A stretch of 64,000 nt of DNA from an uncultured bacterium. GTDB taxonomy: Bacteria > Fidelibacterota > Marinisomatia > Marinisomatales > Marinisomataceae. Positions 1-64,000 of the stretch are shown one piece after another; position 1 is the first letter of the stretch; the number at the start of each line of letters is the position of its first letter. A program made the position numbers and the translations under genes. The notes beneath the pieces are model-generated. The model was not told where the DNA came from and did no database searches. It saw only the letters and a list, made by a program, of their open reading frames with translations. The DNA is taken from the NCBI GenBank assembly GCA_943841495.1, contig CALSYL010000003.1, positions 283,294 to 347,293 of the forward strand. The letters run 5' to 3'.

Positions 1-858
1 AATCTCAAACCTATAGTTTTTGAGGGAAATCAACCTGGCGGTCAGTTAACTATAACTACTGACGTTGAAAACTTTCCAGGTTTTCCTGATGGAGTTATGG
101 GTCCAGAAATGATGGACTTATTTAGAGATCAAGCTAAAAAATTCGGTGCCGAATGTTTTTTTAAGCATGTTACGAAAGTGGATTTTAGTGCCAAGCCTTA
201 CAAGGTTTTTGTTGGAGAGGAAGAATATTTATCAGAAACTGTAATCATTTCTACTGGAGCTTCTGCTAGAATGCTAGGATTAAAAGAAGAAGAAGAGTTG
301 ATGGGTTACGGTATAAGTACATGTGCAACATGCGATGGTTATTTTTTTAAAGATAAAAATATCGTTGTAGTTGGCGGAGGTGACTCTGCGATGGAAGAAG
401 CATCATTTTTGACAAAATTTGCTAAAAAAGTTACGATTATCCATAGGAGTGATGTTTTTAGGGCATCTAAAATAATGCTCGATAGAGTAAAGAATAATCC
501 TTCAATAGACATCTTGACAAACAAAAGTATTGATTCAGTCAATGGAACACAAAAAGATGGCATATCAAGCATAGTCTTGAATGACTCAGTTTCTGGAGAA
601 AAATCAACATTTGTTTGCGAGGGGGTTTTTTACGGAATTGGACATACTCCAAATACTGCACAATTTAAAAATATAATTGACTTGGATGATAATGGTTACA
701 TTTTAACAAAGCCTGATTCATCTTTAACTAATATACCAGGAATTTTTGCTTGTGGAGATGTTCAGGATGATCATTATCGACAAGCTATTACAGCAGCTGG
801 ATCCGGTTGTATGGCTGCAATAGACGCTGAAAAGTACTTAGAAGATAATTCAATATAA
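1..858 (+). CDS. trxB: thioredoxin-disulfide reductase, 5' end outside window
   Basis: Frame 1 is open from nt 1 (NLKPIVFEGNQPGGQL...) into the listed ORF; redox-active CATCDG, NADPH-binding VVGGGDSAMEEA, FAD motif GIFACGDV. Confidence 0.9.
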   Translation, partial: NLKPIVFEGNQPGGQLTITTDVENFPGFPDGVMGPEMMDLFRDQAKKFGAECFFKHVTKVDFSAKPYKVFVGEEEYLSETVIISTGASARMLGLKEEEELMGYGISTCATCDGYFFKDKNIVVVGGGDSAMEEASFLTKFAKKVTIIHRSDVFRASKIMLDRVKNNPSIDILTNKSIDSVNGTQKDGISSIVLNDSVSGEKSTFVCEGVFYGIGHTPNTAQFKNIIDLDDNGYILTKPDSSLTNIPGIFACGDVQDDHYRQAITAAGSGCMAAIDAEKYLEDNSI

Positions 859-874
859 TAGTTTTGCTGTCCTT

Positions 875-1573
875 TTGGAGGAAGCAATGGAACTTAAACA
901 GATTTACGATATAAATAACCTCAAGCTTAGGTTTGATGATAAAAAAGCTTTAGAAATCAAAACTTTAAAGTTTCACAATGGTCTTATTTACGGTATTTGT
1001 GGAAACTTTGGATCAGGAAAAACTTCACTTCTTAAAGTTCTTTCAGGTGAAACTAAACAAACCAGCGGCTCTGTATTATACCAAGGAAGTCCTTTTAAGA
1101 GAAATATTTTTGGTACAATTAAAGAGCAAAAAGATGTCAATTATCTGGATATTAGTTCAGTCAATACTTCTCGAACAGTTGGTCAACTAATAAAAAGAAA
1201 TTTTCCATCAAAAACGCAGCAAATTAAATCAAGACATTTTACTGGTTTCCAGATGGAAGCTCTTTGGAAAACCTCAGTAAATTTAATTTCTGAAGGGGAA
1301 AAGCACTGGCTGAAAACCGTTATGGGAGTTGAAAAAGACCCTAGAGTTCTATTAATTGATGATTATGGTCTGTATATCGACCCCAGAACAGAAATGGTTC
1401 TAAGAAAAAAAATACTTAAGATGAATAATATTTTAGGAACAACGATAATACTTTCATCTCATAGCGATTATTTTTTGAAACAATTCGCAAGTGTAATAAT
1501 TTATCTAGATAATGGCCATGTTTCAAAAGTTAGAAAAGGGTTTAAAAGAAATTCAGTACGCAAAAATAAATAG
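875..1573 (+). CDS. ABC-type ATPase-like protein with degenerate catalytic motifs
   Basis: Walker A GNFGSGKTS; ISEGEKHW where LSGGQ is expected; Walker B LLIDDYG (Asp where the catalytic Glu normally follows); H-loop-like SSHSD; no permease gene adjacent; listed start is TTG, ATG at 887 is an alternative. Confidence 0.6.
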   Translation: MEEAMELKQIYDINNLKLRFDDKKALEIKTLKFHNGLIYGICGNFGSGKTSLLKVLSGETKQTSGSVLYQGSPFKRNIFGTIKEQKDVNYLDISSVNTSRTVGQLIKRNFPSKTQQIKSRHFTGFQMEALWKTSVNLISEGEKHWLKTVMGVEKDPRVLLIDDYGLYIDPRTEMVLRKKILKMNNILGTTIILSSHSDYFLKQFASVIIYLDNGHVSKVRKGFKRNSVRKNK

Positions 1574-3158
1574 ATTTTTCCTTATTAGTTTATTTTTTAT
1601 AAGTATTCTACAAGCTCAGGTAGATCAAAGATTTGATGTATTTGACTGGGAAATTGTTGGAAATAATGGTTCCATTAATTCTATATCTGAGGGTTATCAA
1701 TATATTTTTTTTGCTACAAACGGTAATGGGATTTTAAGATACAATAAATTTTCAAAAGAATTTGATCAAAGTCTCTATTTGGGTCAAGGTATCAAATCAA
1801 GAAAAATTAAACATGTATATTTTGATAAGTTTACTGGTATCTTGTGGTCGGTTGGTAATGAAGGTCTTGAATTTTCTAATTCTAGAGAAGGAAATTGGAA
1901 TCAAATTAATTACGATAGATTGCCTTTAAAATCTTATAATGAAATTCAAGATCTTGGATCATCATCTAATTATTTATGGATAAGAGGTTCTTCTTCTTAT
2001 TTAAAGCTTGATCATGTAAGTGGTACATTCCTTGGCCTTTTTTCATATCCTGACGAAGAGGTTTTTTGGGGAGACTTTAATTATAAGAATAATTTATCGG
2101 TCAAAAATTTTGCATTTGAAGATTTTTTTGTAGAAAACGGATGGCTTTTAAGCAATCAAGGAGCTGCAGATCAGAATGGTGATTTTTCAAAGTATGTCTC
2201 ATTTTTGGAAACAGAAAATGGTTTTGGATGGATAGGTTTGTCAAATGGATATATTCTTGCTTTGGATAATTTTAGTAAAACTGTTTATCCAATTAGCAAA
2301 GGAACAGAGATTGCTGTTCCATTTACAATGTCTTTCAATGACAAAGTATGGATAGCTGGAATTGGCAATGGTAAGAATAGTGCTATATATTCAACAGATA
2401 AAAAATTTGAAGATGAAAGAAATTTTAAAGATTTAAGCTATTCAAATTTTTCTTACAGTGATATTTATTCAAGTAAAGCTTTAGGTGATGAAATATGGTT
2501 TGGTTCAGAGGGAAGAGTAATTATTTACAATCAAAGAAAAGATTTCTTTAGGACTCTTGGTTTTGACAAGGGGATACCTATAGAAAGAATTGATTTTATC
2601 GAATCTCTTGATGATAAAGTTTATATTGGCTCAAGAAATGATTTAGTTGTGATAGATCTAAATACAAAAAAAATTATCAACTCACATATTTCAAGTCTTA
2701 TTAAAAAAAATAATCTTTTCATCGATGATTTCAAAATTATTGGAAACAGAGTTTTTTTAATTTCAAATAATAAATTATACCAGTTTGATTCTCAAGAAAA
2801 AATAAATATTGAACAAGGTAGCAATCCTTTTCTTAATCAGTATAAACCTTATGCAGTATTTGGAATTGATAATTATAAATATTTTGCTACTGAAAAAGGA
2901 ATTCTAAACGATAGAGATGAAAAAATAATACCTTCAAGCTTGTATTTTAATTATAGAGTTTCTGATATGGTTATAGCAGATAATTTCTTATATATTGGAA
3001 CCAATGGTGGCATGGCTGTTTACGATTATCAAACAAATCAATTACATAATTTTTTTGAATTCACTTTTTTAAAAAATATTTTTGATATGGAACAAATAAA
3101 TGAATTTTTGGTATTACTTACAAGCTCTGGTTTAGTTAAATTAAAGACATCATTATGA
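1512..3158 (+). CDS. secreted beta-propeller-like repeat protein, function unknown
   Basis: Hydrophobic N-terminal segment FFLISLFFISILQA; at least six spaced aromatic-x-G-x-x-x-G repeats (LWSVGNEGL, GWIGLSNGY, VWIAGIGNG, IWFGSEGRV, VYIGSRNDL, LYIGTNGGM) resembling propeller blades; 62-nt overlap with upstream gene, so the true start is uncertain. Confidence 0.5.
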   Translation: MAMFQKLEKGLKEIQYAKINRFFLISLFFISILQAQVDQRFDVFDWEIVGNNGSINSISEGYQYIFFATNGNGILRYNKFSKEFDQSLYLGQGIKSRKIKHVYFDKFTGILWSVGNEGLEFSNSREGNWNQINYDRLPLKSYNEIQDLGSSSNYLWIRGSSSYLKLDHVSGTFLGLFSYPDEEVFWGDFNYKNNLSVKNFAFEDFFVENGWLLSNQGAADQNGDFSKYVSFLETENGFGWIGLSNGYILALDNFSKTVYPISKGTEIAVPFTMSFNDKVWIAGIGNGKNSAIYSTDKKFEDERNFKDLSYSNFSYSDIYSSKALGDEIWFGSEGRVIIYNQRKDFFRTLGFDKGIPIERIDFIESLDDKVYIGSRNDLVVIDLNTKKIINSHISSLIKKNNLFIDDFKIIGNRVFLISNNKLYQFDSQEKINIEQGSNPFLNQYKPYAVFGIDNYKYFATEKGILNDRDEKIIPSSLYFNYRVSDMVIADNFLYIGTNGGMAVYDYQTNQLHNFFEFTFLKNIFDMEQINEFLVLLTSSGLVKLKTSL

Positions 3159-4372
3159 AAAGAAATATCCTAATTATTCTACTTACAGCATTTGTCAGCG
3201 CTCAAAGCATTAATTCAAATGTAAATTCTTACAAAACAAACGTGGTTATTAGGCCAAGTAATGACAGTCTAGAAATTGTTACTTACGTAGAGATTTACAA
3301 TAAAAATTTACAGTTTTTAAAAAAGGATATTCTCTTTGAATCTTCTTTTGATTTTAATATTTCGATAATTTCAAAAAATGGAAGCAAGCTTGCTGAAAAA
3401 TCATTTTCTGATACAATTGCAGTTGAAAATTTTTCTCAAACAGTTTCAATAAGTAATCCAAAATTAATTATTGATAGTTTTGTGATTCCTAATGAAGAGT
3501 TTAGTGTAAATTTTTCACTTAAAGACTTAGACACAAAGCTGGTAGGTAAAAAACAAACAAAGATTTCAAAGAAGGATTTACCTTCTGGAAAGTATTCAAA
3601 AATTTTTAAACCTATCTTTGTTAAAGACAAGCCAGGTGAATGGAAATTTGATTCAAATAAGTATCCAACCAAGATTAACGAAGTCGTAGCGAAAGAAAAT
3701 TTTATAGAATTTTACCAGTATGTTTCAATGAATGAAGGTGGGCATTTAGTAGATTTTTCAATTATTTCTGATAAAAAAAATGTGTGGAATAAATCTTTTA
3801 CTCAAAAAAATAAAGATGATTTTGTTCAAATAGTACGCGTGCCAATCAAAGATATTGATACATCTGATTTGAGATTAAAAATTCAAGTTTCTAAGAATGG
3901 AAATATCACATCCAAATCTTTCCCTTTTGAGGTGAAAAATGACTTTATGATGCTTTCTTCCGTGAAGAATGTTTCAATGGCTTTAGAGCAAATGAACTAT
4001 ATTTTAACTACTGAAGAAAGAAAAGAATTAAGAGGGCTAAAAAATTCTCAAAAAGAAAAGTTTTTTAAGAAAGTGTGGGCGAAGAGAGATCCTGATGCAA
4101 CAACAAAAGAAAACGAACTTATGATTGAATATTATAAAAGAGTAGCTTTTGCAGAACAAAACTTTTCAAGAGGTACCTCTGGAGGATGGAGATCAGATAT
4201 GGGAATGATATATATACTTTTTGGTAAGCCAGACGATGTATCAAGATCGATGAATTCGCAACAGAGTTATAATTACCAAACCTGGTACTATTATCAAATT
4301 AGCGAAGAGTTTTTATTTATAGATGATTATGGGTTTGGTGATTATCGTTTAAGAACTCCATTTTTATATTAA
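3155..4372 (+). CDS. GWxTD domain protein
   Basis: Signal-like N-terminus MKRNILIILLTAFVSAQS; C-terminal GGWRSDMGMIYILFGKPDDV matches the GWxTD signature; ATGA overlap with upstream gene. Confidence 0.65.
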   Translation: MKRNILIILLTAFVSAQSINSNVNSYKTNVVIRPSNDSLEIVTYVEIYNKNLQFLKKDILFESSFDFNISIISKNGSKLAEKSFSDTIAVENFSQTVSISNPKLIIDSFVIPNEEFSVNFSLKDLDTKLVGKKQTKISKKDLPSGKYSKIFKPIFVKDKPGEWKFDSNKYPTKINEVVAKENFIEFYQYVSMNEGGHLVDFSIISDKKNVWNKSFTQKNKDDFVQIVRVPIKDIDTSDLRLKIQVSKNGNITSKSFPFEVKNDFMMLSSVKNVSMALEQMNYILTTEERKELRGLKNSQKEKFFKKVWAKRDPDATTKENELMIEYYKRVAFAEQNFSRGTSGGWRSDMGMIYILFGKPDDVSRSMNSQQSYNYQTWYYYQISEEFLFIDDYGFGDYRLRTPFLY

Positions 4373-4375
4373 AAT

Positions 4376-4909
4376 ATGAAGAAAAAAGAAAAACAAATTT
4401 TAGAAATTGTAGATAAATATAAATCTGTTTTTTCAAAGGAAGATTATTCAAAATTAATATCTTTTTTATCAGACAGTACTAATTCGAGCGAATCTTATTG
4501 TCTCTTTACGGACGGAGCTTGCGAGTTTGATGATAATTATAAACCAATCAATGCTGGTATTGGCGGTCTAATTAAAAAAAGCGATACTATCCTAGATTCA
4601 TTTGCTGATAATGTTGGAGTTAAAACAAATAACGAATCTGAATATTTAGCATTAATAAAAGGTGTAAAGCTTTGCCTCGAACATAATATTAGAACTGTAT
4701 CCATTTATGCTGACAGTGAGCTCATTGTTAAGCAAATTAACGGAGAGTATAAGGTTAAAAATGAAAGAATGGCTATTCTATGCAATGAAACCCATACCCA
4801 ACTTTCAAAGCTAGATTCTTGGACTCTTACTCATGTCCTACGAGATAAGAATTCTGAAGCGGATGAATTAAGTAAGCAGGGATTATCAAAAGAAAAAACT
4901 AATGTTTAA
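4376..4909 (+). CDS. ribonuclease H family protein
   Basis: RNase H DEDD residues in context: LFTDGAC, NNESEYLALIKG, IYADSELIV, NSEADELSK; about 45-aa N-terminal extension. Confidence 0.75.
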   Translation: MKKKEKQILEIVDKYKSVFSKEDYSKLISFLSDSTNSSESYCLFTDGACEFDDNYKPINAGIGGLIKKSDTILDSFADNVGVKTNNESEYLALIKGVKLCLEHNIRTVSIYADSELIVKQINGEYKVKNERMAILCNETHTQLSKLDSWTLTHVLRDKNSEADELSKQGLSKEKTNV

Positions 4910-4936
4910 TATTAATTATTTCATAAATTACTGGCT

Positions 4937-5977
4937 ATGAGCTTCTTTAATTCAATTAAAAATTCGGTATCTGATAGTTTTAACTGGGTAAGTGGCGATA
5001 TCGCTATTGACCTTGGAACAGCTAATACTTTGATTTGGCTTTCTGGTAAAGGAATTATTATCAATGAGCCATCAATTATTGCTAGATCAACTAAAACTGG
5101 AGCAGTCTTAGCGGTCGGAGATGATGCTAAAGAGATGCTTGGAAAAACCCATGAAGGAATTGAAACTATTCGACCATTAAGAGATGGGGTGATTGCTGAT
5201 TTCACTGCTGTAGATGAGATGTTGCAAGGTTTTATCAGAAAAGTAAATCTTAATAGGCTAACTAGACCTAGAATGGTTATTTGTGTTCCATCTGGTGTTA
5301 CTGAGGTAGAAAGAAGAGCTGTTAGAGATTCTGGAGAAAAGCAGGCAGCTAGAGAAGTTTTTCTTGTTGATGAACCTGTTGCTGCTGCAATTGGTATAGG
5401 TCTTGATATCAGCAAGCCTGTAGGAAATATTATCGTTGATATTGGCGGAGGAACTACTGAGGTTGCTGTAATTTCATTAAATGGCGTTGTTACAAAAAAA
5501 GCGATTAGAGTAGCTGGGGATGAGATGGATGATGCTATTCAACATTGGTTTAGAAATGAACATAAGCTTGAAATTGGAGCTAGAACTGCAGAGCAAATTA
5601 AAATATCTGTTGGCTCTGCGATGAGAACAAAATCTAGAAATATTCTAGTAAAAGGAAGAGATCTAGTCTCTGGTATTCCTAAAACTATTGATGTTAGAAC
5701 AGATGAAATCAGACAAGCTTTGAAAGATCCGGTTAAAAGAATTTTAGATGTTATAAAAGATGCTCTTGAAGCTACTCCTGCAGAGCTTTCCTCAGATATT
5801 ATTGATAGAGGAATTGTTCTTGCTGGGGGAGGTTCTCAGTTAAGAGGGTTAGATCAAGTTTTAAGAGAAAAAACAGGCGTTCCAGTAAATGTTGCAGATG
5901 AGCCTCATTTAGCTATTGTTAAGGGTTGTGGTGCAGTCATTGAAGATCTGGAAAAATATAAGCATGTTCTTCTATAA
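4937..5977 (+). CDS. mreB: rod shape-determining actin homologue MreB
   Basis: Actin-fold motifs DLGTANT, DIGGGTTEVAV, LAGGGSQLRGLD; 346 aa; followed by mreC/mreD. Confidence 0.95.
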   Translation: MSFFNSIKNSVSDSFNWVSGDIAIDLGTANTLIWLSGKGIIINEPSIIARSTKTGAVLAVGDDAKEMLGKTHEGIETIRPLRDGVIADFTAVDEMLQGFIRKVNLNRLTRPRMVICVPSGVTEVERRAVRDSGEKQAAREVFLVDEPVAAAIGIGLDISKPVGNIIVDIGGGTTEVAVISLNGVVTKKAIRVAGDEMDDAIQHWFRNEHKLEIGARTAEQIKISVGSAMRTKSRNILVKGRDLVSGIPKTIDVRTDEIRQALKDPVKRILDVIKDALEATPAELSSDIIDRGIVLAGGGSQLRGLDQVLREKTGVPVNVADEPHLAIVKGCGAVIEDLEKYKHVLL

Positions 5978-5979
5978 GA

Positions 5980-6774
5980 ATGTCTAGACTGCAAATCATC
6001 TTTAAAGACTATCAAGATAAAATATCCCTAGTTTTATGTATAGTTACTTCTTTTTTTTTAATATTCAATAATGACTCGGATGTTATAAAACAATCAAAAG
6101 TTAATTCACTAAATACTTTTTCTTTCTTATATGCTCCATTCAATTGGCTTGATAATCAGTTATTTTTAACTAAGAAGCTTGAAGTTTTATCGTCTGAAAA
6201 TTTAAAATTAAACCTTGAAAATCAAGTTCTAAAGGTTCATGAAAATGAAAACATTAGATATAGAGAATTTCTGAATTTTAAAAAAAGAGATAATTTTAGC
6301 TTTATAGGAGCAGATGTGATATCTAAGGGGGTATCATCTAATATGTCATCTATCATGATAAACAGAGGAATCAAGGATGGTATTCAAATAAATGATCCAG
6401 TACTTACTTCGAGGGGTGTTATAGGAAAAATTACCTCTATTTCTACAAATTCAGCTGAGGTTCAATTAATTAGTGATGTTAATTTTAGATTAAGTGTCAA
6501 AATTGTACCTGACGATGTCGAAGGAATTTTACGTTGGATTGGAGATAATAACTGTGAAATTGTTGAATTAAAAAAAATTTCTGATATCAAAATTGGGGAT
6601 GTTGTACTTACCTCAAATCTTAGTATTTATTTTCCTCCAAATTTACCAATTGGAGAAGTAATAGGCATTTATGAAAAATCTGATAGTTCAAATAAAGTAG
6701 TTAGAATGAAGTTGTATTCTGATTTATCAACAATAAATCAATTATTTGTTGTCCAGAAGGAATCTAATTTATGA
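5980..6774 (+). CDS. mreC: rod shape-determining protein MreC
   Basis: Starts 2 nt after mreB; N-terminal TM, coiled-coil-like LSSENLKLNLENQVLK, then GVIGKITSISTNSAEVQLISD beta domain. Confidence 0.8.
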   Translation: MSRLQIIFKDYQDKISLVLCIVTSFFLIFNNDSDVIKQSKVNSLNTFSFLYAPFNWLDNQLFLTKKLEVLSSENLKLNLENQVLKVHENENIRYREFLNFKKRDNFSFIGADVISKGVSSNMSSIMINRGIKDGIQINDPVLTSRGVIGKITSISTNSAEVQLISDVNFRLSVKIVPDDVEGILRWIGDNNCEIVELKKISDIKIGDVVLTSNLSIYFPPNLPIGEVIGIYEKSDSSNKVVRMKLYSDLSTINQLFVVQKESNL

Positions 6775-7250
6775 GCTTCTATCTAAAAACCTTTCCTTTA
6801 GCAGTCATTCTTCAGCTAATCTTTTCAGAGTTATTGACATTTAATGGCTATCAAGCAAATATTATGCTATTGTATGTTATCTTATCTTCAATGCCGTTGG
6901 AAAATAATACTTCACAATCCACCATAAATGGTTTTCTTGTTGGTCTTTTTTCCGATTTTGTTCTTTTTAGTGGAGTGTATCTGGGAGTTTCAAGTTTAGT
7001 ATTTTCAATATGTGGTTTTTGGGCATCTAAGGTTAGTCATAATTTTGCTTTTAGAAATTTCGATTTATATTGGATTGCCTTTGTGCATTTAGGAATAGCT
7101 GTATATTCATTATTTAGATATGATTATTTCTTTTTTAATGATTTTTTATTATTTCTTTCAAATTATTTTTTTGTTACATATTTCACTTGTTTTGTTGGTT
7201 TTGTATTGATAAGAATTTTTTCGCTAAAAGAGGTAATTCTTAATGCTTAA
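6771..7250 (+). CDS. mreD: rod shape-determining protein MreD
   Basis: ATGA overlap with mreC; 159 aa with about five hydrophobic helices; position between mreC and mrdA. Confidence 0.6.
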   Translation: MSFYLKTFPLAVILQLIFSELLTFNGYQANIMLLYVILSSMPLENNTSQSTINGFLVGLFSDFVLFSGVYLGVSSLVFSICGFWASKVSHNFAFRNFDLYWIAFVHLGIAVYSLFRYDYFFFNDFLLFLSNYFFVTYFTCFVGFVLIRIFSLKEVILNA

Positions 7251-9024
7251 AATTGACAATAAAGCTGATATCTTTCATTACAGAACGCTATTAATCATCC
7301 TAGTTATTTCAATTTTTAGTCTTTTATCAAGATATTTTTACTTGCAGATCATAGAGCATGAAAGATATTTTTCTAAATCTCAAGTTAATAGTATAAAGGC
7401 TCAGGCAACATATGCACCGCGAGGTTTAATTTTAGACAGAAATGGCGAAGTATTGGTTGAAAATTATCCTACCTACATTTTGACTGTAACTCCATATCAG
7501 CTTGACAATAAAGAAGAGCAGTTTAACATAATTTCTAATATAATCAATACTCCTCTTGAAAAAATTAATCAGCGTTATGAAAAATTTTATCAAGGAAGAT
7601 TTCTTCCAACAGTTATTGCTAAAAATTTAACTTTTTCTGAAATATCTCAGATTGAAGAAAGAAGATTAGAACTTTCAGGTTTCCAGTATAAAAGATTTGA
7701 TGAAAGATTATATAGTGATATTCTCAATGATGCTCATATTCTTGGCTACCTTAGAGAGCTTGACCGAGAATCATTACCAACTTTAGATAAATCTAAATTT
7801 TACAGAGCTGGTGAGCTGGTTGGATGGCAAGGTCTTGAAAAGCAATATGAAAATGAGTTAAGATATTCTAAGGGTGTTGAATATATTGAAGTTGATACCT
7901 ACGGGAGAGAAATAAACAGAGTAAATAATAATAGTATTCCCGCTTTTCCTGGAAATAATTTATTTATTACAATTGATGCAGAGCTTCAAAAATATTCCAA
8001 AAGTCTTCTAAAGGACCAAAAAGGGGTAATTTTAGTTTCAAATGTTGACACTGGAGAAATTTTATCTATGGTGAGCAATCCTTCTTATGATCTTGGAATA
8101 TATAGAGGAGAAACAAGAGATAATGAATGGAAAGAGCTCTTGAGCGATACTAGTAAACCTATTATCAATAGGAGTATTTCAGGGCTATATCCTCCTGGAT
8201 CATCGTTTAAGCTGATAACTGCATTTAATTTAATAGAAAATGGATTATTAGATCCTGAAGATAGCTTAATGTGTGATGGTTCTTACACACCACCTGGAAG
8301 TTCTAATACATTCAATTGTTGGAAAGAAGATGGTCATGGACTAGTTAATTTAAATAAAGCTATTGCTCAATCCTGTAATGTTTATTTTTACGAAACAGTG
8401 CAATTGATAAATTTGAAAGATTGGACAGAAACTGCAAAAGTTTTTGGATTTGATAAAGAAACACAAATTGATCTCCCAAATGAATTGGTTGGACAAATTC
8501 CAGATAAAGAATTTTTCATAAAAACTTATGGAAGATGGGGCTGGTCAGAGCGCGGTGTATTGTTAAATTTAACTTTAGGACAGGGAGATATTTTGGTTAC
8601 TCCATTACAGTCTTTAAGATATATTAATCATATTGCTTCAAAAGGAAAAAAGACAGCCAAGTTGAAATTAAATTTAAATAAAGAGATAGATTTTTATGAT
8701 GAAATTGAATTATCAAATCAAGCTTGGAATAGAATACATAATGGACTATATGATGTTGTTAATTCTGATAACGGTAGTGGATGGAGAGCTCGACAAAATT
8801 CTGATATAAAATTATTTGGAAAAACTAGCACAGCAGAAAATCCTCATGGAGATCCTCATGCTTGGTTTAATGGATTTTTTGAATTAAATAATCAAAAGTT
8901 TTCTATTGTAGTTCTAGTTGAAAATGGTGGAGGAGGAGGAGCGGTAGCCTCTCCTATTGCAGGAAAAATTGTATCATTTATTTCAAAAGATTCAACTGAG
9001 ATAGTAAATAATGCTGTTCAATAG
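7243..9024 (+). CDS. mrdA: penicillin-binding protein 2 (elongasome transpeptidase)
   Basis: N-terminal TM; transpeptidase motifs SxxK (PPGSSFKLITA), SxN (AQSCNVYF), KT[GS] (FGKTSTAE). Confidence 0.9.
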   Translation: MLKIDNKADIFHYRTLLIILVISIFSLLSRYFYLQIIEHERYFSKSQVNSIKAQATYAPRGLILDRNGEVLVENYPTYILTVTPYQLDNKEEQFNIISNIINTPLEKINQRYEKFYQGRFLPTVIAKNLTFSEISQIEERRLELSGFQYKRFDERLYSDILNDAHILGYLRELDRESLPTLDKSKFYRAGELVGWQGLEKQYENELRYSKGVEYIEVDTYGREINRVNNNSIPAFPGNNLFITIDAELQKYSKSLLKDQKGVILVSNVDTGEILSMVSNPSYDLGIYRGETRDNEWKELLSDTSKPIINRSISGLYPPGSSFKLITAFNLIENGLLDPEDSLMCDGSYTPPGSSNTFNCWKEDGHGLVNLNKAIAQSCNVYFYETVQLINLKDWTETAKVFGFDKETQIDLPNELVGQIPDKEFFIKTYGRWGWSERGVLLNLTLGQGDILVTPLQSLRYINHIASKGKKTAKLKLNLNKEIDFYDEIELSNQAWNRIHNGLYDVVNSDNGSGWRARQNSDIKLFGKTSTAENPHGDPHAWFNGFFELNNQKFSIVVLVENGGGGGAVASPIAGKIVSFISKDSTEIVNNAVQ

Positions 9025-10228
9025 TTATATAAATGGTTCAAATGAATATCTAGGTAGATTATATTTAATAGTCTCATCTTTAATAGGTTTTGGCCTTGTT
9101 GCCCTTTATAGCATATCAAATGACCCGACATCTTTAAACAGCTCATTTTTTAGACAGGTAATCTTCATTGTTTTTTCTTTTTTTGTATTTTTAATCATAC
9201 AAAAAGTGAATGTAAAATCAATTCATGATAATTCTACTTTGATTTATTTAGCATCATTTTTTTTATGTTTTATACCATTTTTTCTTCCTCCGGTTGAAAA
9301 TACTTTTAGATGGATTGATTTAGGTTTTTTCTATGTTCAGCCTGGAGAGTATTTAAAATGTGCTACAATTATTTTAATAGCTAAATATTTGTCAAATCAT
9401 CAGCTTGAAGTAAAAGAAAACTATATTGTTATTGTGCCTATAGCAATCGCATTCTTATCTGCTATACTAGTACTGAATCAGCCCGATTTAGGAACTGCTG
9501 TAATAATTTTTGCTCCAGTGTTGCCTATGTTGCTTTGGGCAGGAGTAAATTCATTTACAATTTTTCTTTTGATAGCACCATTGATAACAATAATTGCAGC
9601 GTCAAATTATATTGTATTTAATGTTTGGGCAGTTTTTATGTTTTTTATTTTCTTAATGTTTCAAGGGAGTTTTTTAAATCGAATTTTATTATACTTCGCA
9701 AATATTTTTACCGGTCTTTTATTTCCTTTTTTTTGGAATGATTTTTTGAATGGTTATCAGCGACAAAGATTTCTTGACTTTTTAAATCCAGATTTAGACC
9801 CGATGGGATCTTCGTATCATATTATTCAAAGCATAACTGCTATTGGTTCTGGTGGATTATTTGGCAAGGGGTGGGGTCAGGGCTCCCAAACTCAATTAAA
9901 ATTTCTTCCGGTCCAAGAATCTGATTTTATTTTGTCAGTTATAGCAGAAGAATTTGGGTTTATTGGCATAGTAATTATAATGTTTTTATTTTTTATGTTG
10001 ATAAAAACTTTACTTGATTTGGCTTTTAAGGCTAATGATTATTTTTCAAGCTTAGTTATAATAGGCTTAACATCTATTTTGTTTTCTCATATTTTTGTTA
10101 ATTCAGCAATGACTATTGGATTGATGCCAGTAAAAGGTCTGCCTACACCTTTTGTTTCTGCGGGCGGCTCGTTTATGCTCTTATGCTTTATTATTATATC
10201 TTTGGTATCAAATATGTCTAAAAATTAA
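9011..10228 (+). CDS. rodA: peptidoglycan glycosyltransferase RodA (FtsW/RodA/SpoVE family)
   Basis: Polytopic; QPDLGTAVII, QESDFILSVIAEEFGFIG, MPVKGLPTPFVSAGGS; directly after mrdA. Confidence 0.9.
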   Translation: MLFNSYINGSNEYLGRLYLIVSSLIGFGLVALYSISNDPTSLNSSFFRQVIFIVFSFFVFLIIQKVNVKSIHDNSTLIYLASFFLCFIPFFLPPVENTFRWIDLGFFYVQPGEYLKCATIILIAKYLSNHQLEVKENYIVIVPIAIAFLSAILVLNQPDLGTAVIIFAPVLPMLLWAGVNSFTIFLLIAPLITIIAASNYIVFNVWAVFMFFIFLMFQGSFLNRILLYFANIFTGLLFPFFWNDFLNGYQRQRFLDFLNPDLDPMGSSYHIIQSITAIGSGGLFGKGWGQGSQTQLKFLPVQESDFILSVIAEEFGFIGIVIIMFLFFMLIKTLLDLAFKANDYFSSLVIIGLTSILFSHIFVNSAMTIGLMPVKGLPTPFVSAGGSFMLLCFIIISLVSNMSKN

Positions 10229-10285
10229 TTAATATTCCCAGTTGTGATTTTGAATGTGTTTAGTTAACTTTTGTTGCTCAATATC

Positions 10286-11089
10286 ATGGTAAAAAAACTC
10301 TTTTATATTAATAGCGAAATGGAGCCATTTGCATCGGTTTCAAATCAAGGCAACCTCTCAGTTGATATTCCCTTAGGTTTACAGGAAAAAGGAAATGATG
10401 TTCGTTGCTTGATGCCTAAATATGGCTTTATAAGTGAAAGAAAATATATCTTAAGAGAGGTTATTCGACTTAAAGAAATTCTTTTTGATTATGAAGATAG
10501 TAGTTACGAATGTTCTGCAAAAAGTGCTTTCTTGCCAAAGTCGCGTCTTCAAGTTTATTTTTTAGAAAGCGAAGATCAGTTCGGTGATTTAAATAATTTG
10601 CTTTTCAAAGCTAAAAATGGAAGATTTTTACCTGATAATGATGTTAGGTTTGCTTTTTACTCATTAGCAACTATCAAAATACTTCCAAATTTGTTTTGGT
10701 TTCCTAATGTGATTATTTGTAATGGTTGGACATCAGCTTTAGTGCCTTTTTTACTTAAAAAATTAGCAAAATCAGACAAAGATTTATCTAAAATTAAGAC
10801 TATATATTTAGCAAATTCATTAAATGAAGATGTAATTTTTGACGTGAAAAATCTTCCTTTTAATTCAGAAACTTTAACTGAACTTAAAGCGTTAAATTTA
10901 AATCAAATAGGATGTGCAAATGCAGATGCAACTATTGTTATAGATGATGAAGAAAAAGTTTCAGCAAAGATAATGAAAACTAAAATTTTTAAAGATTCTA
11001 AAAAGTGCTCATCCGTTGATTTGAGTAAGTCTGAAGGCGATTCTTCAGACCTGTTGAATGAAATAGAAAAAGTCGTAAAAAACCTATAA
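10286..11089 (+). CDS. glycogen/starch synthase N-domain-like protein (half-size, probably non-catalytic)
   Basis: N-terminus aligns by eye with GT5 GlgA (KLFYINSEMEPFA...CLMPKYG), but the KTGGL position reads SNQGNL and the protein is only 267 aa; start taken at ATG 10286. Confidence 0.5.
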   Translation: MVKKLFYINSEMEPFASVSNQGNLSVDIPLGLQEKGNDVRCLMPKYGFISERKYILREVIRLKEILFDYEDSSYECSAKSAFLPKSRLQVYFLESEDQFGDLNNLLFKAKNGRFLPDNDVRFAFYSLATIKILPNLFWFPNVIICNGWTSALVPFLLKKLAKSDKDLSKIKTIYLANSLNEDVIFDVKNLPFNSETLTELKALNLNQIGCANADATIVIDDEEKVSAKIMKTKIFKDSKKCSSVDLSKSEGDSSDLLNEIEKVVKNL

Positions 11090-11094
11090 GGCAA

Positions 11095-12351
11095 ATGAAT
11101 AATTCTATCTTTAAATTTAAAATTGTTATAGCATCCTTGTTGATATTTTTAGCCTCCTGTAGTGAAGAAACCATCTTATATAATGAAATTGAAAATAAAG
11201 AGGGGACCATAAAAACTGCAACCTTACCTGAAACAAATAATAAAATCTTTCAAGCTTTCCCTGATTTTAGTTCAAATACAAAATTATTTTTTGGGAATGA
11301 GAAAGAATCAGAGAACTTATTTTCATTAGTACAAATGACCTTATTCTCTGGAAATATTCCTCCAACTAGTTTGATTGATCTTCTAGCTGATTCAATTCAA
11401 GTCGATAGTGCAATGGTATTTTTTGAAACAGCTGATTCTTTAATCTCAGCCTCAAACCTTTCTCTATATTCTGTTCTCGGTGATCAAGATAGTGTTTTTT
11501 CTGATTCTACCAATTTTTATACATTGGAAAATTTCTTAGATTTTGAAAATAATTCTGCTTTATTAGGGGAAATTCCGCTTGCATCAATCGCACCTGATAG
11601 TTCTGGATACGATACTTTAAGTTTTATTTTTAAAGATGAAAGCTTGAATGGTTTAAAGCAGTACTTTTTAGATTCAGATACATATCCAGCTAGAACATTC
11701 ATGCTTAAAGTTGATAGCCCATTAGATGAACTTTTTACCATTGAAAGCAATGAAGCTTCAAATAGAGGTCCAAAAATGAGAGTTTGGTACAAATCTTTTG
11801 TTGATGAAGAGACTACAGTAGATACTTTTATTACTTTCTTTGCTCAAAAAGATATTAGCGTTTTTAGACCGCCAAGTATTGAAAATGATGATGTAAACTT
11901 TATTACTCTAAATTCAGGTTCTGCACTTAGATCGATTATAGAATTTGATTTAGGTCTTATTGATTCATTATCTAGAAACGAGCTCTTTAAAAATTCTAAT
12001 CTTGTTTTAAGCGTAGAAAGTTCAAATCTAACAACAGATGACGAGTTTTATGTTATTGTCAGCGCTCTTCAAGATTCAGTTATTAATTGGAATTTTACAT
12101 CACCTTTTGTTGATTTAAATCCAAATGAATCAATTTCAGATACAACGTATTTGTCTGATCCTAATTTTATTATTTCAAGAAAAATTGAAGAAAATGAAGT
12201 AAAAATTCCAATCCAAGCTTTCTTACAGGGTTATAAAAATGGCCTCTTTCAATTTGATGAATTGATGTTGTATAGCGCACCTGTTAATAGTCCTTTTGAT
12301 AAAGTGAAGTTTAATTTAAATGCAATAGAGGTTTTATATGTGGAGCCGTAA
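11095..12351 (+). CDS. hypothetical lipoprotein
   Basis: Lipoprotein signal IASLLIFLASCSEE; no catalytic motif recognised; the context after the short GlgA-like gene recalls the DUF4270 arrangement of Bacteroidota (recollection, unverified). Confidence 0.4.
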   Translation: MNNSIFKFKIVIASLLIFLASCSEETILYNEIENKEGTIKTATLPETNNKIFQAFPDFSSNTKLFFGNEKESENLFSLVQMTLFSGNIPPTSLIDLLADSIQVDSAMVFFETADSLISASNLSLYSVLGDQDSVFSDSTNFYTLENFLDFENNSALLGEIPLASIAPDSSGYDTLSFIFKDESLNGLKQYFLDSDTYPARTFMLKVDSPLDELFTIESNEASNRGPKMRVWYKSFVDEETTVDTFITFFAQKDISVFRPPSIENDDVNFITLNSGSALRSIIEFDLGLIDSLSRNELFKNSNLVLSVESSNLTTDDEFYVIVSALQDSVINWNFTSPFVDLNPNESISDTTYLSDPNFIISRKIEENEVKIPIQAFLQGYKNGLFQFDELMLYSAPVNSPFDKVKFNLNAIEVLYVEP

Positions 12352-13585
12352 TATATTTTTAGCTTTATTTTTCATTTCTACGGCATTTTCTCAGAACTCT
12401 ATGAGTGGATATGGTTACGGTTCTTCCGTAGAAAATACTGATGCTTCCTCATCTGGAGTATCTAATAAATTATTACCATCATTTAAATCAAATATTTCAT
12501 TATCAAACCCTTCAACTTGGCATAATTTACTTTTTACTTACTTAACTACCTCCGTTGATGTTCAAAGTGTTGCTCTTCAGTCACAGTCCAGTACTAATTT
12601 TTCACTTTCTTCTATGAAGCTGGTGATTCCTTGGAAACAAAAAATGTCTTTTGGAGTCGCATTTGAACCTTATCTTTTTAGAGAATTAACTGTTTCTGAT
12701 ACTACAATGACCGCGTTTAACTTCAATGATGATGAGTTGCTTTACACCAGAATGAATAGTTCTTCTGGAGGACCATCGCTAGGACAATTATCTTTTGGAT
12801 ATAAGCTGAATGAATTTGATAGCATAGGTAGCAATCTAAATATAATTTTTGGCTCTTCTAGGTCTACTAGAACCTTAACAATCGATGAAGAAAATCACTT
12901 ACTCCAATCTAGAGATTATTTCTCTGGAGCTATGATGGATTTATTTTACTCTACCAAAAGATTAAAGATAAAAGAAAAGCCAATTTTCCTATCTTTTGCT
13001 TTACAGCTTCCTTTAAGAGGAGTGGATATTGAAAATGACTCTTATCAGGCTTTTTTAGATTTAAATGATAATAATTATCATGATACAAATGATTTTCCAG
13101 ATGTTGGTCAAGCTTTATTGCCATTAACGCAAAAGTTTGATGATGAGCTAAAAGCCAGCTCCTTCCTATTAGGGGCAGACTATGAATTTTCTCCTAGAAA
13201 GCATATTCAAATTGAGATCCTAAACTGGAAAGATAGTGGCAATCATAATCTAAATAGTTCACTTTTTAATGGATATGTTGACAGCAAGAATAAGTTTAGC
13301 GTCGCATACATGAAATTTGCTCAACCCTTTACAAGGGATCGTTATAATTTTAAAGGTTCAATCTTTGTACAAAACTATGGTGTAAAAAATCTTGAAAATA
13401 TTAGTGAAGTAGGTTTAGGTTTAGGAGTAGGTTTTAATTTTGGAATCACAGGGAATCAAATAGACTTTGGATATAAATTTTCAAAAAGAAACGGCTTGCA
13501 TCTTGTAGGTGATGAATCGTTTCATGTATTTAATATTGGGGTCAGCATTGGAGATCTATGGTTTGTAAAAAGAAGAGAAATATAA
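12338..13585 (+). CDS. hypothetical outer-membrane beta-barrel-like protein
   Basis: Signal peptide NIFLALFFISTAFSQ; Gly/aromatic-rich alternating segments (GLGLGVGFNFGITGNQIDFGYKF); 14-nt overlap with upstream gene. Confidence 0.4.
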   Translation: MWSRNIFLALFFISTAFSQNSMSGYGYGSSVENTDASSSGVSNKLLPSFKSNISLSNPSTWHNLLFTYLTTSVDVQSVALQSQSSTNFSLSSMKLVIPWKQKMSFGVAFEPYLFRELTVSDTTMTAFNFNDDELLYTRMNSSSGGPSLGQLSFGYKLNEFDSIGSNLNIIFGSSRSTRTLTIDEENHLLQSRDYFSGAMMDLFYSTKRLKIKEKPIFLSFALQLPLRGVDIENDSYQAFLDLNDNNYHDTNDFPDVGQALLPLTQKFDDELKASSFLLGADYEFSPRKHIQIEILNWKDSGNHNLNSSLFNGYVDSKNKFSVAYMKFAQPFTRDRYNFKGSIFVQNYGVKNLENISEVGLGLGVGFNFGITGNQIDFGYKFSKRNGLHLVGDESFHVFNIGVSIGDLWFVKRREI

Positions 13586-13600
13586 TTGACAGGAACTAAA

Positions 13601-14935
13601 ATGAAAAATTTATTATATACAATAGCTCTTTTAATAATATTTGTATCAAGCCTTGATGCACAATGTAAAAGAGGAGAACAATTAAGAATTACTAATGACG
13701 TTGAGATTAAGGTAGTGGATTGCCGAGAAGCTACTCGCTTAATCTACAATGAAGGATGGTATCCTTATTCAGTTGAATACGAACAAGATGATAGATGTCC
13801 ACAGCTTTCTAGTAGCTCCGCTGAATACTATAGAAGTAGTAATTGGGAGCTTAGTGCTCAGTCGTATGCAGAATTAATGGAACTTAGATGCGATCAGTGG
13901 AATCCTGATTGGGTTAATGCGGATGATGTTTATCTCTACTGGTCAATAGCTTTACAGAATCTTGGTAAGTTTGAAGAATCTGAATCAGTTTTAATCAAAG
14001 GTCTTGAGGAGCTTCCAGATAACGAATCTCTGATTACAAGGCTTGCCTATGCTTATAAAAAACAAGATAAGATTGATGAAATGATTATCGAGTATGAGCG
14101 ATTAATGGATGCTGGATCTAGAGATACCGATTCATTAAAAGATTTGGCTAAAGCATATGCTCAACAAGGAAGAGTTGATGAGCAGATATCTGTTCTTAAG
14201 AAAATTTTAAAAATAAATCCAAGTGATTCTACTATACAATCTGAGTTAGCTAGAGCATATGAAGATTCGGGAGAAGATCCGCTGGAAATTTTTAAAGCAA
14301 GATTTGAAGAAAATCCAGAAAATGCCTCATATGCGGTTGAATATGCTGATAAATTAATGTCGAATGGTGATACTGATGATGCAATTGATGTCTTGGAAAA
14401 TACGCTCAGTTACAACAGAGATAACAGTATAATTTATATGACTCTCGCAAAAGCTTATAATGAAAATTCTGATTTTGATGATGCTGTTGATATTCTTGAA
14501 GACTTATTTGAGTTAGATAGAAATAATTTTAGAGTTGCAATGCAGATTTCAGTTAACAGCATAGAAATGGATAATTTTGAAGATGCATTTGAGTGGGCTA
14601 AAAAATCTATGAAAATTTCCAAAAATAATGCTGAATCATTAGCTCATATGGGGAATCTTTATTACAAAGCTATGCAATCTTGCAGGGAAGATGCTTTTTC
14701 TCGATCTGATAAGATTGTTGCATCTTTAGCTTATGAATATTTTGTTAAAGCTGAGAAAAAAGGTAATTCAAAATATTACAAACAAAAAAGCTGGCTAGAA
14801 GAAAATGAAGTTCTATTTGCCTACGCTGACTGGTTTATGACCGATAAAGATGTTCAAGCAACCGGAAAAGTATCTCCAGTAGGAAGATGCTATGATTGGG
14901 TTTCTGAATCCTTAGCTAAACAATCTGATTGGTAG
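13601..14935 (+). CDS. TPR repeat protein, secreted
   Basis: Signal peptide LLYTIALLIIFVSSLDA; several 34-aa TPR-like units (AKAYAQQGRVDEQISVLKKILKINP, LARAYEDSGE...); start placed at ATG 13601. Confidence 0.6.
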   Translation: MKNLLYTIALLIIFVSSLDAQCKRGEQLRITNDVEIKVVDCREATRLIYNEGWYPYSVEYEQDDRCPQLSSSSAEYYRSSNWELSAQSYAELMELRCDQWNPDWVNADDVYLYWSIALQNLGKFEESESVLIKGLEELPDNESLITRLAYAYKKQDKIDEMIIEYERLMDAGSRDTDSLKDLAKAYAQQGRVDEQISVLKKILKINPSDSTIQSELARAYEDSGEDPLEIFKARFEENPENASYAVEYADKLMSNGDTDDAIDVLENTLSYNRDNSIIYMTLAKAYNENSDFDDAVDILEDLFELDRNNFRVAMQISVNSIEMDNFEDAFEWAKKSMKISKNNAESLAHMGNLYYKAMQSCREDAFSRSDKIVASLAYEYFVKAEKKGNSKYYKQKSWLEENEVLFAYADWFMTDKDVQATGKVSPVGRCYDWVSESLAKQSDW

Positions 14936-14938
14936 TCA

Positions 14939-16234
14939 GTGTCAGTCTTAAAAAAACAAGACAAAGAAATTTTTGACATCATCGAATCTGAGTTTAATCG
15001 TCAAAATGATTATCTAGAGCTAATCGCATCAGAAAATTTTACAAGCAAAGCAGTCCTTGAAACTGCTGGATCTGTTTTAACCAATAAATATGCTGAAGGT
15101 TATCCTGGAAAAAGATATTACGGGGGATGTATTCACGTTGATGAAGCAGAAAATTTGGCGATAGAAAGAGCTAAGAAGTTATTTAAGGCAAAATATGCCA
15201 ATGTACAACCACATTCTGGTTCATCAGCTAATATGGGTGTATATATGGCTTATTTAGAGCCTGGAGATTGTATCATGGGCCTTGATTTAAGTCATGGAGG
15301 TCATCTAACGCACGGTTCTAAGGTAAGCTTTTCTGGGCAGATTTATACTGCTATTACTTTTGAAGTAAAGAAAGATTCTGGTTTAGTCGATTTTGATGAC
15401 TTGCTTCAAAAAGCAAAAGAGTTTAAACCTAAAATTATTATATGTGGCGCTAGTGCTTACCCAAGAACAGTTGAATTCGAAAAGTTTAGAGAGGTTGCTG
15501 ATAAAGTTGGAGCAGTGTTACATGGAGATATTTGTCATAATTCGGGTATAATTGCTGCAGAGATGCATCCTTCGCCATTTCCATATTGTCACGTCGTGTC
15601 AACCAGTACGCATAAATCACTTAGAGGTCCTAGAGGTGGAATGATTCTCCTTGGAGAAGATTATGAAAATACCTTAGGCAAAGTTGCCCCTAAATCTGGT
15701 AGAGTAAAAATGATGTCAGAATTAATTGATAGCGCAGTAATGCCTGGAATTCAAGGCGGTCCATTAATGCATATCATTGCAGCTAAAGCTGTAGCGTTTA
15801 AAGAAGCCCTAGAGCCTTCATTTAAATCTTATATAAAAAATGTTTTGGATAATGCGCAATGCTTTGCGGATGAATTCAAAAATAAAGGTTATAATTTGGT
15901 TTCAGATGGAACCGATACTCATCTAGTATTGATTGATCTTCAAAATAAAAATATTTCAGGAAAAGCTGCTGAAATTGCTCTCGATGAAGCGGGAATAACT
16001 GTTAATAAAAATATGGTTCCTTTTGATCCAAAAAGTCCTTTTATCACCAGTGGTATTCGTATTGGTTCTCCAGCTATGACCACAAGAGGTATGGGAGTAG
16101 ATGAAGTAAAGGTTGTTGTAGATTTAATCGATCAGGTTATTATGAATCATGATAATAAAGATAAAATTAACACTGTTCGTTCTTCCGTAAATGAGCTATG
16201 CTCAATTTTCCCAATCTATGAGAAAGATAGTTAA
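14939..16234 (+). CDS. glyA: serine hydroxymethyltransferase
   Basis: SHGGHLTHG and PLP-lysine context [14 protein letters not shown]; GTG start as listed. Confidence 0.95.
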
Positions 16235-17081
16235 ATTTTTATCTAAAAGTTTCTTTGTACTAGTTTCTATTTTAGTTCTTAACAATTGTGCAGTCAACAG
16301 CACTATGATGACTGGTTCACAAATTGCAGAAATAGCAATGCCACTTTCTTTTGAATCTCAAAAAAGAAAAATTCAAAAATATCCGAATAATCAACTTTTT
16401 TATCTTAATGCATCAAAAAGTAGAATAACATATGCATATGGAATTTTAATGGAAAAAGCTGATAGATTGATGTATACTGATTATTACAAATCTCGTGAGT
16501 ATTATGCTAAATCATTAGATCTTTTTGTTGTATCTAGAAATTATCTTCTTCAAGCTCTTGAACTAAAGCACGAAAATTTTTCTAAAGCTATGAGAGATAG
16601 AAGTCAAATTGTTTTTGAAAAAAATGATATTGATTATCTTTATTGGTTGAGTGGATCAATGGCAGGTTCAATTCAGGCTAGCCAAGCGGATCCACAATAT
16701 CTTGCTGATTTATCATCAATTAGGTGGCTGATTGAAAGTGCTATTAAAGTAGATCCTGATTGGGAGGGAGGTGCTCTAAGTGCTGCTATGATGAGTGTTT
16801 ATTTAAATGATTTAAGCGGAGATAAAAATTCAGAAAAAAATGCATTAACTTATTTCCAACTAGCTGAAAAACAATCAAATGGTCAAAATGCTTCAATCTA
16901 TGTTACATTAGCAGAGAGCTATGCAGTATCAAAGCAGGACAAAAAAATGTATATAGAACTCCTTGATAAAGCATTGCAAATTGATATTAATAAAGATAAA
17001 AGCTTAAAGCAGTCAAATAAATTATCACAATCTAGAGCAAAATGGTTAAAATCAAGAGTAGATGATTTATTTTATATGTAA
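16218..17081 (+). CDS. TatT-like TPR lipoprotein of a TRAP transporter
   Basis: Lipoprotein-type signal [13 protein letters not shown]; helical TPR-like body; immediately upstream of a DctP-type binding protein and a fused DctQM permease; start placed at ATG 16218. Confidence 0.55.
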
Positions 17082-17090
17082 GTTATTTTA

Positions 17091-18068
17091 ATGCATTACT
17101 TCAAAAAAACTTTAATCTTTCTGCTTTTAGTAAGCACAATTTTTTCAAGACCAATAATTATTAAGTTAGCTACCGTTGCACCGGAGGGTACAGAATACTA
17201 TAATTTGCTTTTTGAGATGGGTCAAAGATGGCAACAAGAAACTAATGGCCAGATTCAATTGAGAATTTATCCAAACGGAGTAGTTGGGGGAGAACGTGAT
17301 ACTATAAGAAAAATGCGAGTAGGTCAAATTCAAGCTTCAGCAATGTCATCAATTGGATTAGCTGAATTGACTGATCAAATTCAAGCGTTTACTTTACCGA
17401 TGGGTTTTAAAAATTATGACGAAATTGATCGCGTTAAAAATGTAATGTTTGGAGATATTTCTGAAGGATTATCTCAAAGTGGTTTCAAACTCCTTTTTCT
17501 TGTTGATATTGGATGGGTTTACTGGTTTTCAACGGAAGAAATTTCTGTTCCTCAAGATTTGATGGATGCTAAAATTTATACCACTGGCGGAGATTATGTT
17601 ACTGTTGAACTTTTTAAAAAGTTTGGTTTCAATGCCATTCCTGTATCTGAAACAGATATATTAACATCATTGCAAACCGGAATGATAAATAGTATGCAAA
17701 CAGTTCCTATTCTGTCATTGAGCTCTGGATGGTCAGCTTTAATGCCAAATATGCTAGACTTGAAATGGGGTGCTTTTGTGGGCGCTGTTATTGTCGATGA
17801 AAGAGTTTGGAAAAAAATTAAACCTGAACATCAAAAAATTATGATGGACATTGCACAAGATATTGGAAAAAAGTATCAAAAAAGTGGAAGAGAAATGGAA
17901 AAGAAAGCTATTGATGTTATGCAGCAGTATGGTATGAAAATTAAAAAGCCATCTGACGAAGAAATTGCCATTTGGAATGATTTTAAAGATGAGATTACTC
18001 CTGATGTTATAGATACTTATCTAACTAACGAGATTTACGAAAAAGTTACCTCCGCTATCAATGAATGA
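17091..18068 (+). CDS. TRAP transporter substrate-binding protein (DctP family)
   Basis: Signal peptide, then KLATVAPEGTEYY... and RKMRVGQIQASAMS pattern; followed by the TRAP permease. Confidence 0.8.
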   Translation: MHYFKKTLIFLLLVSTIFSRPIIIKLATVAPEGTEYYNLLFEMGQRWQQETNGQIQLRIYPNGVVGGERDTIRKMRVGQIQASAMSSIGLAELTDQIQAFTLPMGFKNYDEIDRVKNVMFGDISEGLSQSGFKLLFLVDIGWVYWFSTEEISVPQDLMDAKIYTTGGDYVTVELFKKFGFNAIPVSETDILTSLQTGMINSMQTVPILSLSSGWSALMPNMLDLKWGAFVGAVIVDERVWKKIKPEHQKIMMDIAQDIGKKYQKSGREMEKKAIDVMQQYGMKIKKPSDEEIAIWNDFKDEITPDVIDTYLTNEIYEKVTSAINE

Positions 18069-19857
18069 TTTCATAAATAAGGCAATTGATAGGCTTTGTT
18101 TATTTTTATTTTTAATTCTTATATCTTTTCCAATTTTTCAAATTCTCAGTAGGTATATAGATTTCTTCTCTATTCCTGCCTCGCAACAAATTGTTCAACA
18201 TATGACGCTTTGGATAGGTTTTGTAGGCGCAATAATTGCTGCAAGATCAAATAAACTTCTTTCGGTTGTAAGAGAGCCAGTTTTTAGATCTTCAGATTCA
18301 AATTCATTACCTCATTTCTTAGTACATGCTTTTTCCGTTGCAATTGTTTTTATTTTATCAATTTCTTATCTCAAAATGATTCAGATTGGTATTCAATATC
18401 CAGAATATATTGCACCATACATTCCTACTTGGTTTGCACAGTCTATCATACCAATAGGGTTGATATTGATTTGGTATCAAATGATTATTACTAGCAGTTC
18501 AGATTTAAGGTATAGACTTTTGTTGGTGGTTATCTCTATCGTTCCTGCTATAACTCTTTATTATTGGCAATTTCCTTTAGCAAATTCATTTCTATTATGG
18601 ACTAAAGTTATTTCAGCTTTAGTTTTAGTTGCATTCGGACTACCAATTTTTATTTTGTTAGCTTCACTGTCTGTATTTTTCTTTTTATCTGAACCTACTG
18701 ATTGGGCAACAAATTTTGATTTAATCTCTACTATCAGCGATAGCGCATATCGAATTGTTGTTTCTCCAACATTAGCTGCAATTCCAATTTTTACTTTGGC
18801 GGGCTATATTCTTGCTGAAAGTAATATATCTAAAAGATTAATCAATTTTTTTAAAGCCAGCGTGGGTTGGATTCCTGGTTCTACTGTTTTGATTGTAGTA
18901 TTATTATGTGCTTTTTTTACTGCATTAACAGGAGGGTCGGGAGTAACCATATTAGCTTTAGGTGCAATTTTATATCCTATCTTAATTCATGACGGGTATT
19001 CTGAGAAATTTTCTTTGGGTATTATAACCACAGCAGGTTCATTAGGGTTGTTATTTCCTCCAAGCTTGCCAGCTATCATCTATTCTGTGACTGCTGGAAT
19101 TAATCCTTTAGAACTTTTTAGACAAGCGCTTATACCAGCTATTTTTTTAATGAGTATTATGTTTTTTTATGGGCTTTACAAAAAGCCTAAAACTGATATC
19201 AAGCAAAAATTTATTTTAAAAGATGCAATATTGACTGGCAAGATTGCTAAATGGGAAATAGCAGTTCCTCTCTTAATCATTTTGAGTCTTTTTACAGGTT
19301 TTGCAACATTAGTCGAAAGTGCAGCTCTGCTGGTTTTATATGTTTTAATGGTTGAAGTAGTCATCTTTAAAGATATTAGCTTTAATGATATTCCTAAAAT
19401 TATTATTAATTGTTCAACCTTAGTAGGAGGAGTATTAATTATTCTTGGTTTTGCCATGGGGTTCACAGGATATCTTGTAGACGCTCAAATACCCTTGAAA
19501 ATTTTAAATTTCGTTCAAAGTACAATAACTTCAAAAATTATATTTTTACTAGCATTGAATTTATTATTGTTAATCGTTGGTTGCTTAATGGATGTTTTTT
19601 CAGCAATAATTGTAGTAGTACCATTGATAGCTCCCTTGGCTATATATTTTGGTATAGACCCATTTCATCTTGCAATAATCTTTATTGCTAATTTAGAGTT
19701 GGGATATATTACTCCTCCAGTAGGGATGAATTTATATTTATCATCTTATAGATTTGATAAAGATATGCCAACGATTTATAATGCTACTTTACCTTTCTTT
19801 TTCATAAGGCTAATTGGTGTGTTATTTATCACATATATTCCTTTGTTCTTTTACTGA
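18061..19857 (+). CDS. TRAP transporter fused small/large permease (DctQ-DctM)
   Basis: 598 aa; about 150-aa 4-TM N-terminal part plus about 12-TM DctM-like part (ALTGGSGVTILALGAILYP, ELGYITPPVGMNLY); 8-nt overlap with the binding-protein gene. Confidence 0.85.
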   Translation: MNDFINKAIDRLCLFLFLILISFPIFQILSRYIDFFSIPASQQIVQHMTLWIGFVGAIIAARSNKLLSVVREPVFRSSDSNSLPHFLVHAFSVAIVFILSISYLKMIQIGIQYPEYIAPYIPTWFAQSIIPIGLILIWYQMIITSSSDLRYRLLLVVISIVPAITLYYWQFPLANSFLLWTKVISALVLVAFGLPIFILLASLSVFFFLSEPTDWATNFDLISTISDSAYRIVVSPTLAAIPIFTLAGYILAESNISKRLINFFKASVGWIPGSTVLIVVLLCAFFTALTGGSGVTILALGAILYPILIHDGYSEKFSLGIITTAGSLGLLFPPSLPAIIYSVTAGINPLELFRQALIPAIFLMSIMFFYGLYKKPKTDIKQKFILKDAILTGKIAKWEIAVPLLIILSLFTGFATLVESAALLVLYVLMVEVVIFKDISFNDIPKIIINCSTLVGGVLIILGFAMGFTGYLVDAQIPLKILNFVQSTITSKIIFLLALNLLLLIVGCLMDVFSAIIVVVPLIAPLAIYFGIDPFHLAIIFIANLELGYITPPVGMNLYLSSYRFDKDMPTIYNATLPFFFIRLIGVLFITYIPLFFY

Positions 19858-19880
19858 TTTATAACTATCTTTATTGTATT

Positions 19881-20816
19881 ATGAGAACAAAACACACTAT
19901 TTTATCACTACTTTTATTGTCACAATTATCTTTTGCACAAGGTCAAGCTGGATCATTATTTCTAACAATTAATCCTGGCGCAAGATCAAACGCTATGGGC
20001 GAAGCCCAAATTGGTGTTGCAAATGATGTTTACGCTACTTACTACAATCCTGCTGGATTAACAAATTTATCAACTAAAGAATTTTCTTTTATGCATACTA
20101 GTTATCTTCCAAATCTTGTTGATGATATGTCTTATGATTTTTTAACTTTTGCAATGCCTTTTAGAGAAGGAGAGTCTATTGGTGGACATTTTACATATCT
20201 AAATTTAGGTGACCAAGTAAGTACTGATGCTAATGGTAATGAATTAGGTTCATTTTCAAGTTATATGTATGCATTAAACGTATCATATGCTAAGCAAATT
20301 GATGACAGTTCTTCATGGGGAATTAATGGTAAATATTTTTACCAAGAGTTGGCTGTAATTAATAGTTTAGATGCTTCTACTGGAAGTTTTGCAGTTGATT
20401 TAGGCTACTTCAAACATAATGCTATGGACAATCCTAACTTAAAACTGGGCGCTGTTCTTACAAATGTTGGACCAGGTGTGAGCTTTGGCGATGGAGATGA
20501 AGACCCCTTACCAACTAGATTAGGCTTAGGCTTATCATTATTAACTTTAGAAGGTCAAGCTACAGTAGCATTCGACTTTAATTATGAGCTAAATGATCAG
20601 ACGGTAGTAACAAATTTAGGTGCTGAATTTTACTTAGTGGAAGACTTTGCTTTGAGAGCTGGATTTTTAAGTGACCCATCTGGCGATTTAAATTATACAA
20701 CTTTAGGTTTAGGTGCTGATCTTGGTGCAATAGGTTTTGATGTAAGTTATGTAATTGGCGGTGAACTTGATCCTCATTCAAACATGGTCAGGTTTTCTTT
20801 AAGTGGATCTTTCTAA
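19881..20816 (+). CDS. PorV/PorQ-like T9SS-associated outer-membrane beta-barrel
   Basis: Signal peptide LLLLSQLSFAQG; GARSNAMGEAQIGVANDVYATYYNPAGL motif; C-terminal RFSLSGSF. Confidence 0.55.
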   Translation: MRTKHTILSLLLLSQLSFAQGQAGSLFLTINPGARSNAMGEAQIGVANDVYATYYNPAGLTNLSTKEFSFMHTSYLPNLVDDMSYDFLTFAMPFREGESIGGHFTYLNLGDQVSTDANGNELGSFSSYMYALNVSYAKQIDDSSSWGINGKYFYQELAVINSLDASTGSFAVDLGYFKHNAMDNPNLKLGAVLTNVGPGVSFGDGDEDPLPTRLGLGLSLLTLEGQATVAFDFNYELNDQTVVTNLGAEFYLVEDFALRAGFLSDPSGDLNYTTLGLGADLGAIGFDVSYVIGGELDPHSNMVRFSLSGSF

Positions 20817-20847
20817 AAACAATTTACAGTATAAAGTTGTTCCTAAT

Positions 20848-21594
20848 ATGAAGTCATTTCTACTATTAATACTATCTTTTTTTGTCATTAGTTGTGGAAT
20901 AAATAATCCATTCGATGACAACATTCCTTACAAGACCCGATTTGATGATGGTCTAGCTTTTTTTGAGGAAGATAAATATGTTAAAGCGTCTCAACAGTTT
21001 AATATTATAGTTGAAAGAGCTTCTCATACTGACCTTGGCGATGATGCACTTTTTTTTCTAGCTGAATCATACTTCTTAAACGAAGATTATGATTTGGCCT
21101 TAATTGAGTTTGAAAAGCTAGTATCGAGAATGGGTTTTAGTCCATACATAGAAAAATCTAGATGGCGTATATGCGAAACGTTAATGTTGCTTTCTCCTAA
21201 CTTCTATCATGATCAAGATTCCAGTAGAAAAGCGATATCGCAAATTCAAGAATTTCTGGATGATTTTCCTAATTCTGAATACTCTAAAGATGCCGATAAT
21301 TTGATCAAGGAGTTAAGATCTAGGTTAGCTGAAAAAAATATGGAAACTGGAAAGCTTTATGTCAAGCTCAAAGCTTATGATTCTGCTATCGTTTCTTATA
21401 AGATTGTCATCAATGATTTTTATGATACTAAATTTTTTGAAGAAGCTAATATTGAAGTAATAAGATGTTTATCTCTTTTAAACAAAAAAGATGAAGCAGA
21501 ACAATTCTTAATAGATCTCGAAAAGAATGAAAAGTCAGTTGTAACCGATTCATTCAAAAAGAAGGCATTAGGCGTTATTAAAAATAACTCTTAG
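20848..21594 (+). CDS. bamD: outer membrane protein assembly factor BamD
   Basis: Lipoprotein signal LLILSFFVISCG from ATG 20848; TPR-like helices (FEEDKYVKASQQFNIIV, DALFFLAESYF); about 248 aa. Confidence 0.7.
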   Translation: MKSFLLLILSFFVISCGINNPFDDNIPYKTRFDDGLAFFEEDKYVKASQQFNIIVERASHTDLGDDALFFLAESYFLNEDYDLALIEFEKLVSRMGFSPYIEKSRWRICETLMLLSPNFYHDQDSSRKAISQIQEFLDDFPNSEYSKDADNLIKELRSRLAEKNMETGKLYVKLKAYDSAIVSYKIVINDFYDTKFFEEANIEVIRCLSLLNKKDEAEQFLIDLEKNEKSVVTDSFKKKALGVIKNNS

Positions 21595-21613
21595 CTATAC
21601 AAGGGAGACTTTA

Positions 21614-22195
21614 ATGAAAACATGTATTTTTGGCGGCACTTTTGACCCTCCTCACATTGGTCATCTCTTAATTGCACAAACTATCATTGAATCTGAAAAC
21701 TTTGAAAGACTAATCTTCTTACCAGCATATCTATCTCCAGTAAAACAAGGAAGAAAAATCTCTGCTCCAGAAAAAAGACTTAAAATGCTAAATATGGCTC
21801 TTTTGAATAATGATAATTTTGAAATATCAGATTTTGAAATAAAAAAAGAAGATATTAGTTATACAATTGATTCAATTAGATATTTCAGTGAAGAATTAAG
21901 TATAGATAAAAAAGACCTTTATTTTTTGATGGGAAGCGACACTCTGATGGACTTCCATAACTGGAAAAAGCCTAAAGAAATTTTAGACTTATGCAATATT
22001 GTAGTTGCAACTAGACCAGGATTTACACCAAGCAATATTCCTCAATGGGTTTTAGATCGAGTTCATTTTGCAAATATCCCTCAATTTGAAATTTCTTCAA
22101 CAAACATTAGAGCTAGATGGAGAGATGGTAAGACTATTAGATATATGGTAACAAAAGAAGTTTGGGACTATATCAACAAAGATGGTTTGTACTAA
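21614..22195 (+). CDS. nadD: nicotinate-nucleotide adenylyltransferase
   Basis: GGTFDPPHIGHL (HxGH) and ISSTNIR motifs. Confidence 0.9.
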   Translation: MKTCIFGGTFDPPHIGHLLIAQTIIESENFERLIFLPAYLSPVKQGRKISAPEKRLKMLNMALLNNDNFEISDFEIKKEDISYTIDSIRYFSEELSIDKKDLYFLMGSDTLMDFHNWKKPKEILDLCNIVVATRPGFTPSNIPQWVLDRVHFANIPQFEISSTNIRARWRDGKTIRYMVTKEVWDYINKDGLY

Positions 22196-23124
22196 TGTTA
22201 AGTAGTTTATTCTTCTTAACAATAGGCTCACTTGGTCTTTATTTTGGCTCCGAATGGTTGGTAGATGGAGCAAAGGATTTAGCAAAAAAATTCAATGTTT
22301 CTGATTTAGTTATTGGATTGACTATTGTATCAATTGGTACTTCATTTCCTGAGCTTGTTGTTGGTTTAATTAGCGCATTTCAAGGTTATACAGATTTTGT
22401 TGTTGGAAATGTTTTAGGGTCAAATATAGCAAATATTGGACTTGCTATAGGCCTTCCTGCATTTTTTTATAAAATTGACTTCAATTTAAAGGGAGCAATA
22501 GCCCCTTTTGTATATAATTTATTAGCATGTCTTATGTTGTACATTTTTTTACAAGATAATTTAATTTCTTTTGTTGAGGCTCAGGCTTTGCTCCTAGTAT
22601 TCTTTGTCTATATAATAGCTAGTTTTTTGAGGCCAAATTTTACATCATGTGATGGAGAGCTTGAAAATGAAAAAGAGCCATGCTTGAAAAAATCAGTTGG
22701 AAGGATAATTGCCGGATCTGTTATTTTATATTTCGGATCAAAGTTGTTTGTTGATAATGGAGCAATTCCTCTTGTAGAAATCTTTGGTTTTTCTGAAAAA
22801 GCTATTGGAATGACAGTAGTTGCTATTGGTACATCTTTACCAGAACTTTTTGTAACACTGATGGCTTTATCCAAGAAAGAAGTGGGAATTTCTTTAGGAA
22901 ACATTATTGGCTCTAATATTTTTAATATTTTCTTTGTTCTAGCAACAATAGCCCTTATTACTCCTATTGAAGCTTCAAACGTGATCTTTGAATTGTTGCT
23001 TGGAGTTGGTTTTTTATTATCATTAATGTTGTTCATTTATCTCTATAATGGTTTAAACAAGATTACAGCTGCTATTTTGTTTATTGGGTATTTAACTTTC
23101 CTTTATTTACAGTTTTATGGTTGA
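22195..23124 (+). CDS. Ca2+/cation antiporter (CaCA family)
   Basis: Two alpha-repeats GTSFPELVV and GTSLPELFV; about 10 TM; ATG 22195 overlaps the nadD stop. Confidence 0.8.
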   Translation: MLSSLFFLTIGSLGLYFGSEWLVDGAKDLAKKFNVSDLVIGLTIVSIGTSFPELVVGLISAFQGYTDFVVGNVLGSNIANIGLAIGLPAFFYKIDFNLKGAIAPFVYNLLACLMLYIFLQDNLISFVEAQALLLVFFVYIIASFLRPNFTSCDGELENEKEPCLKKSVGRIIAGSVILYFGSKLFVDNGAIPLVEIFGFSEKAIGMTVVAIGTSLPELFVTLMALSKKEVGISLGNIIGSNIFNIFFVLATIALITPIEASNVIFELLLGVGFLLSLMLFIYLYNGLNKITAAILFIGYLTFLYLQFYG

Positions 23125-23770
23125 ATTCAAGAATACTTCATTTAACTATTCCAAACAGTCGGGTGTTTATGATATTAACCTAAGTATTAATGAAAATGAA
23201 TTCTGCTTTTTAGTTGGACCAACAGGTTCAGGAAAAACTAGTCTTTTAAAGTTGATGTATTTTGATATTATTCCTTCAAAAGGAGAAGTGAACATTCTTG
23301 GATTTAATTCAAAAAAAACAAAGCTAAGAAATGTGCACAAACTTAGAAAAAAAATTGGAGTAATTTTTCAAGACTATAAACTTCTTCAACAAAGAACTGT
23401 CTATGAAAATATTGCTCTGCCATTGCACATAAATGGTTTAGGAAGAACGAAAATTAAAGAAAATGTAAGTGAAGCGCTTGAGCTAACAGACCTTACTGAT
23501 TTTCAAAGCAAATATCCTCATCAATTATCTGGAGGTGAACAGCAAAGAGTTTGCATTGCAAGAGCTATTGTAAAAAATCCAGAAATAATATTAGCTGATG
23601 AACCAACTGGCAATCTTGACCCTACAGCAGCCCATAAGATTTTAAAAATTCTTGAACAAATTAATAAGGAGGGAACTTCAGTAATTATGGCAACACATAA
23701 TTATAAATTGATTGCTGAAAAAGAGTATAGAATAATTGAGCTAAAGAATGGGAGGTTGATAAGCGGATGA
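23117..23770 (+). CDS. ftsE: cell division ATP-binding protein FtsE
   Basis: Walker A GPTGSGKTS, signature LSGGEQQR, Walker B ILADEPTGNLD; followed by ftsX. Confidence 0.85.
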   Translation: MVEFKNTSFNYSKQSGVYDINLSINENEFCFLVGPTGSGKTSLLKLMYFDIIPSKGEVNILGFNSKKTKLRNVHKLRKKIGVIFQDYKLLQQRTVYENIALPLHINGLGRTKIKENVSEALELTDLTDFQSKYPHQLSGGEQQRVCIARAIVKNPEIILADEPTGNLDPTAAHKILKILEQINKEGTSVIMATHNYKLIAEKEYRIIELKNGRLISG

Positions 23771-24627
23771 TTGATCAGTTTGCATTTTTAATCTCAGAGG
23801 GTTTTAAAAATTTTTTTAGAAATAAATTAGCTAGCTTTCTCTGTATTATAACAATTTTTATCAACTTTTCAATATTGGGATCTCTCTTTGTAGTTGGTTT
23901 TAATACCAATTCTTTAATTGATTTTTTTAGGTCTAAATACACTTTTGAAATTTTTCTAGAAAATGAGACCCAACCGAGCACATATGAAGCATTTGTTGAA
24001 CAATTAAATACTGATAAAATTATATCTAATGTCAAGTTGATTGACAAAGAAGAGTCAGCCAAGATATTTGAAAAAGAGTTTGGCGAAGATGTTGTAGAAA
24101 TGCTTGGATATAATCCATTGCCCATTTCAATCAAGGTTTTTTTAAGTGAAAAAGATTTTGAGTTTGAAAAAGTAAATTCTCTAATTAGCACTATTGAGAA
24201 TATGGATTTTGTGGATGAGATAGAGTATAGAGGAAAATATATTGATCAGATGGAAGATAGAATCAATCTTGCTATTTTTATATTCCTTGTTTTTGTGGTT
24301 GCTATTATTTTTCTATCCATTCAAATTATTTCAAATACAGTTAAACTCTCAATGTCCAATAGGAAAGATTTTATTAATATATTGAAGTATAATGGCGCCT
24401 CTCGCTTTTTTATAAAAACGCCTTTTTATATAGAGAGTATTTTACAATCTATTTTCGGAGGACTCTTAGCCTTTATTTTTGTTAAATATTGTTTTGTAGG
24501 GTTTAATTCTTATTTTGGTTTGAACGTAAAGTTAGATGAATTTTTATGGATTTGGATTATTGGATTTTCAATATTTATTGGCATATATTCTGCAAATCAA
24601 TCAATGAAAAGAAATTTGAATGAATAA
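23767..24627 (+). CDS. ftsX: cell division permease-like protein FtsX
   Basis: TM, large loop, then three TM; ATGA overlap with ftsE. Confidence 0.75.
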   Translation: MIDQFAFLISEGFKNFFRNKLASFLCIITIFINFSILGSLFVVGFNTNSLIDFFRSKYTFEIFLENETQPSTYEAFVEQLNTDKIISNVKLIDKEESAKIFEKEFGEDVVEMLGYNPLPISIKVFLSEKDFEFEKVNSLISTIENMDFVDEIEYRGKYIDQMEDRINLAIFIFLVFVVAIIFLSIQIISNTVKLSMSNRKDFINILKYNGASRFFIKTPFYIESILQSIFGGLLAFIFVKYCFVGFNSYFGLNVKLDEFLWIWIIGFSIFIGIYSANQSMKRNLNE

Positions 24628-25120
24628 AAAAAGTAAAAACGGGGTAGAAGCTCCTAAAAAAACTTCAGCTAATAAGAAGCTTACCAAAAAAGATTTGGAG
24701 CTTGCTTTAGCCAGTTTTGAAGACAAACAGCTACGTTTAAAAGCTGAATTCGATAATTTTCGAAAAAGAAAAGAAGCTGAAGTTTCTTCTTTGCTTAGAT
24801 ATGAAGGTAAAAATTTTATTTTAGATTTTTTATCTGTTCTAGATAATATATCCAGGGGAATTGAATCTTATAAAGATGAGGAGTCTAAAAAAGCTTTAAG
24901 TATGGTAAGAAATGATTTTCTCAAAAAATTAGAATCAAAGCAGGTAATACCTTTTGGTAAAATCGGAGATTCTTTTGACCCAGAATTGCATGAAGCTTTA
25001 ACAACATCCAATGATCCAAAAGTCGATGATGATACAATTGTTGAAGTCTACGAATCTGGTTACAAATATAAAGATTTGATTATCAGGCATGCGAAAGTTG
25101 TGGTCAACAAACATGGCTGA
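24620..25120 (+). CDS. grpE: nucleotide exchange factor GrpE
   Basis: [15 protein letters not shown] and C-terminal [16 protein letters not shown]. Confidence 0.9.
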
Positions 25121-26195
25121 TTTTTATGATATACTAGGTGTCTCTAAATCTGCTAGTGCCAATGAAATTAAAAGAGCATACCGTAAAATAGCTATGAAAT
25201 TTCATCCTGATAGAAATCCGGATAATAAAGAAGCTGAAAAGAAATTTAAAGAAGCAGCTGAAGCCTATTCTGTCTTGAGCGATGATAGTAAAAAAAGACA
25301 ATATGATCAATTTGGACACTCAGCATACAATAATATGGGCGGACAATCTGGCTTTAATTCAATGAATATGGATGATATATTTAATCAGTTTGGCGACATT
25401 TTTGGAGGAAATAATCCTTTTGAATCTTTTTTTGGAGGAGGAAGGAGAGCTTCAGCTAGACCTAGAGCAGGAGCAGACTTAAAAGTTAAAATAAAGGTTT
25501 CCTATAAAGAGATAGTCAATGGCGGTGAAAAGAAAATTAAAATTAAAAAAATGAAACCCGCTGAAGGATTAACGCTTACAACATGTTCAATGTGCGGTGG
25601 TTCTGGGCAGGTTACTAAGGTAACTAATTCATTTCTTGGGCAAATGAGATCTTCTTCTGTATGCCCACAATGTAGTGGGTATGGAAAGCAGCCTACTAAT
25701 ATTCCTTCCGGCGCTAATAGAGATGGTATGGTTTCAGTTGAAGAAACTTTAAAAATCAAAATTCCGTCAGGAGTTGAAGATGGTAATTACATGACTTTGG
25801 ATGGACAGGGCAGTGAAGATTTAAATGGAAGAGCTGGAGATTTATATGTGTTTTTTGAAGAAGAGATTCACGAATATTTTTCTAGATACGGAAATGATGT
25901 ATTATTGCAACTCGTACTAGGTTATTCTCAAGCTGTTTTCGGAGATAAAATTGATATTCCTACTATTGACGGTACTGCTAAGCTTAAAATTCCTTCTGGT
26001 ATACAGCCTGGTCAAATTTTGAGAGTAAAAGGTAAGGGTTTTCCTATGATGGGAAGCACTCGAAGAGGTGATCAGTTGGTGAAGATTCAAGTGGACGTTC
26101 CTTCAAAGATGGATAAAGACGAAAAAAAGTCAACAGAAGAGCTATTAAAAATTCAAAAAAATAAGGAAATTAAATTTCAAAAATTTGAGGATTAA
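25113..26195 (+). CDS. dnaJ: molecular chaperone DnaJ
   Basis: J domain DFYDILGV...HPDRNP, G/F-rich linker, only two CxxCxGxG motifs ([16 protein letters not shown]), C-terminal domains; start at ATG 25113. Confidence 0.95.
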
Positions 26196-26241
26196 TATAT
26201 TGCTATAATGATGAATTATTGTAAATTCGGTGGAGCCAAAA

Positions 26242-27027
26242 ATGAATAAAGCAAAACAAAAATTTTTTAACGACTATCTTGAAGTAATTACCTTCTTTAT
26301 TTTCATTCTTACCCTTTTAGTTATTTTTATTCCTAGCTTTATTTGGGAAGAAGAAGATATGTATAAAAATGAAAGTCGTTATCGTATGCAAACTGTTTAT
26401 AATGTTGAAAATTTTCATAATATTTTAACTGGTAGTTACGAGGCTGATGGAAAGAAAGCAGTAACATTAGTTAACGCTGTTAGAGATTCTGTTATGGCAG
26501 ACTCAACATTTCTTGGAGAGCAAACTGTAAAATTGAATGGCGAAGAGTTTTTAGTGGATGTTCCTAAAGGGTTTGATGTTGAATATGACACTACTTTTGG
26601 TTTAAGAAGAGTTTCTAAAGAAACCATAGTAGATACAACAGTTACAATTTTAATGATGTCTGAAGAAACTGGAATGGAAGATACAGTGTATGTTCAAAAG
26701 AGAAACCTTTTTGAGGTGAAACAAGACCCACTTTTTATAGGTGTTGTTGCTGAAAATACATTCGAAAGAGTTGAAACGGTTTCTTATTTCGATAGAAGTT
26801 TTAGAAAAGAGACTGCTCCTTACAACTTTGCTTTTCTTCCAGATGATACACAGTTTTATTGTCCATTAACTGGCGATCCATATATTATTGAAATCAATGA
26901 TGAAGGAAATTCCGTTAGAGTTTCAAGCCCAATACGTTCTTATCGCGATAATAGATATGGCTTTTTTGCACTAAAAACAAGAAGTCATGGATATATAATT
27001 GATGGTACTAGAAGCTGGGATAATTAG
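26242..27027 (+). CDS. hypothetical membrane-anchored protein
   Basis: Single N-terminal TM (VITFFIFILTLLVIFIPSFIW) followed by a soluble domain; no motif recognised. Confidence 0.4.
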   Translation: MNKAKQKFFNDYLEVITFFIFILTLLVIFIPSFIWEEEDMYKNESRYRMQTVYNVENFHNILTGSYEADGKKAVTLVNAVRDSVMADSTFLGEQTVKLNGEEFLVDVPKGFDVEYDTTFGLRRVSKETIVDTTVTILMMSEETGMEDTVYVQKRNLFEVKQDPLFIGVVAENTFERVETVSYFDRSFRKETAPYNFAFLPDDTQFYCPLTGDPYIIEINDEGNSVRVSSPIRSYRDNRYGFFALKTRSHGYIIDGTRSWDN

Positions 27028-27031
27028 TTGA

Positions 27032-28426
27032 TTGCTTTACTTTTTAATAGATAATACTTCACTATCTGTTTATAATCATACAAATAACAAGCAGAGCCTT
27101 GCTTTAGCTGATAAAGTAAAATTTCATATACCATTATTAAAAATTCTTAATAATTCAAAAAAACTTAATTCAGTTATTGCAAGATCTTTAGATGAAATTA
27201 GCGAAAAAGTATCTTTAACCAATAACAGAGCCTCTATTATTATTGATGATATGCTTTTAAGTCATTCTGTTATAATTAAATCAAAAAAATATAAAACTAT
27301 TGATGAACAGCTTAAAAAAGAGTCTAATCTAAAATGGGGGAATGTTGCTGCAAACCTATATTTTGTATCTGAAGAAAAAAAATCTCCTAAAAATGTATAC
27401 CATTCTGTTGCTCTTCATCATTTTTTAAGAGAAAAAATTAAGTTAAACTTTAATAATTTTGGAATGAATATTAACTATTTAGTTCCTCTATCTTCGATTT
27501 TAACCTCAGGATTAAAGTCATCTCAGTTTGCAGTGATTAAGAATGGAAAAAAATTCACATTTTTTGGTAATACTAGAAAAGGATTTATGTTTTTTAAAGC
27601 CAACTTTTCTGGACCAAGAAAAAGCTTTGAAAAGATTATAGGCTTATTAGACTTGCCAAAAATACAGCTTAAAGACTTAGATAAGAGCAGTTTAAAATTC
27701 ATATTCTTTAATAGATTAAAAATAGTCGAATATTTAGCTAATTTTGTATTAAGCGATGTCCCATTATTAAATTTTGCAGAAACTAATAGAGCTCAGATCG
27801 TAGGTGGAAAAAATAATTCAATTTTAAAAACATTTAGACCGCCAAATAATAGTTTTGATTATACAAATCTTATTAAAAATATTTCTTCAGGCATAATATC
27901 ATTATTATTTCTTACCCTTATAATTTCTTTTTTTTATGATTATGAATTTTTAGATATGGATGAAGAGGTTAGTGTTAGACTTGATAAAGAAAATCTAGAG
28001 CCCTTGTCTACAAGAGATCTTGCTTTAAATTCTTCATTAGAAATTATAAAAAAAATAGAGATTGTGATGAATAGCACAGATAAGGTAGACAGTTTTATCA
28101 TCTCCGAAAATATTTTTAATATTAATGATCAGAAAGTTGAATTCAATAACAGTTCATTTAAAAGAATTCAAAGCAATGCAAGCGGAAGTTATAATGAGTT
28201 ACTAGTTAAATTTTTCGAGATAGAAAACAATTTAAAGTTTAAAGTTTTTGATTCTATGTTTGATAACCAAAATGCCAAAAATCTTGTGCTTAAATTCGAT
28301 AAGAATGATAATATTCTTGAAATTATAAGTGAAATTAAAAGCTTTAATAATATGATTGTTAAAAAAGCAAGCTTCAGCAAAGAGAAGGAAAGTTTGCATT
28401 TGTATATAACTATTATTGAGTCATGA
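27032..28426 (+). CDS. hypothetical protein with a central TM segment
   Basis: 464-aa ORF (TTG start as listed), Lys/Asn-rich, one hydrophobic segment GIISLLFLTLIISFFY near residue 290; no motif recognised. Confidence 0.4.
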   Translation: MLYFLIDNTSLSVYNHTNNKQSLALADKVKFHIPLLKILNNSKKLNSVIARSLDEISEKVSLTNNRASIIIDDMLLSHSVIIKSKKYKTIDEQLKKESNLKWGNVAANLYFVSEEKKSPKNVYHSVALHHFLREKIKLNFNNFGMNINYLVPLSSILTSGLKSSQFAVIKNGKKFTFFGNTRKGFMFFKANFSGPRKSFEKIIGLLDLPKIQLKDLDKSSLKFIFFNRLKIVEYLANFVLSDVPLLNFAETNRAQIVGGKNNSILKTFRPPNNSFDYTNLIKNISSGIISLLFLTLIISFFYDYEFLDMDEEVSVRLDKENLEPLSTRDLALNSSLEIIKKIEIVMNSTDKVDSFIISENIFNINDQKVEFNNSSFKRIQSNASGSYNELLVKFFEIENNLKFKVFDSMFDNQNAKNLVLKFDKNDNILEIISEIKSFNNMIVKKASFSKEKESLHLYITIIES

Positions 28427-28929
28427 AGATTAATTCCGGAATCTTTAAGAATATTTCGCTAGATATTCAAAAAAATTCCAATTTTAGGCCAACCACTGCT
28501 ATTTGTAGAAAAAGTATTTTTGATACAATAGGCTTAATTGAAGGAAAGTCATTTTTAGATCTTTTTTCAGGGTCAGGAATAATTGGTTTTGAAGCTGCAA
28601 GCAAAGGAGCTAAAAATGTTTCTTTTGTAGAAATGAATAGAAAATACCTTAATCAGATTATTGATAATTCTAAAAAAATTGACTATAAAAATTTTACCTT
28701 TCTAAGAAGAGATGTTCAACGTTTTATCAAAAAATGTGATAGCTTTGATATCATTTTTGCAGACCCTCCTTATAACATATATGATGTTAATCTCTTTGTA
28801 GAAAATGCACTTACAAAAGTAAATAAAGGTGGATTTCTTGTGGTTGAATGCTCTGCAAAGGAATCGCTTGAAGGATACGATAAAATTGCTAAATTCGGGG
28901 AGACAAATTTAGTGTATTGGAAAGTATGA
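28423..28929 (+). CDS. rsmD: 16S rRNA (guanine966-N2)-methyltransferase RsmD
   Basis: SAM-binding LDLFSGSGIIGFEA and FADPPY. Confidence 0.8.
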   Translation: MKINSGIFKNISLDIQKNSNFRPTTAICRKSIFDTIGLIEGKSFLDLFSGSGIIGFEAASKGAKNVSFVEMNRKYLNQIIDNSKKIDYKNFTFLRRDVQRFIKKCDSFDIIFADPPYNIYDVNLFVENALTKVNKGGFLVVECSAKESLEGYDKIAKFGETNLVYWKV

Positions 28930-29411
28930 AAAGAATAATATATCCAGGAACTTTTGACCCTATTCACTACGGTCACATCGATATAGCCAAGCGCGCATCA
29001 AAGTTATTTGATGAGGTATATATTTGCGTTTCTGACAATCAGCGTAAAAATCCTCTTTTTACACACAAAGAAAGAGTAGAGATGATTCAAGAATGCACCA
29101 GCGATCTTGATAACGTTTCAGCTTATTCAAACCCAAATAATTTAGTAGTTAATTTTGCAGACAATAAAGATGCAATTGCTATAATTCGAGGATTAAGACA
29201 TGTTAGTGATTTTGAGCTAGAGTTTCAGATGGCAAATGTTAATCATGGAATCAACCCTGAAATCTCAACCATTTTAATGGTTTCAAATGAAAGATTTCTG
29301 CACTTAAATTCCAGCATTATTAGAGAATTGGCCGAATACAAAACAGACTTATCTAAATTTGTTCCAAAAAGCGTTGAAGATAGATTAATAGAAAAATTTA
29401 AGGGAAAATAA
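28926..29411 (+). CDS. coaD: phosphopantetheine adenylyltransferase
   Basis: [15 protein letters not shown]; ATGA overlap with rsmD at 28926. Confidence 0.9.
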
Positions 29412-30673
29412 TGCCAGAAAAAATTCAAATTAAAAACGATAAACTTATAGTGCCAGACAACCCAATAATTCCTTTTATTGAGGGAGATGGAATCGGTCCA
29501 GATATTTGGGCAGCATCTCAGCGTGTAATTGATGCAGCAGTTAAGCATGCATATCAAGGTTCTAAAAAAATTGAATGGCTTGAAGTTCTTTGTGGAGAAA
29601 AATCATTTAAAGATAGTGGTGAATGGCTTCCTGAAGCAACGCTAGAAACCTTAAGATCTCATTTAGTCGGTATTAAAGGTCCATTAACAACACCTATTGG
29701 AGGTGGAATTAGGTCTTTAAATGTTGCTCTTAGAAAAGAATTAGATTTATATGCATGCGTTAGACCAGTTAGATGGTATAATGGAACACCGGCAGCAATC
29801 CTTGATCCAAACAGAGTAGATTTTGTTTTATTTAGAGAAAACACGGAAGATGTTTATGCTGGGATTGAATTTGAAAATGGTAGCGATGAATCCAAAAAAA
29901 TTATTGAATTGATGGAGGAATTTGGACAAGCAAAGAAAATTAGATTTCCAGAATCTAGCTCATTTGGTTTAAAACCTATTTCAAAAGAAGGTTCCATTAG
30001 ATTATTTGATGCTGCTTTAAACTATGCCTTAGAAAACAATAGACAATCTGTCACTATTGTTCATAAAGGTAATATTATGAAGTTTACGGAAGGGTATTTT
30101 AAAAAATGGACATATGCTCATGCGGAAGAACATTATTCTGATAGAGTATTTACCTGGGCGCAATATGATAGAATTCAAGAAGAAAAAGGCACTGAAGCAG
30201 CCAATTCAGCTCAAGATAAAGCCGTAAAAGAAGGTAAGATCATTATTAAAGATGTTATTGCAGATGCGTTTTTGCAGCAAATTCTTCTAAGGCCCGATGA
30301 ATACGATGTTATCGCTACAATGAATCTCAATGGAGATTATATATCAGATTCTGCAGCTGCTGCAGTTGGTGGAATTGGAATTGCTCCTGGAGCAAATATA
30401 AATTATATCTCTGGTCATGCTATTTTTGAAGCTACTCATGGCACAGCCCCTAAATATGCGGGTCAAGATAAGGTAAATCCATCATCTGTAATTTTATCAG
30501 CAGTCATGATGTTGAATTATATGGGATGGAAAGAAGCAGCTGATTTAATTGAATCTGGACTTGAAAAAGCTATTTTCAATAAAAAAGTTACATACGATTT
30601 CCATCGATTGATGGATAATGCAACCTTGCTTAAATGTTCAGAATTTGGCGATGAAATTATTAGTAAATTTTAA
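29411..30673 (+). CDS. icd: NADP-dependent isocitrate dehydrogenase
   Basis: [40 protein letters not shown]; 420 aa. Confidence 0.95.
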
Positions 30674-30682
30674 TTCTTTATT

Positions 30683-31654
30683 ATGTTTATCGATTATGCA
30701 AAAATTGAATTGCAAGCTGGCAACGGCGGTAATGGCGCTGTAGCTTTTCATAGAGAAAAGTATATCGATAAAGGCGGACCTAGCGGAGGAGACGGTGGTC
30801 GAGGAGGCGATATCGTGTTTCAAACAAATCCAAACCTCCATACATTGCAAGACATTCGTTATAAAAGAATGTATAAAGCGAAAAATGGACAGTCTGGCGG
30901 ATCTAACAAGCGTACAGGTAAATCAGGAGAAGATTTAATTATTCAAGTGCCTTGCGGTACAATAATCAAGAGCATTGAATCAAAATCAATTATAAAAGAC
31001 TTGGTTAAAGAAAATGAGTCTCATATTATTTGTCAAGGTGGAATTGGAGGAAAAGGCAATTTTCATTTTAAGTCTTCCACTCAACAAACTCCACGTTTTG
31101 CTCAAGAAGGCGTAAAAGGACAAAAGCTTTCAATCGAATTAGAACTTAAAGTGTTAGCAGATGTAGGATTGGTAGGCTTACCTAATGCTGGAAAATCTAC
31201 TTTATTGTCTGTTATGACTACTGCTAAACCTAAGATTGCTGATTATCCATTTACTACCTTACAACCTCACTTAGGTATTGTAAAATATGGCGAATATAAA
31301 TCGTTTGTTATGGCGGATATTCCTGGGTTAATTGAAGGAGCAAGTAAAGGTAAGGGCTTAGGTCATCAATTCTTAAAACACATTGAACGTAATAAAATAT
31401 TACTTTTTTTGATTGATGTAGAAGAAAAAAATCCCAACGATGTCTACAATCAACTATTAGATGAACTTGTTAATTTTAATAAAGATTTGCTTGATAAAGA
31501 TAGAATTGTTGTTAGAACCAAAATTGATACGATTTCAGAGGATGTAGATGAACGATGGAGTTCTTTTTCTGAAGAATTTATTGATATATCATCGGTATCA
31601 AATATTGGATTGAATACTTTAAAAGATAAGCTTGTATCTTTTCTATCGGCTTAA
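30683..31654 (+). CDS. obg: GTPase Obg/CgtA
   Basis: Obg-fold N-terminus FIDYAKIELQAGNGGNGAVAFHREKY...GGDGGRGGD; G1 GLPNAGKST, G3 DIPGLIEGA. Confidence 0.95.
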   Translation: MFIDYAKIELQAGNGGNGAVAFHREKYIDKGGPSGGDGGRGGDIVFQTNPNLHTLQDIRYKRMYKAKNGQSGGSNKRTGKSGEDLIIQVPCGTIIKSIESKSIIKDLVKENESHIICQGGIGGKGNFHFKSSTQQTPRFAQEGVKGQKLSIELELKVLADVGLVGLPNAGKSTLLSVMTTAKPKIADYPFTTLQPHLGIVKYGEYKSFVMADIPGLIEGASKGKGLGHQFLKHIERNKILLFLIDVEEKNPNDVYNQLLDELVNFNKDLLDKDRIVVRTKIDTISEDVDERWSSFSEEFIDISSVSNIGLNTLKDKLVSFLSA

Positions 31655-31683
31655 TAGTATTCCTAATGTAAATTTGATAGCTT

Positions 31684-31770
31684 GGAGAGGTGGCTGAGTG
31701 GCTGAAAGCGGCACCCTGCTAAGGTGTTATACTCGTAAGGGTATCGAGGGTTCGAATCCCTCTCTCTCCG
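31684..31770 (+). tRNA. tRNA-Ser (anticodon GCT)
   Basis: Hand-folded cloverleaf: acceptor GGAGAGG/TCTCTCC (G7-U66), 3-bp D stem, anticodon stem GCACC/GGTGT with loop CTGCTAA, long variable arm, T arm GAGGG-TTCGAAT-CCCTC. Confidence 0.9.
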
Positions 31771-31789
31771 CATTTTCTAAGAAATAGTT

Positions 31790-32056
31790 ATGATAATATC
31801 ATTTATAAAAAAAACTTTATATGTCATTTTTACAATCCCACTGCTTATTGTTATTTTAATAATTGGTTTGCCATTTAGAATGTTTAATAGAATTCCTCCA
31901 ATTACAAGATCAGTTATTCATAATCCTTATAGTATTTTTGTAGGGTTGCTTGAATTTATGGAATCAAAAATTGACCTTATTTTTAATATAATGGCAGCAA
32001 TATTTGTTTTAATATCACTATTTATTCTTATCACTTCACTATTCATTTCAGCTTAG
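31790..32056 (+). CDS. small hypothetical membrane protein
   Basis: 88 aa with two hydrophobic helices; no motif recognised. Confidence 0.4.
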   Translation: MIISFIKKTLYVIFTIPLLIVILIIGLPFRMFNRIPPITRSVIHNPYSIFVGLLEFMESKIDLIFNIMAAIFVLISLFILITSLFISA

Positions 32057-32067
32057 GACGGTCATCT

Positions 32068-32619
32068 ATGGCGCTTAAATATTCTAACATGCTTCCTCTT
32101 GGCACAAAAATGCCTGATTTTGAGCTTAAAAATGTGTTAGATGATAAAGTATATACCTCTTCAGCTTTAATGAACGCTAATCCATCGTTAATTATGGTTA
32201 TATGCAATCATTGTCCGTATGTAGTTCAATATCATAGTGAGATTAAAAGACTTGAGAGCGATTTTGCTAATGACATTGATTTTGTAGCTATTAGTTCAAA
32301 TGATATAATTTCTTACCCTGAAGATGGACCCATAGAAATGAAAAAATTATTTTATGACCTTAAATTATCTTTTCCTTACTTGCTGGACGAAACCCAAGAG
32401 ATTGCTAAAAAATTAAAGGCAGAATGTACTCCTGAATTTTATCTCTATGATCGCGATAATTTGTTAGTATATAGAGGAAGAATGGATGATTCTTCTCCAG
32501 GTAATGATATCAATCCATCTGCTAAATATCTAAGAAAAGCTATGACAAGCCTATTAAATGGAGAGAGTATATCAGCAGATCAGCAACCATCTATGGGTTG
32601 CAGCATTAAATGGAAGTAG
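32068..32619 (+). CDS. thioredoxin-fold (AhpC/TSA-like) thiol-disulfide oxidoreductase
   Basis: CxxC in LIMVICNHCPYV; 183 aa. Confidence 0.7.
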   Translation: MALKYSNMLPLGTKMPDFELKNVLDDKVYTSSALMNANPSLIMVICNHCPYVVQYHSEIKRLESDFANDIDFVAISSNDIISYPEDGPIEMKKLFYDLKLSFPYLLDETQEIAKKLKAECTPEFYLYDRDNLLVYRGRMDDSSPGNDINPSAKYLRKAMTSLLNGESISADQQPSMGCSIKWK

Positions 32620-32736
32620 TTATTTCTTAAACCAATCTATTATTCCTCTAATTATATCTCTTATTATTATGAAAATAATAGACAATATAAAAAAAGCCAT
32701 TATTGCAATTAAAACTATCTCTATAAACTGAGTCAT
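32620..32736 (-). CDS. possible 38-aa membrane peptide
   Basis: Hand-translated MTQFIEIVLIAIMAFFILSIIFIIIRDIIRGIIDWFKK; its ATG overlaps the amidase TGA (ATGA); below the ORF-track size cutoff. Confidence 0.25.
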   Translation of the reverse strand: MTQFIEIVLIAIMAFFILSIIFIIIRDIIRGIIDWFKK

Positions 32737-34136
32737 TTATTATTAGGTGTTGGTTTAAATTGAATAAGCTGTTCTGCAGCATAAGCAAGTTCAATTAATT
32801 TTTTATCATCCCATTTGGAACCTATAAATGACATGCCAATAGGTAACCCATCTACATAATCAAACGGAATTGTTACATGGGGATATCCAGCCATAGCAGC
32901 AAAACTTCCATTGACCCAAAATTTGTACTCAGCAATAGCCTCATCATCACCGCCATCGTGATTGATTGCCCACGCTGGGCTCCAAGAAAGACCTACTAAA
33001 GCTTCAATATTGTAGTCTTTAATAAAATCATCAATTTCCGTTCTTGTTTGCAAAACTCTCTCTAGTGCAAGCAAATATTCTTCTTTTTGCGATGACGTAG
33101 CATTGCTATCATAAAAATGACTTTGATCAAAATGTTTTAAGATTTCTTCTTTATTTTCTTCGTTATAAACAATTAATTCATCTAGTGTTTTTAATTCAGA
33201 ATTTGAGTTAGCTAAATATTGTTCAAGTCCAACTTTGAATTCATATAATAAAACAAGTAATTCTTCTGAGCCAGGATATTCTCTATTATCATCAATATCA
33301 ACAACTATTGCTCCAGCTTGTTCAAGCATAATTTTCATTTTTTTCAACATAAGTTTTCCGTCTGTATTTTGACTGCCAGTAGGTAATAATCCAAATCGTT
33401 TACCTTTTAAATCAGATATATCCAAATTTGAAGTAAAGTTAAAATCAAAATCTTCAGGAATTGCAAGCGTGGCAGAATCATTTTCATCTTTGCCTGCAAT
33501 AATTTCTAAAATAGAAGCAGCATTCGAAACTGAATTAGCCATTGGTCCAGCAGTATCTTGCGTATGGGATATTGGAATAATTCCAGATCGACTAACAAGA
33601 CCAACGGTAGGTTTAATACCTACAATGCCATTAACAGAAGAAGGACAACTCACAGATCCATTTGTTTCTGTTCCAATTGCAACATTCACTAATCCTGTGG
33701 CAACTACTACTCCAGACCCTGAGCTAGAGCCACACGGAGTACGCATTTCACCGTAAGGATTGATGGTTTGTCCACCCATACTGGACCACCCACTAGTTGA
33801 AGAAGAGGAGCGGAAATTTGCCCATTCAGAAAGATTGGTTTTTCCAATAACGAAATAACCATTATCTACTAATTTTTGAATTAAAAAAGCATTGTTGTCT
33901 GGATAATTATTTTTCAGTGCAATTGAGCCAGCAGTATTAGCAAATCCTTTTACATCAATATTGTCTTTAATGGCAATAGGTTTAAGTCCTTTATTTAAAT
34001 TTTCTTCAATCTGTTCATTTGAAAGCTTACTAATATAGATATTATATTTTTCTTCTAAATTAATTGATGAGCTTTCTAGGGATTGATTGCATCCATTAAA
34101 AATTAATAGAATTAAAATAACAAAAGTTTTTTTCAT
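32733..34136 (-). CDS. amidase-signature family amidase, lipoprotein
   Basis: Lipoprotein signal LILLIFNGC; Gly/Ser-rich AS block CGSSSGSGVVVATG; Lys context IAIKDNIDVKG. Confidence 0.85.
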   Translation of the reverse strand: MKKTFVILILLIFNGCNQSLESSSINLEEKYNIYISKLSNEQIEENLNKGLKPIAIKDNIDVKGFANTAGSIALKNNYPDNNAFLIQKLVDNGYFVIGKTNLSEWANFRSSSSTSGWSSMGGQTINPYGEMRTPCGSSSGSGVVVATGLVNVAIGTETNGSVSCPSSVNGIVGIKPTVGLVSRSGIIPISHTQDTAGPMANSVSNAASILEIIAGKDENDSATLAIPEDFDFNFTSNLDISDLKGKRFGLLPTGSQNTDGKLMLKKMKIMLEQAGAIVVDIDDNREYPGSEELLVLLYEFKVGLEQYLANSNSELKTLDELIVYNEENKEEILKHFDQSHFYDSNATSSQKEEYLLALERVLQTRTEIDDFIKDYNIEALVGLSWSPAWAINHDGGDDEAIAEYKFWVNGSFAAMAGYPHVTIPFDYVDGLPIGMSFIGSKWDDKKLIELAYAAEQLIQFKPTPNNK

Positions 34137-34152
34137 TTTTTCCTCTTTGTTG

Positions 34153-34193
34153 AAGCTAGCTTGACATTATCATATGTAAAGCTTACTTTACAT
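34153..34193. promoter_or_regulatory. two palindromes in a divergent intergenic region (candidate operator)
   Basis: AAGCTAGCTT (34153-34162) and ATGTAAAG-CTTA-CTTTACAT (34174-34193), with TTGACA at 34161-34166, in one of the few long intergenic gaps. Confidence 0.35.
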
Positions 34194-34229
34194 TAATTTA
34201 TTAAGTTGATAATAATTTAAGGAGTAAAA

Positions 34230-34670
34230 ATGGTTAAAGTAACACATAAAGGATTGTGGATAGATTTCTCATCTATTAAAAAAGAACATAAAAAAATTAT
34301 GAACAAATCACTTTTTTTTGCACTAATTACAGGCTTCTCAATTGGGTTTATAATGAGCGATATACCATTTTTTTTAATGATATGTGATAATTATCCATTT
34401 TTATTGTATTTTGCTCCTATTGTAACAATTTTAACAGGAGTCTTGACTATTTTCTATTCTTTTAAGTTTTATGATAAACAAGATGAATTATATCAAAAAT
34501 ATCATGATTTTACATTGATGGCAGGATGTGTAGGTTTTTTCTTCTTTGGAATGATACTTCAATTTGTTAGTCTTTTTTCAACATATTCTCCATCTTTTAT
34601 GGATTACTTTTTTTGCGTTCTACTTGGTGGAGTTATTGGTCAGCTATATTTTTATAAAAAATACTATTAG
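34230..34670 (+). CDS. hypothetical 4-TM membrane protein
   Basis: AAGGAG 7 nt upstream of ATG 34230; four hydrophobic helices; followed 2 nt later by a small XRE regulator. Confidence 0.45.
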   Translation: MVKVTHKGLWIDFSSIKKEHKKIMNKSLFFALITGFSIGFIMSDIPFFLMICDNYPFLLYFAPIVTILTGVLTIFYSFKFYDKQDELYQKYHDFTLMAGCVGFFFFGMILQFVSLFSTYSPSFMDYFFCVLLGGVIGQLYFYKKYY

Positions 34671-34672
34671 AA

Positions 34673-34870
34673 ATGAAAAATAATATAAAAGAATTAAGAT
34701 CTGCTAAAAAGATTAGCCAACAGCAACTGGCCGATGCTTTGCTAGTAAGTAGGCAAACTGTAAATGCGATTGAAACAGGAAAGTTTGATCCATCATTAAC
34801 ATTAACAATCAAAATTACACGTTTTTTCAAGAAAAATTTAGAAGATATATTTAAGATGGAGGACAAATGA
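34673..34870 (+). CDS. XRE-family helix-turn-helix transcriptional regulator
   Basis: ISQQQLADALLVSRQTVNAIETGKFDPSL; 65 aa. Confidence 0.85.
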   Translation: MKNNIKELRSAKKISQQQLADALLVSRQTVNAIETGKFDPSLTLTIKITRFFKKNLEDIFKMEDK

Positions 34871-35287
34871 ATATAAAAGCAATAATATTGTTTCTCAGCT
34901 TAGCGACGATAGGTTTTGGACAAACAGTGAACAAATGGCGGTATGGAAACAAATGTTTTTAACAGGAATACTGGTGAAAGAATTTATACAGAATATTACG
35001 ATGACGAACAAATAAAAATTAAAATGATTAGGCATGTGAAAGGTAGAATGAACCATGGTCCATATAAAGATTTTTATGAGAGTGGAGCTAAAAGAACTGA
35101 TGCTACCTACAAGAATGGAAAATTCCATGGACCATATACTTTTTATCATGAGAATGGACAAATTTATGTACAAGTTGAATATAAGCGAGGGAATATAAAT
35201 GGAGTTGTATCATTTTTTGATGATCAAGGCCAATTAATTGAGAAAGTAAAATACAAAAATGGTAAACCAATTAAGGAAGGAAAATAA
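34867..35287 (+). pseudogene. MORN-repeat (YwqK-like) protein, signal peptide in a different frame
   Basis: ATG 34867 encodes MNIKAIILFLSLATIGFGQTVNKWRYGNKCF, then stop at 34960; the MORN body (YKNGKFHGPYTFYHENGQIYVQVEYKRGNINGVVSFFDDQG) is in the next frame from 34943; T5 run at 34956-34960. Confidence 0.5.
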
Positions 35288-35288
35288 A

Positions 35289-36175
35289 ATGGAACCAAGA
35301 ATACAAAATGGATTTTTAAGAGCAATTATTTTTATGCCAATATGGTTTGTAACACTTGCTTTATTTATGACTCTAACATCAGTCTTATTGATGTTTGCGT
35401 CAGGAGTAGATATGGCTGACGAAAATGCAGTTCAAGCACTATTTGATATGAGTTTTGACTCACCTATCATGTTTTCCTAACTGCTTCGCAGGTAGCAGGA
35501 AGCTTTTTAGCTTTATGGCTCGCAACAAAGTTTATTGATAGAAAACCTTTAATGTCTATCGGATTATCAATAAAAGATAAAGCTAACGAAATGCTAATTG
35601 GACTTGCTTTTGCTTTAGCTTTTATTGGCGGACTTTTTGCGATTTTGTGGTTGCTGGGCGCAATATCTGTTACAGGATTTGTTGGATTTAAACCTGGCGT
35701 GTTTATTGTCAGTATGATGTTGTTTTTAGCAGCATTTGATGAAGAGCTTATTTTTAGAGGATATATTTTAAATAATATGATGGATTCATCAAAAAATAGA
35801 TGGATTGCTCTTGCTGGTTCTTCAGCATTATTTGCTCTTATGCATGCTGGAAATCCAAGTGTTTGGAGTAATTGGGTTCCAATGACTGAATTATTTGCTG
35901 CTGGATTCATTTTAGGTATTAGCTATACTTTTACCAAAAACTTATGGTTTCCAACATTTTTTCACTTTGGATGGAACTTTTTTCAAGGATTGTTAGGATT
36001 TGAAATCAGCGGAATCAATGTTGATTCATGGAAAATGATTAGCCATGAAAATACAGGCAACGTACCTGATGTTATATCTGGAGGATCTTTTGGAATTGAA
36101 GGTTCTGTAATTACTTTGTCTTGTACTATCATTTGTACTTATTTAATATATAAGTACTACAATGATCAACAATAA
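35289..36175 (+). pseudogene. CPBP-family intramembrane protease, one frame disruption
   Basis: EELIFRG, FALMH and FFHFGWNF motifs in the 35552 ORF; that frame is open back to 35459 (LTYHVFLTASQVAGSFLALWLATKFIDRKPL) and abuts the N-terminal TM ORF ending at 35480; T4 run at 35472-35475. Confidence 0.6.
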
Positions 36176-36731
36176 CAAAATTATTTCATTATGCTTAGCA
36201 ATTGCTTGCTTTGCATTATCTTACAGCTTTCTTACATCTTCAAACATCCCAGAAGGGATGTTTGAAGATCCTAATACTGGAAAGGCAATGCTCTTAGGTG
36301 AGATTGCAATCAATGAATTAAAACAAGAACCATTTAAAAGCTGGTATTTTGAAGAGTTTAATAGCTACAAAGTAGATCAGGAATTAATTGCAGCAATATC
36401 TAATCCAAGTCAGTATAGCTATGAACTATTTTTAGGAACTTGGTGCGCAGACAGCAGAAGGGAGGTTCCTAGGATTGAAAAAATATTTACTGAACTTGAC
36501 ATCAACCTTGATAAAGTAAAAATTATTACAGTTGACAGGAATAAAGTTAGTCCTGAAAATGAGCAGGAAGGAAAAGATATTCGCTATGTTCCAACCTTAA
36601 TTGTTAGAAAAGAAGGTATTGAGGTTGGCAGAATTGTTGAATCTCCTTCATCTGAATCGGCTTCATTAGAAAGTGATTTGTTTGAAATCTCGTTAGGGAT
36701 ACCACCCGCACCAAATTATAGTGAAAATTAA
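36162..36731 (+). CDS. thioredoxin-like lipoprotein (CxxS)
   Basis: Signal/lipobox-like LCLAIACFAL; thioredoxin-fold motif GTWCADSRREVP (CxxS rather than CxxC); VPTLIV cis-Pro region. Confidence 0.6.
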   Translation: MINNNKIISLCLAIACFALSYSFLTSSNIPEGMFEDPNTGKAMLLGEIAINELKQEPFKSWYFEEFNSYKVDQELIAAISNPSQYSYELFLGTWCADSRREVPRIEKIFTELDINLDKVKIITVDRNKVSPENEQEGKDIRYVPTLIVRKEGIEVGRIVESPSSESASLESDLFEISLGIPPAPNYSEN

Positions 36732-36733
36732 TC

Positions 36734-36877
36734 ATGCTGCATTTTATAAAATTTCTTCTGTTTTCATTGGTTACTTTTGGTATATATCCATTATATTTTT
36801 ATGTTACTAGACAAGAAGAAACAAACGAATTATTAAAAGAGATTATCGAAGAATTAAAGAGAAGGAAAATTCAATGA
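36734..36877 (+). CDS. possible 47-aa membrane peptide
   Basis: Hand-translated MLHFIKFLLFSLVTFGIYPLYFYVTRQEETNELLKEIIEELKRRKIQ; starts 2 nt after the upstream stop. Confidence 0.3.
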   Translation: MLHFIKFLLFSLVTFGIYPLYFYVTRQEETNELLKEIIEELKRRKIQ

Positions 36878-36957
36878 AAAAAATAAATATGCTAATATTG
36901 CTCGCAATTTTTACAATTGGATGTAGCCAGCAAGAACCTGTGAATTTTGATTTTTAA
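36874..36957 (+). CDS. possible 27-aa lipopeptide
   Basis: Hand-translated MKKINMLILLAIFTIGCSQQEPVNFDF, with a lipobox (FTIGC); ATGA overlap with the preceding small ORF. Confidence 0.3.
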   Translation: MKKINMLILLAIFTIGCSQQEPVNFDF

Positions 36958-37153
36958 TATTGAAGTTGTTGGTTGGATAGGCTCCACGCTCGTTATTATT
37001 TCTTTCTTTTTTGACGGTCCTAAAATGAGAGTGATTAACGGATTGGGATGTCTAGCATGGATGTTTTATGCAATCGTACAAGGGAGTATGAGTTTATTGT
37101 TTGTAAATGCAGCGATTGTTTTTGTCCACATCTATAAGACTTTTTCAAAATAA
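36947..37153 (+). CDS. small 2-3 TM membrane protein
   Basis: 68-aa ORF (TTG start as listed), hydrophobic throughout. Confidence 0.4.
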   Translation: MIFNIEVVGWIGSTLVIISFFFDGPKMRVINGLGCLAWMFYAIVQGSMSLLFVNAAIVFVHIYKTFSK

Positions 37154-37165
37154 ATCTTCTAAAAA

Positions 37166-38647
37166 CTAACTAGTTTTTTCTTCAATAAATTTATTTGCAG
37201 CGCTAAAAATAAGTTCAGTTCTTTCAGGTTTTAGTCTTTCAAGCGCTCTGGGCATAACTGCTAAACGAGGATTAGTTTTAAAGTAGTCTAAATTATTTTT
37301 GATAAACGACCAATAAAGCCCATCTACAATATCACACCATGGTCCTTTTTTAAAATTACTCATTTTCATGATATAGCTAGAACCGCAAATGTATGGTTTT
37401 GTTGAAATAACTCCACCATCTGCATACGTTCCCATTCCATAGACATTCGGTACCATCACCCACTCTGAAGAATCCACAAACATTTCCATAAACCATCTGT
37501 AGATCTCGTCTGGATGAATTCCTGAAAGGTTCATAATATTAGAAATAACCATCAATCTATTTATATGATGAGTGTATCCATGTTCTAATGTAAGCTTGAT
37601 GGCATTATCAAGCGGATCGATACCAGTAGTTCCATCATACCAATCTTTAGTTAGTTTTGCGTTCATTTTTAAAGAAATTTTGACCTATCTGTTTATGACC
37701 TCTTGTATGGTAAACCCCTCTTATAAATTCTCGCCAACCCATTATTTGTCTAACAAATCCTTCAACTGAGTTAAGGGAGGTATTGTTTTTGATTCTAAAG
37801 TTAATAGCTTTTTCAATTACCTCTCCTGGCGTTAAAAGACCAATATTTAATAGTGGGCTAATCGCTGAATGAAACAGAAAGTTATGATTTTCATAAATTG
37901 CATCCTCGTAAGGTCCAAATAATTCAAATTTTACTTTAAAAAAATCATCAAGATATTTTAAGGCATCTTTTCTTTATAAAAGGTATCCAGAAGTCCTTTG
38001 AGGTAGTACCAGGACTATCAGCAAATTCATTATCAATAAGCTCATTTACTTGCTTTAGGTGTTCGCTTGACGTAGATTTTAGATTCAGGAATTTCAAGTC
38101 CTTTTGGAATTTTTTTTCTATTTAATTCATCATAATTCCATTGTCCACCAATAGGTTTGCCATCATCCATTAAAATGTTTAACTCTTTTCGTGTTTTTCT
38201 GTAAAAATTTTCAAGCAATAAATTTTTTCTACCTACTTGATATTCATCAAAATAACTTCTAGAGAACATAAACATAGGAGATGGAAGGATTTCAAATTCA
38301 GTAGTTTGCTTATCGATAGAGGATAAGAGCATAGATTCAACATCTTTGTCTTCTACTTCGTAAACAAAAATCTTATTTGGCTTAAGATCTGAAATTGTTT
38401 GCTTAAGTTTTGATATAAAAGATTTTTCATACCCTCCATCAAAATCATTGTAATGCACATTGTATTTTGAAGACATTTCATCTTTATATTCTCTCATTGA
38501 GGTTAAAAAAAATGACACCTTTTTTTTATGATGTGTTTTATAACTACAGAGGTCAAAATTTTCACACATAAAAATATCTGTTACTTCATCAGGATGATAT
38601 TTTTTATCAAATAATTGATTTCCTAAAACAATCAGCAATGAATTCAT
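37166..38647 (-). pseudogene. cryptochrome/photolyase-related protein (COG3046, PhrB/CryB-like) with three frame disruptions
   Basis: N-terminal ORF (LIVLGNQLFDKKY...GGQWNYDELNRKKIP) and C-terminal ORF (HINRLMVISNIM...PYICGSSYIMKMSNFKKGPWCD). The 375 nt between them reads in two further frames as QVNELIDNEFADSPGTTSKDFWIP and KDALKYLDDFFKVKFELFGPYEDAIYENHNFLFHSAISPLLNIGLLTPGEVIEKAINF...VEGFVRQIMGWREFIRGVY. Confidence 0.75.
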
Positions 38648-38935
38648 TTACTTTTGACTGTTTTTGTACTCTTTTGGAGAGAGGGTCTTCATTGTGAGTG
38701 CATGAATTTCTCCATGCATATATTCATCGAGAGCTTTGTACACTAATTGATGTCTTTCAATTAAGCTCATTTCTTCGAAATCAGGACTTACCAATGTCAT
38801 ACTTAGGTGATAATTTCCCTCAAAGGTAGCATGATTTTCATGTTGAGCAGTGTAATCGTACACGTTTATAAAATCTACTGAAATAACGTCAGATATTTTT
38901 TTAGAAATTATGTTCTGTAATTCTTCAAGCTTCAT
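38648..38935 (-). CDS. BolA family protein
   Basis: 95 aa; ERHQLVYKALDEYMHGEIHALTMKTLSPKE; stop abuts the photolyase start. Confidence 0.8.
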   Translation of the reverse strand: MKLEELQNIISKKISDVISVDFINVYDYTAQHENHATFEGNYHLSMTLVSPDFEEMSLIERHQLVYKALDEYMHGEIHALTMKTLSPKEYKNSQK

Positions 38936-38949
38936 TGTAAATTAGTAAT

Positions 38950-40574
38950 GTGATGTCTGAATTTAATTCAAAATTCATAAAATACTTATGCCTTTTACTT
39001 TTTTTAAAAGGTTGTGCTTATTTTAATACATTTTATAACGCTGAAGAGCATTTTGAAACAGCTGAACGTATTAGAATAGAAAACCTTGGAAATCAAATTC
39101 CTTCTAGAGCAATTCAGGAATATGCTAAAGCAATAGAAAAATCTGATAAAGTACTCTTGGAGTTTTCAGATAGTCGTTATGTTACAGAAGCAAAGCTCTT
39201 AAAAGGAAAAGCGCACTTTTTTAGAAGAGAATACGATAGTGCAGTTACAATTTTTAATCAATTAAAAGAAGAAGATGATATATTTTATCAGCAACAATCA
39301 AAGTATTGGTTGGCTTTGTGTAAGTGGAAGGATCTAAGACCTCAGCCTGCCATAAATGATTTAAATGAACTTATCCAAGAAATTGATGATAAAAATTTCT
39401 TATCAATTATTTATTTATCGCTTGGTGAAATTTATTTAGGTATTGACGATTCATTGAATGCATATGAAAATTTTAATAATGGAGCGAAGATTAGCAGTAA
39501 TCGCAATCTTAGAGAGCAGGTTTATTATCAGATAGCTGAGATTTCTTTTAAACAGAATGATTATAGCAAGGCTTTAGAAAGCTACAATAAAGTGCTTTCT
39601 AATACTATTTCAATTGCAAGAATTCAAGATTCTAACCTTAAAATTGTACAAATTTATAGACTAACAGGTGATTTAGAGCGTTCGGCAGCAAAAATTCAAG
39701 AATTAATAATTAATGAAGATTTTAATTCCATAAAATCTGATTTGGATTTGGAATTGACAAAAATTGAACTATCTCGAGGAAAAATTAATTTTGCTATCGA
39801 GAATTTAGATAGAATAGGTCAAGACTATCCAAACACAAAGACTGCTATTGAGGCATATTATCTTCTTTCAGACATTTACTTAACTTCACCAAACATTGAT
39901 TATGAAAAAACGAAGTTTTTTATGAATGAAGCAATGAAGCAGAATTCTAACTCTTCATTCAAATCATTGATTATTAAAAAAAGAGATGATGTTGAAATGT
40001 TAATTAAGCTTGATTCTTCCTTAGGGGAGATTGATCAATCTAAAAAAGCAGAGAATTTATTCATAACCGGTCAAATACTAGCTTTTAATTTGGCTAGTTA
40101 TAAAGAATCAAAAGAATATTTTGAAAATATTATAAATAACCATAGTAAGAGCAACTATTTCCAACAGTCAGTTTTTGCCTTATACGTGATTAATAAGAAA
40201 ATTATGAATGATGATTCTAAGTTGTACAAGAATAAAATTCTTGAAGAATTTCCTAATTCAGATTTTGCAAAATATATCATTAATAATGATAATTTAGATA
40301 TCAATCATTCTCCTTCAGAATTGCTTAGAAAAGCAGAAGATTTGAGACAAAAAGATGTGATTGGTTCAATTGCGTTATATAAGAAAGTTTTAAGTGAGGA
40401 TAAATTAACTCAGTCATCAAAAATAGCAGCCTATTATTTAGGAATGTACTATGATTATGAGATTCCGAAATTGATAGCGCAAAGTACTATTATCAATTCG
40501 TTGCGAGACAACATCCCAATAGTGAACAAGCTAAAAAAGCTTTAAAAAGATTGGAAGCGATTAATGTTCAGTAG
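38950..40574 (+). pseudogene. TPR lipoprotein with C-terminal frame disruption
   Basis: Lipobox LLLFLKGC; many TPR-like units. After about 40461 the -1 frame reads DSEIDSAKYYYQFVARQHPNSEQAKKALKRLEAINVQ (stop 40572-40574), a far more TPR-like ending than the listed IPKLIAQSTIINSLRDNIPIVNKLKKL. Confidence 0.5.
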
Positions 40575-41625
40575 CTTTAGAGCTAAATTACTTTCTTTAA
40601 AATTTAGAGCTATAAGACGATTTGTAATTATAATTTTAGCAAAAATACCTAAAGATTTGGAGAGAGCTATAATTTTTGGGGATACGTTAAATCACTTTCT
40701 AATGATTACTCCATTGAAATATTTTTTTAAATTCAATATTCCTTCAAACATAAAAACCAATCTTTATGATTTGACTTTTGCATCCCCTTTAATTTCAGCA
40801 TCATTCAAGGATGACGTTAGTTCGTTGCTCCAGTGGCAATTATTAGGTATAGGCGGTATAACTTACAAAACAGTACTAAAAAGCCCCTCAGAGGGCAATT
40901 TGAGGCCTAGAATACAAGAAATAAATTATGAAGGAGAATATGGAATACTAAATTCTTTAGGTCTTCCAAATAAAGGAGTAGAAAAATTTAAGTTATCTAT
41001 TCCAAACAAAAAGTTAATGCATTTCAATCGTCCAATAGGAATTAGTATTGGAGGGAATTCAGATAAAGAATATTTTGAAGTCTTTAGCACAATTGAGAGT
41101 TATTTAGATACTATTGATTTTAATCAATTCTTTTACGAGATAAATATTAGTTGTCCAAATACTGAAGATGGAAAATGCTTAAGTGACGATTTAGACAGTT
41201 TAAAAACATTGCTAAAAAGATTTAGAGACCTTTCTTCAAGGGTAATTTTTGTTAAAGTTTCTCCTGATAGTACTGAGGAAAATATTTGTACGATATGTGA
41301 TATCTTGTCTGACATTGAAAAGACTGCTATAAACATTGGAAATTCAAAGTATATAACAGCAAAAAATGCTGGGTTGTCCAAAAAAGCTTTTACAAAAGAA
41401 GGTGGAGGTTTAAGCGGAAAATATCTCTATAAAAATACATTGCAAATGGTTCGATTAATTTCTTCAAAATATTCTATTCCAATTATTGCTACTGGCGGAG
41501 TTTGTTCTTATAGGCAAGTAAAAGAGCTTTTAGAAAATGGTGCTACATTAACAGGAATGGCAACATTACTTGTAACAGATCCACTGTTAGTTCCTCAAAT
41601 AAATCAAAGGCTCTCAAATGAATAA
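40564..41625 (+). CDS. dihydroorotate dehydrogenase family protein
   Basis: NSLGLPNKGVEKF, EINISCPNT, FVKVSPD, IIATGGV motifs of the DHOD TIM barrel; N-terminal hydrophobic extension. Confidence 0.7.
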   Translation: MFSSFRAKLLSLKFRAIRRFVIIILAKIPKDLERAIIFGDTLNHFLMITPLKYFFKFNIPSNIKTNLYDLTFASPLISASFKDDVSSLLQWQLLGIGGITYKTVLKSPSEGNLRPRIQEINYEGEYGILNSLGLPNKGVEKFKLSIPNKKLMHFNRPIGISIGGNSDKEYFEVFSTIESYLDTIDFNQFFYEINISCPNTEDGKCLSDDLDSLKTLLKRFRDLSSRVIFVKVSPDSTEENICTICDILSDIEKTAINIGNSKYITAKNAGLSKKAFTKEGGGLSGKYLYKNTLQMVRLISSKYSIPIIATGGVCSYRQVKELLENGATLTGMATLLVTDPLLVPQINQRLSNE

Positions 41626-42061
41626 AAAAATTCTCTTAATAATCACTTTTCTTTTTATATCCTGCGGTTCAAGTATAGCATATGGAGATTATGTGAATAC
41701 AGCAGGTATGTCTAGAAAGCAAATTGAATCAATAAAGAATCATCCTAAAACCCAAATAGGTATTGCTTCCTATTATGGTAAGAAGTTTCACAAAAAAAGA
41801 ACAGCTAATGGTGAAATTTTTAATATGTATAAAGTAAGTGCAGCGCATAAGTCGTATCCTCTTGGTACAAAAGTAAGAGTCACAAATCTTGAAAATGGCA
41901 AATCACTCAAGTTGATTATTAATGACAGAGGACCATTTGTTAGTGGAAGAATAATTGATTTATCATATAAAGCTGCAAGAAAATTAGACTTTGTAAATCA
42001 GGGTACAGTCAAGGTTAGGATTGACGTCTTAAGGCTTGGCGATAACAAGTATTATAAATGA
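41618..42061 (+). CDS. rlpA: septal ring lytic transglycosylase RlpA-like lipoprotein
   Basis: Lipobox LFISCG; DPBB domain GIASYYGKKFHKKRTANGEIF...INDRGPFVSGRIIDLS. Confidence 0.85.
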   Translation: MNKKILLIITFLFISCGSSIAYGDYVNTAGMSRKQIESIKNHPKTQIGIASYYGKKFHKKRTANGEIFNMYKVSAAHKSYPLGTKVRVTNLENGKSLKLIINDRGPFVSGRIIDLSYKAARKLDFVNQGTVKVRIDVLRLGDNKYYK

Positions 42062-42948
42062 AAAAAGTTTGCTGTATAGTAAATCCTGTAAGCGGTTTAA
42101 AGAAATCACTTAAAGTATTTTATGAAGCTAAAAAAACTCTTGAGAATTCTCATTTTGAAGTCACATTATTTGTTTCAAAATATCCAAATCACATTAAAGA
42201 ATTCGCCTCAGAAATAGAAATAAATTCTTTTGATAGGATTATTATTTTTGGCGGTGACGGTACTATTAATGAAGTAGTTAACGGGCTATACTATGCTAAT
42301 AAATTACATTTTTTTGATATCGGAATTATACCTACTGGATCTGGAAATTCAGTTGCTCATGATATAAATGCTTTGGACATAGATGATGCAATTAGAAAAT
42401 GCATTGGAAATAATATTGCAAAAATGGATGTTAATGAGGTTGAATTTGATAATTTTTCTCAATTAAGCATTAGTGTTTTAGGGTGGGGAATGTTTTCATT
42501 TGGAAATATAAGAGCTGAAAAATTAAGATTTTTAGGGCCAATAAGATATGATGTTGCCTCAATAGTTACTCTTATAGAGAAAAAAATGCATACTGCTGAC
42601 ATTACAATTGACGGGGTAAGAAATTCTTTAACATGTGCTTTTATAGTTGGATGTAATAGTATTTATACTGGGAAAGGTATGATGGTTGCTCCTAAAGGAG
42701 GATTTTTTGACAAAAAAATTGAACTGGTAACTGTAAAAAATAACGTCACTAGATTACAAATTGCTGATGTTTTTAAAAGAGTTTATGATGGGACACATAT
42801 TGAATTACCATTTGTGGAAACCATTCAAGTTGAAAATTTTTCTATAAACCCTTCAAATGTTAGTGTTTACAATATTGATGGAGATATTGTTAAGAGTAAA
42901 AATGCTTTTGTTAGAGTTGTTCCTGAAGCAATTAATCTTTTGATATAA
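42058..42948 (+). CDS. diacylglycerol-kinase-family lipid kinase (YegS-like)
   Basis: IIIFGGDGTINEVVNG and IPTGSGN motifs. Confidence 0.8.
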   Translation: MKKVCCIVNPVSGLKKSLKVFYEAKKTLENSHFEVTLFVSKYPNHIKEFASEIEINSFDRIIIFGGDGTINEVVNGLYYANKLHFFDIGIIPTGSGNSVAHDINALDIDDAIRKCIGNNIAKMDVNEVEFDNFSQLSISVLGWGMFSFGNIRAEKLRFLGPIRYDVASIVTLIEKKMHTADITIDGVRNSLTCAFIVGCNSIYTGKGMMVAPKGGFFDKKIELVTVKNNVTRLQIADVFKRVYDGTHIELPFVETIQVENFSINPSNVSVYNIDGDIVKSKNAFVRVVPEAINLLI

Positions 42949-42971
42949 ATAAATAATTCCTATTTTGATAA

Positions 42972-43637
42972 ATGACATCACTTCAATCAAGAATTTTAAT
43001 AGGTTTAATTGGTTTTCCCTCCGTTATTTATATCATTTTTAATCATATTATTATATTTAATCTTTTAGTTGCTGTTTGTTTTATTTTAGCCTTCAACGAA
43101 TACCTTAAAGTTGTGAAAGGGTATAGCCAAAGCTTTTTTTGGAAAATTTTTGGAGTAATATACATATTTGGAAGTCTTGCTTCTCTTATATATTTAAGAA
43201 ATATTGACTCAATTATAGGGTCTCCATTCACATTTCTTTTGTTTGCAGGAGTGATGATAAATGATTCCATGGCTTTTATTGTAGGTAAATTAGTTGGAGG
43301 GCCAAAAATTTTACCAAAAATATCTCCAAAAAAAACATATTCAGGTTTATTTGGAGGCTTAATTGGTTCTATTGTTTTTATATACTTAGCAGATAATTAT
43401 TTTTTAAATAGTTTTGATAATTTTTCTTTGAATTTTAGAGATAAAATTTTTCTGGTTTTTGTTTTTAATGTCGTTGGATTTATTGGTGATGGCTTTGAAT
43501 CTTTTCTCAAAAGAAAAGCCAATATTAAAGATTCATCAAGTCTTCTTTTGGGACATGGAGGAATGCTTGACAGGTTAGACTCTTTAATATTGACAACACC
43601 GGTAACAATGTTTTATGTTATTGCGTATTATTTATGA
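42972..43637 (+). CDS. cdsA: phosphatidate cytidylyltransferase
   Basis: SFLKRKANIKDSSSLLLGHGGMLDRLDS; polytopic. Confidence 0.85.
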   Translation: MTSLQSRILIGLIGFPSVIYIIFNHIIIFNLLVAVCFILAFNEYLKVVKGYSQSFFWKIFGVIYIFGSLASLIYLRNIDSIIGSPFTFLLFAGVMINDSMAFIVGKLVGGPKILPKISPKKTYSGLFGGLIGSIVFIYLADNYFLNSFDNFSLNFRDKIFLVFVFNVVGFIGDGFESFLKRKANIKDSSSLLLGHGGMLDRLDSLILTTPVTMFYVIAYYL

Positions 43638-45460
43638 GCAAGAAAATCAAATCAATTTTAGCTACTGATTGCGGTAGTACTACCACAAAAGCTATTCTTA
43701 TAGAATGGAAAGAAGACAGATATAAATTAACATTTAGAGGTGAGGCTCCAACTACAGTAGAAGCACCCTTTGAAGATGTTACTAAAGGCGTTTTGAATGC
43801 TGTTATGGAAGTAGAAGAACTTTCTGGAAGAACTATTCTTGATGGAGATAAAATTATTACTCCCGATAATGGATCTTCAGGTGTAGACATTTATGTATCA
43901 ACCAGTTCAGCTGGCGGAGGCCTACAAATGATGGTTGCTGGTGTTGTGAAGTCCATGTCTGGAGAAAGCGCAGAAAGAGCAGCGTTGGGAGCAGGATCTA
44001 TTGTTATGGATGTGTTAGCTTCAAATGATGGAAGACTTCCTCACGAAAAGATAACCAGAATTAGACAATTACGTCCTGATATGATTTTATTATCTGGAGG
44101 TACAGATGGAGGAACTACTACTCATGTTATGGAGTTAGCTGAAATTTTAGCTGCAGCAAATCCTCGACCAAGATTAGGACAAAATTATAAGCTGCCTGTT
44201 ATATACGCTGGAAATAATAAGGCACAAGAATCCATTAGAAAAACACTTGGCGAAATTTCAGATTTAGATATTGTTGACAATATTCGTCCAGTATTAGAAC
44301 AAGAAAATCTTGAGCCATCTAGAGATAAGATTCATGATTTATTTATGGAACACGTCATGGCGCAAGCTCCAGGATATAAAAAATTAATGTCTTGGACTGA
44401 CGCTCCAATTATGCCTACGCCAGGAGCTGTAGGGTCATTAATTGAAATGATTGCTAAAAAAGAAAATATTTCTGTGGTTGGAGTTGATATTGGAGGTGCT
44501 ACTACAGATATTTTTTCAGTTTTTGAAGGAAAATTTAACAGAACAGTTAGCGCTAATTTAGGAATGAGTTATTCAATTTGTAATGTGCTTGCTGAATCAG
44601 GTTTAGATAATGTTTTAAGATGGGTCCCTTTTGATATTGATAGAAGCGAACTAACCAATAGAATTGGTAATAAAATGATACGACCAACCACAGTACCTCA
44701 ATCGCTGGAAGAGCTTGTTATTGAGCAAGCAATTGCTAGAGAAGCCTTGAGGTTGTCTTTCATTCAACATAAAGAGTTTGCAACAAGCTTAAAGGGTGTT
44801 CAGTCTGAAAGAACAATTTCAGATGCATTTGAACAATCTTCTAGCGGCCAATCTCTAGTTAATATGATGGAATTAGATCTTCTTGTTGGTTCTGGAGGAG
44901 TTCTTTCTCATGCGCCTAGAAGACAGCAATCTGCAAGGATGTTGATTGATTCTTTTATGCCAGAAGGTATTACGCAACTAGCTGTTGATTCTATTTTTAT
45001 GATGCCACAACTAGGAGTGTTGGCTAATATTGATAAGGATGAATTGAAAGATGATGCTAGTCAAGCAGCACTTGAGGTGTTTGATAACGATTGTTTGATT
45101 CGATTAGGAACTTGTATCACTCCAGTTGGAAGCGCTAAGCCAAATTCTAAAATGGCTGATGTAACTTTAACCTTCAATGATGGAACTGTTAAGGATATTG
45201 AGATCAATGAAGGAACATTAGAAATGATGGAATATCCTTATGAAGAAGTCAAAGTATCAATCAAACCAGCTAGAGGAATAGATGTAGGGGCAGGTAAAGG
45301 CGAAGCATTAGAGTCGGTAATTTATGGAGGAGTAGTAGGGTTAATTTTTGACGGAAGAAATCGTCCAATCACACTATCAAAAGAATCAAGCCAAAGAATT
45401 GACAGTTTACTAAGCTGGTCAAAAGCTGTAGATGAATATCCAAAAGGAGAAATGTTTTAA
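43634..45460 (+). CDS. GlmL/MutL-type actin-fold (ASKHA) ATPase, orphan
   Basis: DCGSTTTKAIL, LSGGTDGGT, VDIGGATTDIFS; 608 aa; ATGA overlap with cdsA; no mutase or lyase partner genes nearby. Confidence 0.7.
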   Translation: MSKKIKSILATDCGSTTTKAILIEWKEDRYKLTFRGEAPTTVEAPFEDVTKGVLNAVMEVEELSGRTILDGDKIITPDNGSSGVDIYVSTSSAGGGLQMMVAGVVKSMSGESAERAALGAGSIVMDVLASNDGRLPHEKITRIRQLRPDMILLSGGTDGGTTTHVMELAEILAAANPRPRLGQNYKLPVIYAGNNKAQESIRKTLGEISDLDIVDNIRPVLEQENLEPSRDKIHDLFMEHVMAQAPGYKKLMSWTDAPIMPTPGAVGSLIEMIAKKENISVVGVDIGGATTDIFSVFEGKFNRTVSANLGMSYSICNVLAESGLDNVLRWVPFDIDRSELTNRIGNKMIRPTTVPQSLEELVIEQAIAREALRLSFIQHKEFATSLKGVQSERTISDAFEQSSSGQSLVNMMELDLLVGSGGVLSHAPRRQQSARMLIDSFMPEGITQLAVDSIFMMPQLGVLANIDKDELKDDASQAALEVFDNDCLIRLGTCITPVGSAKPNSKMADVTLTFNDGTVKDIEINEGTLEMMEYPYEEVKVSIKPARGIDVGAGKGEALESVIYGGVVGLIFDGRNRPITLSKESSQRIDSLLSWSKAVDEYPKGEMF

Positions 45461-46587
45461 TGGCTCATTCATATACGCCAGGTCTTAAAGTTTTAAAGAA
45501 AACAATTTTTAAAAAAGAAAGAATTCTTCCTTTAAAGGGAGACGTTTTAGTTAAAAAGGGTGATATTTTAAATCCTGAAACTATTGTTGCCTCAACAAAT
45601 TTACCTGGTAATGTTCAAATGTTAAAAGTAAGTAACATTCTAAATATTGATCCAAAAGATGTCATTGAGGCATTAAAAGTTGAAGAAGGGCAAGCAATTA
45701 AAAAAGGTGACATTATTGCTGAAACAGCTGGCGTATTTGGAATGTTTAAGTCGTCTGTGGAAAGTCCTGTAGATGGAACTATTGAATCTGTGTCTCAAAG
45801 CACTGGAAGGGTTGTTCTTCGTGAAGCTCCTATACCAGTAGAAGTTGACGCATATGTTAGCGGTATTGTTGATGAGGTAGTAGAAAATGAAGGTATCATT
45901 CTTTCATCGAATGCTGCATTTATTCAGGGTATTTTTGGTATAGCTGGTGAAAAAAGAGGAGATTTAGTTTTAGTTTCCTCAAGTCCTTTTGAAGAATTAA
46001 CTGCAGAGCAAATCACTGCAGATATGAAAGGTAAAATTTTAATTGGTGGATCTTTTTTAAGTCTTGAAGCTTATAAAAAAGCGCTAAGTGTTAATGTAGC
46101 GGGTATTGTTGTCGGAGGTTTCAATTATTTCGACCTAAAAGCAGTTTTAGGATATGATCTTGGAGTCGCTATTACAGGAACAGAAAAACTTAACACGGCA
46201 TTAATTGTTACAGAGGGTTATGGATCAATTCCAATGAGTGAAGCTACATATTCATTATTGAAAGAGAATGTGGGTAAGGCAGCTTCAATAAATGGAGCTA
46301 CGCAGATCAGAGCTGGAGTTATTCGACCAGAAATAGTAATTCCAATTGATAGTGCTAATACTGATAGTGATAGTGAATCTAAAATGCCACAAGGAATTCA
46401 AGAAGGAAGTACAGTCAGGGTAATTCGTTCACCAAATTTTGGTAAAATTGGTACCGTAATTTCTTTGCCATCTGAACTTAATAAAATGGAATCTGAAACA
46501 ATGGTTAGAGTTGCTGAAATTAAAATCGATGAACAAAATTACTTAATTCCAAGAGCGAACTTGGAAATGGTAGAAACTGATGAATAA
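45460..46587 (+). CDS. hypothetical soluble protein (operon member B)
   Basis: 375 aa, no Cys; two barrel-sandwich-like segments (VKKGDILNPETIVAST; IKKGDIIAE...SPVDGTIESV) and a KOW/SH3-like C-terminus (GSTVRVIRSPNFGKIGTVISLP); TAATG junction with the ATPase gene. Confidence 0.4.
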   Translation: MAHSYTPGLKVLKKTIFKKERILPLKGDVLVKKGDILNPETIVASTNLPGNVQMLKVSNILNIDPKDVIEALKVEEGQAIKKGDIIAETAGVFGMFKSSVESPVDGTIESVSQSTGRVVLREAPIPVEVDAYVSGIVDEVVENEGIILSSNAAFIQGIFGIAGEKRGDLVLVSSSPFEELTAEQITADMKGKILIGGSFLSLEAYKKALSVNVAGIVVGGFNYFDLKAVLGYDLGVAITGTEKLNTALIVTEGYGSIPMSEATYSLLKENVGKAASINGATQIRAGVIRPEIVIPIDSANTDSDSESKMPQGIQEGSTVRVIRSPNFGKIGTVISLPSELNKMESETMVRVAEIKIDEQNYLIPRANLEMVETDE

Positions 46588-46852
46588 ATCACTAAATATT
46601 GACGACAAAGTGTTTCTAACCAGAATGGCTGAAGAAGTTATTGCAAGAAGATTGACCACACCGTCAATCTTTTTTTTAGAAATGATGAAACCTTTAAATT
46701 TTGTTGGTAGTCAGGCAATGATTTTTTTTGGACCAATAATTAGTGCATTTGTCAAAACAGATGGTTATTATAAGGCTGCTGAGATTTTTGAGAATCATCA
46801 CAGCGTAGAATTTTTAATTCAAGAGATAGAAAGATTAGATAGAAATGAATAA
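46580..46852 (+). CDS. hypothetical small membrane-associated protein (operon member C)
   Basis: 90 aa, one hydrophobic segment PLNFVGSQAMIFFGPIISAFV; ATGAATAA overlap upstream and downstream. Confidence 0.4.
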   Translation: MNKSLNIDDKVFLTRMAEEVIARRLTTPSIFFLEMMKPLNFVGSQAMIFFGPIISAFVKTDGYYKAAEIFENHHSVEFLIQEIERLDRNE

Positions 46853-47720
46853 TAAATATCAAGTTTATGCAATGGGAATAGTGGGTATTTTACTATTTAC
46901 TTTAGCATTATCTTCTCTACCTGATTCTCTTAATTTTTTTAGAGAAGAAAAATCTGCAATGTTTGCTTTTACCTTAACTGTTATTATGATAATGTTATAT
47001 GAGGTTAAGCTTGCAAAAAATTCTTCTGAAAATACTTTTTTAAGAACCATTCCTGGTCTTAAGGCAGTTGAAGAAGCTGTTGGAAGATCTACGGAAATGG
47101 GAAGACCTATTTTATATGTTCCTGGCATTATGGATATGAATGAAGTTGAAACTGTTGCAGGTGTTGTTGTGCTTGGACATGTTGCTAATATGACTGCGCA
47201 ATATGAGACTGAGCTTGATGTTCCTGTTGCTAGAGCTATTGTAATGCAATCTGCTAGACAGGTCACAAAAGAAGCTTATATGACTCAAGGTAGACCTGAG
47301 ATGTATAATGAAGATATGGTTCACTATATTACTGATGATCAATTTGCATATGCTGCATCTGTCAATGGTATCATGCAAAGAGATGAACCGGCTGCTTGCC
47401 TATATATGGGTAAGTTTTATGCAGAATCTTTATTATTTGCCGAAACTGGTAACAGTATTGGTGCTATTCAAATTGCTGGGACTGGTTCACAAACTCAAAT
47501 TCCATTTTTTGTTACAGCATGTGACTATACATTAATGGGAGAAGAATTCTTTGCAGCTAGCGCATATTTGTCAGAGGAACCAGAATTAATAGCTGGAATT
47601 ACAGCTCAAGATATAATCAAAGTGTTGCTAATTGGATTTATTTTGCTGTCAATTGTTTCCAGAGCATTTTTTGATTTAGGTTTAACTAATTTTAATCTTA
47701 TAACCTGGTTGAATTTATAG
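46845..47720 (+). CDS. hypothetical membrane protein (operon member D)
   Basis: Two N-terminal TM and one C-terminal TM flanking a soluble domain of about 170 aa; not recognised. Confidence 0.4.
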   Translation: MNNKYQVYAMGIVGILLFTLALSSLPDSLNFFREEKSAMFAFTLTVIMIMLYEVKLAKNSSENTFLRTIPGLKAVEEAVGRSTEMGRPILYVPGIMDMNEVETVAGVVVLGHVANMTAQYETELDVPVARAIVMQSARQVTKEAYMTQGRPEMYNEDMVHYITDDQFAYAASVNGIMQRDEPAACLYMGKFYAESLLFAETGNSIGAIQIAGTGSQTQIPFFVTACDYTLMGEEFFAASAYLSEEPELIAGITAQDIIKVLLIGFILLSIVSRAFFDLGLTNFNLITWLNL

Positions 47721-47721
47721 C

Positions 47722-48621
47722 ATGTTATTAAAGAGATATATCCCTATTGGTATTGTAGCATTCTTTGGAGCGCTAACATTAAGTGCATGGTTTATCGATA
47801 ATGAAACTATTGAAACCTTTGCTAATGACGATGCAACTCAGTTTTTTGATATTATAGCTGCCTTTGCTGTGTTTTTAGGAGCTTTAAACTTATTAAAACT
47901 TCAATTTATTAAAGTGTTAAAACAGCAATCTGGTTGGCAATATAGCGCTATTGCAATTGCTTCATTCTTTTTTGCTTTCATCATTGGGTTTTTTATTAGG
48001 GGTGCATATTTTGTTGGAGAAGAGGTTTACTTCAGTCAAGGCGCTGCAGAAGAGGCGGTACTAGCTTTAGGTTCTACTGAACAGGTAGTTCCTGTAGATT
48101 GGGGAGCGCATGTTCAAACTGACGGAAGTTTATTTCAATGGATGTTTAAATATATTTTCTCACCACTTTCTGCAACTATGTTTGCTTTGTTAGCATTTTT
48201 TGTTGCATCAGCTTCTTTTAGAGCATTTAGAGCAAGAAATCTTGAAGCGTCTTTATTATTAGTTGCTGGGATTATTATTATGCTTGGAAGAGTTCCTGTT
48301 GGAAGCTTAATCTCTTCATGGGTAGTAATGTATATTATTGCCTTTTCAGTTGGTTTTGGTGTAAATGCGTACACTAGAAATCGTAATATGGCCCTTGGAT
48401 GGGTTTTAGGAAGTTTTGGTTTAATAACTGGATTAGGATTTACTATGGGCTGGCCAATTGATCAACCAGCTATTTTTTACTTACCTGCTCTTCAAGAATG
48501 GATTTATTTAGTCCCTAACTTGGCTGGATCTAGAGCAATTTTAATTGGTATTGGGCTTGGAATTGTCGCAACAAGTCTTAGATATATCTTTGGATTAGAA
48601 AAATCTTATTTAGGAGAATAA
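47722..48621 (+). CDS. hypothetical polytopic membrane protein (operon member E)
   Basis: About 7 hydrophobic helices; starts 1 nt after D. Confidence 0.4.
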   Translation: MLLKRYIPIGIVAFFGALTLSAWFIDNETIETFANDDATQFFDIIAAFAVFLGALNLLKLQFIKVLKQQSGWQYSAIAIASFFFAFIIGFFIRGAYFVGEEVYFSQGAAEEAVLALGSTEQVVPVDWGAHVQTDGSLFQWMFKYIFSPLSATMFALLAFFVASASFRAFRARNLEASLLLVAGIIIMLGRVPVGSLISSWVVMYIIAFSVGFGVNAYTRNRNMALGWVLGSFGLITGLGFTMGWPIDQPAIFYLPALQEWIYLVPNLAGSRAILIGIGLGIVATSLRYIFGLEKSYLGE

Positions 48622-49487
48622 TGAAGTTTTTAGAAGATATCATTTTAAAGCTAGGAGCTGTTGATAGAAGATTTATCTTCTTATTGATTGGCTTAGCTGT
48701 GCTTATACCATTATTGACACCTATAACTTTGCCAGTTAGAGAAACACCTACAACTGTTAAGTTCTATGAAGGAATAGATAATATTCCAAAAAATTCTAAA
48801 GTTTTAGTTTCTTTTGATTATGGGCCAAGCACTCGTCCAGAAATTCATCCAATGAATGTTGGAGTTATGAGACATATGCTTCGAAATGGACATAAAATTT
48901 ATATTTCATGTTTATGGCCAGATGGTATTTATATGGCTTTAGATGCGTTGGAAGAAATTACCGATTCAGTAAATCCTGATAATCAATCAACTTTCGATAT
49001 AAAAGAATATGAAGATTATATTTTGCTTGGTTATAGACCAGGCGCTGAAGCTGTTATTAAAGGTCTTGCAAGTGATTTACGAAAAGTCTATACAGTTGAT
49101 GCCAAGGGTAGATTTATTGATGACATTGAAATGATGGACGAAATCCAAAACTTAAATGATTTCGCCTATATTTACAGTGGTTCAGCAGGTTATCCAGGAA
49201 CATTTGAATGGGTAAAATATGGCGGCGATCCGACAGGAGTTCCTATGTCATCAGGAACAACTTCAGTTCAAGTAAATGAAGTAATTCCTTATGTACAGAC
49301 TGGACAGTTGATTGGGTTACTAGCAGGTATGCCTGGAGCAGCAGAGTATGAAAAATTAATTGCTTCTCCTGGAATTGCTATACAAGGAATGGCTGCACAA
49401 TCGTTTGCGCATATTGTTATTGTCATATTCATTGTTTTTGGAAATTTAGCATTTTTTATTAAGCAACGAAGAGATAGGAAGTATTAA
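48621..49487 (+). CDS. hypothetical bitopic membrane protein (operon member F)
   Basis: N-terminal TM FIFLLIGLAVLIPLL and C-terminal TM FAHIVIVIFIVFGNLAFFI flanking about 220 aa; TAATG junctions on both sides. Confidence 0.4.
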   Translation: MKFLEDIILKLGAVDRRFIFLLIGLAVLIPLLTPITLPVRETPTTVKFYEGIDNIPKNSKVLVSFDYGPSTRPEIHPMNVGVMRHMLRNGHKIYISCLWPDGIYMALDALEEITDSVNPDNQSTFDIKEYEDYILLGYRPGAEAVIKGLASDLRKVYTVDAKGRFIDDIEMMDEIQNLNDFAYIYSGSAGYPGTFEWVKYGGDPTGVPMSSGTTSVQVNEVIPYVQTGQLIGLLAGMPGAAEYEKLIASPGIAIQGMAAQSFAHIVIVIFIVFGNLAFFIKQRRDRKY

Positions 49488-50254
49488 TGACTTTTTCTGC
49501 AATTTTTGGAGCATGGATAGCGGCGTTTTTAACGTTGGGTATTTTTTCTTATTTATATAAGGACAACCCGTTCTATAAGATTGCTGAACATGTTTTTGTA
49601 GGGATTTCCGCAGCTTATGTGGCTGCGATAAGTTTTTGGACTCAAATTTATCCAAACCTCTTTGGAAGGCTTTTCCCTAAAGATGGTCCTTTCTCATTTA
49701 CCGGTTTAGAATTTGACTTTAATCATGAATTTAATATCCTGTATTTATTTCCTCTTATTTTAGGCTTAATGATGCTTTTAAGTGTGTTTCAGCAATTTAA
49801 TTGGATGGCTAGATGGGGAATTGCTTACACAGTTGCTATAGCTGCTGGATTGAAGGCTTTTGGATATTTAAACTCGAATGTTTTAAATCAGGTGAAGGCA
49901 AGCTCAGTAGATCTTTTTAGTGGTTCATTACCATTTTTTAGTCTTGGAGGAGATAGTGTTTTCAACAATATTGTCCTCTTGATCGGTACCATAAGTTCTT
50001 TGATGTATTTTTATTTTTCAAAAGAGCAAACTGGTAATTTTGGTAGATTTACTCGTCTAGGTATTTACTTTTTAATGGTAAGTTTTGGAGCTTCATTTGG
50101 GTTTGCAGTTATGGGAAGAATCTCTCTATTAATCGGAAGATTCAATGACTTGATTGAGTATTCATCTGTTGACTACAACTATGGAACTTTTTATGTATTA
50201 TTATTTATTATTATTGTTTTAGGTTTTTGGTCCTTCAAAAACCGTGAAAAATAG
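49487..50254 (+). CDS. hypothetical polytopic membrane protein (operon member G)
   Basis: About 6-7 hydrophobic helices; not recognised. Confidence 0.4.
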   Translation: MTFSAIFGAWIAAFLTLGIFSYLYKDNPFYKIAEHVFVGISAAYVAAISFWTQIYPNLFGRLFPKDGPFSFTGLEFDFNHEFNILYLFPLILGLMMLLSVFQQFNWMARWGIAYTVAIAAGLKAFGYLNSNVLNQVKASSVDLFSGSLPFFSLGGDSVFNNIVLLIGTISSLMYFYFSKEQTGNFGRFTRLGIYFLMVSFGASFGFAVMGRISLLIGRFNDLIEYSSVDYNYGTFYVLLFIIIVLGFWSFKNREK

Positions 50255-50265
50255 GAGTATCTTAA

Positions 50266-51615
50266 ATGAAAAAATCTGAAATAAGAAGCGTCATCGGCGA
50301 GAGCATTTTAGCTGATGGAATGTCTCCAATAATTGATCTTGAAAAATCGCATGGCTCATGGTTAGTAGATAAGGTAAACGGCAAAGAATATTTAGATTTA
50401 TTTTCAATGTTTGCTTCTTTATCAGTTGGATACAATCATCCATATGTTATTGAGCAATCAGAAAGATTAAGAATTGCTGCAATTAATAAGCCAACAAATT
50501 CAGATGTTTACTCACAAGAAATGGCTGAATTTGTTCAAACTTTTAAAAGAGTTGCTCAACCAGATTATCTTCCTTTGTCATTTTTTATTGAAGGAGGCGG
50601 ATTAGCTGTAGAGAATGCACTTAAAGCCGCTTTTGATTGGAAAAGAAGAAAGAATATGGCAAAAGGAAGCTCTGCTAAAGGAGAAAAAGTAATTCACTTT
50701 AAGCAATGTTTTCATGGTAGAACAGGCTATACTATGTCTTTAACAGATTCTCCGGATAAAAGGAAAACAATGTATTTCCCAAAATTTGATTGGCCTAGAG
50801 TATCAAATCCTAAAATTACATTTCCTATAGAAGATAATATGGAACATATCGTGGACTTAGAAAATCAAGCTATCAATGAAATAAAGAGTGCAATAAATGA
50901 TAATCCTGACAACATCTCATCCATAATTATTGAACCGATTCAAGGAGAAGGTGGCGATAATCATTTTAGATGTGAATTTATGCAGTCATTAAGAAATATA
51001 GCTGATGAAAATGATATTATTTTAATTTATGATGAAGTTCAAACTGGTATAGGTGTTACTGGTAAAATGTGGGCCCATCAACACTTTTCAACTGGTACTT
51101 GTACGGACAACTGTTCATGCGGTCCTGGTCTTTCAGCAAAGCCTGATATCATTTCTTTTGGAAAGAAAACACAGGTATGTGGAATTGCTGCAAGCACAAG
51201 ATTTGACGAAGTTGACGGGAATGTATTTAGAGAATCTAGCAGAATTAACTCAACTTGGGGCGGTAGCTTAGTTGACATGGTTAGACTGACGATTTACCTT
51301 GAGTTAATAGAAAAAGAAAATTTAGTTCATAAAGCTGCAGAGTCTGGAAAATTTTTACTTAACAGTTTACATGATTTGCAGAATGAATTCCCTTCATTGG
51401 TATCAAATTCAAGAGGAAAGGGTTTATACTGCGCTTTTGATTTACCTTCAAGCGAAGATAGAGATAAGCTAGCTGGACTATTGTTAGATGAAGGTTCTAT
51501 CTTATTAGGATCTGGAAATTATTCTATTAGATTTAGGCCGCATTTAAACGTTACTGAAGATGATATAAATTTCGGTATGGATTGTTTTAGAAGAGCGCTC
51601 AACAAACTATCATAA
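50266..51615 (+). CDS. lat: L-lysine 6-transaminase-like class-III aminotransferase
   Basis: N-terminus DLEKSHGSWLVDKVNGKEYLDLFSMFASLSVGYNHP resembles Lat; IYDEVQTGIGVTG and Lys context ISFGKKTQV; GGAG 8 nt upstream of ATG. Confidence 0.75.
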   Translation: MKKSEIRSVIGESILADGMSPIIDLEKSHGSWLVDKVNGKEYLDLFSMFASLSVGYNHPYVIEQSERLRIAAINKPTNSDVYSQEMAEFVQTFKRVAQPDYLPLSFFIEGGGLAVENALKAAFDWKRRKNMAKGSSAKGEKVIHFKQCFHGRTGYTMSLTDSPDKRKTMYFPKFDWPRVSNPKITFPIEDNMEHIVDLENQAINEIKSAINDNPDNISSIIIEPIQGEGGDNHFRCEFMQSLRNIADENDIILIYDEVQTGIGVTGKMWAHQHFSTGTCTDNCSCGPGLSAKPDIISFGKKTQVCGIAASTRFDEVDGNVFRESSRINSTWGGSLVDMVRLTIYLELIEKENLVHKAAESGKFLLNSLHDLQNEFPSLVSNSRGKGLYCAFDLPSSEDRDKLAGLLLDEGSILLGSGNYSIRFRPHLNVTEDDINFGMDCFRRALNKLS

Positions 51616-52307
51616 TGTCCGATAAAGGTAATTTATTTGTCGTTGGAACTCCAATTGGCAATCTTGAAGATATTACTTTACGCGCAGTTTCAACGCTCAA
51701 AAATGTAAATATTATACTCGCTGAAGATACCAGAAATTCAAAAAAATTATTATCTGCACATGGTATTGAAACAAGAATGATAAGCTATCATGAACATAGC
51801 AGTGAAAAAGAATCTCAAAAGATAGTTAATTTGTTAATAGAAGGTAATGATTTAGCATTAATTTCAGATGCAGGTACTCCAACTATAAGTGACCCTGGAT
51901 ATAGTCTTATTAGAGAATGTATCAAGCATGAAATAAAAATTATTCCTATACCAGGAGTTTCAGCAATCACTGCTGCAATGAGTGTATCTGGATTACCTTC
52001 TGATTCATTTACTTTTCATGGTTTTTTACCTCAGAAAAAAGGAAGGTTGAAAAAAATTCAAAATTTAGTTCATGCAAACAATACAATTATCTTATTTGAA
52101 AGTCCTTTTAGGCTAGAAAAAACATTAACACAATTACTTGAACATCTTGGTGATCGTTCAGTTGTTGTTGGAAGAGAATTAACTAAGTTGTATGAAGAAA
52201 TTATTAGAGGTAATTTATCTGATGTACTTGAGTATTTTTCTAAATCAAAAGTAAAAGGTGAAATTGTAATAATGATAGGCAAAAATGATGACAGAATCCA
52301 TTTCTAG
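51615..52307 (+). CDS. rsmI: 16S rRNA (cytidine1402-2'-O)-methyltransferase
   Basis: LFVVGTPIGNLEDITLRA, ISDAGTPTISDPG. Confidence 0.9.
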   Translation: MSDKGNLFVVGTPIGNLEDITLRAVSTLKNVNIILAEDTRNSKKLLSAHGIETRMISYHEHSSEKESQKIVNLLIEGNDLALISDAGTPTISDPGYSLIRECIKHEIKIIPIPGVSAITAAMSVSGLPSDSFTFHGFLPQKKGRLKKIQNLVHANNTIILFESPFRLEKTLTQLLEHLGDRSVVVGRELTKLYEEIIRGNLSDVLEYFSKSKVKGEIVIMIGKNDDRIHF

Positions 52308-52917
52308 CGGAAAGTTTATAACAGTTGAAGGGGTAGATGGTTGCGGTAAAACAACCCAAGCAGAATTCATTATCGATGGACTAATTGAAGCAGGCTTATC
52401 TGCAAAACTTGTAAGAGAGCCAGGAGGAGATCCTATTTCTGAATCCATAAGGAAGCTGCTGTTACATGCAGAAGAATCCATGTCTGATAGAGCAGAAGCC
52501 TTGCTTATGATTGCAAGTAGAGCTCAATTGACAGATAAAGTTATTCTTCCTCAAATTATTGATGGTAAATGGGTTGTGGCAGATAGGTATGCAGATTCTA
52601 CATTGGCATATCAAGGCGGAGGAAGAGGTCTTAGCGTGAAATCTTTGGATACAATCAATGAGTTTGGTACCTACACGTTGAAACCGGACCTTACTTTTTT
52701 TATTGATATTTCAATAGATGTTGCAAATTCTAGAATGCGAGTTGAAAGAGACAGAATTGAGAAAGAAGGTAATGATTTTCAGCAAAGAGTTCGAGACCAA
52801 TATTTAAAGCTTAGCGAAAGCGAATCAGATAGAGTTATCGTTATAAATGGAGATAGATCTATTGATGAAGTTAAGGCTGATATTTGGACTCATGTGAAAG
52901 AAAAATTTAATATATGA
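52285..52917 (+). CDS. tmk: thymidylate kinase
   Basis: P-loop EGVDGCGKTT; DRYADSTLAYQGGGRG. Confidence 0.9.
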   Translation: MMTESISSGKFITVEGVDGCGKTTQAEFIIDGLIEAGLSAKLVREPGGDPISESIRKLLLHAEESMSDRAEALLMIASRAQLTDKVILPQIIDGKWVVADRYADSTLAYQGGGRGLSVKSLDTINEFGTYTLKPDLTFFIDISIDVANSRMRVERDRIEKEGNDFQQRVRDQYLKLSESESDRVIVINGDRSIDEVKADIWTHVKEKFNI

Positions 52918-54581
52918 AGTCAATAAAAAACTATCTATACGCTTTCTTTTTATTTGCAGTGATTTCATTTGGCTTTGTAAGAAGTCAACAGATGGATATC
53001 TATAGAGAAATTGCTCGTTCACAACAACAGATAATGACAGTGTATAAGTATCTGCTTACCGAATATATTCATGAGCTTGATGTGCAACAGCTTACTACTA
53101 GAATAATTGATTCAATGCTTTCCAACTTTGACCCTTATACAGAGTATTATGAGCAAAAAGATTTAGAAGATCTTTCTGTTAAAACAGAAGGAGAATTTAG
53201 TGGAGTAGGATTAGAGATTTATATGTACGAAGATCAATTAACTGTTGTTAGCCCAATTGAAGGTTCGCCTGCTTCTAGATCGGGTATTTATACTGGGGAT
53301 GCTATTATGAACATTGACGGTGAAGCAACTGCAGGACTAGAATTAAAAGATGCCACAAGTAAGATAAGAGGTAAAGCAGGTACAGAAGTAATTTTAACAA
53401 TTAAAAAACCTATTTCAGGTGAAATACAAGATTATTCTATTGTAAGAGATGTGATTACTATCAAAGACATCCCATTTTATGGTATGTTAAATGACAATGT
53501 TGGTTATTTAAGAATAACTAATTTTTCTATAAATACAGCTACAGAAACTAAAGATGCAATAATTAGCTTATTACAAGCAGGTGCAGGCAATGTTGTTATT
53601 GACTTAAGAGATAATCCAGGAGGCTTGTTATCTTCTTCATTAGATTTATTGGATTTGATTCTTCCGAAAAATTTAGATCTTGTTTCTACGAAAGGTAGAG
53701 AAGGTAAGAGTATTAAAAATTACCAAACATTGAACAATGCTTTAATTCCAGAAAGTATAAATTTAGCAGTACTTATAAACGGCGGAAGCGCTTCAGCGAG
53801 TGAAATTGTTGCTGGCGTATTGCAAGATCATGATAGAGCTGTCATATTAGGTAGTCAATCATTTGGTAAAGGCTTAGTTCAAACTGTAATTGGTATTAAC
53901 CAAGAAACTGCTTTAAAAATTACAAATTCAAAGTATTACATTCCAAGTGGTAGGTCTTTGCAAAAAAGAGAATTTATTGACGAAGAGTTGATTGCTAATT
54001 CGTCAGCCGTATCCGATAGTCTTTTTCAAACAATGGCAGGAAGAACTGTTAAGGGCGGTGGAGGAATTTCACCAGATGTAACGGTTAAAGATGAAGGATC
54101 TTATCCTTTAGCTGCTGCAATATTAAGAAATGGCGCATACTTTAAATTTGTTCAACAAAACAGCGATAAATATTCATCAATTAACGATGTTTTGGAAGAT
54201 CAAGATTTGATGACAAAATTTGAATCATTCATTAACGAAAATAGTATTAGTGGCTATGTTGATGGTCAAGAAGACTTGAAGCTTGCTAAAGATAAACTTA
54301 CTGACGAAGATGAAAAAAATCTATTTATGAATAATGCATTTAGCGTTATTGAGAAACAAATTCAGAAAACGCAGTCAATTATGTTTGAAAATGAAATAGA
54401 TCTTATTCAACGTGTTCTTCATGGTGAGTTTGCATTTTACTATAATGGTTACGAAGGCCGTTATAATCTTTATTTAAAAGACGATAAGGTCGTCTTAAAG
54501 GCATTAGAGTTATTTGCTGACGAGTCCCAATATTTATCTATTCTATCTAATTCTTCCGCAGCAGAAGTTGCATTAAACTAA
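52914..54581 (+). CDS. carboxy-terminal processing peptidase (S41) with PDZ domain
   Basis: PDZ GSPASRSGIYTGDAIMNIDG; catalytic Ser context NGGSASASEIVAGVLQD and Lys context SFGKGLVQ. Confidence 0.9.
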   Translation: MKSIKNYLYAFFLFAVISFGFVRSQQMDIYREIARSQQQIMTVYKYLLTEYIHELDVQQLTTRIIDSMLSNFDPYTEYYEQKDLEDLSVKTEGEFSGVGLEIYMYEDQLTVVSPIEGSPASRSGIYTGDAIMNIDGEATAGLELKDATSKIRGKAGTEVILTIKKPISGEIQDYSIVRDVITIKDIPFYGMLNDNVGYLRITNFSINTATETKDAIISLLQAGAGNVVIDLRDNPGGLLSSSLDLLDLILPKNLDLVSTKGREGKSIKNYQTLNNALIPESINLAVLINGGSASASEIVAGVLQDHDRAVILGSQSFGKGLVQTVIGINQETALKITNSKYYIPSGRSLQKREFIDEELIANSSAVSDSLFQTMAGRTVKGGGGISPDVTVKDEGSYPLAAAILRNGAYFKFVQQNSDKYSSINDVLEDQDLMTKFESFINENSISGYVDGQEDLKLAKDKLTDEDEKNLFMNNAFSVIEKQIQKTQSIMFENEIDLIQRVLHGEFAFYYNGYEGRYNLYLKDDKVVLKALELFADESQYLSILSNSSAAEVALN

Positions 54582-54583
54582 TT

Positions 54584-56314
54584 ATGGACTCAGAAATGAG
54601 ACATATTGGACTAGAAGTAGGTAAATTTTTTAAAGAAAAAAATATATCCAAGGTTTTTACGTTATGCGGTGGACACATTTCTCCTATTTTAGTCGGATGC
54701 GAAAAAGAAAATATTGATATAATTCAAGTTAGAGATGAAGTATCTAGCGTATTTGCAGCAGACGCAGTATCAAGATTAACCGATTCAATTGGTGTTGCAA
54801 TAGTTACTGCTGGACCAGGAGTAACAAATACAGTTACCGCTATTAAAAATGCTCAAATGGCCCAATCTCCATTGCTATTAATTGGTGGAGCAGCAGCTAC
54901 ACTTTTAAAAGGTAAAGGATCGCTACAAGATATTGATCAAATTTCATTGCTTAAAACTTATGTAAAATCAGCCGTTAGCGTTTCCAAAGCAAGAAATGTG
55001 ATACCTACACTAGCTAATGCCATTAATATTGCTAATTCAGGCGTTCCTGGACCTGTATTTGTAGAACTACCTATAGATCTATTGTACCCTGAAGAAGATA
55101 TTAGAAAAGAACATATTAATCAGCTTCCAAAAGAAGGTCTGGTTGCAAAGTTTATGCATTGGTATGTCAATAGACATTTAAATGATTTATTCTCAACAAA
55201 AAAATCATCAATCAAAATACATCCAGTTAAGGATTTTAAATTAAATCAAAAGCAAATTGACAAAGCAGCATTAAGCATTGTTCGAGCTAAAAAACCTGTT
55301 TTTATTCTTGGAAATCAAGTCACACAAAACAAAGAATTTTTATCCATGTTTTTAAAAAGTATTACAAAGTTGAATGTTCCAACATATACATCAGGGATGG
55401 CAAGAGGATGTTTCGGAAAAGAAGATTCATTCTTTTTTAAGCATAATCGTAAACATGCACTTAAAAATGCTGATGTGGTTGTTACTTTAGGTGTTCCATT
55501 AGATTTTAGATTGAGTTATGGGTTTTCCATAAATAAAAATGCCAATTTGATTGCGGTTAATAAATCAAAAGAAGATTTAAAAAGAAATAGAAAGCCCGAT
55601 ATTGGAATTAATGGTGATCCTTCCAGAATTATGCATGAGATTGGTAAAATAATTAATGCGCCTTCATGTCAAGAGTGGATAGATGAATTAACATCTCTTG
55701 AGCATGAAAGAGAAGATGAGATTAATATTTTAGCAGAAGAAAAATTTGACAATGTTAACCCAATATATTTATGCAAAGCAATTGACCAGCTCATTGATAA
55801 CGAAAGCATTCTTGTTGCAGATGGAGGAGACTTTGTTGGTACTGCTTCTTATGCTATAAAACCAAGACAGGCTTTAGGGTGGCTTGATCCTGGTCCGTTT
55901 GGTACTTTGGGTGTTGGTGGAGGTTTTGCTATAGGAGCAAAATGTTCGTTACCAAGCAAAGAGGTATGGATTTTATATGGTGATGGAGCAAGCGCTTATA
56001 GTTTAGCTGAGTTTGATACGCTTTGTAGACATAAACTTCCTGTTATTGCTATTATAGGAAACGATGCATCTTGGCAACAAATTGCCAGAGAACAAAAACA
56101 AATGTTGGGAAGTAATATTGGAACAGAATTAGCATTTAATGCATATGAGAAAGTCGTTGAAGGGTACGGAGGTAAAGGGTATTACGTTGACAATCAGGAT
56201 ACTTTAATTGACACGCTTAAGCAAGCTAAAGCAGATGCTAAACTTGGATATCCAGTATTGGTTAATGTAAAGCTTTCAAAGTCTGATTTTAGAAAAGGAT
56301 CAATCTCAGTATGA
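54584..56314 (+). CDS. thiamine-diphosphate enzyme (acetolactate synthase / 2-hydroxyacyl-CoA lyase-like)
   Basis: TPP-binding GDGASAYSLAEFDTLCRHKLPVIAIIGND; N-terminal pyrimidine-binding domain AGPGVTNTVTAIKNA. Confidence 0.8.
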   Translation: MDSEMRHIGLEVGKFFKEKNISKVFTLCGGHISPILVGCEKENIDIIQVRDEVSSVFAADAVSRLTDSIGVAIVTAGPGVTNTVTAIKNAQMAQSPLLLIGGAAATLLKGKGSLQDIDQISLLKTYVKSAVSVSKARNVIPTLANAINIANSGVPGPVFVELPIDLLYPEEDIRKEHINQLPKEGLVAKFMHWYVNRHLNDLFSTKKSSIKIHPVKDFKLNQKQIDKAALSIVRAKKPVFILGNQVTQNKEFLSMFLKSITKLNVPTYTSGMARGCFGKEDSFFFKHNRKHALKNADVVVTLGVPLDFRLSYGFSINKNANLIAVNKSKEDLKRNRKPDIGINGDPSRIMHEIGKIINAPSCQEWIDELTSLEHEREDEINILAEEKFDNVNPIYLCKAIDQLIDNESILVADGGDFVGTASYAIKPRQALGWLDPGPFGTLGVGGGFAIGAKCSLPSKEVWILYGDGASAYSLAEFDTLCRHKLPVIAIIGNDASWQQIAREQKQMLGSNIGTELAFNAYEKVVEGYGGKGYYVDNQDTLIDTLKQAKADAKLGYPVLVNVKLSKSDFRKGSISV

Positions 56315-56682
56315 CTTCAAAATTAAAATTTATTACAATTCTTATCATGTCTTGTTTTTATATGAATGTTGGAGTAAAGCATTTTATTGAACCTGAATGG
56401 TTTTTGCAAATTATGCCGCCACAGTATCCAAGTCATTATGCTGCAGTATACATAAGTGGATTTTTTGAATTATTATTTGGATTTATGTTAATTAATCCAA
56501 AAACACGTTTTATAGCCGGTTGGGGAATTATTTTTCTAATGATTACTGTTTTTCCAGCTAATTTGTATCTTGCTGTTTCCAACGGTGAAGTGATGGGTAT
56601 TAGTAAAGAGTTGGCATGGGCTAGATTACCTTTCCAATATCTTTTTATAGGATTAGCTTATTGGCATGCAAAAGATATTTGA
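56311..56682 (+). CDS. small 4-TM membrane protein (DoxX-like)
   Basis: 123 aa, four hydrophobic helices; ATGA overlap upstream. Confidence 0.4.
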   Translation: MTSKLKFITILIMSCFYMNVGVKHFIEPEWFLQIMPPQYPSHYAAVYISGFFELLFGFMLINPKTRFIAGWGIIFLMITVFPANLYLAVSNGEVMGISKELAWARLPFQYLFIGLAYWHAKDI

Positions 56683-56758
56683 AAAAATATTCAATAAAAT
56701 TATGCAATTTTTTGCTTGGTTTATTATTAATTCAAAAGATGATTGAAGGAGAGTATTA

Positions 56759-57625
56759 ATGTTTAAAAAAATATTTATTGTATTATCGTTTGTTGGTTTT
56801 TTAATGGCTAATTCCCCAAAAGTAATTTTAATTACTGGAACAGCTCTTGGTATTGGAAAGTCTACAGCAGAATATTTAATTGATAAAGGTCATATTGTTT
56901 ATGGTGGAGATATTTTGGTTGAAGAGAACCTATATCTAAATGATATCGGAGGGGTAGCATTAGAAATGGATGTTACCAATCAAGAGCATGTAGATGAAGC
57001 TATTAAGAAAATCATAAGCGATCATGGAAGAATTGACGTACTTGTAAATAATGCCGGTTTGGGCGTATATGGAGCTATTGAAGAAGTTTCTATGGAAGAT
57101 GCTTTTTACCAGTATGACGTCAATTTATTTGGTGTTGCTAGAGTTACAAAATCAGTGCTCCCTTATATGAGAAATCAAAAAAATGGAACGATAATTAACA
57201 TCAGTTCAGTTTTAGGCGAAACTTATGGTCCGTTAGCTGGCTGGTATTTATCAACAAAACATGCTTTAGAGGGATGGTCAGACGCATTAAGAGTTGAATT
57301 GAAAGAATTTGATATTGACGTAGTGATTGTTCAGCCTGGAGCTATAAATACTAATTTTTTTAATGTTTCAAGAAGCTATCTTGATAAATATAAACAAGAC
57401 TCTAGTTATGGACACTTGTATGGAGAACCAGTTGCAGATTCGGAAAGCTCTGTTCTTTCAAATCAATCTGAACCAATTGTGATTGCAAAAGTCATTAATA
57501 AAGCAATTAATGCTCGTAATCCTAAAACAAGGTATGCTGCTGGAGCTTATAGTAAAATGGGTATATTTTTAAGAAGAATTATGACAGACAAAATGTTTGA
57601 TAGATTTATTCTTTTTATTAATTAA
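56759..57625 (+). CDS. short-chain dehydrogenase/reductase with hydrophobic N-terminus (paralogue 1)
   Basis: TGTALGIGK (TGxxxGxG), NNAG, catalytic YLSTK (YxxxK); N-terminal IFIVLSFVGFLMA. Confidence 0.85.
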   Translation: MFKKIFIVLSFVGFLMANSPKVILITGTALGIGKSTAEYLIDKGHIVYGGDILVEENLYLNDIGGVALEMDVTNQEHVDEAIKKIISDHGRIDVLVNNAGLGVYGAIEEVSMEDAFYQYDVNLFGVARVTKSVLPYMRNQKNGTIINISSVLGETYGPLAGWYLSTKHALEGWSDALRVELKEFDIDVVIVQPGAINTNFFNVSRSYLDKYKQDSSYGHLYGEPVADSESSVLSNQSEPIVIAKVINKAINARNPKTRYAAGAYSKMGIFLRRIMTDKMFDRFILFIN

Positions 57626-57675
57626 GAAAGTTGTTTAAGGTTTATAATTATGTTAAAAGTGAATAGGAGATAAAA

Positions 57676-58542
57676 ATGCTTAAAAAATTTATTATATCAA
57701 TATTATTAGTTGGTACTGTATTTGCAACTGACAAGCAAAAAGTTGTATTAATCACTGGTACTGCTCATGGTATCGGAAAATCTACCGCGCAATACTTAAT
57801 AGAAAAAGGGCACATTGTTTATGGCGGAGATATCTTAATTGAAGAGAATCTATATCTCAACGATATTGGTGGAGTAGCATTAGTGATGGATGTAACAAAA
57901 CAAGACCATGTTGATAATGCTATTAATCAAGTTATTGCAGAACAAGGAAGAATAGATGTTTTGGTAAATAATGCTGGAATTGCTGTTGGAAGTGCCATCG
58001 AGGATGTTTCTATGGAAGATGCACTGTATCAATTTGAAGTAAATTTATTTGGTATTGGAAGAACGGTCAAAGCAACTTTACCACATATGCGAGCACAGGG
58101 AAGTGGAACTATTATCAATATTTCCTCCGTACTTGGTAAGGCATATAATCCGCTTTACGGATGGTATGTTTCATCTAAGCATGCACTTGAAGGATGGTCT
58201 GATGTCCTTAGATTGGAAGTTGAACAATTTGGAATAGATGTGGTAATTATTGAGCCAGGTCTAATTAAAACAAATATCGGTAATTATTCTGCAAGATATT
58301 TTGAAAAATATAGTAAAAATTCAGTTTATGCAGACTTCTATAATTCTGACGATTCAGAAGATAGTAGTTTTGATGATTATTCAGACCCAATTGTTATTGC
58401 AAAAGTGATCAATAAAGCCATTGATGCAAAAAATCCTAAAACAAGGTATTCTGCAGGAGCTTATAGCTGGATACTTTTGACAATGAGAAGTATATTACCC
58501 GATAGATGGTTTGATAAATTAATTTCAAACGTTACAGGTTAA
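57676..58542 (+). CDS. short-chain dehydrogenase/reductase with hydrophobic N-terminus (paralogue 2)
   Basis: TGTAHGIGK, NNAG, YVSSK; N-terminal FIISILLVGTVFA; collinear with the upstream paralogue over the full length. Confidence 0.85.
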   Translation: MLKKFIISILLVGTVFATDKQKVVLITGTAHGIGKSTAQYLIEKGHIVYGGDILIEENLYLNDIGGVALVMDVTKQDHVDNAINQVIAEQGRIDVLVNNAGIAVGSAIEDVSMEDALYQFEVNLFGIGRTVKATLPHMRAQGSGTIINISSVLGKAYNPLYGWYVSSKHALEGWSDVLRLEVEQFGIDVVIIEPGLIKTNIGNYSARYFEKYSKNSVYADFYNSDDSEDSSFDDYSDPIVIAKVINKAIDAKNPKTRYSAGAYSWILLTMRSILPDRWFDKLISNVTG

Positions 58543-58560
58543 TTTAATTTTTGAAAATTG

Positions 58561-58634
58561 GGGCGATTAGCTCAGTTGGTTAGAGTATCTGCTCGACACG
58601 CAGAGGGTCACTGGTTCGAATCCAGTATCGCCCA
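58561..58634 (+). tRNA. tRNA-Val (anticodon GAC), apparent C at position 33
   Basis: Hand-folded: acceptor GGGCGAT/ATCGCCC, D arm GCTC-AGTTGGTTA-GAGT, anticodon stem TCTGC/GCAGA with loop TCGACAC, variable GGGTC, T arm ACTGG-TTCGAAT-CCAGT, discriminator A; CCA not encoded. Confidence 0.85.
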
Positions 58635-58665
58635 CTTACACATAAAGTCAATATAGACGACAAAA

Positions 58666-58696
58666 GAGAGGCTACTTCGGTAGCCTCTTCTTTATT
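58666..58696 (+). terminator. rho-independent terminator after tRNA-Val
   Basis: 9-10 bp stem GAGAGGCTAC/GTAGCCTCT(T) with TTCG loop (58666-58689), followed by CTTTATT. Confidence 0.65.
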
Positions 58697-58738
58697 CAAA
58701 GATGACTACAAAAACGTACATTAGACGACAATTAATTG

Positions 58739-58781
58739 GGTATACAATTGGTATACAATTTCTCAACCAAATTTCTCAACC
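58739..58781. repeat. two pairs of 11-nt direct repeats upstream of the surface-protein gene
   Basis: GGTATACAATT at 58739-58749 and 58750-58760 (perfect tandem); ATTTCTCAACC at 58758-58768 and 58771-58781. Confidence 0.6.
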
Positions 58782-58859
58782 TAAATCAAAAACAAGGCGG
58801 GGTAGGGTAATAGTATATTTCATACATACATTCTAAAATAATTTTTTGTATATTTTAAT

Positions 58860-60473
58860 ATGAAACGTTTTTTAATACTATTAAGTATTGTATGGTTAGC
58901 AACATGTGGTGGTGGTGGCGGCTCTCCCACAGAACCTAAATTACAACTTCCTTCAGTTCAAAACATAGCTTTTACTGTTGAAGAAGATTCTTCGGCAACA
59001 TTTTCTTTTTTAGGAACTGATCCATTATCTCAAACATTGACTTATTCTTTATCTTCTCAACCACAAAATGGACAAATCCAAATTAATGGTAGTTCAGCTG
59101 TTTATACGCCAAATCATAATTTTAATGGAGTTGATACCTTCGCATATTTTGCTACCAATGCTGATGGTAATAGTAATATCGGATCAATTGTTGCAACTAT
59201 TTCGCAAGTAGATGATGAACCATCAAACTTCTGATATTACTGCAACAACAAATGAGGATGAGTCAATAGACATTACTATGAATTTAATTGAGGTAAGATG
59301 GAGATAATATTCTATTTACCATCATTGACAACCCCTTCAAATGGAACAGTATCTTTTGCTGGAGCTATTGCAACTTATACTCCAAATCAAAATTGGTATG
59401 GTACAGATACTTTTACTTTTCAAGTTGAAGATTCTAATGCAAGAAAAATTTTAAATTCTGCTACTGCAACTATTATAGTGAATTCAGTCAATGACGCTCC
59501 AGAGGTAGCTAATGTTAGTGCGTCAGTAAATAGTCGACAAAGCTTTAACAGTGAATCAGTAGATATTAATCTAGAAGGAACAGATGTAGAAGGAGATGAA
59601 TTAACATTTAGTATTGTTAATGATGTTTCGAATGGTTCAACTTCGCTATCAGGGTCGATAGTTACCTATACCCCAAATGCGAATTATGATGGAACTGATA
59701 CATTTACCTACAAGGCTAATGATGGTCAATTAGATAGCAATACTGCATCTGGTACAATCACTGTCACTGATATTAATCCAGCTATATCTTTTTCAGCGAC
59801 ACCTACCACAGGTACAAAAGATTTAAGGGTTGTATTTACAAATAATTCAACGAATTATTCATCCGTATTATGGGACTTTGGCGATGGTGCTACAAGTACA
59901 GATGATAGTCCAGTTCACATTTATAGCAATAATGGGATATATGATGTCACTGTAACATTAGACAGTGATTTAGGATCTACATCTCAAATATTTGAAGATT
60001 ATATTGTTGTAGATAACATTTCTTTACCAGCTCTAATTGTAGATCCGAAGTATAATTATACGTCAGTAGGAAAAAATGTAACCGTACAGCTTAACGTTTT
60101 AGGAGTTACAGATCTTACTTCTGCACAGATGATTCTAAATTATTCAACAAGCGATTTGACTTTAAATAGTGTTGTAGCTGGAGATTTTTTAAAGGGCAAT
60201 ACTGCTCCAATGTTTATATCAGAAGAGACAGATGACAGCGCAAATAATTCAACTAGCTTAAAAATATTTACTTCAACGCTTTCAGCTGATAAACCTAGTG
60301 TTTCAGGAGATGGAATTTTGGCAACTTTAAACTTTACCATTGAATCATCCGCTCAAGATGATATTATTTCTATTTTATCTTTTGATGAGATTGCTTCCCA
60401 AATTTTGCTTGATATTAATGGAGATCAAATAACAACAGAACAAACAGTAGATGGATACTTTATCAATGAATAA
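58860..60473 (+). pseudogene. surface lipoprotein: three tandem ~95-aa cadherin-like repeats, PKD, cohesin-like domain; three frame disruptions
   Basis: Lipobox WLATCGGGGGS; repeats ending VDDEP / VNDAP / TDINPA with YTPNxN(F/W/Y)xG(V/T)DTF cores; PKD hallmark WDFGDG; cohesin-like VGKNVTVQLNVLGVTDLTSAQMILNYSTSDLTL...GDGILATLNFTIESS. Repeat 2 is readable only by switching frames at about 59221-59229, 59294-59304 and 59333-59337. Confidence 0.7.
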
Positions 60474-63400
60474 AAAAATAATTGTAATATTAACCCTGGT
60501 CTTGAATTTAGTTTTTGCTCAAACAGATACAGATAGTGATGGATTTGCTGATGATGTTGATAATTCTCCTTTGCATTGGAACCCTTTTCAGGAAGATGTG
60601 GATGGGGGATGGAATTGGAGACTGGTCTGACCCATCAACTATCAGGGTGTCATTATCAGAGTCTTACGCATCACATGTTGTATCATTAACTGATAAAATC
60701 AATGCTGCTTTTAAAAGAGATTTACAGCGAAGATAGAACAATAGTTTCTCTTGAGTTTAGAACAAGTGGACGATCCTAATGGTCATATATCTACTAATGC
60801 ATCCTCTTATGAAATTTCGGCAAGCGATGTCTCTTTGCTTAATTTTGACACAAAATATTTATATGATTATGAATTGTCTGTCACTAATAAATCTTCTTCT
60901 TCAGCGGAAGCCGTTGATACGCTTCAACTTAGAATATATTTAGAAGGACAATCGCGAGCAATCACCGACCAATCGAACAACAACAATTGTAAGAACAGGT
61001 TTAACAGAAAAATTTGTATATGGATCCTTTTGCTGATCCTAATGCTGAACCACAATTTGGAGACTTGAATGTAATGTGGAGAGCTCCTGGATTTGGGGAA
61101 AATCAAGCATTTTATGGAGATATAAATGGCGATGGGTTAACAGACATGATTTTTGGTGACTATAGGGTAAATTATTTTGGAAGAAACTTTAACATTCACC
61201 AGCTTGCGAATCCAGTGTATATGATTAATAATGGCAATCTTAACTTTGATGGACGTTACAATAATTTTGAAAATAAAACAATTTTTCACTCACCCAATAT
61301 GGCTGTCGAAGCGGATTTGAATGGCGATGGTATTGATGAGATATTAAATTTTGGAGAGCATTATCATACAAATTGGCCACCTCATCATCCACATTGGAAT
61401 TACATTAAGAAGTGGATGGACTCAAGAGGTTTAGTATTTAATCAAGACTATAATGATGATAGTCAAAAAAAGCTCAGATATTTTTCATACGATAATACTG
61501 GTCTTGTAGATCAATACAGTAAAATTACACATGGAGCAACACCAAATTCTTCTGATGGTTCATTTTTCCTTTCAATGTATGCGAGTGGTGTTGGTGATAT
61601 CGATGGAGATGGAGATAATGACATTATAAGTACTGGCTATTCATCTGTTTCATCAACAGGTAGGTGGTTTATGATACTTGAAAATGATGGTAATGGAAAT
61701 TTTGATTCAACTTATAGAGAAACCCAATTTGATTCTGCTCAAGGACATCTTGTAGTGCACGATGTTACTGGAGATGGGTTAAGCGATGTCGTACTTGGAT
61801 TAAGACGTTACCATCTACAGGAAGCTACGATTACAATTTGGCTTTAATTAAAGGCAATTCTTCAGGAGATTTCGATACAGATATTAGCGATATAGTTGTG
61901 CTAGATAAGGTTCATCCTAAATTAATGGTGAGAAATGTTTATGTTGAGGATATAAATGAAGATGGTTCAGAAGAAATTATAGCTTATTATACTGGTGGTT
62001 ATGGAGGAAAACAACCAAGGAGTAGCTGATAATGAAATTCCAAATCAAGTAAAAATTTATGAAATAGTAGATGAATCTCAGGGTTATGTGAATGATATAA
62101 CCTCCTCATTTTTTATCAATAATGAAGATGAAATGAATTTCTATGCTCAATCCGCATTTTTGCGTTTACAGGATATTGATTTAGATGGTCATTTAGACTT
62201 AGTTCCTTCATTTAGGCTAGAACCCTATGAAGATTATCCTCAAAATGCTTATAGAGGAGATTGGAATGATTCAAGAGGATTTCAATTTTTCAAATTTTAT
62301 CCACATCTTGGAAAATTTAAAGTAGTTGATCTAGGGCGTTTTTAAGTCTTTTACAAATAACTTCCCACATTATAATGCCTACGATATGGAAGATTTAAAT
62401 GGAGATGGCTCTTTAGAATTTATTCATGTTACTGATGGACAAGGGGTGTTTGTCTATGAATATGATTTTGGCAATTATTGTGGAGATTCTGGAAACGGAC
62501 AAGCTTCCTTTAGAATAAATAATTTAGAAAATGATAATTATTCAAAAAGTTTGACAGAAATATCATTAACCCCATATTTTGATTGTGCTAGTTTTACTCC
62601 TGTAAAATATTTTATGGCTGTTGGAGATTCTCAAACCAATACTACAAATATCTTAGATTGGACCGAAGTTAATCTGAATGATATAAATCTGAATTTAAAT
62701 ATCTCTTTAAATGACCATACCGAATACTTCGTTAGTTTAAAAGCAGAAAATTCTGGCGCAGATAACAATGACATCATTACACAGTCGTTTACTACCTATA
62801 AAAAATTATTAGGAGATTCAGATAATGATTGGGATCTAGATATTAATGATTTAAACGCTTTTGTCAATGCTTGGCCAGGGATTGATATAGGGCCAGCTTC
62901 AGGAGCTGCTCCTTACATGATGCCTAGTCTTGATAATAAAAGTGACGTATTTGATATGAATGTATTTACACGAAATTGGTTGTGGAGCTCATCAAGCAGG
63001 GAATTTGAGCGTATAAATACCAATACTACTTCAACGAATGAACATAATATCGAGTTTTTAAAAGATTGAAAATAAGATTTCTATTATCATTCCAAATGAT
63101 ATTACTAGTGGACGAATTCAAATTGATAAGTCAGATGTGAATACTAAATACAAAATTGAAAATAATATTGGAAATATGTTATTATTACAAGATGATCATG
63201 AATTTTATCAAATCTCTTTTGGAAATCTTTCTAAAGCTGATGGTTTAGTAGTTATTGAGGTTGTTAACGGAACAATTCCTGACGAATTATCTATTCAATC
63301 TTTTAAAATTGATGGATCTACTGCAAGCAATAAAATAATATTATCTAAATCGGAAAATAATTTCCTTTACCAGAACTATCCAAACCCATTTAGCAAAGAA

Positions 63401-63634
63401 ACATCTATTAAATTTAACTTAACAGAAGAGAGTGATATTGAAATTTTAATATATGATGTAAGAGGAAGAGTAGTAAAAACTTTTGATGAAGGTATAAAAG
63501 TTCCAGGTCCACATGAACTGATTTGGGATGGTACAAATGAAGAGGGTGATAAAGTTTCTAGTGGGATTTATTTTTATCAATTAAGATCAAAAAATTATAC
63601 CAAAGCCAGAAAAATGACTTTAATTAAAAACTGA
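60466..63634 (+). pseudogene. T9SS-sorted surface protein: TSP3-like repeat, seven FG-GAP blades, dockerin-like segment, Por C-terminal domain; about nine or more frame disruptions
   Basis: Signal peptide MNKKIIVILTLVLNLVFAQ from ATG 60466; DTDSDGFADDVDN...DVDGDGIGD; FG-GAP cores GDINGDGLTD, ADLNGDGIDE, GDIDGDGDND, HDVTGDGLSD, EDINEDGSEE, QDIDLDGHLD, EDLNGDGSLE; GDSDNDWDLDINDLNAFV; C-terminal FLYQNYPNPFSKETSIKFNL...GIYFYQLRS. Eight ORF-track fragments are joined by hand translation. Confidence 0.7.
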
Positions 63635-63642
63635 GGGCAATT

Positions 63643-64000
63643 ATGAAAAAACTCTTAATCATATTCATCCACTTGCAACATTGATCTGGACCTGCTCTTC
63701 ACCAACCAAGAGTGAACCAGCTCCACAACCACCAACCGTAAACAACTTAAGTATTACAACGAACGAGGATACTCCAACAACCTTTACCATGACTGGGTCG
63801 GATCCAGAAGGCGCAGCCTTAACCTTTAGTGTCTCAACTCAACCGCAGAATGGAACGGTCACTGCAAGTGGTGCAGCTGGAACCTATACTCCCAATGAAA
63901 ACTTTAATGGAACTGATACCTTTGCCTATATTGCAAGTGATGGTGCTCTTAGCAGTACGCTGGTCTTGTATCAGTAACTGTCACCGCAGTAGATGATGAT
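63643..64000 (+). pseudogene. second tandem-repeat surface lipoprotein, 3' end outside window, at least two frame disruptions
   Basis: MKKLLIIFI (ATG 63643) stops after 13 codons; the next frame continues HPLATLIWTCSSPTKSEP...NEDTPTTFTMTGSDPEGAALTFSVSTQPQNGTVTASGAAGTYTPNENFNGTDTFAYIASDG; after about 63950 a third frame reads YAGLVSVTVTAVDDD. Confidence 0.6.

Follow-up and report, generated by a model that had tools for sequence, protein, structure and literature searches.

Seven adjacent genes (A to G) in a marine Marinimicrobia genome belong to an uncharacterised and putatively envelope-facing membrane system, on which we found no publication. The system spans many bacterial phyla, A to G being its form in Marinimicrobia, and sets a highly conserved, predicted actin-fold ATPase and its partner beside a four-protein membrane module. 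Genes D, E, F and G form this module and are contiguous in almost all loci; A and B almost always occur as a pair, and in one lineage they are fused; and across many phyla the two units mostly lie side by side, in various gene orders. A preliminary description of the DNA had suggested that an orphan ATPase of the GlmL/MutL type belongs with a membrane system of several subunits, a proposal supported by the gene order, the A~B fusion and the intact ASKHA motifs of A; none of the findings named there as refuting it was observed.

The locus in Marinimicrobia

All seven open reading frames (ORFs) lie on the plus strand of the window, i.e., the whole stretch of 64,000 nucleotides that was analysed (Table 1). 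The ORFs, coordinates and junctions previously described were all reproduced: the cdsA/A junction is ATGA (-4), the A/B, E/F and F/G junctions are TAATG (-1 each), the B/C and C/D junctions are ATGAATAA (-8 each), and D and E are separated by a 1-nt gap. These junctions had been read as translational coupling. They are as tight as described, but they have no special status: 34 of the 64 same-strand junctions across the window are also 1 nt or less (median 0; coding density 94.5%), so that the overlaps do not discriminate and, taken alone, the tight junctions of A-G are no more than chance gives in this genome.

Table 1. Genes A to G, with coordinates counted from the first nucleotide of the window.
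Gene	Position	Strand	Length (aa)	Description
A	43634..45460	+	608	Predicted cytoplasmic ASKHA (actin-fold) ATPase, Pfam MutL/GlmL family, plus conserved extra C-terminal domain of ~140 aa
B	45460..46587	+	375	Predicted cytoplasmic partner of A: barrel-sandwich hybrid, beta-barrel, alpha/beta domain, KOW/SH3-like tail
C	46580..46852	+	90	Small conserved protein; one moderately hydrophobic segment, then acidic helix
D	46845..47720	+	291	DUF6754 membrane protein: TM segment(s), conserved cytoplasmic alpha/beta domain, C-terminal TM segment
E	47722..48621	+	299	Polytopic membrane protein, ~8 hydrophobic segments
F	48621..49487	+	288	Bitopic, N-terminus inside; periplasmic domain of ~220 aa; C-terminal TM segment with invariant polar residues
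G	49487..50254	+	255	Polytopic membrane protein, ~7 hydrophobic segments

The neighbours were also as described (a DAG-kinase-like gene and cdsA before, a lysine 6-aminotransferase after): a YegS-type lipid kinase and cdsA lie 5' of A, and an L-lysine 6-transaminase gene (LAT; TIGR03251, 610.9 bits against a cut-off of 520.8) begins 11 nt after G. The statement that the window has no mutase, ammonia-lyase or dehydratase holds for its 20 largest other ORFs, the scope of our scan, among which we found no B12 mutase, lyase or dehydratase. The window also holds a canonical mreB-PBP2-rodA cluster.

Gene order across phyla

Conservation of the A-G order, the test set by the preliminary description, gave a positive result and, rather than the junctions, is the main evidence that the genes belong together. 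Taking D as anchor, we compared 80 genome loci from about a dozen phyla. In nearly all of them D-E-F-G were contiguous, with E always directly after D and G always the last gene of the module. Among the 36 D-anchored loci with full flanks, A-B lay beside DEFG in about 20 and was absent within 10 kb in about 16. In an independent collection of A-anchored metagenome loci, B followed A in 35 of 37, contrary to the earlier alternative that A homologues might always occur without B-G, and DEFG was nearby in 13 of 18 and absent in 5. The two units are thus more than 10 kb apart in a sizeable minority of loci. A and B are fused in one metagenome-assembled genome (L066).

The complete set or permutations of it occur in Marinimicrobia, Lentisphaeria, Zixibacteria, Ignavibacteriales, three planctomycete families, Fermentibacteraceae, Coatesbacteria and others. 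A had been placed at the head of the cluster, which is not always so, as the orders C-A-B-DEFG, DEFG-C-A-B and divergent AB/DEFG were also seen. In Zixibacteria and Ignavibacteria a single A-B pair is accompanied by DEFG modules repeated in tandem, two or three per locus; loci with one pair and two or three modules are L042, L045, L058, L062, L137, L141 and L152, and a B-anchored locus (L081) reads A-B-DEFG-DEFG. Between paralogous modules of one genome, the cytoplasmic core of D is best conserved (52-73%) and the periplasmic parts least, with 32-55% for F, the least conserved core subunit, and 26-59% for the D N-terminus, where figures above 51% come from local alignments that span just 17-30 residues.

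Conservation of the lipid-gene and LAT neighbours does not extend beyond Marinimicrobia, other members of which carry an aldehyde dehydrogenase (ALDH) gene and LAT downstream. Among 144 flanking genes in other phyla, we found no consistent clue to a substrate.

The ATPase A and its partner B

A matches Pfam MutL (PF13941) over the full domain and far above the gathering score (E 9.5e-125, 417.3 bits against 27; residues 8-470, profile positions 1-441 of 450). The motifs initially reported, DCGSTTTKAIL, LSGGTDGGT and VDIGGATTDIFS, are all in A. In an alignment of 22 orthologues from at least six phyla, D12CGSTTTK19, G155G.DGG160, D285IGGATTD292 and G421G422 are invariant; we take this residue pattern to represent the phosphate-1, phosphate-2 and adenosine motifs of the ASKHA fold, and on that assignment every nucleotide-binding motif of the superfamily is kept, which answers the doubt expressed about the ATP-binding residues. 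Identity across phyla is 57-80%, with about 200 invariant columns, and the C-terminal region has its own invariant residues (D486, C487, G565, G566, D573, R575, R577 and W595). Hydropathy analysis gave no hydrophobic segment in A, and a PDB search found no relative.

A shares the PF13941 family and the ASKHA motifs with GlmL/MutL, the reactivating chaperone of glutamate mutase, and with the related ornithine-degradation protein Or-4. However, it falls below the equivalog or subfamily cut-offs of all three relevant models (NCBIfam GlmL NF040745, 222.6 bits against 475; Or-4 NF040744, 210.6 against 600; TIGR01319, 158.1 against 204.05), and we rejected it as a GlmL orthologue. It also differs in its extra C-terminal domain of ~140 aa, in its partners (B and DEFG) and in having no mutase neighbour: neither GlmS/GlmE nor any other B12 mutase was found near A among the 20 largest other ORFs of the window or the recurrent neighbours elsewhere. 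By its sequence, A is thus predicted to be an ASKHA ATPase of the MutL/GlmL family that is not a GlmL orthologue.

B is 43-69% identical across phyla. It has no signal peptide and no TM segment and, as noted before, no Cys. An AlphaFold2 (AF2) model (pLDDT 75.4) has four domains. The two KKGD segments that had been pointed out are present, but each makes up half of a single barrel-sandwich hybrid domain, and they are not two separate barrel-sandwich segments. All Pfam and NCBIfam matches of B (Biotin_lipoyl_2, RnfC_N, NQRA_N, KOW and RND_mfp) are below threshold. Several B homologues have been named NusG by JGI. A biotinyl or lipoyl carrier was rejected (Biotin_lipoyl 20.5 against 22.1, Biotin_lipoyl_2 25.9 against 29.8, and the Lys at the tip not conserved); position 97 is K in the window protein, but 36 further homologues have S as their consensus there. 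We also rejected a periplasmic adaptor of the HlyD/RND type (TIGR01730, 20.8 bits against 94.9; no hydrophobic segment) and NusG itself, with KOW at 15.8 against 22.3 and no NGN match. A Foldseek search of the PDB with the B model gave only partial domain matches, the best being Thermotoga maritima NusG (2xhc; E 2.4e-4, TM 0.15).

The membrane module and small proteins

The preliminary description could assign none of the partners of A to a family. This stands for B, C, E, F and G, which have no characterised relatives and gave nothing above threshold against Pfam, NCBIfam, PADLOC and the PDB. D, however, belongs to Pfam DUF6754 (PF20539; E 5e-108, 360.5 bits against a gathering score of 27, profile positions 4-247 of 257), a family of 2029 clusters at 50% identity. 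It has 41 invariant columns, including R81, T83, E84, M85, G86, C226, D227, E233 and E234. Its AF2 model (pLDDT 68.7) has a Rossmann-like domain at about residues 72-212, and a search of the PDB gave no analogue (best E 0.22); the models of B and D, both of medium confidence, gave no functional analogue. Homologues of D from other phyla have, in addition, a signal peptide and a periplasmic FN3-like domain, and long forms carry fn3 repeats or PQQ_2/BamB-like beta-propellers. Since the segment before the TM region there starts with a signal peptide and the FN3-like domain, the conserved domain of D is probably cytoplasmic.

Neither a consistent Pfam match nor a PDB match was found for E or for 35 homologues, seven of which had only weak TMD0_ABC matches (best E 0.0014). 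The same searches gave no consistent Pfam match and no significant PDB match for F, and neither kind of match for G. Invariant polar and charged residues lie within TM segments of all three. The invariant residues of E include S163, R167, A168 and F169; the invariant polar residues of G are D26, N27, E34, Q135, R211 and R218; and Q260, H264 and N275 are invariant in the C-terminal TM segment of F. R16 of F, before its first TM segment, is invariant, D15 and R17 are nearly so, and the tail after its second is KQRRDRK, so that by the positive-inside rule both ends are probably cytoplasmic. Hydropathy supported much of the proposed topology, namely the one segment of C, the one segment at each end of F and the approximately seven of G; E has about eight, not seven, and D has two N-terminal segments and one C-terminal segment.

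The segment of C is weak (Kyte-Doolittle 1.45), and C had no family match in Pfam or NCBIfam. Its homologues, found in more than 40 loci, share the core P..FFLE..KP..F.GSQ...FFGPI ... E. In Marinimicrobia the gene separates B from D, whereas in other phyla it lies 5' of A. Outside Marinimicrobia it is preceded by a gene, H, encoding two TM segments and a bPH-like domain, which is absent from the window.

Possible function

Our best reading, which we favour tentatively, is that A and B may form a cytoplasmic ATPase unit common to several membrane modules, which would span the envelope and be interchangeable. The predicted ATPase A, its motifs intact, would together with B act as an energising or switching unit that docks onto the conserved cytoplasmic DUF6754 domain of D. 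Binding and hydrolysis of ATP by A would be transmitted through the D-E-F-G inner-membrane complex to a periplasmic face, made up of the ~220 aa domain of F and, outside Marinimicrobia, the FN3 or beta-propeller domain of D. There, a periplasmic or outer-membrane substrate might be transported or acted on mechanically. Paralogous DEFG modules would have different specificities, and C may be an accessory membrane-associated subunit, joined in other phyla by the bPH protein H. A conserved D core with divergent periplasmic parts is what would be expected of a shared cytoplasmic partner combined with divergent periplasmic specificity. Some points count against this reading. A-B and DEFG may act independently, or the unit not seen may be encoded at a distance, because about 16 of 36 D-anchored loci lack A-B and 5 of 18 A-anchored loci lack DEFG. 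We know of no characterised ASKHA protein that powers a membrane transporter. Furthermore, the nearest named relatives of A, MutL and GlmL, have been described as reactivating chaperones (PMC4682846).

DEFG could instead be a self-contained transporter or enzyme, with A-B as an ATP-dependent chaperone in the style of GlmL, EutA or DdrA that would assemble, repair or reload it, for example by swapping a damaged cofactor or subunit, and would not power each cycle. We consider this rather unlikely, although several observations speak for it: one A-B pair serves several DEFG modules, the frequent genomic separation of the two units fits a factor acting in trans, and the cytoplasmic domain of the D model is Rossmann-like, a fold that often binds cofactors. 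It also agrees with the place of A in Pfam MutL, a family whose MutL/GlmL members are described as reactivating chaperones of glutamate mutase (PMC4682846). However, A is under all GlmL and Or-4 equivalog cut-offs and has an extra conserved domain, no cofactor-binding signature was found in D-G with Pfam and NCBIfam, and the D model matched neither B12-binding nor other cofactor domains. In addition, the identity of A across phyla, 57-80%, would be expected of core machinery rather than of an accessory chaperone. An ion-translocating complex of B and DEFG laid out like Nqr/Rnf, with A coupling ATP, appears improbable. B would be its NqrA/RnfC-like peripheral subunit, D and F the subunits with cytoplasmic and periplasmic domains, and E and G the polytopic pair. 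Subunit count and topology parallel those of Nqr/Rnf, the degree of conservation matches that of core bioenergetic proteins, invariant charged residues occur in TM segments of E, F and G, and B has weak matches to the N-terminal barrel-sandwich domain of NqrA/RnfC (RnfC_N E 0.0049; NQRA_N E 0.028). Yet all barrel-sandwich matches of B are below gathering scores (RnfC_N 17.3 against 25.6, NQRA_N 15.1 against 25), none of 69 E and G homologues had the Rnf-Nqr Pfam match, the conserved motif of F is G-x-T-[AGS] and not the SGAT flavinylation motif, B has no Cys, and Pfam and NCBIfam gave no Fe-S or flavin domain in A-G; on these grounds we rejected A-G as a Na+-NQR/Rnf complex. Tandem paralogous modules, moreover, are not known as a usual feature of respiratory pumps.

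Two further explanations have very little probability. One makes A a GlmL-like reactivase of a cobamide enzyme, tied to amino-acid catabolism through the downstream LAT, with B-G unrelated. The Pfam MutL match, LAT 11 nt from G and the ALDH and LAT genes of other Marinimicrobia would agree with it. It is largely refuted by the conservation pattern, as LAT/ALDH adjacency is confined to Marinimicrobia and the constant partners of A are B and DEFG; no mutase, lyase or dehydratase was found in the 20 largest other window ORFs or recurrently among the 144 flanking genes, and LAT depends on PLP, not on B12. The other, still less credible, is that A-G are neighbours merely through genome compactness. 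Overlaps are indeed the norm in the window (34 of 64), but members of these families are neighbours in about 160 loci of many phyla, with permutations, tandem duplication and one fusion, and this cross-phylum conservation of gene order refutes it.

Comparison with known systems

As a functional analogy only, A-G resemble ECF-type and other transporters with a shared energiser, in that one A-B unit accompanies two or three paralogous membrane modules and the cytoplasmic face is conserved while the outward face diverges. Unlike ABC and ECF systems, A-G have no P-loop or ABC domain, the predicted ATPase is actin-fold, and the four distinct membrane proteins have no detectable relation to theirs. 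We rejected an ABC/ECF transporter, as A-G had no ABC_tran or permease family match, only the weak TMD0_ABC matches of E homologues.

A further analogy is with the mechanotransmission of Type VII ABC proteins (MacB, LolCDE, FtsEX), which pairs a cytoplasmic ATPase with a large periplasmic domain between TM helices. F has such a domain, which is consistent with work done in the periplasm; however, no relationship was detected in sequence or fold, and both the class of ATPase and the set of subunits are different. Finally, PilM-PilN, GspL, FtsA and MreB-RodZ are actin-fold proteins anchored to bitopic membrane partners, and like them A would be an ASKHA protein at the cytoplasmic face of an envelope-spanning assembly. 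In contrast to these, A is in the MutL family of ASKHA proteins, its partners are unrelated, and the window has its own mreB-PBP2-rodA genes.

A seven-gene cluster in the window

The cluster consists of seven adjacent forward-strand genes (see table): A encodes an ATPase of the MutL/GlmL family, B its partner, C a small protein, and D to G a four-gene membrane module (DEFG). All seven ORFs lie exactly where the preliminary description had placed them, with the junctions that it gave: ATGA, TAATG, ATGAATAA twice, a 1-nt gap, and TAATG twice. Such tight junctions had been taken as special evidence for the cluster; they are not, since 34 of the 64 same-strand junctions in the window are of 1 nt or less. 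Of the 69 long ORFs in the window, 65 are on the forward strand; coding density is 94.5%, and a scan for promoters and terminators gave counts no different from those in shuffled sequence. The neighbours were also identified correctly: upstream lie cdsA and a lipid kinase of the YegS type, downstream an L-lysine 6-transaminase that scores above its equivalog cut-off. In the source annotations the proteins are called “hypothetical protein” or, mistakenly for B, “NusG”. The nearest relatives are Marinimicrobia (SAR406) MAGs and marine metagenomes; the A of L083 is 97% identical.

Features of the window and of homologous loci (L-numbers)
Feature	Location	Strand	Description
A	window 43634-45460	+	ORF, 608 aa
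B	window 45460-46587	+	ORF, 375 aa
C	window 46580-46852	+	ORF, 90 aa
D	window 46845-47720	+	ORF, 291 aa
E	window 47722-48621	+	ORF, 299 aa
F	window 48621-49487	+	ORF, 288 aa
G	window 49487-50254	+	ORF, 255 aa
L-lysine 6-transaminase	window 50266-51615		directly after G
ORF	window 1512-3158		548 aa, no Pfam match at E <=1e-5
Rod-shape cluster	window 4937-10228		canonical
mreB	window 4937-5977		PF06723, E 1.6e-132
ORFs between mreB and PBP2	window 5980-7250		would fit mreC and mreD by position
PBP2	window 7243-9024
RodA	window 9011-10228
ORF	window 11095-12351		418 aa, no Pfam match at E <=1e-5
ORF	window 12338-13585		415 aa, no Pfam match at E <=1e-5
TRAP transporter	window 17091-19857
DctP	window 17091-18068		solute-binding protein
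DctQ-DctM	window 18061-19857		fused membrane protein
ORF	window 27032-28426		464 aa, no Pfam match at E <=1e-5
Putative surface protein	window 59298-60473		391 aa; Big_9, cadherin-like, PKD and cohesin domains
M4 peptidase	L081:11357-13873		838 aa, thermolysin-type; weak Por_Secre_tail (T9SS sorting domain) match
A~B ORF	L066:2-2626		874 aa, partial at contig start
DUF6754 gene	L046:10001-10738
DUF6754 gene	L025:8037-8852
Gene between A and B	L137:11782-12594		about 250-270 aa
Gene between A and B	L152:11879-12622		about 250-270 aa
E-family ORF	L045:14761-16536		within 448-592 aa, two E-profile matches
E-family ORF	L062:15667-17445		within 448-592 aa, two E-profile matches
E-family ORF	L018:3742-5088		within 448-592 aa, two E-profile matches

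Conservation of the gene order across phyla

We searched for homologous loci from both ends of the cluster. A profile scan for D in one genome per GTDB species yielded at least 595 loci, the best 80 of which were annotated using tblastn and family HMMs. Hosts among these 80 were Marinimicrobia/Fidelibacterota, Lentisphaeria, Zixibacteria, Eisenbacteria, Ignavibacteriales, Phycisphaerae, Planctomycetaceae, Isosphaeraceae, Gimesia, WOR-3, Coatesbacteria, Stahlbacteria, Muiribacteriota, Fermentibacteraceae and one MAG labelled “Deltaproteobacteria”. Nearly every one of the 80 loci had contiguous D-E-F-G, and A-B adjoined DEFG in about 20 of the roughly 36 with full 10-kb flanks. The arrangement varied: A-B-C-DEFG in Marinimicrobia, C-A-B-DEFG in Planctomycetes, Fermentibacteraceae and others, DEFG-C-A-B in two loci (L037, L063), and A-B divergent from DEFG in three (L057, L060, L073). 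An independent scan for A in metagenome contigs (at least 515 loci) gave a consistent picture, with A followed by B in 35 of the 37 loci with at least 4 kb downstream, and D(EFG) present in 13 of the 18 with at least 8 kb on each side. The exceptions were three C-A-B loci without DEFG (L115, L121, L161) and two with A and no B (L132, L144). Finally, the search with B led to a locus (L081), in a Zixibacteria contig of 2.7 Mb, that reads H-C-...-A-B-[M4 peptidase]-DEFG-DEFG, H being a small gene that is found beside C in other phyla.

The A–G neighbourhood, whose conservation across phyla the preliminary description had made its test, recurs, in several orders, in loci anchored on D, on A and on B. 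This recurrent linkage of A-B and DEFG refutes the alternative that the genes are adjacent through genome compaction alone, and the conservation is the decisive evidence that they form a system: a conserved modular one, with A-B and DEFG as its units and with small proteins as accessories.

Two DUF6754 genes, the family of D (see below), had no E, F, G, A or B detected in the examined flanks and may be orphan or degenerate copies; one lies in a complete Zixibacteria chromosome (L046), searched for 10 kb per side, and the other in L025. The single A~B ORF of a Neomarinimicrobiota MAG (bin.522, L066) is either a natural fusion or the result of an error, in sequencing or assembly, that deleted the stop codon; L078 may belong to the same lineage. 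In L081 the peptidase gene stands between B and the first DEFG.

One A-B pair, several membrane modules

A lone A-B pair has two or three DEFG modules in tandem, either after it or facing it, in Zixibacteria, Ignavibacteriales and other groups (e.g., L042, L045, L058, L062, L036, L047, L053, L073, L137, L141 and L152). Identity between paralogous modules of the same genome was highest in the cytoplasmic DUF6754 core of D (52-73%), followed by G (41-57%), E (37-57%) and the mostly periplasmic F (32-55%); the periplasmic N-terminus of D ranged over 26-59%, with values above 51% only over 17-30 aligned residues. E-family ORFs with two E-profile matches (L045, L062, L018) indicate that some modules have a duplicated or fused E.

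One lineage carries an extra gene between A and B, read in L137 and L152, whose product carries a signal peptide and, after a soluble domain, a TM segment at its C-terminus; the spacing from A to B is similar in L135, L146, L149, L153 and L156. On the opposite strand upstream of A there are at least three DEFG modules in each of L137 and L152; L153 has one that is complete and one that is truncated.

Features of the encoded proteins

All three ATPase-type motifs quoted in the preliminary description were found in A, which matches Pfam MutL (PF13941) over residues 8-470 (E 9.5e-125) and scores well under the cut-offs that NCBIfam sets for GlmL, for Or-4 of the ornithine pathway and for the TIGR01319 subfamily. 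Some 140 further residues past this match form an extra C-terminal domain. Identity of A between phyla is 57-80%, in our judgement the level expected of core cellular machinery. An alignment of 22 sequences has about 200 invariant columns, which include every ASKHA nucleotide-binding motif, so that the ATP-binding residues are retained, and also fall in the extra domain. Since the window has its own mreB, A is no substitute for MreB.

B has no cysteines, as had been noted. It gave sub-threshold matches only in Pfam and NCBIfam, to barrel-sandwich hybrid domains (Biotin_lipoyl_2, RnfC_N, NQRA_N, RND_mfp) and KOW. The structure models of B and D are both of medium confidence. That of B (37 sequences, pLDDT 75.4) shows a barrel-sandwich hybrid, a beta-barrel, an alpha/beta domain and a KOW/SH3-like tail, with partial single-domain Foldseek matches to Thermotoga maritima NusG (domain II, TM 0.15), PA domains and KOW domains. 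We ruled out a biotin or lipoyl carrier because the Lys is not conserved. By hydropathy A and B have no hydrophobic segments and C has one weak segment. The product of H, about 150 residues long, combines a bPH-like domain with two TM segments, and its gene immediately precedes C in 11 or more loci, which come from several phyla; no counterpart was found in the window.

D had been called unassignable; instead, it belongs to Pfam DUF6754 (PF20539, E 5e-108). TM segments of A–G were counted from hydropathy only: both ends of D are hydrophobic as described, with two segments at the N-terminus and one at the C-terminus, F has one at each end, and of the seven or so proposed for both E and G, G has about seven and E about eight. 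Outside Marinimicrobia, the N-terminus of D is a signal peptide followed by some 110 residues that form an FN3-like domain, an arrangement that places the variable part in the periplasm and the conserved DUF6754 domain in the cytoplasm; long homologues carry fn3 repeats or PQQ_2/BamB-like beta-propellers. In F, R16 is invariant and D15 and R17 nearly so before TM1, and a basic tail follows TM2; these charges indicate that both ends are cytoplasmic and the domain of about 220 residues is periplasmic. Q260, H264 and N275 are invariant in the last helix. The model of D (20 sequences, pLDDT 68.7) has a Rossmann-like alpha/beta domain between TM helices, is poor at residues 188-240, the most conserved stretch, and found no PDB analogue with Foldseek (best E 0.22). 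Internal duplication within the module was rejected, D and F, and likewise E and G, being unrelated by hhalign.

No matches were found for C, E, F or G in Pfam, NCBIfam, PADLOC or PHROGs, and nothing above threshold for B; Pfam scans of 33-35 diverse homologues each of E, G and F revealed no consistent family. Sequence and profile searches of the PDB with A, B, D, E, F and G returned nothing significant, the best match being RraA (3c8o, E 0.23) on the alpha/beta domain of B. Five of the seven proteins (B, C, E, F and G) lie outside any described family. The openly searchable literature holds no mention of DUF6754, PF20539, PF13941 or the cluster. We rate the architecture of A–G as new, unlike any known system, with a mechanism that we infer.

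Neighbouring genes

Among 144 flanking genes counted in loci outside Marinimicrobia, nothing was recurrent (top counts: PPDK 4, M28 peptidase 4, PlsX 3, FabH 3), and the neighbours gave no consistent pointer to a substrate. MotA/ExbB and TonB genes occur near the cluster in a few lineages, and plsX-fabH probably in some planctomycete loci. The cdsA/lipid kinase genes and the L-lysine 6-transaminase recur beside the cluster within Marinimicrobia only; the lipid genes give a weak hint to a substrate. Six Marinimicrobia loci (L009, L011, L016, L017, L023, L024) have an aldehyde dehydrogenase (PF00171) and then L-lysine 6-transaminase after G, which looks like a lysine-to-aminoadipate catabolic pair conserved in this phylum only.

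Possible function

We tentatively favour A-B as a shared cytoplasmic ATPase module that would drive or switch DEFG. A-B may dock on the conserved cytoplasmic domain of D and act on an inner-membrane DEFG complex, whose variable periplasmic face would in turn act on a periplasmic or outer-membrane substrate. The intact ATPase motifs, the topology, the one-to-many ratio of A-B to DEFG, and the conserved inner and variable outer faces argue for this reading. The main rival, which we consider rather unlikely, is that A-B maintains DEFG as an ATP-dependent chaperone in the style of GlmL/EutA; it draws on the Pfam family of A, since MutL/GlmL is described as a chaperone that reactivates glutamate mutase (PMC4682846). 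Within the actin superfamily, the same family counts among those that do not polymerise (PMC5597319).

The sub-threshold barrel-sandwich matches of B and a parallel in topology are the sole points suggesting that B and DEFG form an Nqr/Rnf-like pump. Such a pump is improbable given that a flavinylation motif is absent (a candidate in F was rejected), B is free of cysteines, and neither E nor G matches Rnf-Nqr. A role in B12 or lysine catabolism has hardly any probability: it is contradicted by the neighbour analysis and by the lack of a mutase, which the preliminary description had stated for the window and which holds for the 20 largest other ORFs.

With more doubt than confidence, we suggest that the shared A-B ATPase could make this the first membrane machine run by an actin-fold (ASKHA) ATPase, and not by a P-loop, P-type or rotary one. 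In this picture, A-B would be a universal motor to which four-subunit DEFG modules would attach interchangeably; the task of the modules, either transport or mechanical work, would lie at the periplasm or outer membrane in bacteria of the FCB and PVC groups and of related candidate phyla, among them the oceanic SAR406 clade, which is abundant. An ATPase that drives the modules would represent a new class of energy coupling at bacterial membranes; one that acts as a repair chaperone would extend the GlmL/EutA reactivase principle to membrane complexes. The system is very common in environmental bacteria (DUF6754 has 2029 clusters at 50% identity, E <=1e-3), and its hosts, which include SAR406 Marinimicrobia, Zixibacteria, Planctomycetes and Ignavibacteria, are lineages of ecological importance that are for the most part uncultivated. 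Carrier loci include MAGs assigned to Gimesia and Singulisphaera, genera with cultured members, and cultivable, genetically tractable carriers may exist.

Other features of the window

GC content is about 28-36%. Of the 32 2-kb windows, 30 have a positive GC skew, and the cumulative curve climbs almost without a break, in keeping with a streamlined genome of which the stretch lies in a single replichore. An Rfam search of the window identified two tRNAs and nothing else. The rod-shape cluster, the TRAP transporter and four large ORFs without Pfam match, which are further uncharacterised proteins, are listed in the table; the protein with Big_9 and cohesin domains is likely a cell-surface adhesin or scaffold.

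Follow-up and report, generated by a model that had tools for sequence, protein, structure and literature searches.

Few uncultured bacteria of the dark ocean are as abundant as SAR406/Marinimicrobia, and we know of no account of how they display enzymes or adhesins on their surface. Two neighbouring genes in a 64,000-nucleotide stretch of DNA from this group (the window) raise the question of whether a secreted protein can be held at the cell by a cohesin encoded next door. An earlier note on this DNA, made from the letters alone, had read the first gene as a lipid-anchored protein ending in a cohesin-like domain and the second as a T9SS-sorted propeller protein with a dockerin-like segment, and the motifs it quoted all lie where it had placed them. 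Judged from sequence, the two genes probably encode a lipid-anchored cohesin protein and a secreted dockerin-like propeller protein that would act as a one-to-one surface tether for T9SS cargo. On balance, we favor the view that the locus carries another copy of a two-gene unit for surface tethering that is conserved in Marinimicrobia.

Table 1. Features of the locus and its surroundings, in window coordinates.
Feature	Position	Strand	Evidence
PorV/PorQ-family outer-membrane protein, T9SS component	19881..20816	+	NF033709 E 3.7e-61, 207.5 bits vs cut-off 90
tRNA-Val(GAC), left island border	58561..58635	+	ARAGORN
Gene A, lipoprotein-type scaffold	58860..60473	+	Pfam domains; indel sites vs L033; dN/dS
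Cohesin module of gene A	60018..60470	+	Pfam PF00963; PDB profile matches; AF2 and Foldseek
Gene B, T9SS cargo	60466..63634	+	ORF fragments; intact homologue; Pfam on intact form
Dockerin-like module, 70 residues	62788..62997	+	Family profile; AF2; hhalign
Linker domain between module and sorting domain	62998..63376	+	Position conserved across family
T9SS type A C-terminal sorting domain	63377..63631	+	TIGR04183 E 7.8e-10; PF18962
Gene C, second lipoprotein-type protein	63644..64000, on to contig end 65846	+	Big_9 and FG-GAP repeats

A lipoprotein-type scaffold with a C-terminal cohesin

A series of frameshifted surface-protein genes starts just 3′ of tRNA-Val(GAC) and forms an island that occupies the final 7 kb of the contig (Table 1). 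The intact form of gene A, present on metagenome contig L033, encodes 536 aa. A signal peptide with Cys16 (WLATC) opens the protein; Pfam then places three Big_9/cadherin-like repeats, a PKD domain and, at the C-terminus, a cohesin, so that the cadherin-like and PKD modules read earlier are indeed there. Its N-terminus, MKRFLILLSIVWLATC, is a hydrophobic leader followed by a cysteine, and the threonine at −1 (LATC) is atypical for a lipobox. The cysteine is kept in a paralogue (LINC) and in congener G018 (LWAC), and is shared by the small cohesin proteins of relatives G044, G045 and G058 (VSC, WSC, LAC, AGC). The gene A product is a putative lipoprotein.

The assignment of the C-terminal domain was checked against other beta-sandwich families, and Pfam, profile matches to the PDB and structural comparison all return cohesin. 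In the open reading frame at 59298-60473, PF00963 matches with E 1.6e-9 and 38.5 bits against a cut-off of 24.1, rising to 40.8 bits in the intact 536-aa form; gene A paralogues and the cohesins of relatives also lie above the cut-off. The family profile matches 20 PDB cohesins at E<=0.0022, the best being 3l8q (3.7e-11). An AF2 model of the domain (pLDDT 88.7, pTM 0.84) was searched with Foldseek, and the best 50 PDB matches listed are all cohesins, with a best E of 4.9e-10 and TM values of 0.63-0.79. The whole genome encodes two cohesins, one per protein. A cellulosome was ruled out, as no protein has more than one cohesin and none of the cargo is carbohydrate-active.

A divergent dockerin-like module in a T9SS cargo protein

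Gene B starts within the end of gene A (60466 vs 60473). Its intact form (1058 aa on metagenome contig L032; the intact homologue has 95% amino-acid identity) begins with a signal peptide and a weak TSP3-like stretch, continues with an FG-GAP propeller region and an Ig/FN3-like domain, and ends with the dockerin-like module, a linker domain of ~125 aa and a type A sorting domain. The FG-GAP repeats proposed earlier are found by Pfam, while the proposed TSP3 repeat is reduced to a weak match (E 0.004). The Por-secretion sorting domain is secure: TIGR04183 scores 38.6 bits against a cut-off of 23 in the frame at 63137-63634, and a whole-genome scan recovers it as well. Components of the export route are also encoded, namely the PorV-like protein, whose earlier identification is borne out by NF033709 (Table 1), and the SprA translocon (544 bits). 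The PorU sortase was not detected in this genome, in which cargo tails alone match the PorU model, nor in two near-complete congeners; PorU was found in three larger relatives.

The segment originally likened to a dockerin, GDSDNDWDLDINDLNAFVNAW, and the second segment, DNKSDVFDMNVFTRNW, fall within one conserved module. It is built of F-hand 1 and a conserved beta-hairpin (IGPASGAAPY), with F-hand 2, which is truncated, and a W-x-W helix behind them. Set against the type I dockerin pattern of two tandem F-hand repeats with Asp/Asn at loop positions 1, 3, 5, 9 and 12, the first repeat (DSDNDWDLDIND) is complete and carries Asp at 1, 3, 5, 7, 9 and 12; the second retains just positions 5, 9 and 12 (D49, D53, D56), in the window copy and the family consensus alike. 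The family comprises 889 clusters, and across it a median of 220 aa separates the end of the module from the C-terminus.

Taken alone, the window copy is not picked up by the Pfam dockerin model: it has no match to Dockerin_1 (PF00404) at E<=1, a Dockerin_1 scan of the whole genome gave nothing above the cut-off, and the only trace in Pfam and NCBIfam is a weak GC-type dockerin match (E 0.096). The family, in contrast, is tied to dockerins by several comparisons. Dockerin_1 matches occur in 16 of 79 family members, two of them above the cut-off (24.0 and 24.3 bits vs 22.9), and one member covers profile positions 2-54 of 57. Among 16 listed PDB matches to the module profile, 12 are dockerins. 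In hhalign, the module aligns with a mixed dockerin alignment at 97.4% (E 1.5e-11, 55 columns), and with five solved PDB dockerins alone at 91.4% probability (E 9e-7, 54 columns, both repeats). The module profile also finds P0117, a Dockerin_1 protein, at E 4e-15, and one P0117 domain matches PDB dockerins at 2.5e-6. The AF2 model (pLDDT 94.4) shows loop-helix, hairpin, loop-helix; a Foldseek search with it returned no dockerin (best E 5), which is weak evidence because small loop-rich domains are hard for Foldseek. These profile comparisons make the module family a homologue of bona fide dockerins, with both repeats included.

For the linker domain no Pfam match was found, nor any PDB match for its profile. 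It shows weak similarity to cohesin (hhalign 40-73%), and its identity as a cohesin-derived sandwich is not established.

Frameshifts at the contig end

Relative to L033, gene A is broken in the window by three single-base (+1) insertions (59222, 59295, 59336). Gene B is broken by eight single-base insertions and one single-base deletion, at 60604, 60709, 60768, 60946, 61008, 61801, 62006, 62334 and 63066. The third gene, C, is also frameshifted here and intact on L032 and L033 (670 and 685 aa); cohesin, dockerin and sorting domains are all absent from it. If the 12 frameshifts in genes A and B were real, the island would be decaying and the pair dead in this strain, and the confinement of frameshifts to the island, with 58 kb of housekeeping genes in the window clean, agrees with such a history. 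The character of the changes argues otherwise. Eleven of the 12 indels are +1 insertions that mostly duplicate a neighboring base, and against the intact copies the two genes carry no nonsense substitutions and no in-frame stops. Both are under purifying selection, with dN/dS values of 0.13 for gene B and 0.17 for gene A. Near-identical intact copies exist on two independent metagenome contigs (L032, L033); where both cover a gene B indel site, as they do at three, they agree with each other and differ from the window. The island is, moreover, the last 7 kb of a contig, and public relatives include long-read MAGs, in which low-coverage insertion errors would be plausible. We therefore regard decay as very unlikely; the frameshifts are most likely sequencing or assembly insertions, and as such would leave the pair functional in the population.

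Cohesin genes adjoin module-bearing genes in relatives

A related-locus search with the window fragment found no relatives; a search with the core paralogue found relatives named Marinimicrobia, Neomarinimicrobiota or Fidelibacterota. Intact pairs occur in several settings. Besides the copies on the two metagenome contigs, an intact paralogous pair, its genes 3 nt apart, lies in the core of the same genome. Two pairs occur in congener G018, and pairs are also present in at least 12 other congeners and in members of other families of the order (two in G044, and G045, G058, G043 and G059). The paired genes usually overlap, by 11-26 nt. The arrangement is no peculiarity of the island: the pairing recurs across Marinimicrobia.

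The five larger relatives (G044, G045, G058, G043, G059) allow the specificity of this arrangement to be judged. Each has 34-81 T9SS-tail genes, among which only 2, 1, 1, 4 and 2, respectively, bear the module. In G044, G045 and G058, all four cohesin genes lie directly upstream of module genes. G043 and G059 each have one cohesin gene so placed; the second cohesin of G043 is at a contig edge and the second cohesin match of G059 is weak. With 1-4 module genes among 34-81 T9SS tails, adjacency is specific to module genes, and the idea that cohesins adjoin merely any T9SS cargo gene was ruled out for these relatives.

These counts also bear on a reading in which the module is a calcium-stabilized structural part of a C-terminal cassette (module, linker, sorting domain) for T9SS handling or attachment, and the cohesin lipoprotein binds something else. 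The near-constant distance of the module from the C-terminus would suit such a cassette, as would the Foldseek null. In this genome, all three clear T9SS-tail proteins bear the module: an FG-GAP propeller, a propeller protein without an assigned family and an M43-like peptidase. The last of these has no cohesin gene adjacent, and seven congeners have a module-bearing protein and no detectable cohesin, among them G032 (2 contigs, 95% complete), in which the protein is the ~857-aa counterpart of the M43-like protease. In the larger relatives, however, so few cargo genes carry the module that general T9SS handling does not need it. Cohesin genes are directly upstream of exactly the module-bearing genes, where contigs allow; module and cohesin counts roughly track each other across relatives; and the homology to bona fide dockerins spans both repeats. 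We consider the structural role unlikely, and a module that binds the adjacent cohesin the better account.

A proposed plug-and-socket tether

The following mechanism is consistent with these observations. The gene A product would be exported by Sec, lipidated on its conserved cysteine and inserted in the outer membrane, where its cadherin-like and PKD stalk would display one C-terminal cohesin. Translation of gene B would be coupled to that of gene A, and its product would leave through the T9SS, using SprA, PorV and its own C-terminal sorting domain. Some 125 residues before that domain lies the predicted divergent dockerin, with two calcium-loop/helix repeats and a conserved beta-hairpin insert. 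It would plug into the gene A cohesin, presumably in a Ca2+-dependent manner, so that the lipoprotein stalk would carry the FG-GAP propeller at its tip, on the surface of the cell. The suggestion of physical contact comes from the conserved gene adjacency; calcium dependence and surface exposure are expectations of the model.

The same pairing could instead serve export. Modules might bind in the periplasm, with an inward-facing cohesin lipoprotein acting not as a surface anchor but as an escort or holding factor that brings a very large partner to the SprA translocon. Strict one-to-one pairing with translational coupling is what chaperone-client pairs typically show, many of the partners are very large (947-2456 aa), and in other families an LpoB/CsgG-like, periplasm-type protein with DUF5683 is encoded just upstream. 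Yet long cadherin-like, Big_9 and PKD arrays, of the kind typical of extracellular stalks, are found in gene A and in its 977-aa G018 homologue, and the calcium of seawater favors an extracellular site of interaction. To our knowledge, the cohesin-dockerin pairs with known function are extracellular. A periplasmic escort is in our estimation quite improbable, and we retain the surface tether.

If the tether is correct, T9SS cargo would be anchored on a second principle, next to its sortase-mediated linkage to lipopolysaccharide. The 889 sequence clusters would then also form a dockerin sub-family, of which the Pfam dockerin model detects only a minority of members. A wider proposal, for which we hold out limited expectation, is that a lipoprotein cohesin and an internal dockerin provide general protein-based retention of selected T9SS cargo at the surface of Marinimicrobia and related lineages. 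In the streamlined genus to which the window belongs (genomes of ~1 Mb), where PorU was not detected and each clear T9SS cargo protein bears the module, this could be the main or sole route, replacing covalent LPS attachment.

Comparison with known systems

In Porphyromonas gingivalis, the PorU sortase attaches T9SS cargo covalently to A-LPS. The presumed outcome here is the same, exported cargo kept at the cell surface, but a plug and socket between two proteins would take the place of covalent attachment to lipopolysaccharide. PorU was detected in three larger relatives and not in this genome or two near-complete congeners.

Cellulosomal type I pairs resemble the present one in the fold and family of the cohesin, for which the Foldseek match at E 4.9e-10 is to 6KGC of C. 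acetobutylicum; the C. thermocellum CipA cohesin-Xyn10B dockerin structures (PDB 1OHZ/2CCL) are both among the matches of the gene A cohesin. The module aligns to dockerin profiles along both of its calcium-loop/helix repeats. The architecture is different. A cellulosome has a multi-cohesin scaffoldin and carbohydrate-active enzymes as partners, whereas here a single cohesin sits on a lipoprotein and the partners are the FG-GAP propeller, the family-less propeller protein and the M43-like peptidase. In contrast to cellulosomal dockerins, the module carries a conserved beta-hairpin as an insert, its second loop is truncated, and it bears a W-x-W motif. It is internal, with a linker domain and then a T9SS tail behind it, and its window copy goes unrecognized by Pfam.

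The non-cellulosomal cohesins and dockerins surveyed by Peer et al. 2009 (cited in PMC8542988) are likewise single modules on proteins unrelated to cellulose breakdown. Among the structural matches of the island cohesin, the Archaeoglobus fulgidus cohesin (PDB 2XDH) ranks third, and for the C. perfringens NagH/NagJ dockerin (PDB 2JNK/2OZN), 2JNK aligns with the canonical dockerin repeats. In the literature searched, we found no fixed neighbor pair of a lipoprotein cohesin and a T9SS-tailed dockerin protein, nor this dockerin sub-family. Cloacimonadota, of the same superphylum, offer a parallel in 'Ca. Stygibacter', whose predicted cellulosome-like system also joins cohesin and dockerin modules to the T9SS C-terminal domain, with the tail on a 3,755-aa multi-cohesin scaffoldin and C-terminal dockerins on the enzymes (PMC8542988). 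Here, in contrast, tail and dockerin share one cargo protein, a lipoprotein bears the cohesin, and the pairing is one-to-one and cis-encoded. The gene pair described here is a recurrent, conserved Marinimicrobia cassette and, as a probable surface tether, a variant on the known cohesin-dockerin theme.

Gene A and gene B of the contig-end island

The genome of the window comprises 958,662 bases in 8 contigs, with a completeness score of 94.6%, and the window is part of its contig C3; relatives go by the names Marinimicrobia, Neomarinimicrobiota or Fidelibacterota, i.e. SAR406. The final 7 kb of the contig, after a tRNA-Val, hold an island of three surface-protein genes, here called A, B and C. 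The C-terminal domain of gene A, for which the earlier note had claimed a cohesin, is one. It scores above the Pfam cut-off (E 1.6e-9, 38.5 bits, cut-off 24.1). When it was aligned with seven relatives, the resulting profile matched 20 cohesins in the PDB with E-values of 0.0022 or below, 3l8q being the top match (3.7e-11). With the AF2 model of the gene A domain (pLDDT 88.7) as Foldseek query, all 50 of the 50 best listed matches were cohesins (E from 4.9e-10, TM 0.63-0.79), and the matches include the non-cellulosomal Archaeoglobus cohesin 2XDH. We regard this identity as settled.

The 5′ end of gene B overlaps the 3′ end of gene A. The type IX secretion (T9SS) sorting domain proposed for its end matches TIGR04183 (E 7.8e-10), and the PorV-family gene named with it is present in the window; the SprA translocon gene (2054 aa) lies elsewhere in the genome. 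Of the proposed payload, the FG-GAP repeats held up and the TSP3-like stretch is weak.

Features of the window and related loci (window coordinates unless prefixed C3, the whole contig, or L, loci in relatives and metagenome contigs)
Feature	Position	Strand	Description
PorV-family gene	19881-20816		
Dehydrogenase paralogues	56759-58542		two in tandem
tRNA-Val	58561-58635		
Island	58860-65846		ends at contig end
Gene A	58860-60473		hydrophobic leader ending WLATC; Big_9/cadherin-like repeats; PKD domain; C-terminal Pfam cohesin
Cohesin module	60018-60470		in gene A
Gene B	60466-63634		signal peptide; weak TSP3-like stretch; FG-GAP repeats; dockerin-like segment; T9SS type A sorting domain; T9SS-tail + module gene
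Dockerin-like module	62788-62997		in gene B
Linker domain	62998-63376		in gene B
Gene C	63644 onward		second lipoprotein-type protein
T9SS-tail + module gene	C3:105359-110116	-	
T9SS-tail + module gene	C3:196836-199370	+	
Gene C-like lipoprotein	L033 303-2360		ahead of gene A
LpoB/CsgG-like + DUF5683 gene	L022 1614-2612		
LpoB/CsgG-like + DUF5683 gene	L023 1219-2298		
LpoB/CsgG-like + DUF5683 gene	L024 466-1911		
LpoB/CsgG-like + DUF5683 gene	L025 1111-2103		
LpoB/CsgG-like + DUF5683 gene	L026 8309-9355		

A probable divergent dockerin family

The two dockerin-like segments flagged in gene B are parts of one conserved 70-residue module. Two further proteins of the window genome carry it too, and it recurs in 46 of 61 related genomes. 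An eight-copy profile of the module retrieved 889 clusters from 1.84 billion representative proteins (E<=1e-3). Since the module end nearly always lies about 220 residues from the C-terminus, family members share an architecture of variable payload, module, linker domain and T9SS tail.

The reading of this segment as dockerin-like was supported. The window copy has no match to Pfam Dockerin_1, but the family is homologous to dockerins across both repeats: hhalign gave 97.4% probability (E 1.5e-11) against a dockerin alignment and 91.4% (E 9e-7) against five solved dockerins only, with both repeats covered each time. Dockerin_1 matches occur in 16 of 79 family members, two of them above cut-off, and in one member the alignment spans positions 2-54 of the 57 in the profile; the cassette described below is built on a dockerin sub-family of which the Pfam model detects only a minority. 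Among 16 listed PDB hits of the module profile, 12 are dockerins, none significant singly. The profile also retrieved, at E 4e-15, a Dockerin_1 protein (P0117; E 8e-37), one domain of which matches PDB dockerins at E 2.5e-6. The AF2 model of the module (pLDDT 94.4) is a loop-helix, beta-hairpin, loop-helix, for which Foldseek found no match in the PDB. Its first calcium loop is complete and its second retains positions 5, 9 and 12 only; to these it adds a W-x-W motif and a conserved GP-x-x-G-x-x-P hairpin. From these sequence comparisons we read the module as a probable divergent dockerin.

The module search matched six stretches in P0117 (342 aa) and 19 in P0013 (2148 aa), both built of tandem DxDxDG-type repeats; besides Dockerin_1, P0117 has a weak Planctomycete-extracellular match. 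The linker domain and its counterparts are conserved (about 125-140 aa), with no match in Pfam or the PDB. Their similarity to cohesin is weak (hhalign 40-73%), and derivation from a cohesin sandwich is not established.

Cohesin and module genes are specifically paired

Intact pairs, for which the earlier note had proposed a survey of relatives, recur across the group. The window genome has exactly two cohesin domains. The second belongs to the core genome, where it forms part of a lipoprotein-type protein (346 aa, intact) that also has two PKD domains. The gene for this protein stops 3 nt ahead of an intact 1585-aa gene with a tail of the same module and a T9SS sorting domain. The congener G018 has two pairs, in one of which a 977-aa cadherin/PKD/cohesin lipoprotein precedes a cargo gene with a tail 44% identical to that of gene B. 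In at least 12 further congeners a cohesin gene lies immediately upstream of a module-bearing gene on the same strand, and the same holds in other families of the order (two pairs in G044; also G045, G058, G043 and G059). Paired genes usually overlap by 11-26 nt.

An association of cohesins with T9SS cargo in general was ruled out by a specificity test in these five larger relatives. Module genes account for only 2 of 34 T9SS-tail hits in G044, 1 of 41 in G045, 1 of 47 in G058, 4 of 74 in G043 and 2 of 81 in G059. In G044, G045 and G058 every cohesin gene (four in all) adjoins a module-bearing gene, as does one each in G043 and G059; the second cohesin of G043 is at a contig edge, and the second hit of G059 is weak and within a 5138-aa frame. 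The association is therefore of cohesin with module.

This specificity counts against a rival reading, in which the module is a structural part making no contact with cohesin. In favour of that reading, and against the pairing, are modules standing alone: no cohesin gene adjoins the one for the third module protein of the genome, an M43-like peptidase of 844 aa, and seven congeners retain a module-bearing protein with no cohesin detected, among them G032 (95% complete, two contigs), where the module is borne by a protein of ~857 aa that corresponds to the peptidase. The module can thus persist without a partner.

In other Marinimicrobia families one more gene precedes the cohesin gene, making a conserved three-gene cassette; its secreted product is LpoB/CsgG-like in the N-terminal part and ends in a DUF5683 part. 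The core pair in the genus of the window lacks this first gene.

The island frameshifts are probably assembly errors

Every island gene is cut into many ORF fragments by frameshifts in this assembly, whereas the 58 kb ahead of the island are clean. This could mean that the island copy is truly dead in this strain. Searching with a 29-base pattern that surrounds one of the shift sites brought up two contigs from metagenomes, Ga0181604_10011792 and Ga0070746_10008241, which carry the same island with intact genes of 536 aa (A), 1058 aa (B) and 670 or 685 aa (C). Substitutions between these and the window amount to 3-5.5%. Genes A and B together differ by 12 single-base indels. In 11 of these the window has one base more (at 59222, 59295, 59336, 60604, 60709, 60768, 60946, 61008, 62006, 62334 and 63066), usually a repeat of the base beside it. 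Read in the frames of the intact genes, the window sequence is free of in-frame stops, and both genes are under selection (dN/dS 0.13 for B, 0.17 for A). The excess of insertions, the low dN/dS, the intact copies and the position at a contig end together make an artefact of low coverage very probable. Bases wrongly inserted into the consensus, in a variable region with few reads, fit the pattern far better than decay of the genes does.

The order of the island genes is strain-dependent: on the metagenome contig L033 a gene C-like lipoprotein comes ahead of gene A. tRNA-Val is absent from both metagenome contigs. The island has the look of an array in which surface lipoprotein genes are shuffled. 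The dehydrogenase paralogues directly upstream of tRNA-Val are of the short-chain type, 288 aa each, with hydrophobic N-terminal leaders.

A proposed tether for T9SS cargo

We propose that the gene A product would be exported by Sec, lipidated and carried to the outer membrane, where its cadherin/PKD stalk would present the cohesin. The gene B product would leave through the T9SS, and its dockerin would dock on the cohesin, presumably in a calcium-dependent manner, so that the FG-GAP propeller would stay on the cell surface. This supposes an outward-facing lipoprotein; in an alternative, the cohesin lipoprotein would be a periplasmic escort.

Only three clear T9SS-tail proteins were found in the genome (plus one weak hit on C4), and all three carry the module. 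No PorU sortase could be detected in the window genome or in G013 and G032, both near-complete congeners; in these the PorU model matches cargo tails only. SprA and PorV are kept in the window genome. Three larger relatives (G044, G045 and G059) have full-length PorU (547-660 bits). The undetected PorU makes room for a bolder and less probable reading: within the streamlined genus, the tether would have taken the place of anchoring by a sortase.

Comparison with known systems

A literature search found no paper in which either Marinimicrobia or SAR406 is named alongside cohesin or dockerin. The closest proposal in print concerns Cloacimonadota, for which a cellulosome-like system is predicted with its T9SS tail on the scaffoldin and terminal dockerins on enzymes (PMC8542988). 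The Marinimicrobia unit, of which the island copy is one further member, we would class as a variation on the cohesin-dockerin theme: a conserved one-to-one cassette of lipoprotein-cohesin and putative T9SS-dockerin.
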